20,000 bases of DNA, from the IMG/VR virus record IMGVR_UViG_3300032233_001922; one strand, 5' to 3'. The position numbers and the translations under genes are program-made. Under the pieces are notes generated by a model. It saw nothing but the letters and a program-made list of their open reading frames with translations, did no database searches and had not been told where the DNA came from. This DNA is from an uncultured virus (IMG/VR IMGVR_UViG_3300032233_001922). Its lineage: Duplodnaviria; Heunggongvirae; Uroviricota; Caudoviricetes. This document shows, piece after piece, positions 1 through 20,000 of this stretch. Each line of letters begins with the position of its first letter. Positions within the stretch are counted from its first letter, which is position 1.

Positions 1-2089
1 ATTTTTCAGAAAAACCTATTTTTTCCAAACCTTGATACGTTACTAAAGTAATAGTATATTCTGGAATTTCTTTATTTTCTACGCTTCTGTTAGTTCCTAA
101 ATTGAACCAATCATTTAATTTGTATTTAGAACCAGTTAAAGCACCATTGACAAAATGTGAATCCTTGAAAGCAACTGTATTTCGTTCAGCACCGTTAGTC
201 CAATAACCGAACATTTCGTAAATCCAGTTTTTATAAACTTGTTTAGGTACGGCAATTAACGGTCTTTTTATTGACCCTTGTTTTAGCAACATTGCTAAGT
301 TATGAATAGCAGTCAATGTTTTACCAAAACCAACATCATAAGCAAGGCATCCAGAATTGTTAATATTTAAAAACGCTAAACCGTTTCTTTGAACTGGTTT
401 TAATCTAAAATTATCTAAATTAAAAATCTTATTGTTAGCTTCAAAACCTACTGGAACTTTACTTAAATCGTAAGTAACAAAATTGTTGAATGATTTATTG
501 AAAATTAAATTTAAACCCATTAAATCGGCTCTTGTCAATGCAGTAGCCAAAAATTCAGAATAATATTTATCGCCTTCAATTTTAGCTAAAATACGTCTTT
601 CGTCTTTTTCTTTTTCTTGGTCTTTTTTATTTTTTTCTTTTGATGCTTCAGACAAAAATACATTTCCATTTCTGAAATATAAGTTTTTAATGTCATCTAC
701 TGTGGTTTTGTCAAGCATATTGTTATTCACATTATAGCCAAACCAAATTTCGTATGCTTCAAATAAACTTACAGATTTTTTACCATAATCTTTACCATAA
801 TCAACTTGTTTTTTTCGTCTATTATTGCGGTCATAATCGTCATAATGTCTTTGAATAGAAACACCACTATCTACATCTAAATCAACAATCATAAATGAAT
901 GTGATAAATCGTTTTCTTTAGACAAATATGGTCGTTCAGAAACAATAGTATTTCCAAAGTCAAAATTATATTTAGTTTTCAAAGCGTTATCAATTAAAGA
1001 TTCTTGCCATTGAGCAACCTCAATACCAAATTTTTCAATTAACAAATTTTTGTAACCACCTTCAAATTTATCAGTTTCACGGTTATATTTACCAACAAAT
1101 TTTTCTTTAATTTCAAAAATATCCCCAAAAACATACATATAAATAGGCACATAATCATCCCCATCGTAACATAATCCTTTTTGTTTCACAAGGTTTACAA
1201 GTTCCGCTTCATCAACAGTAGCAAATGAATCTACCTCTTTAAAATTTCTCTCACTTGCATAATACAATTCTTTGTTTTCATTTTTGATTACCCAAAAAAC
1301 CTCATTATCATATTCGTTTTTAAATTTTGTTTTAACACCTAAAAGCGTTCCAGTAGGCACGTTCTTAATGTCTTGAAATTGTTGATTTTTTAAATAAAAA
1401 CTTTGTGTAGCATAAGCTAATCTACCTCTGTTAGTTTTAGAAGGCAAAAACCATTTTTCCCAACCAAACATCGGAGAACCAAATTTCTGTTTATAGTAAA
1501 CGTACCCTTTAATTTCTGGAGTAGTTATCGTTGGACTATAAATTTTTAAACTTTCCTCAATTGTCAATATTTCTGCAACATCGCTTTTCGGCTCTTTTTC
1601 AAAATTTAAAATTTTATTTGATATTGCTACTTCTTTATTAGTCATATTTTCTATTCTTTTTTCTTTCCTAACAGTTTCTTTTACGGTTTCTTTTACGGTT
1701 TCTTTTACGGTTTCTTTTTGCGTTGGCGATTCTTTTTCACTTGAAGCACCAACAACTTTTTGAATTTCGTAAGGTATAATAGAATTAATATCATTTATGT
1801 TACCAACTGTTATAACTGGATTAATAAACCCACTACCTTGTTTCTCTTTACTTAAAATTTTGTTGTTTTCAGTATAGAACCACGCACTAAACAATGACTT
1901 ATCATAATCTGTATCTACTTGCCCCTTAGTTTCAGTCAAATATTTGTCAAATAGTTGCTCAAATTCATCTTTTAAATTATCGGGTATAAAACCATAAGAT
2001 AAACCTAAATTTTCTGGGGTTTCTTCTCCCTTATATTTTCTTAACAATTCGTAAATTGCTTTATTTCTCGCTATTGCTTTATTATTCAT
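1..2089 (-). CDS. SNF2/SF2-type helicase, DarB/polyvalent-protein-like (5' part; runs off the window)
   Basis: Not in the ORF track because it is open at the edge. ATG at 2089 (MNNKAIARNKAIYELL...) overlaps the stop of the 70-aa ORF. Manual translation near 200-410 gives LKPVQRNGLAFLNINNSGCLAYDVGFGKTLTAI...RPLIAVPKQVYKNW, i.e. Q motif, motif I (DVGxGKT) and motif Ia. Confidence 0.85.
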   Translation of the reverse strand, partial: MNNKAIARNKAIYELLRKYKGEETPENLGLSYGFIPDNLKDEFEQLFDKYLTETKGQVDTDYDKSLFSAWFYTENNKILSKEKQGSGFINPVITVGNINDINSIIPYEIQKVVGASSEKESPTQKETVKETVKETVKETVRKEKRIENMTNKEVAISNKILNFEKEPKSDVAEILTIEESLKIYSPTITTPEIKGYVYYKQKFGSPMFGWEKWFLPSKTNRGRLAYATQSFYLKNQQFQDIKNVPTGTLLGVKTKFKNEYDNEVFWVIKNENKELYYASERNFKEVDSFATVDEAELVNLVKQKGLCYDGDDYVPIYMYVFGDIFEIKEKFVGKYNRETDKFEGGYKNLLIEKFGIEVAQWQESLIDNALKTKYNFDFGNTIVSERPYLSKENDLSHSFMIVDLDVDSGVSIQRHYDDYDRNNRRKKQVDYGKDYGKKSVSLFEAYEIWFGYNVNNNMLDKTTVDDIKNLYFRNGNVFLSEASKEKNKKDQEKEKDERRILAKIEGDKYYSEFLATALTRADLMGLNLIFNKSFNNFVTYDLSKVPVGFEANNKIFNLDNFRLKPVQRNGLAFLNINNSGCLAYDVGFGKTLTAIHNLAMLLKQGSIKRPLIAVPKQVYKNWIYEMFGYWTNGAERNTVAFKDSHFVNGALTGSKYKLNDWFNLGTNRSVENKEIPEYTITLVTYQGLEKIGFSEK
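1671..1718 (-). repeat. 4 x 12-bp tandem repeat encoding (KETV)4 in the helicase ORF
   Basis: acagtttctttt followed by three copies of acggtttctttt. Confidence 0.9.
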
Positions 2090-2294
2090 TCTGAAACCCT
2101 TTAAGTGTTACTTCTACATCTGCAAGTACATTGGCAAAATTCCAACTTGGAAATTGCTCTAATCTATTGTAAATCATATTTACAACCAATTCCCTACCAT
2201 CTTTAAACTTTAGTTTATCAGATATTCGGTTGTATTGTTCGGAATCAAGATTATCTAATACCTTATTGATATTGTCTTTTATTTTTGCGTTCAT
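2082..2294 (-). CDS. hypothetical protein (70 aa)
   Basis: ORF abuts the upstream gene and overlaps the helicase start, suggesting translational coupling. Confidence 0.75.
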   Translation of the reverse strand: MNAKIKDNINKVLDNLDSEQYNRISDKLKFKDGRELVVNMIYNRLEQFPSWNFANVLADVEVTLKGFQNE

Positions 2295-2295
2295 T

Positions 2296-5022
2296 TTACT
2301 TTTTTCTTAAAATTAATATATCAGTTCCAATTTGTGTTTTTTCAAAAATATTAGAAGGCAACCTATAAGCATCTACCAACTCGGCAATTTCAAATATTTG
2401 TTTTTTAATTTCGTTATACGCTATACCGTTTCTCATAAATGAACTTGGAATTAAATAAACTCCTAAACCGCCCTTTTTAAGCAAATGTAACGACTGCAAA
2501 ATAAAAAAGTGTTCTACTTGACCTTTAAAACTAAAATAGCTTGAATATAAGCCAGAAAACTTACCGTAAGGAGGGTTTGCTACAACTAAATCAAAAGGTG
2601 CGTTCTTTAACCACGTTTCAGTTCCTTTTCTATTAAGTAATGTATTAAATCGAGGTTCTTTTAAAAATGCTTTTTCAAAATTGAAGTTATGCAACTCGGC
2701 ATTTGGAAATTCTCTTTCAAGTATTTTAAAATTATCTTTACTAATCTCAAAAGCAGTAATATTAGCATCTTTTAAATTTTTAATTAATCTACCGCTTCCC
2801 GTTGCTGGTTCTAAAACATTTCCACCTTTAAATCCATAATGTTGTGCTAAAGCTAACATTTTATCAGCAACTATTTGAGGTGTGAAAAATTCGTATAACT
2901 TACCTTTGCCTTGCTTACTACCTTCGGATTCAAAAGACTTTTCTTTTTTAGAACCTAAATTATCTTTTTTCGGTTCGTCTTTGATTTCATTTTCAAGCGC
3001 TAACCTACCATTTTTTATTTCTTCAAGAAATTTTACTCCCGACATTGGTTGAGTTTTCATTATTCCTTTATCGTCTGAAATAAAAAGATTTACAAAATAA
3101 CCTCTACGCTTGTCAAATTCTAATTTTACTCTTGCTTTTAAATTTAAGTTACCTATTTTGTAATCTAAAATTTTACCATCAAAATCTTTAATTTCAGTAA
3201 TAGGACAAAGTGAGTAATGTTCCATTTCTTTTATTGGAAGCGGTTTTGAATAAGTTACAACACCATATTGATAATTTTGTTGAGTAAACCTCAAAAAGTT
3301 ATCTTTTGGGTATGTTCCAATATCAAACGGTCTAACTGTTAAAACATATTCGTATTCATTGTCAATCGCACCACCATCGGCATATATACCACTATAGCCA
3401 CCTACTGCACCATCTACTTCAACATCAAGTAAATCATTGTAATTGTTCAAATCCCTTGAAGGACTGTTACCGCTTTTGGCATCTTTAACTAAACTTTCAG
3501 TTTTCCCACCATTAGCCATTTTTTCAAAATTATAGTTTTTGTAATTTCTGTCTTTAAAGTTTTTTGATTTGAATATTTTTGAATCTCTATTATCCGAATC
3601 CTCTGTAATTTCAGCGTAATATTCTATATGGTTTGGCGTTTCAATAGTAAAATTATAAACTTCAAATCCGTTTTTTGTTTCTCCTTTAAAAGTTCCAGTA
3701 GTCCACCTATTAGTATTATTCCATCTTGCATCAACTTTACTCCCTATTTTTGGTAAATTTTGTTTAACTTCTCCACCTTTTTTGTAAATACCTTTTTTTT
3801 CTGGATATAATTCATAATATCTTTTTTCAGTACCTATCCATAAAGGAATTTTTGAATTTTCTATTTCATTGTTTTCAATGTAATTGTGAACATCTTTTTC
3901 ATTGTGAAAAACTTTATCTACATTTTCAATAAAAATATTATTTCTATTTTCGGAAGTCGTATAAACGCTCAATCCTAAATAAGTGTGGTATCTATTATTT
4001 TCATTATGATTAGATTCTCTAACATTAGAAACTCTATCATATAATTGTAAATCTTTTTTGGTTAAATCTGAAATATTATCTAAACTTCCACCTTTTTTCA
4101 ACCCAGCTTTTTTAAGTAAAGTATAATATTCTGGATTTTCAAATAAATGGTCTTTTACAATTTTCATTTGTTCACGTTTGCTTGAAGTGTGTTCGCTTTC
4201 CGCTTCCATACCTAAACGAACTTGTTTTTTTAATTCAGCTAAAGGCACTTGATGAATATCCGTAATATCCCTTAATGAAAAACTTTCGGCTAAATGACCG
4301 CCACTTTTATATTCTTCTTCTTCTTCATATCCGTAATCTCCAGCAGTATTTAATGCTCTAAAACTTTCCGAATCTATTGAATAACATTGCTCTTGACTTA
4401 ATTCATCAGTTACCTCTGTTAATTCACTTTGTAATTTATCTTGTTCAGATATTAATTTTGCTCTTTCTTTAAAAGACAAATCCCCATCGTATGAATAGAC
4501 ATCATTACCCAAATTCATTTTTTCTATTTCTAAAATCCTATTTGATAGTTTTTTAACTTTATTTATAATTCTTAATGGCACTTTAAGTAAATGACCTCCA
4601 CCATTCATTTGCATCATAATTTCGTGGTCTGTCATAGTCTTACCACCGTACTTGTAACTTGCTCCAGTATGTTTAATGCTTTTAGGCATTTCCCCACCAT
4701 CGGCAAAAGAAACACCGCCACCACGTTTATTTATTTCTGATAAAATTTCACGGTTCGTGAGCATCTTGCCTTCAAACTCTCTTTTTGTAGTATCGCTTAC
4801 CGCTGGGGCAGTAATAACAACTTCTCCACCTTGCATCTCAAGTGGTTGCCCAGTTGATTTATTAACTGCTTTAATACCGCCTTCTGCGTGAGTTCTACCA
4901 ACTAAATAGCCAGACAAAGAACCCTTGTTGTGTATCATTGTTTGACCTTCTCTTTTACCAACAAGCACACCACCAGTCGGAGTTGCTTCTGCTTTATTTT
5001 CGGTTAAATTTTCTTTTCTCAT
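2296..5022 (-). CDS. Modular protein: N-terminal GxxHxxGG module, DUF5661-like region, DarA C-terminal-like domain, C-terminal N6-adenine DNA methyltransferase
   Basis: MTase motifs EFFTP, VLEPATGSG, VVANPPY, LKKGG (about 2296-2900). YVLTVRPFDIGTYPK...YGVVTYSKPL...YSL (about 3200-3356) resembles DarA_C. LGMEAESEHT...IVKDHLFENPEYYTLL (about 4100-4260) resembles DUF5661. Start moved to ATG 5022 because a promoter occupies 5043-5073. Confidence 0.85.
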   Translation of the reverse strand: MRKENLTENKAEATPTGGVLVGKREGQTMIHNKGSLSGYLVGRTHAEGGIKAVNKSTGQPLEMQGGEVVITAPAVSDTTKREFEGKMLTNREILSEINKRGGGVSFADGGEMPKSIKHTGASYKYGGKTMTDHEIMMQMNGGGHLLKVPLRIINKVKKLSNRILEIEKMNLGNDVYSYDGDLSFKERAKLISEQDKLQSELTEVTDELSQEQCYSIDSESFRALNTAGDYGYEEEEEYKSGGHLAESFSLRDITDIHQVPLAELKKQVRLGMEAESEHTSSKREQMKIVKDHLFENPEYYTLLKKAGLKKGGSLDNISDLTKKDLQLYDRVSNVRESNHNENNRYHTYLGLSVYTTSENRNNIFIENVDKVFHNEKDVHNYIENNEIENSKIPLWIGTEKRYYELYPEKKGIYKKGGEVKQNLPKIGSKVDARWNNTNRWTTGTFKGETKNGFEVYNFTIETPNHIEYYAEITEDSDNRDSKIFKSKNFKDRNYKNYNFEKMANGGKTESLVKDAKSGNSPSRDLNNYNDLLDVEVDGAVGGYSGIYADGGAIDNEYEYVLTVRPFDIGTYPKDNFLRFTQQNYQYGVVTYSKPLPIKEMEHYSLCPITEIKDFDGKILDYKIGNLNLKARVKLEFDKRRGYFVNLFISDDKGIMKTQPMSGVKFLEEIKNGRLALENEIKDEPKKDNLGSKKEKSFESEGSKQGKGKLYEFFTPQIVADKMLALAQHYGFKGGNVLEPATGSGRLIKNLKDANITAFEISKDNFKILEREFPNAELHNFNFEKAFLKEPRFNTLLNRKGTETWLKNAPFDLVVANPPYGKFSGLYSSYFSFKGQVEHFFILQSLHLLKKGGLGVYLIPSSFMRNGIAYNEIKKQIFEIAELVDAYRLPSNIFEKTQIGTDILILRKK

Positions 5023-5042
5023 ATTTTTATCATAATAAAAAA

Positions 5043-5073
5043 CAAATATAATCAATGTAATTGAAACTACAAA
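5043..5073 (-). promoter_or_regulatory. Bacteroidota sigma-A promoter for the modular MTase/helicase operon
   Basis: Minus strand TTTG (5073-5070), 19-nt spacer, TATATTTG (5050-5043), matching TTTG-N19-21-TAnnTTTG. Confidence 0.75.
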
Positions 5074-5163
5074 AATATATTATTTAAAATAAAAATTTAA
5101 AAGTTCTTTTAGGTTTAAATAATAACTTGAACAACAGTTAGTTTTCTTTTAATTTTACTATCA

Positions 5164-5196
5164 TTTGTAATATTATTTATTTTTTAGTTACATTTG
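5164..5196 (+). promoter_or_regulatory. Bacteroidota sigma-A promoter for the plus-strand micro-gene
   Basis: TTTG (5164-5167), 21-nt spacer, TACATTTG (5189-5196). Confidence 0.7.
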
Positions 5197-5226
5197 TTCA
5201 ATTAATATTAATTAAAATTAGAAATT

Positions 5227-5340
5227 ATGTCAGATTTATTCAACATCAAAAGTCCAAATTATCTTGGTGGAGTTAATGTCCACAACACTTTGGCTTTGTT
5301 AGGGATAGGTTATTTAGTGTGGAAAGCATACAAAAAATAA
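5227..5340 (+). CDS. 37-aa small hydrophobic protein MSDLFNIKSPNYLGGVNVHNTLALLGIGYLVWKAYKK
   Basis: Manual translation; has its own promoter, an AT-rich leader and a terminator; hydrophobic segment with a basic C-terminus. Confidence 0.65.
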   Translation: MSDLFNIKSPNYLGGVNVHNTLALLGIGYLVWKAYKK

Positions 5341-5362
5341 TATCTCTTTAGAAAGGAAAAAG

Positions 5363-5393
5363 AAAAAGCCACTCAATCCGAGTGGCTTTTTTT
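5363..5393. terminator. Bidirectional intrinsic terminator
   Basis: aaaaaGCCACTC-aatcc-GAGTGGCttttttt hairpin flanked by A and T tracts, between convergent genes. Confidence 0.85.
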
Positions 5394-5562
5394 CGTTAAT
5401 GCTAAAAACTATACAATCCTTCTAAAAAAACATCAACTTCCTACTTACTATATACTTGGCTCGGCTATCCACGATTATACGCATTTTATCTGAAACTTCA
5501 ATAGATTGTTGACTGCCCACTTCTACCTACTCAAATAGTTTTTTTTTAAAAAAAATTAAGTA

Positions 5563-6282
5563 TTAAAACTTAAAATTCAATGATGTATTTAACGTAATAT
5601 TGTTGTAATCAATGATGTAAGAATCTCTAAAACTAGAATTTTGATTGTCGATATTAACTACTTGATTTTCAATTAAAAATGACCCTTTAAAATATTCTGC
5701 ATCAATACCTAAAAATATGTTCTTTGTCAATTTAATAGACAACCCAGCGGATGTAGTATATACAAATGAATTTGTTTTCGCTTCTTCTAGCGTGACAAAA
5801 AATCCAGATGTGCTTTGAAAATTTTCTTTAGGAGAAACAAAACCTCCGCTTCCACCATATATTTTAAGAGATAGATTTAATTTTTTTCTTTTATCAAGAT
5901 ATTTATTATATGAAATACCTAATAAATAAGATGAAAGTTCATATTTATTAGCACTTGAACTCCAGCTCCCTAACGAACTTGGCAATGAATTAGATATGTC
6001 TTTTGAATCAGAATCTAAGTTGTCATAAGGATTGTTTATTTTTGAGTATTTTAACTCTAACGCAATAAAATGACTTTGTTTAGTAGATATTTCTCTTGCA
6101 TACGAAAAAGAAATATTTGAACCATTTGAAGCGTAAACATCCCCTTCTGGATTGGATGTAAAACTGGGAACTGAAATTCCGTAAGATACAGAAATGTTGT
6201 TTTTTAAAGGTTTAATGTCTTGTGAGTTCACAAACATTGGAAAAACTAACAATAATACAAGTAACATTTTTTTTGTTTTCAT
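5563..6282 (-). CDS. Outer-membrane beta-barrel protein (moron-like)
   Basis: Sec signal peptide (MKTKKMLLVLLLVFPMFVNSQ), alternating amphipathic strands, C-terminal LNFKF; a TATCTTTG -7 box lies at 6323-6316. Confidence 0.75.
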   Translation of the reverse strand: MKTKKMLLVLLLVFPMFVNSQDIKPLKNNISVSYGISVPSFTSNPEGDVYASNGSNISFSYAREISTKQSHFIALELKYSKINNPYDNLDSDSKDISNSLPSSLGSWSSSANKYELSSYLLGISYNKYLDKRKKLNLSLKIYGGSGGFVSPKENFQSTSGFFVTLEEAKTNSFVYTTSAGLSIKLTKNIFLGIDAEYFKGSFLIENQVVNIDNQNSSFRDSYIIDYNNITLNTSLNFKF

Positions 6283-6461
6283 TTTTGATTTTTTTTAAGT
6301 TTAAATTTCTTAGACCAAAGATATATTTGTTTTTGGTACGTTTGTATTTTGGTTCGTTAAATTTTTGTTAATTATTTATTTTGTTAATTCAGTCATCGGA
6401 ACTTCCCTACTTTATGTACAATTTTTCAGAAAGTTCCACTACTTACCATTAACGCAGTTTT

Positions 6462-7739
6462 TTATTTTACTAATTTGTCTATAATCGCTTTGAATTGTTT
6501 TGCAATACCCTCCCACTTCATAGCGGAAACTTTGTTGTAAGCATTTTCTACTTTATCTTTTACCATTTCTTGTAATTCTAGTTGGTCGTTTGGCAAATTG
6601 TAAACAACCTCACATAAAGTTTTAACTTCCATTGGATTTGTAGTAAGTCTTATTTTTTCAAAGTCATTTACAAACACCGCTTGTTGGCTAAACATAAAAT
6701 TCAAAGTGTTCTCTCCATTGTCGGTTATTTCCGTAATAGAAGTATGCTTTGGACAAACCACAAGTGTTTTTGTAGCCATTGCTTCGGTAATTGTCAATCC
6801 CCAACCTTCCGCAGTTGTAGTTGTAATAAAACAATCGAATGAATTGTAAATTTTATTCAATTCCTCTAAAGTACAACCTTTATTTTCTGAATAGTCTTTT
6901 GGCAGTATTACATCTTTACCAACTTCTAATCCTACTCTATCACATAATCTGTAAATGTTTATTCCCATTGGGTCTAAAGGGTTGCAATGTAAATAAAGTA
7001 AGGCATTAGCACCGCTTGTGTGTTTGAACATAGCAAACCCCATAATTAAGCTACCAAAATCCTTTCTTACTTGATTTCTATTTACACTACCAAATACAAA
7101 CACATCTTCACTTCCGAAAAGTTCTTTTTTTGCTTTTAGTTTATCAGCATCAGAATAAGGGTAAAAATCGCTTGTATTAGTTCCGTGCGGTATAATCTTA
7201 ATCTTTTTGAATTGCGTGTCAGAAATCAAAGGTTTCATCACGCCTTTTGCGTATTGAGTGTATGTAATTACTTCATCAAAGAAATTTAAAACTTTTAAAT
7301 CGGCTAATCTTGGCTCACTATCTATTGGAAAGTAAATCATTGATTTAAAGTTTGGTCGATTTTCTTTTCTTTTAGTGTTCTTTACTTCTAATAGTTGCTC
7401 CGACATTGCGTTAATTACCTCTACATCTTGTAAAAAAAACAAAGCGTCAAAGTCGTTTTGATAAATCAATTTCAGCAACTCTATTCTTCTGTAAACATCT
7501 GCTCTTGTATCTTTGTCGCCAGTCTGTAAAGCTGGTATAACTTTTACGTTTGGTAGATAATCATAAGTTGCTTTGCTTCTGTCGTTAAGTCCAAAAATAA
7601 CAATGCTTAATTTTTTGTCTTTTGCCCATTCATCTACAAGTTCTTTAGCTACTGCACCAAACCCAGTTGTGCAATTCCAATCAGCATATACTAATAATGA
7701 TTTTTGTTTAACCTCTTTTTTGCGGTGTACGACTTTCAT
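6462..7739 (-). CDS. Glycosyltransferase, GT-B fold (GT4-like)
   Basis: TGFG N-terminal motif, IPHG, VNRNQVRKD, EGWGLTITEAMA (Ex7E motif). Confidence 0.9.
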   Translation of the reverse strand: MKVVHRKKEVKQKSLLVYADWNCTTGFGAVAKELVDEWAKDKKLSIVIFGLNDRSKATYDYLPNVKVIPALQTGDKDTRADVYRRIELLKLIYQNDFDALFFLQDVEVINAMSEQLLEVKNTKRKENRPNFKSMIYFPIDSEPRLADLKVLNFFDEVITYTQYAKGVMKPLISDTQFKKIKIIPHGTNTSDFYPYSDADKLKAKKELFGSEDVFVFGSVNRNQVRKDFGSLIMGFAMFKHTSGANALLYLHCNPLDPMGINIYRLCDRVGLEVGKDVILPKDYSENKGCTLEELNKIYNSFDCFITTTTAEGWGLTITEAMATKTLVVCPKHTSITEITDNGENTLNFMFSQQAVFVNDFEKIRLTTNPMEVKTLCEVVYNLPNDQLELQEMVKDKVENAYNKVSAMKWEGIAKQFKAIIDKLVK

Positions 7740-7779
7740 AATTTGTTGTTTTTAAGTTTCTTATTGCAAATATAATAAA

Positions 7780-8406
7780 TTAATCTATTCCTTGTTCTCT
7801 CCTATCAGACAAACTCATAACATTATAAGTTGGAGGGCAATTTTCTGCTTTTTTGTGTTTACCATTCTGCATCATATTTTGTATCAAAGCGAAATCATGA
7901 CCATATTCTGCATCGTGAATAGGCATTTGTTTTAAAAAGTCAGTTCTTACGATTAATTCGCTATGCCCTATCATACCATATTGCAGTTGTGCATTTCTTA
8001 TTGCGTTTCTCGGTGCGACAAAACTATCAAAATAAACAAAATCTAAATCAGTTCCTTCTATTTGAGAAAGGTAGTTCTCAAAATGATTCGGTAATATAAT
8101 GTCATCATTGGCAAAGAAAGTAAAGTATTTACCTTCTGCTAATCCTATGTTAATATTTGTAATTGCAAATCCGTGTCCTCCTTTATTTATTGGATTATTG
8201 GCTATATAAAAATGATTTCCTTTAGCTTGACAATCATTCACAATATCATTAAAATATCCACTATCAATAAAATCTTGCATTACTGGACAACCATCTCCAA
8301 TTACAAGTGCTTCCCAATTATTAGCGGTTTGATTGGCAATACATTCTATTGCTCTTATAGTTCTTTGCGGTCTGCCAAAGCAAGGCATTGATACTGTTAA
8401 TCTCAT
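7780..8406 (-). CDS. Glycosyltransferase family 2 (GT-A)
   Basis: LTVSMPCFGR, IANQT..WEALVIGDG, FFANDDIILPNH. Confidence 0.85.
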   Translation of the reverse strand: MRLTVSMPCFGRPQRTIRAIECIANQTANNWEALVIGDGCPVMQDFIDSGYFNDIVNDCQAKGNHFYIANNPINKGGHGFAITNINIGLAEGKYFTFFANDDIILPNHFENYLSQIEGTDLDFVYFDSFVAPRNAIRNAQLQYGMIGHSELIVRTDFLKQMPIHDAEYGHDFALIQNMMQNGKHKKAENCPPTYNVMSLSDRREQGID

Positions 8407-8633
8407 AGTTGTTTTTCTTTTTTATATTCTATTTCTTGTATTCCAGATGGATATGCAATTAATACAAATTCTTCATTAAAATAATTCTCGTATTCGATTT
8501 TAAATCTTCCGTTTGACATTTGTGTTATTATGCAATAAGGTTCATAAACTCCTTTGTGGCAATCTCTTTTTTGAACTCCTTTAGGTCTTGGAACATAATT
8601 AACTCCGCAAACTCTTATGTAATGTAATTCCAT
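8403..8633 (-). CDS. hypothetical protein (76 aa)
   Basis: ORF with ATGA overlap to the next gene. Confidence 0.65.
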   Translation of the reverse strand: MELHYIRVCGVNYVPRPKGVQKRDCHKGVYEPYCIITQMSNGRFKIEYENYFNEEFVLIAYPSGIQEIEYKKEKQL

Positions 8634-8637
8634 AATT

Positions 8638-8718
8638 TTATTTATCTTTTTTCACATATCCAACTAACACAAACTTTCCGTAGCACCATTTGTAGTATGG
8701 TATTTCATCTTCTTTCAT
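8638..8718 (-). CDS. micro-ORF (26 aa, MKEDEIPYYKWCYGKFVLVGYVKKDK)
   Basis: Fills the gap; its ATG overlaps the TGA of the LpxA-like gene. Confidence 0.45.
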   Translation of the reverse strand: MKEDEIPYYKWCYGKFVLVGYVKKDK

Positions 8719-9398
8719 AACTCCAAACTTTCAAATACATTACAAATTCTGTTTACCGCTTCTCCAGTAAAGTTTTGTTTATGATAATCATTTTCCTTTA
8801 TGTACTTGGCTGGATTGCCAACGTAAACTCCAAAGCATTGTGGTTGTAGTTTTTTAGGTATGATAGCACCCATACCAATCATTGCGTAACTTCCTATTTT
8901 AGAAAATTGATGACAAATGCTCCCTAAACCCATATTTACCGAATAACCCAATAGGGAATGACCGCCAATTAATACATTACAACTAATTGTGCAATTATCA
9001 TAAATCGTTGAATCGTGTCCAACGTGGCTACCTCTTAGCATAATGATATTATTGTATAATATGGTTGGTTTCTCGCATCCAGCGTTAATAGTTACATATT
9101 CACGAATTACGTTATTATTTCCAATTTCAACCCCTTTGTTTGGCTCTCCAAAGAACTCTTTGTGTTCTGGTTCTGTACCGATTGAACAAAACGCTTCAAA
9201 TCGGTTGTTACTTCCTATTTTAGTGTTGCCAGTTATTACACAAAAAGCACCAATGTAATTATCATCTCCTAACTGAACATCATCTCCAATAATTGCAGTA
9301 GGGTGTATGAAGTTGCCACCACCTCTAATTATAAATTTATAACTTCCGTTAAGAGTTGAGTGTTGATTTTTGTTTTGATATGGTGTAGTATCTTCCAT
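8715..9398 (-). CDS. LpxA-like hexapeptide-repeat acyltransferase
   Basis: IHPTAIIG, IGNNNVIREYVTINAG, SHVGHDS, LIGGH, HQFSKIGSYAMIG parallel the LpxA motifs; the C-terminal helical domain appears absent. Confidence 0.85.
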   Translation of the reverse strand: MEDTTPYQNKNQHSTLNGSYKFIIRGGGNFIHPTAIIGDDVQLGDDNYIGAFCVITGNTKIGSNNRFEAFCSIGTEPEHKEFFGEPNKGVEIGNNNVIREYVTINAGCEKPTILYNNIIMLRGSHVGHDSTIYDNCTISCNVLIGGHSLLGYSVNMGLGSICHQFSKIGSYAMIGMGAIIPKKLQPQCFGVYVGNPAKYIKENDYHKQNFTGEAVNRICNVFESLEL

Positions 9399-9400
9399 AA

Positions 9401-9493
9401 TTATTGATTTAAAATTTTAAAAAGAAATATTAAAAACGCAAAAAATAACAACCACATAAGAATTTCTATAATTAATCTTTTAATTTTTTTCAT
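9401..9493 (-). CDS. micro membrane protein (30 aa, MKKIKRLIIEILMWLLFFAFLIFLFKILNQ)
   Basis: Fills the gap between two genes with 2-nt spacing on each side; one hydrophobic segment. Confidence 0.45.
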   Translation of the reverse strand: MKKIKRLIIEILMWLLFFAFLIFLFKILNQ

Positions 9494-9495
9494 AG

Positions 9496-10134
9496 CTATT
9501 TATTAAATTTTGTTATGTATTTTTCCTCTGTTGGTAATCCACCCCACATATCAATATACATTGCTCTGTTTTGCGAAAAACGATTGTTTAGAATTGGGTC
9601 TTTGGCTATCGTCATTGAATTTCTATATACAATTGGGTCTAAAAAAGAAGTCCACGATTTTTTAGCATTTACTAAAGTCATTTTGTAATCAAATGAATTG
9701 TCCTCAAAATATGCTGGGAAAAACTCCTCATCAAACTTACCAGCTTTTTTCCAAATATCAACTCTTAAAATAAAACTACACCAATTTTGAAAAGAATTAA
9801 TAAAGTCGGCATCTTGATTATTTCTTAAAATCATTTTTATTTCGTGTTCGGTTCTACCTAAAACTATATCATCATTAAGCATTAAAACGTGTGTAGCTTT
9901 CATTTTATCGGCATAATCCATTAGCATATTCCAACTTTTAGCAACCCCCAAATTTTCACTTGGTCGATATATCATAAAGTTTTCCTCTCTTGTAATTATA
10001 TTTTGTTTACCATTATCGCAAATTGCAATATGCGTTTCTTTAAAATCCTCAAAATATTTTTCTAACGCTTCATTAAGTAGGTCTGCTCTATTAAGAGTTG
10101 GTATAGCTACTATTAGTTTAAATTCTTGGCTCAT
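9496..10134 (-). CDS. Glycosyltransferase family 2 (GT-A)
   Basis: VAIPTLNR, ICDNG, NLGVAKSWN, MLNDD, FDEEFFPAYFED. Confidence 0.9.
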   Translation of the reverse strand: MSQEFKLIVAIPTLNRADLLNEALEKYFEDFKETHIAICDNGKQNIITREENFMIYRPSENLGVAKSWNMLMDYADKMKATHVLMLNDDIVLGRTEHEIKMILRNNQDADFINSFQNWCSFILRVDIWKKAGKFDEEFFPAYFEDNSFDYKMTLVNAKKSWTSFLDPIVYRNSMTIAKDPILNNRFSQNRAMYIDMWGGLPTEEKYITKFNK

Positions 10135-10140
10135 TGTGTT

Positions 10141-10272
10141 TTAATTTTCTTGTTCGTATGCTTTTTTACATTGTTTATTGCAGTAGGTTTTTTCACAAGT
10201 TTCTCCGCAGTAGGCACATTCGTTTTCGGTAATTTCTGGCAAATCTTGCTTCCAATCATCGTAGTTTTCCAT
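10141..10272 (-). CDS. small putative zinc-finger protein (43 aa)
   Basis: MENYDDWKQDLPEITENECAYCGETCEKTYCNKQCKKAYEQEN, with CxxC...CxxxC. Confidence 0.65.
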   Translation of the reverse strand: MENYDDWKQDLPEITENECAYCGETCEKTYCNKQCKKAYEQEN

Positions 10273-10297
10273 AGTTTTATTGTTGTTTAATTTTTTG

Positions 10298-10368
10298 TTG
10301 GTTTACAAGGACTCGAACCTTGAAAGACTGCACCAAAAACAGTTGTGTTACCATTACACCATAAACCA
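10298..10368 (-). tRNA. trnQ: tRNA-Gln(UUG)
   Basis: Acceptor stem TGGTTTA/TAAACCA, D arm GTGTAATGGTAACAC, anticodon arm ACTGT-TTTTGGT-GCAGT, T arm CAAGG-TTCGAGT-CCTTG; CCA not encoded. Confidence 0.95.
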
Positions 10369-10371
10369 ATT

Positions 10372-10677
10372 TTATTCTTGTATCTCTCCAGTAAACATAT
10401 CAACTGAATATTGCTTTGTTCCCTTTTGAGTTATACATATTTTTTGAACGATTGCACTTGTATTGTAACGACCATTAAACTCTTTTGATTTTAAGTAATA
10501 TGTTATTTTTACATAATCCCCTTTTTCAACTCTTAATTGGCATAGCAACGCTTTGATTTCAGTAAAACAAACAAACGCAACTGGCAAATAAATCTCGTCT
10601 TTTTTTACCCTAATTACAACTTGTGTAACCATATCGGTTGCACTAATTATGTTCATTATTTTACCAATTACAACCAT
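10372..10677 (-). CDS. putative OB-fold single-stranded DNA-binding-like protein
   Basis: VIGKI..., VEKGDYVKITYYLKSKEFNGRYNT pattern typical of SSB/DUF3127-like folds; lies in the replication module. Confidence 0.55.
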   Translation of the reverse strand: MVVIGKIMNIISATDMVTQVVIRVKKDEIYLPVAFVCFTEIKALLCQLRVEKGDYVKITYYLKSKEFNGRYNTSAIVQKICITQKGTKQYSVDMFTGEIQE

Positions 10678-10713
10678 ATCAAAAAATATTATATGTAAAA
10701 TTAAATATTATTT

Positions 10714-11535
10714 TTAATATTTAATCATTTCTATCGATAAATTTTTTGTAATTGTATTAATATCAGCATTTTTAAGCCAATTATTAACTGCGTATTCTCT
10801 TGCATAACGATTGACAATATCTTTTCTTACTAACTTAGTAAACCCAACTCCGTTGATTACATTTTTCAAAGCGGTATTTTGTGCTTTTGAACTAAACATT
10901 CTTTCTCCATAATTTAATGAAGCAGAAATTAATTCTTCGGGCATTGGTTTAGTAACTAAATTATTCTTCCAAAAAAAGTAGTACAATATATCTCCAGCAT
11001 CATAATAACTCTCGCCCTTATTTGCGGTTTCTTTTGCCATTTTAAGCAATAGTTTAAAATTATGTAACCTTTCGGCATCAGTAGGTGGAATAACCGTGTC
11101 TTGCTCAATTTTATCTAATTTTTCTTGAACTTTAAATACTATCCTTCCCCTATGAATTTGATATGCTTTTAAAACTTTAGAAACGTAAATTACAGAAAGC
11201 ATACCGTAAGGGTTCGCATCTGTTTCTAATTCTTGTTTTACTAACAAATCAATTGCTTCCTTAATATCAAAAGCGCTTAAATTTGGAAATTCATCTTTTA
11301 TGAAATTTGCTAAAATATTTGTTTCGGTTTTGTCTGGTTGCTTGATTCCAATGTAGGTCGCCCAACGTATAATTAAAGCATTGACTAAAGCTAATTCCTC
11401 TTTAGAATCAAAGTCTTTTATTTTTTTAGCACCTTTGTAGGCATTGTACAATTCCAGCTCTTTAGAAGTAGTGTTTGGTAATGATTTAATTACTCTTACC
11501 CCAACCGAGTTCTGTTGCTTGGATAACTGTTTCAT
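10714..11535 (-). CDS. hypothetical phage protein, possible replication partner of the initiator
   Basis: 273-aa ORF overlapping and downstream of the initiator-like gene; function by position only. Confidence 0.6.
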   Translation of the reverse strand: MKQLSKQQNSVGVRVIKSLPNTTSKELELYNAYKGAKKIKDFDSKEELALVNALIIRWATYIGIKQPDKTETNILANFIKDEFPNLSAFDIKEAIDLLVKQELETDANPYGMLSVIYVSKVLKAYQIHRGRIVFKVQEKLDKIEQDTVIPPTDAERLHNFKLLLKMAKETANKGESYYDAGDILYYFFWKNNLVTKPMPEELISASLNYGERMFSSKAQNTALKNVINGVGFTKLVRKDIVNRYAREYAVNNWLKNADINTITKNLSIEMIKY

Positions 11536-12166
11536 ACGCTTGTTGTTGTTTATTTGGTTCTACTATTATTATTTCGTTTAGATATGATTCAAACTTATTG
11601 CTAAATAGCGTTTGTGGTCTTAGAAATTCAGCAAACTTTGTATTCTGCCACTTTGTAGCTTTTATTGAAATTACTTTTATAAAATCATCTACCGAATAGC
11701 CTTCGTTTAATCTTGCATCGATATAAGTCCTTGTTACCTTTGAATTTGATTTATAATTTGAGCCAGTACAATCATTTAAAAAATTTACTATTTTATCGTA
11801 AACCTCAATTTCTACTTTTGGCTTTTCTTTTTTTGGTTCTACACTTTTTTCAATTTTTTCAGCAGTTACTTTTTTTGGCGGTTTTGAAAAAATCACTTCA
11901 ATATCACTCAAAATTTCTTGCTTTTTAATTATAAACAATTCGCCCCTATTTTTGGTTATTGAATATGACTTAACATAGTTTGGAAATATGCTAATTCCAT
12001 AATCTACAATTCTATAATAAGTACTTGGCGATATGTTATCAAACCTTACGTTTACATTTAATTTTAAAGGTTGGTTTTCCTCGTATTTTAATAATAGATG
12101 CAACCAAACATTTCTATATGGTTTACCTCTTTTACTGACCTCTTGAATAAAAGATATGATTTCCAT
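11486..12166 (-). CDS. phage replication initiator-like protein with conserved phage C-terminal domain (Phg_2220_C-like)
   Basis: IVNFLN..TGSNYK...IDARLNEGYSVDDFIKVI..K...W....FLRPQTLFSNKFESYLN. Confidence 0.8.
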   Translation of the reverse strand: MEIISFIQEVSKRGKPYRNVWLHLLLKYEENQPLKLNVNVRFDNISPSTYYRIVDYGISIFPNYVKSYSITKNRGELFIIKKQEILSDIEVIFSKPPKKVTAEKIEKSVEPKKEKPKVEIEVYDKIVNFLNDCTGSNYKSNSKVTRTYIDARLNEGYSVDDFIKVISIKATKWQNTKFAEFLRPQTLFSNKFESYLNEIIIVEPNKQQQAYETVIQATELGWGKSN

Positions 12167-12400
12167 TTAGTTTTCATCGATAAGTTCATCGTAAGATACT
12201 CCCAACGCTTTTTTAATCGGTTTTAAAGTATCAATATTGTAATTGGTTCTTTTACCGTTTATGATTTCATTTATGATATAGGCACTTGGGGATTTCCCTT
12301 CGTTTGTTTCCTTAATCAAATCTATGAAGTCCTTTTGTGTCATACCTCTTTGTATGAGTAGTTTATATAGCTTCGTTACTTTTACTGTTATTTCTTCCAT
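12167..12400 (-). CDS. XRE/Cro-family HTH regulator
   Basis: RGMTQKDF...INEIINGKRTNYNIDTLKPIKKALGVSYDELI. Confidence 0.85.
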   Translation of the reverse strand: MEEITVKVTKLYKLLIQRGMTQKDFIDLIKETNEGKSPSAYIINEIINGKRTNYNIDTLKPIKKALGVSYDELIDEN

Positions 12401-12612
12401 TAGTTTATTTTTAATATTTCAAGCGCTTTAAAATAATCTTTGTTGGAAGCAACTTCATTATACAATTCAACAAATTTTTTGCTACCAGCATCAACTAAAT
12501 AATTTGCTATTTTAGTTCTTACTTGTTCAAATGTACTTTTTTGTGTTTTTTGGAATAACGTTTCTGCAAAGTTATCCATTGCTTCAAAAGAAGGCGTTTT
12601 AATTACTTTCAT
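12400..12612 (-). CDS. hypothetical protein (70 aa)
   Basis: ORF with TAATG overlaps on both sides. Confidence 0.7.
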   Translation of the reverse strand: MKVIKTPSFEAMDNFAETLFQKTQKSTFEQVRTKIANYLVDAGSKKFVELYNEVASNKDYFKALEILKIN

Positions 12613-12896
12613 TATTGTTCCAATTTATAGGTTACGTAATTGCAAATATTACTGTTTCTATCAAGTACCGAACAAGGTATTGAAGTAATAATATATCCAG
12701 CTTTTCTCAAATTAAAAATAATCGCAGAAAGTCTTGTAGCACCATACTTTTCAATTGCAGTCCAACTATCAATTTGACCGTTTTCAATTAGATGTTCTTT
12801 AACTTGATTTGATTTTGTAATTTTCTTTTTTGCGGAAGTAACCCAATTTGGATTAATACCTAAATCTACATTTTGTTTTTTAGTTGTTGCTTCCAT
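12612..12896 (-). CDS. winged-HTH phage protein
   Basis: QVKEHLIENGQIDSWTAIEKYGATRLSAIIFNLRKAGYII; likely start is MEATTKK at 12896 rather than 12974. Confidence 0.75.
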   Translation of the reverse strand: MEATTKKQNVDLGINPNWVTSAKKKITKSNQVKEHLIENGQIDSWTAIEKYGATRLSAIIFNLRKAGYIITSIPCSVLDRNSNICNYVTYKLEQ

Positions 12897-13005
12897 AATT
12901 TGTGTTTGAATAATCTCTTTTTGATTAATTGATTTTTTTGTGAATTTCACGAGTAAAAATTGTTCTAAAAACATTCTTAATAAATCCCATAATTTTAATT
13001 TTTAA

Positions 13006-13257
13006 TTAATTACACCATTGACTACCGTTTGAAACTACTCCAGAAATACCGCTTACAGTTTTAGTAAGTTGTGTGCAATTATTTCTAACCGTAATGGTTG
13101 ATTGAACAATTACACCCCCATTGTTATTTGGTATGTTGTAAGACATACTTTGAACTACAACTCCGCAATTACAATCTGTTGTACTTGAAGAATCATTTGA
13201 ATCTGTCGAGCATCCTACTAAGAAAATTGCCCCTAATAATAATAATGATTTTTTCAT
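13006..13257 (-). CDS. small lipoprotein
   Basis: Lipobox LVG-C after a short hydrophobic signal; four further Cys residues. Confidence 0.75.
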   Translation of the reverse strand: MKKSLLLLGAIFLVGCSTDSNDSSSTTDCNCGVVVQSMSYNIPNNNGGVIVQSTITVRNNCTQLTKTVSGISGVVSNGSQWCN

Positions 13258-13286
13258 AATTTTATTTTTTAATGATTAAAGTTTCA

Positions 13287-13343
13287 CAAATATAATAATA
13301 ATTTTAATAATACAAAATATTATTTAAAATATTTTGTATTATT
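13287..13343 (-). promoter_or_regulatory. Promoter overlapped by a perfect 16-bp inverted repeat
   Basis: TATATTTG at 13294-13287 and TTTG at 13316-13313; AATAATACAAAATATT (13306-13321), 6 nt, AATATTTTGTATTATT (13328-13343). Confidence 0.6.
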
Positions 13344-13349
13344 TAAGAT

Positions 13350-14216
13350 TTAGTTTATTTCTTTCAATGTTTTCTCAATCAATTTACGTAGGTCATCGTG
13401 TATGATATATTGCAAAGCGGTTTCAAGTACTAATTTTGAGGTAATTAACTTTGACTTTAAAGTTTCTACATTATCAGAAATAAGTTGTTCTTTTTTCTCA
13501 ATAGTCTTTATAATCGTAGCTTGTTTTTCAACTTGCTTAGTAACTGATTTAAAATCGGCATCGATTACTTTTAATTCGTTAATCTTTTTTTGATTTTCTA
13601 TCGCTTCTAATCTCAACTTATCGTTTTCCAAACGCAAGTTTTCTTTTTCATCTGCTAACGCTTTTTCCAACAATTCTTTTTCTTCTTTGGCTACCCTATC
13701 GGATTCCACTTTAGCGCCTAATGTTGTTTTAGCATAGTTTAAAACTCCGACAAATGCTTCTTCGGTAATTATATCTAACTGTAAAGTGTTTGGGTCTAAA
13801 ACCTCAATGTAAGGTAGCATTAATTCATAACGCTTTGCTTTGAGTTCCGCTTTTCTTTTTTGGTCTTGAATTTCAGCAAAACGCTCTTGAAGTTCTAAAT
13901 GTTTTTCTGCTGGTTCTACAAGCGCAGTTAAAGTTTTCGCAATACCATCAATTAACCTACCTTCATTCAAAGATTGTTCTTTTAAAGACTTTCTTGTTTT
14001 TTCAATTTCAATTCTTTTGGCTTTTAAAAGCAATCTACCTTCTCTCGCTTCTAACATTAAGTCTTTTTGACTTTCGTCTGTTACAACTATTGCATTTGCT
14101 TTTTCGTTCCACTCGGTAGCGATTGTAGTGAACTCGTTAAATTTTTCAATAATGTAATCTGATTTTGATTTTTCAATCAATGAATTTTCTGCTAATTTTG
14201 TTATTTCTTGGTTCAT
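13350..14216 (-). CDS. coiled-coil phage protein
   Basis: 288-aa helical E/K-rich ORF (AREGRLLLKAKRIEIEKTRKSLKEQSL...IDGIAK...VEPAEKHL). Confidence 0.7.
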   Translation of the reverse strand: MNQEITKLAENSLIEKSKSDYIIEKFNEFTTIATEWNEKANAIVVTDESQKDLMLEAREGRLLLKAKRIEIEKTRKSLKEQSLNEGRLIDGIAKTLTALVEPAEKHLELQERFAEIQDQKRKAELKAKRYELMLPYIEVLDPNTLQLDIITEEAFVGVLNYAKTTLGAKVESDRVAKEEKELLEKALADEKENLRLENDKLRLEAIENQKKINELKVIDADFKSVTKQVEKQATIIKTIEKKEQLISDNVETLKSKLITSKLVLETALQYIIHDDLRKLIEKTLKEIN

Positions 14217-14244
14217 TTTTTTTTAATTTAATTGTTGTTGTTTA

Positions 14245-14427
14245 TTAAAACGGACAATCCGATTTTTTAGGTTTTAATATTAATTGTTGGTACTCACGTT
14301 TAATTTTTTCTTGTATCGCTTCACGAATGAACTTACCCACATCAACATTTAAAGACTTCATTTTTTGAAGCGTATTTAATTGCGTTTCTGAAATCCGTAT
14401 CACTTTGGTTTTAGTAAGTAGTTTCAT
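14245..14427 (-). CDS. putative ribbon-helix-helix (CopG/Arc-like) DNA-binding protein
   Basis: TKVIRISETQLNTL...VDVGKFIREAIQEKI, a beta-strand/helix/helix pattern. Confidence 0.6.
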   Translation of the reverse strand: MKLLTKTKVIRISETQLNTLQKMKSLNVDVGKFIREAIQEKIKREYQQLILKPKKSDCPF

Positions 14428-14460
14428 AATTGCAATACATTTATAGCGGTTAGCAAGTAG

Positions 14461-15075
14461 TTACAAGCAAGCTGCAAACATCCCGACCTGATTAACCTGA
14501 TTTGCGTTATAACTGCCATTTGCACAATTCAGAATATGTAATCCTAATTCTGAATTAACAGCGTTTCTATCTTCTAATTTCTTTGAATGAGCGTGGTTTT
14601 TTTTACCTACATATTGCTTCATCATTGTTCCTACTTCATCCTTTGGCAATTCTATTTTAGGAATTTTAAAATTTGACCATAAATAATGCCTCCCAACTTC
14701 TGCCGTTGGTGGTATAAAATATTCGTAATAACTAACTACATTTTCAACACAAAACTTTCCTTTAAAGAATGTTTTTAAGAATATTATTTCTTGCCATAAT
14801 TCCATTTTAGGATAACGGCTTTCAGTAATATAATTTATAAAATAGTTTGCTCTGCTATGCGTTTGGCAAGGTGGCGAAGTCCAGATAAAATCAAACTCTG
14901 AATAATGGTCTAATAAATATTTGTGAGCATCAGCAACCACAACATTATCATTCGGAAACAAAGCTTTGTATTTTTCAGCAATTTTAGCATCAAACTCAAC
15001 CGCTGTAATTTCGTGGTCGTTGCCCCATAATTTACGGTTTCCACCAATCCCACAATATAAATTTAGTATTTTCAT
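14461..15075 (-). CDS. C5-cytosine DNA methyltransferase (cassette 1)
   Basis: ILNLYCGIGG (motif I), WTSPPCQ (IV), VENV (VI). Confidence 0.85.
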   Translation of the reverse strand: MKILNLYCGIGGNRKLWGNDHEITAVEFDAKIAEKYKALFPNDNVVVADAHKYLLDHYSEFDFIWTSPPCQTHSRANYFINYITESRYPKMELWQEIIFLKTFFKGKFCVENVVSYYEYFIPPTAEVGRHYLWSNFKIPKIELPKDEVGTMMKQYVGKKNHAHSKKLEDRNAVNSELGLHILNCANGSYNANQVNQVGMFAACL

Positions 15076-15105
15076 AAGTCCATTTTGTTTAAATTAAAAG
15101 CCTGC

Positions 15106-15194
15106 TTGTAACAAGCGTTTGGAGCAAGTTGCAGAAACACTTTCTTTCTATTCAAGCTCTCGGTGGCAACCTGCACCAAGCGCAAGCGTTAGCA
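15106..15194 (+). repeat. attC-like site 1
   Basis: TTGTAAC-aa-GCGTTTGGAGCAAGTTGC...GCAACCTGCACCAAGCGC-aagc-GTTAGCA. Confidence 0.8.
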
Positions 15195-15200
15195 GTAATA

Positions 15201-16022
15201 CTACATTCCATCTCCGAATAGAGTTTTCTGCGTTAAATCTTTTTCTTTTCTTTTTTCTTCCCACGCTTTTTTAATACGTTCTTCAATAATATTACAGTAT
15301 TCATTTGATATTTCACTTCCTATCCAGTTGCGGTTATTTAAAATACTCATTTTTGCTACCGTTCCACTTCCCATAAAGCAATCATAAATTAAATCATTTT
15401 CATTGCTCCAACTTATTATGTGGTCATTTGCTAATTGTTCAGGAAATTGTGCAGGATGCCCTTTTGTTCCTGCGTTTGTAGGTATTTCCCAAACATTACC
15501 TTTTTGTTTATACTCCTTTACAGCATCATTTTTATGACCTTCTGTTGGTGTGTTTTGTGAGTTTGTTTGGTAAAATGTTCTTCCATTGGTTTTATTTCCT
15601 TTGGTTTTGCACTCTACCATTATTGGATTAAATGTGTTTGGTTTACCTTTACTAAAAACAAACATATACTCAAACTCTTGCTCATATCTGTTATGAGTTA
15701 ATGGTATGTAATTTATTTTCCTATACATCATTGTATCGTGCAAATTAAAACCAATCTCTTTGAAGTAAAGTGCTTGTTTAAAACTCGTTCCACTTTCAGT
15801 TCCTTTTACTGTTGCATCGCCTACAATCCAAATAACTACACCACCTTGTTTTGTAATTCTATACAATTCCTTTGCTATATCTTCAAAAGGAAAAGAATAT
15901 CCATTATAAGTTCGTAATCCATCATAAGGCGGAGAAGTTACCGTTAAATCCACAAAGCAATCAGGCATATTTGCCATTGTTTCTAAATTGATTTCATTGT
16001 AATTTTTATTTATCTCAATCAT
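15201..16022 (-). CDS. N4-cytosine/N6-adenine DNA methyltransferase, beta class (cassette 2)
   Basis: VDLTVTSPPY near the N-terminus; HPAQFP and IYDCFMGSGT near the C-terminus. Confidence 0.9.
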   Translation of the reverse strand: MIEINKNYNEINLETMANMPDCFVDLTVTSPPYDGLRTYNGYSFPFEDIAKELYRITKQGGVVIWIVGDATVKGTESGTSFKQALYFKEIGFNLHDTMMYRKINYIPLTHNRYEQEFEYMFVFSKGKPNTFNPIMVECKTKGNKTNGRTFYQTNSQNTPTEGHKNDAVKEYKQKGNVWEIPTNAGTKGHPAQFPEQLANDHIISWSNENDLIYDCFMGSGTVAKMSILNNRNWIGSEISNEYCNIIEERIKKAWEEKRKEKDLTQKTLFGDGM

Positions 16023-16034
16023 ATTTTTAATTTT

Positions 16035-16175
16035 TCAAATTAATATTTGCCATCGCTCAAAAAAGAAAAGAAAAAGGTTCAGTTCTCCGAATGAGCATTT
16101 GTGGTTAATTACCGTACTACTGCTAACACGTGCTATAAGCAAGTTTGCCAATAACGTTTGTGCTAAATTTGACAT
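16035..16175 (-). CDS. leader ORF starting in the loop of attC-like site 2
   Basis: ATG at 16175 gives MSNLAQTLLANLLIARVSSST...; it ends 12 nt before the MTase start. Confidence 0.35.
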   Translation of the reverse strand: MSNLAQTLLANLLIARVSSSTVINHKCSFGELNLFLFFFERWQILI

Positions 16176-16215
16176 TTCTGCAAGGCAAACCTGCTCATAG
16201 CACCATCCGTTACTG
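16121..16215 (+). repeat. attC-like site 2
   Basis: TGCTAAC-ac-GTGCTATAAGCAAGTTTGCC...GGCAAACCTGCTCATAGCAC-catcc-GTTACTG. Confidence 0.8.
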
Positions 16216-16221
16216 GCTATG

Positions 16222-16458
16222 TTACTCACGATAGTCATCATATATTTCGATAGAGCCATCGTTAATAATTACTCCTCCAAATTTATTTGAAAAAGAAATA
16301 AGTTCTTCCAAAGAATTAATTTCTATCTCTGGCTGTTTATTTGATTTTCTAAATTTTAAATAATCAGAATGTTCAAATTCAAATCCTATTTCTTGAAGTT
16401 TTAACCTATCTTCTTCATTTGGATAAAAATAACCTGTTGTTGATAATGTGAATTTCAT
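16222..16458 (-). CDS. hypothetical protein (cassette 3)
   Basis: 78-aa ORF filling the cassette. Confidence 0.75.
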   Translation of the reverse strand: MKFTLSTTGYFYPNEEDRLKLQEIGFEFEHSDYLKFRKSNKQPEIEINSLEELISFSNKFGGVIINDGSIEIYDDYRE

Positions 16459-16484
16459 TTTGTTTGTGGATTAAAAAACACAGC

Positions 16485-16615
16485 CAGTAACATACGCTAC
16501 ACAATAGTTGGGTTAATTGTTTAATTTAAAGTTTGTTTTGCACTTTTATAATCTGTCATTATCCGAAGTCTGGGTGTGTGCTTTTCCCAGCCATCGTGTA
16601 GCTTTTCCGTTAGTG
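16485..16615 (+). repeat. attC-like site 3
   Basis: CAGTAAC-atac-GCTACACAATAGTTGGG...CCCAGCCATCGTGTAGC-ttttcc-GTTAGTG. Confidence 0.8.
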
Positions 16616-17011
16616 GAAATTCGAGCGAACAATCTCACGACCTAATTTTATAATGAAATAATCTTCGTGTCCAATCGCTCCCCAATCAGTAAAACCCATT
16701 CCTATTTCAATTCCTTTACATTCTAACGTGACTTTAGGACTGTTTTTATTGTAGCCATTAGTAAACTCAACCCAATCGTATTTTTTAAAAACCGCTTCCC
16801 AATTTGATTGGTTATTTTCGTATTCAATTTCATTACATAATCTTTGAATCCAATATCTTTTGACTTCCCTATATTCTTCCGTTTTCTCCCCAGAAAGAAT
16901 CATATCGAACCATTGTTTTTTTAAAGTCAATTTCAATACCCGATTAGAACTGCCACTAACACTTGCTAAACAAGATTCGGGTATTGGTGTATTATTTAAG
17001 GTCTGTTTCAT
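16610..17011 (-). CDS. ASCH/PUA-like domain protein (cassette 4)
   Basis: VLKLTLKKQWFDMILSGEKTEEYRE...VEFTNGY...YFIIKLG. Confidence 0.8.
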   Translation of the reverse strand: MKQTLNNTPIPESCLASVSGSSNRVLKLTLKKQWFDMILSGEKTEEYREVKRYWIQRLCNEIEYENNQSNWEAVFKKYDWVEFTNGYNKNSPKVTLECKGIEIGMGFTDWGAIGHEDYFIIKLGREIVRSNFH

Positions 17012-17089
17012 TTTTGTTATTATTAGTTATTAATCGAAAATCTGTTTTTTATTTTGTCCCGAACCTCGTTTAGCAAGGGAACGTTATGT
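16954..17089 (+). repeat. attC-like site 4
   Basis: CACTAAC-a-CTTGCTAAACAAGATTCGGG...CCCGAACCTCGTTTAGCAAG-ggaac-GTTATGT. Confidence 0.8.
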
Positions 17090-17094
17090 GTAAT

Positions 17095-17286
17095 TTATAT
17101 GATACAACCCATTCCTTTGTATTCTTGTTTTTTACAGTTTTTACATTCGTGTAAATTTTGAAAGCAAATCATTTCTCCATCTTTAGGAATTGGTGTATAT
17201 CTATCAATGTTTTTCCATTTGTGAAACCCTAAACTACACATAACATACGTTTGTAGCAAGAGGACTTTAGTCTTTAATTTAAACAT
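17095..17286 (-). CDS. small Cys/His putative zinc-binding protein (cassette 5)
   Basis: CSLGFHKW...HECKNCKK. Confidence 0.65.
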   Translation of the reverse strand: MFKLKTKVLLLQTYVMCSLGFHKWKNIDRYTPIPKDGEMICFQNLHECKNCKKQEYKGMGCII

Positions 17287-17368
17287 AATTTTGTACTTTT
17301 ATAATTAGTCATTAATTCAATAATCAGGATTTATTTTTTCCTCCTGCTACAAGCGTCCACCGTTAAAA
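17238..17368 (+). repeat. attC-like site 5
   Basis: ACATAAC-at-ACGTTTGTAGCAAGAGGA...TCCTCCTGCTACAAGCGT-ccacc-GTTAAAA. Confidence 0.8.
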
Positions 17369-17599
17369 CATATTCCCAGTAATTTGCATATTTGCCAACA
17401 TCGTATCTTCATTTTCATCTGACTTCATTTGTAATGAAATACTTTCGCCCCAACACACACAATTAACGTTTCCTTCTATATCTATTTCAAACCTTATAAA
17501 TCCAGCCGAAACTGGATTAAAGTTTTTAAAGTCTGAATGATTATTTAATCCAGAAAATACAATAATTTTTTTGTCGTTTGTTTTAATATACTTTGCCAT
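17363..17599 (-). CDS. hypothetical phage protein (78 aa)
   Basis: ORF whose TAA stop is the TTA of the last G|TTA core. Confidence 0.75.
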   Translation of the reverse strand: MAKYIKTNDKKIIVFSGLNNHSDFKNFNPVSAGFIRFEIDIEGNVNCVCWGESISLQMKSDENEDTMLANMQITGNMF

Positions 17600-17604
17600 A
17601 AGTT

Positions 17605-18336
17605 CTATTTTTTCAATTGTTTAAGTTTAGTTTTAAGTTCCGTTGGAAATTCATTTTTAAGTACCCAATCTAAATAACCCATATCGTTAACTACTGGCTT
17701 GTGCATATTTTTACCAAACGACCAACATACTTCCCCGTTTTCATTTATGTAAGTTTTACCCCCTACATCGTTTCTTTTACGATTTCCTTGACAATAAACA
17801 TCTATTTCAGCTGGTGTTGTTTCTGGCTTGTTTTCTAATTGGTGCATTAATATTTCAAACGTTGCTCTAACATCGTTTAAAGCATCGTGCGAACCCTCTA
17901 AATCTTTTCCAGTATATCTTTTGTAAACCGCCCCAATATTGTTTGGATTAAGTAGGCGTTCATACTTTAAAACATCTACTAAATTTAACTCCCAAGTCGG
18001 GAACTCAATATCGCATCTACCAAACTCCTCAATCAAAAGAGGTATATCATAAGAATCAGAATTGTAACCGCCAATATCACATCCTTCAAAATAATTAAAC
18101 AATGATTTTGCTATTTGTGAAAAGTAAGGCGCATCTTTAATTGTTTCGTCTGTTATTCCGTGTACATCTGATGCTTCTTTTGGAATTGGTATTAGTGGTT
18201 TTACAAGAATGTTTTTTTCTTCTTTGTTTCCATCTAAATCAATTTTAATACAAGCTATTTGTACTATCCTATCGTTTTGCACAGATACTCCAGTAGATTC
18301 TAAATCAAAAAAAATAATTGGTTTTGTGATTTTCAT
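17605..18336 (-). CDS. DEDDh 3'-5' exonuclease (DnaQ/epsilon-like)
   Basis: IFFDLESTG, VHGI, GYNSDSYD, HDALNDV. Confidence 0.92.
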   Translation of the reverse strand: MKITKPIIFFDLESTGVSVQNDRIVQIACIKIDLDGNKEEKNILVKPLIPIPKEASDVHGITDETIKDAPYFSQIAKSLFNYFEGCDIGGYNSDSYDIPLLIEEFGRCDIEFPTWELNLVDVLKYERLLNPNNIGAVYKRYTGKDLEGSHDALNDVRATFEILMHQLENKPETTPAEIDVYCQGNRKRNDVGGKTYINENGEVCWSFGKNMHKPVVNDMGYLDWVLKNEFPTELKTKLKQLKK

Positions 18337-18363
18337 TTTGTTGTTATTTGTTTAAGTTATTAT

Positions 18364-18531
18364 TTAAGTATTTAAAAATTTTTCTATTTCTTTTTTGTGT
18401 TGAATAAGTAATGGTTTTATATAAAACTTATCGTTTTCTTTTCTGAAAGCAACAATACCATTTAATCTATTAATTGAAAGATTGTATTGTTTTTCTGTTA
18501 CTTCTATTTTAACGTTATATTCTATTTTCAT
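18364..18531 (-). CDS. hypothetical protein (55 aa, MKIEYNVKIEVTEKQY...)
   Basis: Manual translation; starts immediately after the upstream stop. Confidence 0.55.
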   Translation of the reverse strand: MKIEYNVKIEVTEKQYNLSINRLNGIVAFRKENDKFYIKPLLIQHKKEIEKFLNT

Positions 18532-18765
18532 TTAACTAAACAATTGCGTTAATAATACACCACATACTGCTCCTATTCCAGCTCCTAAAGAATACGTTAG
18601 TTTTTGATTGATTGTGCTTATTGCTAAACGAGAAACATTGAAAGTCCAAAGTAAAGAAATAAGAAACGCAACTGCAAATAAACCAACGTATAAATGTTTT
18701 GTAATTAGTATTGTAGAAACTGAAACAAGTCCTACTTGAAAGAATGATTGAAAGAATGTTCTCAT
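18532..18765 (-). CDS. small membrane protein
   Basis: Likely start MRTFFQSFF at 18765 (ATGA overlap); about three hydrophobic segments. Confidence 0.65.
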   Translation of the reverse strand: MRTFFQSFFQVGLVSVSTILITKHLYVGLFAVAFLISLLWTFNVSRLAISTINQKLTYSLGAGIGAVCGVLLTQLFS

Positions 18766-18938
18766 AGATTTTTTATAATAAACATTAAATATACAATAGC
18801 AAAAACAAAAGAAGCAAAACAAACGAAAGAAAATATTAAAGCAAAACAAAAGCGCAAATTTTCGTTTCTTTTTTCTATGTTGTTTTCTGATTTATAAATT
18901 GTATCTTTTACAATTTTTCTGTAAGGTTTTTTCTTCAT
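18762..18938 (-). CDS. small protein with a C-terminal transmembrane segment
   Basis: Likely start MKKKPYRK at 18938, just after the upstream stop. Confidence 0.5.
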   Translation of the reverse strand: MKKKPYRKIVKDTIYKSENNIEKRNENLRFCFALIFSFVCFASFVFAIVYLMFIIKNL

Positions 18939-18942
18939 AATA

Positions 18943-19140
18943 TTATTTATTAAATTTTTCGTTGTAGTATTGTTCTGCATTTTCAATTCCAAAATAATGT
19001 AAAGAATTAATAATCTGTTGCTTTTCCATTTCTTTGGCGTGGTTAATTGAATTGATATACAAAATTTCATCTTCATCTTTTAAAACAGGCAATACTATTT
19101 TTAATTCTTGTACTAACCATTCTACTGCTGTCTGTGCCAT
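18943..19140 (-). CDS. hypothetical phage protein (QTAVEWL type)
   Basis: MAQTAVEWL...AKEMEKQQI...AEQYYNE, a pattern I recognise from Bacteroidota phage proteins. Confidence 0.75.
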   Translation of the reverse strand: MAQTAVEWLVQELKIVLPVLKDEDEILYINSINHAKEMEKQQIINSLHYFGIENAEQYYNEKFNK

Positions 19141-19141
19141 T

Positions 19142-19870
19142 TTATTTGTTTTTAAATTGTTCTACTACTCTTTCTTTTACAAACTCTAAATAATCCCAAT
19201 TATCATCTTTAAATTCATTTTTTATTTCAGTAATAAATAAATCTATCGCCTCACTATAACTTCTTTCTTGTTGCTTATTATGTCCATATTTCTCAATAAG
19301 TCTTATTGCTAAAGCATCTGATTTCGTAAGTAATAAAAATTTTATATCTTCCAACAACGCTTCTTCAAGAGTGGTTTCTTGTTTAGGTTCTTCACTTGGA
19401 ATGATGATTTTGTAATTAAATAAATCAACACCTCTATAACCTTTATCAACTTCAAATTCTACTAATTTTGTTTCAACCTCCTCACAACTTGGATTCTTAA
19501 CAAACCATTCTAAAAACTCATCATCAATAGCTTGTACACCATCTTTGATTAAGTCTTGGTCTGTTGTTAGTATGATTTTTTTACAATATTGAGAGTATGG
19601 TTCAACTAAATATTCATTTGTTTTGTCCAAATCTGCTTTTACAATACAATCAAATTTTGTTGTTTTATATTTTGTTTTTTTATCAAGCATAAAAAGAGCG
19701 TACCAATCCCCCTCTTTAATTTCTTCATCAGAAGTGATGTAGATGTTTTGGTTTATTTCATTAACTCCATCTCCTTTTTGTGGTTTATGGTAGTTGTATA
19801 ATTTATCATCTATGATAAATAACCTACTCGGTTTATCCTTTGCCACTACGTGTATATTTTTGGCTTCCAT
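19142..19870 (-). CDS. hypothetical phage protein
   Basis: 242-aa ORF with NIYITSDEEIKEGDW and KIILTTDQDLIKDGVQAIDDEFLEWFVKNP segments. Confidence 0.8.
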   Translation of the reverse strand: MEAKNIHVVAKDKPSRLFIIDDKLYNYHKPQKGDGVNEINQNIYITSDEEIKEGDWYALFMLDKKTKYKTTKFDCIVKADLDKTNEYLVEPYSQYCKKIILTTDQDLIKDGVQAIDDEFLEWFVKNPSCEEVETKLVEFEVDKGYRGVDLFNYKIIIPSEEPKQETTLEEALLEDIKFLLLTKSDALAIRLIEKYGHNKQQERSYSEAIDLFITEIKNEFKDDNWDYLEFVKERVVEQFKNK

Positions 19871-19912
19871 AGTATTCGTTGTTAAATTTCTTATTGTTAA
19901 ATTTTAATTATT

Positions 19913-19999
19913 TTATATAATATCTACAGATATTCCTACAATCTCTGTTTCTATCCAATTTTCTACTGAAGTATTACTGGTAAGTTGAAATTCTTGTTC
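19913..19999 (-). CDS. 3' end of a gene entering from the right edge
   Basis: Open frame EQEFQLTSNTSVENWIETEIVGISVDII ending in TAA at 19915-19913. Confidence 0.4.
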   Translation of the reverse strand, partial: EQEFQLTSNTSVENWIETEIVGISVDII

Positions 20000-20000
20000 T

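Follow-up and report, generated by a model that had tools for sequence, protein, structure and literature searches.

An integron-like cassette array in a Bacteroidota phage and its relation to arrays with a Xer-like recombinase

Results

Organisation of the locus

The window analysed here is a 20-kb stretch of DNA (20,000 nucleotides) from an uncultured virus (IMGVR_UViG_3300032233_001922). In its right-hand part, five hairpin sites, each running from TAAC to GTTA, set apart five genes, two of which encode DNA methylases. All genes of the region lie on the minus strand, and the features below are given in their sense orientation, from the distal to the proximal end of the array. The five hairpins of 89-136 nt described in an earlier note on this DNA were confirmed (these sizes include the 7-nt cores), and its ten 14-nt boxes at the cassette ends were all found in place.

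The distal edge is formed by a 78-aa backbone gene (17363..17599), the TAA stop codon of which lies within the outermost core, which reads TAA|C in sense orientation. The outermost site, H5 (17241..17365), consists on the sense strand of TAAC, a 5-nt spacer, an 18-bp stem, a long loop, a 2-nt spacer and GTTA. It precedes the gene of cassette 5 (17095..17241; boxes 17231-17244 and 17083-17096), which encodes a Cys-rich protein of about 48 aa. Site H4 (16957..17086) has a 20-bp stem and stands before cassette 4 (gene 16610..16933; boxes 16947-16960 and 16609-16622), which codes for a protein of about 107 aa with a TTG start codon that belongs to phrog_625. It is followed by site H3 (16488..16612), with a 17-bp stem and a loop 80% identical to that of H5, and by the 78-aa gene of cassette 3 (16222..16458; boxes 16478-16491 and 16209-16222). 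The two proximal sites are of a short type. H2 (16124..16212), with a 20-bp stem containing two G.T pairs on the sense strand, precedes the 273-aa N6/N4 DNA methyltransferase of cassette 2 (15201..16022; PF01555, E 6e-43; phrog_67; boxes 16114-16127 and 15188-15201). H1 (15109..15191), with an 18-bp stem, precedes the short, C5 cytosine DNA methyltransferase-like gene of cassette 1 (14461..15075, 204 aa; phrog_363; boxes 15099-15112 and 14460-14473), in which the PF00145 match (E 2e-7) covers the N-terminal part only. Cassette 1 adjoins the platform end of the array, a 32-nt, putatively attI-like junction (14428..14459) between the TAAC of this last cassette and the start codon of a 60-aa ribbon-helix-helix (RHH)-like gene (14245..14427; phrog_25647, E 4e-32; weak similarity to DUF6290). 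The cargo thus comprises two DNA methylases, which plausibly have an anti-restriction role, and three small genes.

As had been proposed, all five cassettes begin with a sequence complementary to their own far end (12-13/14); from cassette 1 to cassette 5, the box pairs match at 13, 13, 13, 12 and 13 of 14 positions. In every pair, position 11 sets A against G, a feature missed before, which amounts to a G.T wobble on the gene-sense strand. The five sites occupy 2.3 kb with no recombinase in the window, an arrangement that corresponds to a CALIN (at least two attC-type sites). The loops of H4 and H5 also contain ORF starts that are in frame with the cassette genes; in AT-rich DNA, these may be due to chance.

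Structure and covariation of the sites

A scanner for the pattern TAAC, spacer, ungapped stem and GTTA detected these five sites and no others in the 20-kb window (10 hits on both strands, whereas 30 block-shuffled versions gave 0.33 on average) and one marginal hit in the nearest record, G001 (59.6 kb). The 17-20 bp stems were recovered by repeat search and by DNA folding. TAAC and GTTA fit the inverted attC cores RYYYAAC/GTTRRRY, and the stems are imperfect and covary.

When 32 viral loci are taken together with the window, the own-box rule is kept with at least 11/14 matches by 33 of 44 consecutive site pairs, compared to 1 of 70 random pairings; of 31 distinct box pairs, 29 have G against A at position 11. 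In 37 long sites, 92.6% of the stem cells are paired, compared to 53.4% after shuffling and 35-45% with the partner slid; this percentage is inflated because the sites were chosen by a scanner that demands a stem, which does not affect the covariation or the fixed odd pairs. Both sides vary in 18 of the 20 stem pairs. Pair 6 never varies, pair 14 is G.U in 35/37 sites and pair 5 lacks pairing in 26/37. The ungapped stems contain no single-base bulges; they do contain the fixed mismatch and the G.T wobbles. The internal loop is asymmetric, with 4-7 nt on its 5' side (5 nt in 48/71 sites) and 0-4 nt on its 3' side. The two strands also differ, as G on the 5' arm faces T on the 3' arm 127 times and the opposite occurs 9 times, and the more stable fold is that of the sense strand in 57 sites and that of the antisense strand in 13.

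All non-Watson-Crick pairs favour the transcribed, G.U-compatible strand, and the sites are intergenic among co-directional genes. This would also be in line with a role at the RNA level, in which a polycistronic early transcript is processed at the hairpins, or stabilised or attenuated by them, and the cassette appearance is a by-product; a dual use of the hairpins is possible. As an explanation of the array, we regard such a role as extremely improbable. Rfam searches of the whole window (E ≤ 1) returned one tRNA and two sub-threshold matches elsewhere and none in the array region, and neither terminator-like (2 vs 1.7) nor promoter-like sites (17 vs 16.8) are enriched between 14200 and 17700. 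Moreover, an RNA-level role leaves unexplained the fixed junction to a recombinase gene, the exchange of units at the cores and the ORFs on either strand of host arrays, all of which are described below.

Recurrence of units in other phages and metagenomes

The same site family forms arrays in approximately 60 other viral loci examined. The comparison of related phages that had been suggested shows that units of the array recur elsewhere, cut at the TAAC/GTTA cores. Cassette 5 together with H5 (17083-17365) is present in phage L010 (3950-4232) with 97.2% identity over 283 nt, other neighbours and core-exact cuts, and the encoded protein is 100% identical over 48 aa; the pairing of a gene with its right-hand (plus-strand) hairpin that had been put forward is the one found in this phage. 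H2 matches a site in L032 with 94% identity spanning exactly 16124-16212, H3 shows 84-94% identity to sites in L009, L011, L012 and L018, and the counterpart of H4 in L009 (90% identity) is associated with a different gene. The homologue of gene 4 in L020 (80% nucleotide identity) is combined with a different hairpin and different boxes, which are again self-complementary, and the homologue of gene 1 in L138 (89% amino acid identity) is likewise the last cassette ahead of an RHH gene. Breakpoints of similarity were observed within 1 nt of the cores. As identical or nearly identical hairpins occur with different boxes and genes, a single crossover point per site would be insufficient; exchange at both TAAC and GTTA, or gene conversion, would be required.

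Metagenome contigs from four runs (X2, X3, X4 and X6; lake and other aquatic samples) contain further parts of the array; parts of it that these runs leave uncovered are no evidence of absence. For cassette 2, contigs of X2, X3 and X6 start to match at 15187, with pieces approximately 97-98% identical to the window, and the DNA before 15187 is unlike the window in the X2 and X6 contigs. One X2 contig matches the window only in 16124-16212 (H2), with both flanks unlike it, and of the X6 contigs one starts at 17241 and one aligns from 17361 onwards. Record 5 of X3, in which a stretch resembling 16121-16159 is joined to 15187 via 48 other letters, was examined as a candidate for a circle or tandem junction of cassette 2. 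This reading was given up, because the contig contains only 7 nt of the box and the hairpin arm is 82% alike.

The relatives L003 and L004 lack the whole array and possess the 78-aa backbone gene with 81% nucleotide identity. Their similarity to the window stops at 17363, which is a core but also coincides with the stop codon; a second breakpoint lies off-core inside a 288-aa gene. Flavobacterium phage FpV9 has the exonuclease gene alone in common with the window, and the scanner found no sites in it. G001 ends at window position 14546, off-core within gene 1, so that this contig break is uninformative. The distal array ends (the sequence before the first hairpin) of 19 loci share no motif.

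A Xer-like recombinase at the end of related arrays

In one class of arrays, the last cassette stops 51-52 nt before the ATG of a tyrosine recombinase of 266-277 aa. This enzyme is Xer-like, with archaeal XerA proteins as its best PDB matches. Among 30 viral loci with relatives of the recombinase, same-strand sites are located upstream in 22 and downstream in none. In 23 of 23 aligned loci, TAAC (21) or CAAC (2) stands approximately 52 nt ahead of the recombinase ATG and is followed by a conserved spacer. The 52-nt and 32-nt junctions have the motif CTATA(A)ATGTATT in common. We found no published description of this recombinase-linked cassette system.

The architecture of the cassettes had been taken as a signature of IntI, a claim that the associated enzyme does not support. 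Its 25 residues where IntI4 has 68 (about 43 fewer) indicate that the IntI-specific insertion is absent, and the strand layout is reversed compared to the classical one. The IntI model TIGR02249 scores 116-153 bits on the recombinase, compared to a cut-off of 265, and NF011946 also stays far below its cut-off.

That the array is the remnant of a true integron (a CALIN), with a classical IntI integrase that generated its attC sites and acts on them, would agree with the cores, the imperfect hairpins and the own-end complementarity, all of which resemble attC cassettes. It would also agree with the integration by IntI1 of five of six phage attC candidates at attI1, P12002L_attC2 among them, which is reported in the parts available to us of Qi et al. 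2023 (PMC9892861). Nevertheless, we consider this origin very unlikely, as the gene at the fixed distance of 52 nt from the array end is Xer-like and not IntI in 23/23 aligned loci, lacks the insertion and falls short of both IntI models. In addition, P12002L_attC1, which has the full architecture of the family, is according to the same parts of that study (PMC9892861) the one site that IntI1 did not recombine, and IntegronFinder surveys, in the portions accessible to us, give almost no integrons in Bacteroidetes. The locus is a cassette array and not a classical integron.

The RHH-terminated class

The array in the window belongs to a second class, which ends at the RHH gene. The conserved junction before this gene, which is the platform end in this phage, had been overlooked in the earlier note. 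Of 25 other, homologous loci, 23 have the terminal TAAC exactly 32 nt ahead of the RHH start codon (ATG). In this class the junction sequence is conserved and the terminal cassettes are variable, with a recombinase absent from the vicinity; pairing between the terminal box and the box of the last hairpin is seen in 16/25. Downstream of the RHH gene, no family is common to more than 6 of 26 loci. The AlphaFold model of the RHH protein (mean pLDDT 77) predicts an extended segment followed by two helices. Foldseek placed CopG, Arc and RHH antitoxins in the top rows, all with E > 1, and returned no match with E ≤ 0.001; a sequence search against the PDB gave no match under E 0.2, and a search for RHH homologues in five host genomes, run without a positive control, found none.

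The absence of an integrase from the window was borne out, as none of its 20 ORFs scanned against Pfam is a recombinase. A search in the rest of the genome yielded no PF00589 match in G001, so that approximately 65 kb of this phage (window ORFs and G001) are without a recombinase, and two 100%-complete contigs of the RHH class likewise lack a tyrosine recombinase. The array could therefore be inert here. An IS200/IS605-type single-strand transposon was rejected, as there is no HUH/Y1 transposase domain among the 20 ORFs and the hairpins separate the genes of an array instead of forming the ends of one element.

An inert array would be a fossil, with units that were once mobile, or were imported whole via homologous recombination between phages, and that nothing moves now. 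Besides the missing recombinase, the hairpins of one subfamily, 84-97% alike between phages, could drive such homologous exchange. We judge a fossil to be unlikely: the five sites are intact, as are all their ten boxes, 5/5 cassettes retain the position-11 wobble, and the terminal cassette of the RHH class varies by locus next to a junction that is base-exact in 23/25, which points to repeated insertion. The pieces with approximately 97-98% identity from other lakes are cut at 4-nt cores, which are too short for homologous exchange.

Arrays in bacterial chromosomes

A covariance-model search (model R1), a step that had been recommended, revealed arrays in five of five Flavobacteriaceae genomes (2-41 sites each) and in Pelobium (36 sites), and no sites in four other genomes, so that 6/10 bacterial genomes examined contain arrays. 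In 4/5 Flavobacteriaceae genomes, the best recombinase match lies 0.5-3.5 kb from the sites. The proposal that an IntI-type recombinase might be found in the host stands in part: an enzyme is encoded beside the host arrays, and it is among the closest relatives of the Xer-like recombinase. The host sites have YAAC/GTTR cores and also keep the own-box rule and G/A at position 11. In the Oceanihabitans array, 22 sites lie within 29.5 kb, and in host arrays ORFs between the sites occur on either strand.

On the window, R1 detected H4 (128 bits) and H5 (87 bits), the only two of five sites at E ≤ 0.01; H1-H3 escape the model due to their shorter or shifted geometry. On phage P12002L it found no sites. 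With these R1 matches, the own-box rule including position 11 in 5/5 cassettes and the RHH junction, the window groups with the arrays of the Xer-like recombinase. In 80 bacterial loci around distant relatives of the recombinase (776 kb), the strict TAAC/GTTA scanner detected no arrays and 8 isolated hits; as it also reports 0 sites in the Oceanihabitans array, where cores are YAAC/GTTR, it under-reports outside phages.

Discussion

Proposed mechanism

Taken together, we think it likely that the five cassettes in region 14428-17365 form an array that belongs to an integron-like system shared by phages and chromosomes of Bacteroidota. On the sense (minus) strand, a unit consists of the hairpin site, a 5' box starting with GTTA, the gene and a 3' box ending with TAAC. 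Due to the complementarity of its two boxes, a circularised unit would extend the hairpin into a long imperfect stem, composed of a box helix, an asymmetric internal loop and a helix of 17-22 bp, with a fixed G.T wobble in each helix. The Xer-like tyrosine recombinase may fold and cut single-stranded DNA at or next to TAA|C, and units may be excised as circles and inserted at the junction of the proximal array end. No recombination products were seen in the data examined.

Since this phage is without the enzyme, any turnover of its cassettes would have to rely on a recombinase in trans, from a co-infecting phage or from a chromosomal array of the host. A trans-acting enzyme, as previously suggested, appears plausible: in related phages and in the chromosomes of Flavobacteriaceae, arrays with the same sites have such an enzyme encoded next to them.

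More tentatively, and with some doubt on our side, it may be speculated that this is an independent second integron-like system in Bacteroidota, with a recombinase of Xer type and a cassette pool common to chromosomes and virulent phages, in which RHH phages have given up the enzyme and keep only a docking platform. This platform would consist of the 32-nt junction and the RHH protein, which might mark or regulate it, and anti-restriction methylases and other genes would be drawn in during infection via the machinery of the host or of a co-infecting phage.

Implications

To our knowledge, integrons, the textbook case of gene capture, have been regarded as dependent on a single specialised clade of integrases and as all but absent from Bacteroidota. 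The array described here is a look-alike with a different recombinase, traced in dozens of phage contigs and 6/10 bacterial genomes. If the enzyme works as proposed, recombination of folded single-stranded DNA would have evolved at least twice from Xer-like ancestors. This would explain the base-pair-precise swapping of accessory genes, DNA methylases foremost, between flavobacterial phages, and mechanistic studies could draw on the sites as naturally covarying substrates in which the wobble positions are fixed. The recombinase-less, RHH-terminated class raises the question of how a virulent phage uses a cassette system in trans.

Comparison with known systems

As in integrons, single-gene units lie between imperfect hairpin sites with inverted YAAC/GTTR cores, the start of a unit is complementary to its own far core, and related arrays have a tyrosine recombinase gene and a conserved junction at one end, the window having the RHH junction. 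Site subfamilies within arrays, comparable to the Vibrio repeats, and large chromosomal arrays such as that of Oceanihabitans are further similarities. In contrast to integrons, the recombinase is of the Xer-like type without the IntI insertion, and no IntI with the additional domain is found next to the array in the window. The box complementarity comprises 14 nt instead of 7, and an internal loop of 5 x 1-2 nt, a fixed mismatch and two fixed G.T wobbles appear to take the place of the extrahelical bases. In an arrangement opposite to the classical one, the better-folding strand encodes the phage cassette genes, which point towards the recombinase. In addition, there is a second array class that ends at an RHH gene without a recombinase.

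PeSL cassettes of T4-type phages are bracketed by near-identical stem-loop repeats that contain a promoter and act via homologous recombination. As in the present array, small accessory genes of a virulent phage lie between stem-loops in a plastic region and are shuffled between phages. In the present array, by contrast, the hairpins covary and are not repeats of one sequence, there is no enrichment of promoter-like sites, and the points of exchange are cores of 4 nt. IMEX such as CTX-phi and TLC-phi have no recombinase of their own, use the host Xer and integrate whole at the chromosomal dif site, in the case of CTX-phi via folded single-stranded DNA. The reliance of elements without their own recombinase on an enzyme of the Xer family is similar, whereas the arrays of the present system are built from single genes lined up at a junction within the phage.

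The closest published case is found in Qi et al. 2023 (Front Microbiol, PMC9892861), in which, as far as the parts available to us extend, CALINs of virulent phages, notably Polaribacter phage P12002L, are described and their sites are read as IntI substrates. The same parts of the text (PMC9892861) contain no mention of a Xer-like recombinase, 14-nt boxes or host arrays. Like the window, P12002L, a flavobacterial phage, has recombinase-less, attC-like clusters between DNA methylase genes. P12002L_attC1 shows the same succession of TAAC, 5-nt spacer, stem and GTTA, and the boxes of the gp35 cassette are self-complementary (12/14). From its sequence, we read P12002L_attC2 as the probable terminal TAAC junction of a small array of the same site family (locus L016). 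Compared to P12002L, the array in the window is larger, with five units, and belongs to the RHH-terminated class.

Architecture of the cassette array

From 10 to 20 kb of the window, every gene lies on the minus strand. Six consecutive genes occupy 14461-17599, and the long intergenic stretches that set the first five apart contain five hairpin sites (H1 to H5; gene 1 lies nearest the array end at 14460). The array observed in the earlier note was confirmed, including all ten of the boxes that it quoted, i.e. the 14-nt inverted sequences which flank each cassette gene and which, on the sense strand, start with GTTA (5' box) or end with TAAC (3' box). All five sites share one layout on this strand, consisting of TAAC, a spacer of 4-6 nt, an imperfect stem of 17-20 bp, a loop of 33-76 nt, a spacer of 1-4 nt and GTTA. 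A purpose-written scanner for this layout found only these five sites in the window (10 hits over both strands versus a mean of 0.33 in 30 shuffles) and one marginal hit in G001, the nearest viral record (59.6 kb). Two cassettes carry methylase-type genes, one for a short protein resembling C5 methylases and one for an N6/N4 DNA methylase (E 6e-43). The other three encode a product of 78 aa with unknown function, a phrog_625 protein of ~107 aa and a Cys-rich protein of ~48 aa. As the earlier note had reported for integrases, a tyrosine recombinase gene is absent from the window, and also from G001, the completeness of which was estimated at 92% by CheckV.

In every box pair of the window, position 11 is A in one copy and G in the other, which corresponds to a G.T wobble on the sense strand and an A.C mismatch on the opposite strand. 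The stems show the same wobble bias, and DNA folding is more stable for the sense strand in four of the five sites.

ATG codons within hairpin loops open reading frames in the window (16934-17011 and 17242-17286) and in the viral contig L009 (4812-5084 and 5545-5781). These frames continue across the 3' arm and GTTA box in the same register as the cassette gene, and their leader peptides are alike in both contigs (MKQT..PESCLASV). They may have arisen by chance in AT-rich DNA, or the site may supply a genuine start of translation.

A site family defined by box pairing and stem covariation

Using a pattern from the H3/H5 loop, we found four further viral contigs with arrays of 1 to at least 14 sites, which show an identical design and the same position-11 rule. 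In a pooled set of 70 sites from the window and 32 viral loci, the box following a hairpin was complementary to the one preceding the next hairpin at 11 or more of 14 positions in 33 of 44 consecutive pairs, compared to 1 of 70 random pairings. Of 31 distinct box pairs, 29 showed the G/A difference at position 11.

A 20-pair stem was aligned for 37 long sites, with shuffles and a slid partner as controls. Of its positions, 92.6% were paired (53.4% in shuffles, 35-45% with the partner slid). This percentage is inflated, since the scanner that selected the sites requires a stem; the covariation and the fixed odd pairs are free of this bias. Changes on both sides were seen in 18 stem pairs. At pair 14, 35 of the 37 sites have G.U; pair 6 is U-A throughout, and 26 sites lack pairing at pair 5. 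The wobbles have a strong polarity, with G located on the 5' arm in 127 cases and on the 3' arm in 9, and folding was more stable for the sense strand in 57 sites and for its complement in 13. One G.T is found in the box helix and one in the hairpin helix, at a similar distance outward from the internal loop, a placement that would suit two half-sites for a recombinase dimer.

Cassettes recur as units with breakpoints at the cores

The segment 17083-17365 of the window, comprising H5 and gene 5, recurs between different neighbours in another viral locus (L010) at 97.2% identity, and the match stops at both cores. This fixed the parse proposed in the earlier note, in which the unit is a hairpin together with the gene that follows it on the sense strand. 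H2 by itself recurs in the viral locus L032 (94% identity, exactly 16124-16212). A homologue of gene 4 in a further locus, L020 (80% nucleotide identity), is accompanied by a different hairpin and different boxes, which pair with each other (GTTATCAGCAGTTT with AAATTGCTGATAAC). Near-identical hairpins were also found with differing boxes and genes. A single crossover point is insufficient to account for this, which therefore indicates either exchange on both sides of the hairpin or homogenisation of hairpins.

Metagenome contigs from four lake or other aquatic runs, belonging to four studies, were aligned to the array. They diverge from the window at 15187 (three runs) and also at 16124, 16212, 17241 and 17361. 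All losses of similarity in the metagenomes lie within 1 nt of a core. In a 419-nt contig of run X3, with stretches corresponding to window 15187-15515 and 16121-16159, the beginning of cassette 2 is immediately preceded by an arm resembling that of H2 (82%) and 48 further nt. The phage concerned may have a different hairpin from the H2 subfamily at this joint, or the joint may stem from a tandem or circular form.

An Xer-like recombinase is predicted beside related arrays

Two of the first four contigs contain a gene for a tyrosine recombinase of 266-276 aa that begins just past the last cassette. Searching with both of these proteins yielded 30 viral loci, of which 22 have same-strand sites upstream of the recombinase gene and none have them downstream. 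A core followed by a conserved spacer is located ~52 nt before the recombinase ATG in all 23 aligned loci (TAAC in 21, CAAC in 2). The best family match of the recombinase is XerA_Arch, below the cut-off, and its best solved relatives are archaeal XerA proteins (4a8e, 5hxy), which rank above IntI4. The IntI-specific insertion is missing, since 25 residues stand where IntI4 has 68. The catalytic Arg, His-x-x-Arg and Tyr are kept in all 16 aligned recombinases. By its sequence, the array-linked enzyme is Xer-like. The 46-kb contig L009 contains two arrays diverging from a common point (376-3200, minus strand; 3534-5782, plus strand), only one of which ends at a recombinase gene.

Arrays ending at a ribbon-helix-helix-like gene

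In the window, a 60-aa ribbon-helix-helix (RHH)-like gene lies 32 nt past the array end at 14460. Its homologues occur in 25 other viral contigs, the remaining genes of which are mostly unrelated to those of the window, and in 23 of these a cassette-ending TAAC is positioned exactly 32 nt before the RHH ATG. Across the 25 loci the junction is conserved and the terminal boxes vary; in 16, it is possible to pair the terminal box with that of the final hairpin detected. The Xer-like gene was found in none of the 25 loci. Five whole contigs of this class were examined for PF00589: three, of which two are rated 100% complete, gave no match, and the remaining two encode distant integrases of 401-433 aa far from the array. 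The 32-nt RHH junction and the 52-nt recombinase junction have the motif CTATA(A)ATGTATT in common. We infer that the 32-nt junction is the insertion point of the array.

The model of the 60-aa protein (mean pLDDT 77) shows an extended segment followed by two helices, and the folds closest to it are those of CopG, Arc and RHH antitoxins, each with a weak E-value. No second conserved gene was found beside the RHH gene among these loci. The protein may act as a regulator, or may be a marker of the junction.

Directly after the last TAAC of the array, a second TAAC closes the 11 nt TACTTGCTAAC (14449-14459), and such a second TAAC is present in many, not all, junctions of this type. The RHH gene is adjoined by a gene for a coiled-coil-like protein of 288 aa (13350-14216). 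In two relatives that are 82-85% identical, it is replaced by a 42-aa ORF in which only the C-terminus is kept (L003 3286-3414, L004 2032-2160), and L027 has a homologue (31% identity) within an array.

Sites in bacterial genomes and the likely host

The earlier note had suggested searching hosts with a covariance model. Our model of the hairpin site, run on ten whole genomes, detected sites in six, namely the five Flavobacteriaceae Oceanihabitans sediminis (41 matches), Maribacter (15), Tenacibaculum (7), Salegentibacter (3) and Gillisia (2), and Pelobium manganitolerans (36). There were no matches in a Lactobacillus MAG, an Ectothiorhodospiraceae MAG, Chitinophaga and a Cytophagales MAG. In Oceanihabitans, 22 sites lie on a single strand within 29.5 kb, and the closest counterpart of the phage recombinase in this genome (E 6e-77) is encoded ~0.5 kb from the end of this array, on the opposite strand. 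The best recombinase match is 0.5-3.5 kb from sites in four of the five Flavobacteriaceae genomes. The host cores read YAAC/GTTR and follow the own-box rule and the position-11 G/A difference as in the phages; ORFs between host sites occur on either strand. Near 80 more distant recombinase relatives, no arrays were found.

The exonuclease gene of the window shows 68% identity to its counterpart in Flavobacterium phages, the source of 46 of the 62 records matched, and the runs holding parts of the array are labelled as lake, freshwater, aquatic or wastewater metagenomes. This suggests a freshwater member of the Bacteroidota as host.

Other features of the window

A protein of 919 aa (2296-5055) combines DUF5661, a C-terminal domain of DarA (defence against restriction) and an N6 DNA methylase/Eco57I domain, and is followed by an SNF2-type helicase (2-2089), both on the minus strand; together they look like a large anti-restriction module. 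A minus-strand run of glycosyltransferase genes (5563-10134) comprises GT1, two GT2 and a hexapeptide transferase, and includes a weak match to a TET-associated glycosyltransferase family, a hint that DNA or a surface structure may be modified with sugars. A tRNA gene is located at 10298-10368 (minus strand, 61.9 bits in Rfam). G001 opens with 87 nt that match window 19878-19964 exactly on the opposite strand, and its segment 628-733 resembles 18936-19041 (93%, again inverted). Either the genome has an inverted repeat of a promoter region, or the end of the contig was misassembled.

Comparison with integrons and published CALINs

The integron-like reading of the earlier note finds support in the design of the cassette array, and its attribution to IntI finds none. 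By the defining test the system is not an integron, because there is no IntI. CALINs have been described in virulent phages, including Polaribacter phage P12002L with two methylase genes (Qi et al. 2023). The attC1 site of P12002L has the design of the window's site family, and its gp35 cassette has self-pairing boxes; attC1 is reported there as the sole site of six that was not recombined by IntI1 (Qi et al. 2023). Xer, Flavobacter and Bacteroid do not appear as words in the main text of that study. Almost no integrons are reported for Bacteroidetes by Cury et al. 2016 and by Neron et al. 2022. Our full-text literature search found no description of an Xer-linked cassette system in phages or Flavobacteriia, although further papers could exist.

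The window contains an intact array of five cassettes without a recombinase. It belongs to a system that is both widespread and little described, and whose mechanism we infer from anatomy, covariation, modular recurrence and gene neighbourhood. Like integrons, this system has hairpin sites with inverted cores, complementarity of each cassette's own ends, a recombinase and junction at one end and large chromosomal arrays, whereas it differs from them in box length, in the fine structure of the sites and in gene orientation.

What the first reader, a model, noticed from the sequence alone, without database searches (positions are those of the whole stretch)
14461..17365. All cassette genes are antisense to canonical orientation and use the recombination core as a stop codon
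Seen: the R''...R' polarity is on the + strand but every cargo ORF is on the - strand, co-oriented with the phage operon. The core TAA is the actual stop for the ORFs ending at 14461, 16610 and 17363, and is an in-frame second stop 12 nt later for those ending at 15201 and 16222. Established: canonical cassette genes usually read towards their attC from Pc. Inference: a distinct inverted cassette class expressed by phage read-through transcription, which would be silent if it entered a host integron.
Basis: partly seen in the sequence, partly recalled or inferred. Interest (0 to 1): 0.82.

Follow-up and report, generated by a model that had tools for sequence, protein, structure and literature searches.

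The report
Backward-facing integron-like cassettes in a phage
A Flavobacterium-type phage carries a row of small mobile gene cassettes separated by integron-like DNA hairpins, but the genes face the opposite way from those in bacterial integrons and no integrase is present, which suggests a separate phage-adapted form of this gene-capture system.

Summary
Window 14461-17365 holds five cassettes (c1-c5). Each ends in a hairpin site (TAAC-body-GTTA), and every ORF is on the - strand.

Five lines of evidence place the crossover at the + strand right-hand G|TTA box:
- The - strand folds better, through G.T pairs.
- Conserved wobbles sit next to AAC/GTT and inside the 12-bp R box.
- Two calibrators agree: aadA7 and a real Bacteroidia integron.
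- Cassettes are shuffled between phages 6H and FPSV-D15.
- Copies of the window's own methylase cassette occur in other metagenomes.

So each cassette is TTA..ORF(antisense)..TAAC-body-G, inverted relative to integron cassettes. The array docks at a fixed attI-like point 36 nt upstream of a conserved RHH gene (23 of 23 loci, all with different cargo and no hairpin). The genes point towards that point, not away from it.

The box TAA is the stop, or an in-frame second stop, in 30 of 45 sites (p=5e-6).

No tyrosine recombinase was found in 8 of 9 phage genomes searched. An integron integrase was found in 1 of 401 host-class genomes.

One family member (Polaribacter phage P12002L) has been published as a phage CALIN. 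The inversion, the docking site and the site architecture have not. Read-through expression and silence in a host integron remain untested.

The parts
14245..14427 (-). RHH-type small gene (60 aa) that marks the fixed end of the array
   Evidence: phrog_25647 at E 4e-32, with a weak Pfam DUF6290 hit. Homologues sit at the same array end in FPSV-D15, 6H and mymlan6-1 and in 26 viral loci.
14428..14460 (.). attI-like docking site: the conserved leader of the RHH gene, ending at G14460 where the first cassette begins
   Evidence: In 23 of 23 distinct loci TAAC lies exactly 36 nt before the RHH ATG. The 36 nt are conserved. The DNA beyond them is unrelated cargo with no hairpin.
14461..15188 (+). 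Cassette c1: C-5 methylase-like ORF 14461-15075 (- strand) plus site S1 (15109-15191)
   Evidence: PF00145 N-terminal match and phrog_363. S1 has a stem of 16 pairs. Its left box matches S0 at 10 of 12.
15189..16209 (+). Cassette c2: N6/N4 DNA methylase ORF 15201-16022 (- strand), a conserved 5' leader, and site S2 (16124-16212)
   Evidence: PF01555 at E 6e-43. S2 forms 20 uninterrupted pairs on the - strand, 2 of them G.T. In other metagenomes the homology starts at 15187/15188.
16210..16609 (+). Cassette c3: 78-aa ORF 16222-16458 (- strand) plus site S3 (16488-16612)
   Evidence: S3 alone is conserved in FPSV-D15 between different genes.
16610..17083 (+). Cassette c4: phrog_625 ORF 16610 to about 16936 (- strand) plus site S4 (16957-17086). 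The listed start at 17011 lies inside S4, so the real start is probably a TTG near 16936.
   Evidence: The phrog_625 match starts at residue 25. S4 forms 20 pairs on the - strand, z -3.5. The start position is an inference.
17084..17362 (+). Cassette c5: small Cys-rich ORF 17095 to 17241 or 17286 (- strand) plus site S5 (17241-17365)
   Evidence: The left box matches S4's right box at 11 of 12.
17363..17599 (-). Flanking 78-aa ORF whose stop is the TAA of S5's right box. No partner box lies upstream of it, so it is the resident DNA beyond the last cassette.
   Evidence: S5's right box matches no left box (3-4 of 12).

Best explanation
Window 14428-17365 is an integron-like cassette platform carried by a Flavobacterium-type phage.

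Layout. Five cassettes are stacked at a fixed attI-like point in the leader of a small RHH gene. Each cassette runs, on the + strand, from TTA (just after the G of the preceding GTTA box), through an antisense ORF, to a TAAC box, a hairpin body and a final G. The cassettes therefore move by crossover at G|TT, as integron cassettes do. The recombining, better-folding 'bottom' strand is here the coding strand. The attC lies on the 5' side of its gene, and the genes point towards the docking site.

The stop codon. On the coding strand every cassette ends in TAA|C. The invariant crossover triplet therefore gives a built-in stop codon, whatever the neighbouring cassette is.

Shown: the anatomy, the box complementarity across each ORF, the breakpoints at the GTTA box, the fixed junction, the gene orientation, and the absence of a phage tyrosine recombinase.

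Inferred: that recombination uses the folded - strand, that expression is by read-through of the leftward early operon, and that the cargo (orphan methylases, small proteins) serves the phage against host restriction. The enzyme is unknown.
For: 1. Box pairing across ORFs. The left box of S(n) matches the right box of S(n-1) at 9-11 of 12 in 5 of 5 cases. All other pairings give 3-7 of 12.
2. Fold strand. The - strand has the lower free energy in 4 of 5 sites. G follows AAC in 91% and T precedes GTT in 94% of 57 sites on that strand. A T.G wobble at the eighth base after GTT is seen in 5 of 5 window pairs, and T is fixed there in 23 of 23 junction loci.
3. Calibrators read the same way on their bottom strands. 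One is the aadA7 bottom strand printed in PMC9892861 Table S3. The other is two attCs beside a true intI in a Bacteroidia genome (421.9 bits), whose cassette genes (an MTase-SNase fusion and R.MjaI) lie on the other, top strand.
4. Phages 6H and FPSV-D15 are 99-100% identical in shared units but differ in cassette order. Each shared unit starts at C|GTTA. Each unit that is not cut short by an insertion or a variant body ends at body-GTTA|. Each unit carries the hairpin on the right of the ORF, while the hairpin on its left differs.
5. Copies of the window's methylase cassette in three other runs begin at 15187/15188, next to unrelated DNA.
6. At the RHH junction, 23 of 23 loci have TAAC 36 nt before the ATG, different cargo and no hairpin.
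7. All 27 array-type loci that carry the cassette's upstream 18-mer have a hairpin on the right of the unit. About half lack one on the left (by eye).
8. Flanking ORFs lie on the better-folding strand 120 times and on the opposite strand 20 times, around 91 hairpin calls.
Against: - No recombinase was identified. PF00589 is absent from the window's phage record G001, from mymlan6-1, from P12002L and from 5 complete viral genomes. It is present only as one tyrosine recombinase gene (presumably the lysogeny integrase) in the FPSV-D15 record.
- An integron integrase was found in only 1 of 401 host-class genomes searched.
- The one published member of the family, P12002L_attC1, gave no recombinants with IntI1.
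- The stems of S1-S5 show no extrahelical bases. In canonical attCs those bases set strand choice.
- The same left box is joined to at least 8 different hairpin bodies, and one body ('A') to many different left boxes. In both cases homology ends exactly at TAAC. So exchange also happens at the left box, or bodies are homogenised. Polarity may not be absolute.
- A few junctions have no hairpin at all (L010, L027).
- The crossover was mapped mainly in relatives and in one window cassette, not in all five.
- Several counts rest on a home-made hairpin finder that misses bulged stems.
Confidence: 0.72

Rival explanations
1. The sites have the canonical polarity. The - strand would be the top strand, each gene would read into its own attC downstream, and the TAAC at the gene's end would simply be the usual inverse core. 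The reader's polarity would then be arbitrary.
For: The AAC/GTT boxes are symmetric, so either reading fits them. A stop codon inside ..TAAC is common in ordinary cassettes (recalled). The 5' arm of the - strand carries 3-4 more unpaired bases than its 3' arm. That superficially resembles extra bases on the 5' (R''/L'') arm of a top strand.
Against: Under this reading, the last cassette of every array would lack its attC at the RHH junction in 23 of 23 loci. Shared units in 6H and FPSV-D15 carry the hairpin on the gene's 5' side, and the hairpin on the 3' side differs. G.T wobbles and the AAC-G/T-GTT signature mark the - strand as bottom, as in aadA7 and the G286 integron.
Confidence: 0.05
2. 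There is no site-specific recombination. The hairpins would be conserved intergenic linkers, and modules would be shuffled between co-infecting phages by homologous or single-strand-annealing recombination within them, as proposed for T4-type promoter/stem-loop cassettes.
For: Hairpin body A is nearly identical in 39 viral loci with different flanks on both sides, which makes it an ideal homology patch. The phage encodes RecT and an exonuclease. The methylase cassette has about 80-nt conserved ends around a core only about 30% identical in protein.
Against: New junctions arise where the shared sequence is only CGTTA: between different bodies Y and S3-like, and between Z and W. At least 20 unrelated cargo ends are joined at one nucleotide position to the RHH leader. 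Homologous exchange does not explain why the box left of each hairpin is complementary to the start of its own cassette.
Confidence: 0.1
3. The structures are selected mainly as RNA. They would be hairpins in the polycistronic early mRNA that stabilise, process or couple translation of the cistrons, and their likeness to attC sites would be secondary.
For: The better-folding strand, with G.U-compatible wobbles, is the transcribed sense strand. The hairpins sit in the 5' leader of each gene. The methylase cassette also has a 21-nt stretch in its 5' leader that is 95% complementary to its 3' coding end (I4).
Against: An RNA role does not explain the box complementarity across ORFs, the breakpoints at G|TTA or the fixed docking junction. 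There is no Rfam match. The sites have no T-run terminators. An RNA role may well coexist with recombination.
Confidence: 0.08

Closest known systems
Integron gene cassettes with attC sites; clusters of attC sites lacking an integrase (CALIN; Cury et al. 2016, PMC4889954, passages read)
   Same: AAC...GTT boxes around an imperfect palindrome. The R'' box is complementary to the cassette's own first bases. Crossover is at G|TT. Cassettes are stacked at one fixed site. Cargo is small, mostly single genes.
   Different: Genes lie on the bottom strand and point towards the docking site. The window's stems have no extrahelical bases. The spacers are asymmetric, 4-5 nt against 1-2 nt. The R box is about 12 bp with a conserved G.T wobble. 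There is no integrase in the phage, and almost none in the host class.
Phage-borne CALINs, in particular Polaribacter phage P12002L (Qi et al. 2023, PMC9892861; passages and Table S3 read)
   Same: P12002L_attC1 is a member of this site family: it lies between two methylase genes on the - strand, and its body recurs in locus L010. The paper calls its bottom strand the same way as here.
   Different: The paper reports 2 sites 'with divergent directions'. My scan finds at least 8 more in that phage. The second published site is the hairpin-less end box plus AT-rich flank. The paper does not note the gene inversion, the docking site or the family architecture. attC1 gave no recombinants with IntI1.
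Sedentary chromosomal integrons with near-identical attCs (Vibrio repeats; recalled)
   Same: One hairpin type (body A) serves many unrelated cassettes.
   Different: Those arrays sit beside intI and attI with a Pc promoter that reads outward, and their genes are mostly in sense.
Reverse-oriented cassettes with their own promoters, such as toxin-antitoxin cassettes in chromosomal integrons (recalled; the reviews searched gave no figure)
   Same: The gene is antisense to the site polarity.
   Different: There they are a minority with internal promoters. Here every cassette in every array examined is inverted, and no promoter motif was found in the sites.
A canonical integron in a Bacteroidia genome (G286, locus L091)
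   Same: Same bacterial class as the hosts. Cargo is a DNA methylase with a restriction enzyme. The sites have TAAC...GTTA boxes.
   Different: intI is adjacent. The spacers are 6 and 5 nt, with an extra base on the bottom strand's 3' arm. The genes lie on the top strand and point away from intI.

Membership tests
Integron attC site / gene cassette | Inverse core (..AAC) and core (GTT..) flanking an imperfect inverted repeat that folds as a hairpin | tested here: met
   Seen in 5 of 5 window sites, with stems of 15-20 pairs.
Integron attC site / gene cassette | The R'' outer bases are complementary to the first bases of the same cassette, not to the site's own R' outer bases | tested here: met
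   9-11 of 12 with the previous site's right box, against 3-5 of 12 with the site's own right box.
Integron attC site / gene cassette | Crossover at G|TT of R' | tested here: met
   Homology between shuffled relatives and metagenome copies begins at C|GTTA. The fixed junction is at TAA|C in 23 of 23 loci. Resolution is limited to the shared CGTTA.
Integron attC site / gene cassette | Extrahelical bases on the 3' arm of the bottom strand | tested here: not met
   The stems of S1-S5 pair without bulges. The asymmetry lies in the spacers: (5,1) in 37, (5,2) in 19 and (4,1) in 8 of 86 filtered sites. One extra T is present in P12002L_attC1 and in the body of L010.
Integron attC site / gene cassette | The cassette gene lies on the top strand and reads towards its own attC | tested here: not met
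   The genes lie on the fold (bottom) strand, and the hairpin travels on the gene's 5' side.
Integron attC site / gene cassette | Recombined by an integron integrase | not testable with these tools
   In the published assay, P12002L_attC1 gave no recombinants with IntI1.
Integron attC site / gene cassette | Recognised by the IntegronFinder covariance model or by HattCI | not testable with these tools
   Neither model is on hand. The paper says attC1 was predicted by HattCI only.
Complete integron | An intI gene next to attI and the array | tested here: not met
   No PF00589 match in G001, mymlan6-1, P12002L or 5 complete viral genomes. TIGR02249 scored above its cut-off in 1 of 401 class genomes.
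attI site | A fixed site where the first cassette joins the platform without an intervening attC | tested here: met
   23 of 23 loci.
attI site | Bound by the integrase, and next to a promoter that reads out into the cassettes | tested here: not met
   There is no integrase, and the genes read into the site rather than out of it.
Intrinsic terminators | A GC-rich stem followed by a T run | tested here: not met
   3 terminator-like hits against 1.7 expected. Only one touches a site, at S1's left box.
T4-type promoter/stem-loop shuffling cassettes (recalled) | An early promoter joined to the stem-loop | tested here: not met
   No Bacteroidetes-type promoter motif (consensus recalled) lies in any site. 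The sigma-70-like hexamers in the S3 and S5 loops are on the antisense strand and are no more frequent than chance overall.

The most novel reading that the evidence does not exclude
Flavobacterial phages would carry a self-contained, integrase-less relative of the integron. It would consist of an attI-like site in the leader of a conserved RHH gene, its own class of attC-like hairpins, and cassettes built in mirror image so that the recombining strand is the coding, non-template strand. The recombinase would not be IntI. It could be an unrecognised phage enzyme, or a host Xer-type enzyme recruited with the RHH protein's help. Transcription of the early operon would itself expose the hairpins as single strands, tying cassette shuffling to infection.
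Probability: 0.3. Interest if true: 0.9.

Novelty: new variant of a known kind. Interest (0 to 1): 0.72.

Why it matters
Integrons are the textbook bacterial gene-capture device, and their logic (integrase, attI, an outward promoter, sense cassettes) is treated as fixed. Here the same recombination-site grammar is used in mirror image, in virulent and temperate phages of a phylum where integrons are nearly absent, and with no integrase in sight.

If it holds, three things follow:
- Integron-type cassette exchange is not tied to IntI-bearing bacteria.
- Phages have a dedicated way to swap anti-restriction methylases and other small genes.
- Annotation tools that assume sense cassettes, or that need extrahelical bases, miss or mis-orient these arrays. 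The one published member was called with 'divergent directions'.

It also makes the question of which enzyme does this directly testable, because cultured phage-host pairs exist (mymlan6-1, FPSV-D15, 6H, P12002L).

Tried and rejected
The window's own assembly is not held. The nearest record, G001, ends at window 14546, inside cassette 1, so it gave no comparison of the array.
- The 18-mer scan also hit three loci of an unrelated phage type (L007, L018, L021). Their indels are not at such sites, so I dropped them.
- L016 against L035 showed an extra 228-nt unit bounded by GTTA on both sides with no hairpin. It fits neither polarity cleanly and I did not use it.
- The automatic count of hairpin-less boxes (31 left, 15 right) was unreliable, because the finder misses bulged bodies such as body A. 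I reclassified by eye.
- The genome-contig scan with body A found 7 stretches on 5 metagenome-assembled contigs. None was beside an integrase, and the one long contig looks like a prophage with a degenerate single copy.
- Rfam gave nothing.
- Promoter and terminator scans gave nothing that bears on the sites.
- An RNA run (X20) holds a 90-95% copy of cassette 2 as contigs. That cannot show transcription or strand. Runs with small word shares that I did not lay were not used for habitat.
- I scanned 47 ORFs against Pfam: those of at least 110 aa with an ATG start in the first 40 kb of G001. This found RecT and no tyrosine, serine or HUH recombinase. Smaller ORFs, and the roughly 5 kb of G001 between that stretch and the window, were not scanned.
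- Literature searches found only Qi et al. 2023 on attC sites in phages of this bacterial group. The papers I opened for cassette orientation give no frequency for inverted cassettes.
Full report
**Context.** The window is low-GC (about 30%), and every sizeable ORF is on the - strand.
- Pfam and PHROGs name phage early and replication functions: a Phg_2220_C replication protein, HTH regulators and a DnaQ-type exonuclease.
- They also name a large DNA-modification set: a DarB-like methylase/helicase, four transferase ORFs (three glycosyltransferase-like, one hexapeptide-repeat) and two small methylases.
- The nearest held record, G001, is the same phage, but its contig stops at window 14546.
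- The closest named relatives are Flavobacterium phages.

**The observation.** Between 14428 and 17365 the genes are separated by five structured sites. On the + strand each starts with ..TAAC and ends with GTTA..:
- S1 15109-15191
- S2 16124-16212
- S3 16488-16612
- S4 16957-17086
- S5 17241-17365

A sixth GTTA box with no hairpin (S0) lies at 14460.
The TAA of the box ends the ORFs at 14461, 16610 and 17363, and lies in frame 12 nt past the stops at 15201 and 16222.
- Five of six in frame has p=0.018. Among 57 strong sites from relatives, 30 of the 45 with an ORF are in frame (p=5e-6).

**Are these integron-type sites?**
- The left box of each site is the reverse complement of the right box of the previous site, across the intervening ORF. 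Matches are 10, 10, 11, 9 and 11 of 12, against 3-7 of 12 for every other pairing, including a site's own two boxes.
- This is the signature of cassettes that recombine at G|TT. The bases after the crossover belong to the next cassette and pair with that cassette's own inverse core.
- Nothing in Rfam matches.
- The hairpins lack T runs.

**Which strand is which?** The boxes alone are symmetric, so I looked for asymmetries.
1. The - strand folds better in 4 of 5 sites, because mismatches on the + strand are G.T pairs on the - strand.
2. On the - strand, G follows AAC and T precedes GTT (91% and 94% of 57 sites). The spacer after AAC is 4-5 nt, against 1-2 nt before GTT.
3. Inside the extended R box there is one systematic mismatch: A in the right box where the left box's reverse complement has G. 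It occurs in 5 of 5 window pairs, and it is a T.G wobble on the - strand.
4. Two calibrators with known polarity carry the AAC-G...T-GTT signature on their bottom strands. One is the aadA7 bottom strand printed in Qi et al. 2023, Table S3. The other is two attCs beside a genuine intI (TIGR02249, 421.9 bits) in a Bacteroidia genome. There the cassette genes, an N6_N4 methylase-SNase fusion and R.MjaI, lie on the opposite, top strand and run away from intI.

In the window that signature is on the coding strand.

**Mapping the crossover.** Flavobacterium phages 6H and FPSV-D15 are near-identical in shared parts but order their cassettes differently.
- Each shared unit (99.7-100% identity) begins at C|GTTA.
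- Each shared unit that is not cut short by an insertion or a variant body ends at body-GTTA|.
- For example, 6H 5793-6132 equals D15 5560-5899. It is an ORF plus the hairpin on its right. The hairpin on its left differs (Y against S3-like), and so does the right-hand neighbour.
- A second unit sits after hairpin W in D15, but directly after the RHH leader in 6H.
- The only sequence shared at these new joints is CGTTA.

The window's own methylase cassette recurs at 90-99% identity in contigs of three other runs. In all three, homology begins at 15187/15188, next to unrelated DNA.

So the mobile unit is TTA..ORF (antisense)..TAAC-body-G. The crossover is at the + strand right box, which is the 5' box of the - strand, as for an attC bottom strand.

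**A fixed docking site.** I searched viral contigs with the 60-aa RHH protein and obtained 26 loci.
- In the 23 distinct loci I could align, TAAC lies exactly 36 nt before the RHH start codon.
- Those 36 nt are conserved.
- Everything upstream is a different cargo gene's 3' end, with no hairpin.
- FPSV-D15, 6H and mymlan6-1 show the same arrangement.

This behaves like an attI. It is one place where first cassettes join the platform without an attC in between. All cassette genes point towards it. In the Bacteroidia integron they point away from attI.

**Generality.**
- An 18-mer from the methylase cassette's upstream box hit 28 viral loci. The 25 array-type loci among them, together with the window and mymlan6-1 (27 in all), each have a hairpin ending in GTTA to the right of the box. 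About half lack one on the left of the unit (by eye).
- One hairpin body ('A') occurs in 39 viral loci, with many different boxes on each side. This resembles the uniform attCs of sedentary integrons.
- Around 91 hairpin calls, flanking ORFs lie on the better-folding strand 120 times and on the other strand 20 times.

**What argues against, or remains open.**
- No recombinase was found. PF00589 is absent from G001, mymlan6-1, P12002L and five complete viral genomes. It is present only once, as a single tyrosine recombinase gene (presumably the lysogeny integrase) in the FPSV-D15 record.
- A Pfam scan of 47 larger ORFs of G001 found RecT and nothing else suggestive.
- An integron integrase was found in 1 of 401 genomes of the host class. 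This agrees with the rarity of integrons in Bacteroidetes noted in the IntegronFinder 2.0 paper.
- The window's stems have no extrahelical bases.
- The same left box is joined to at least 8 different bodies, with homology ending exactly at TAAC. Some exchange at the left box, or homogenisation of bodies (perhaps by RecT), must therefore occur.
- Rare junctions have no hairpin at all.
- Expression was not tested. The scans found no Bacteroidetes-type promoter motif inside any site, and no terminator-like site except one at S1's left box. That fits read-through.

**Relation to what is known.**
- Qi et al. 2023 (PMC9892861; I read passages and the supplementary tables) reported CALINs in phages. 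One is in Polaribacter phage P12002L, with two methylase genes.
- Their attC1 is a member of this family and is called with the same polarity. It lies between methylases gp35 and gp36, which are on the - strand.
- It was predicted by HattCI only, and it gave no recombinants with IntI1.
- They described the two sites as divergent. They did not note the gene inversion, the docking site or the further sites, of which I find at least 8.
- Six full-text searches found no other description.

**Verdict.** The inversion is real and general for this phage family. The system works like an integron cassette array read in mirror image, but it fails several membership tests for a canonical integron: gene orientation, extrahelical bases and integrase. 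I file it as a new variant of a known kind. The enzyme and the mode of expression remain open.

Noticed in passing
window 15188-15270 and 16040-16127: The N6 methylase cassette has ends that are about 85-90% conserved in some 20 viral loci, while the methylase proteins are only about 30% identical (about 76-101 of 273 residues). A 21-nt purine run in the 5' leader (16059-16079) is 95% complementary to the 3' coding end (15236-15256). Both ends also share a direct TCTCCGAAT motif.
   Followed up: partly
window 16513-16561 and 17266-17314; L002 about 5470-5520: The loops of S3 and S5 share a 49-nt element (80% identical) that is also present in the S3-like site of FPSV-D15. It carries sigma-70-like hexamers on the antisense (+) strand. 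Its function is unknown.
   Followed up: partly
L092 about 4122-5010 (phage 6H): A fragment annotated as cytochrome c oxidase subunit I, apparently host-derived, is inserted inside a cassette hairpin. It truncates the hairpin and the 3' end of the next cassette's gene.
   Followed up: no
L005 (P12002L): 31118-31313, 32492-32694, 32798-32924, 38036-38089, 39123-39244, 39516-39709, 40762-40948: The published phage has many more hairpin sites of this family than the two reported, all between - strand early genes.
   Followed up: partly
L091 197-2135 (genome G286): The only integron found in 401 Bacteroidia-class genomes carries a restriction-modification pair (MjaI-type endonuclease and an N6_N4 methylase-SNase fusion) as a cassette. 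The phage arrays carry orphan methylases.
   Followed up: partly
window 14546 / end of G001: The nearest public record of this phage breaks off inside cassette 1. Assemblies may tend to break in the array.
   Followed up: no
L119 8717-9580 (G001): The phage encodes a RecT-family annealing protein. Together with the DnaQ-type exonuclease at window 17605-18336, it could homogenise the hairpin bodies.
   Followed up: no
run X3, record 7: One contig joins the cassette's left box and a hairpin (16121-16159 plus 48 other letters) directly to the start of the same box type (15187 onward). This is either two tandem cassettes with the same boxes or an excised circle.
   Followed up: no
L027, L010 and L026: L027 (near 1253 in the orientation used) and L010 (near 3513) have junctions where a TAAC box abuts a GTTA box with 0-4 nt between them and no hairpin. 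L026 (near 680-720) has a GTTAC...GTAAC hairpin of the reverse arrangement.
   Followed up: partly
window 10297-10368: A tRNA-Gln (anticodon TTG) gene lies on the - strand within the early region.
   Followed up: no
window 2-5055 and 6462-10134: A DarB-like methylase/helicase is read as two long ORFs (2296-5055 and 2-2089) with a 70-aa ORF between them. Nearby are four transferase ORFs (three glycosyltransferase-like, one hexapeptide-repeat); one has a weak, sub-threshold hit to TET-associated glycosyltransferase. This suggests DNA hypermodification.
   Followed up: no
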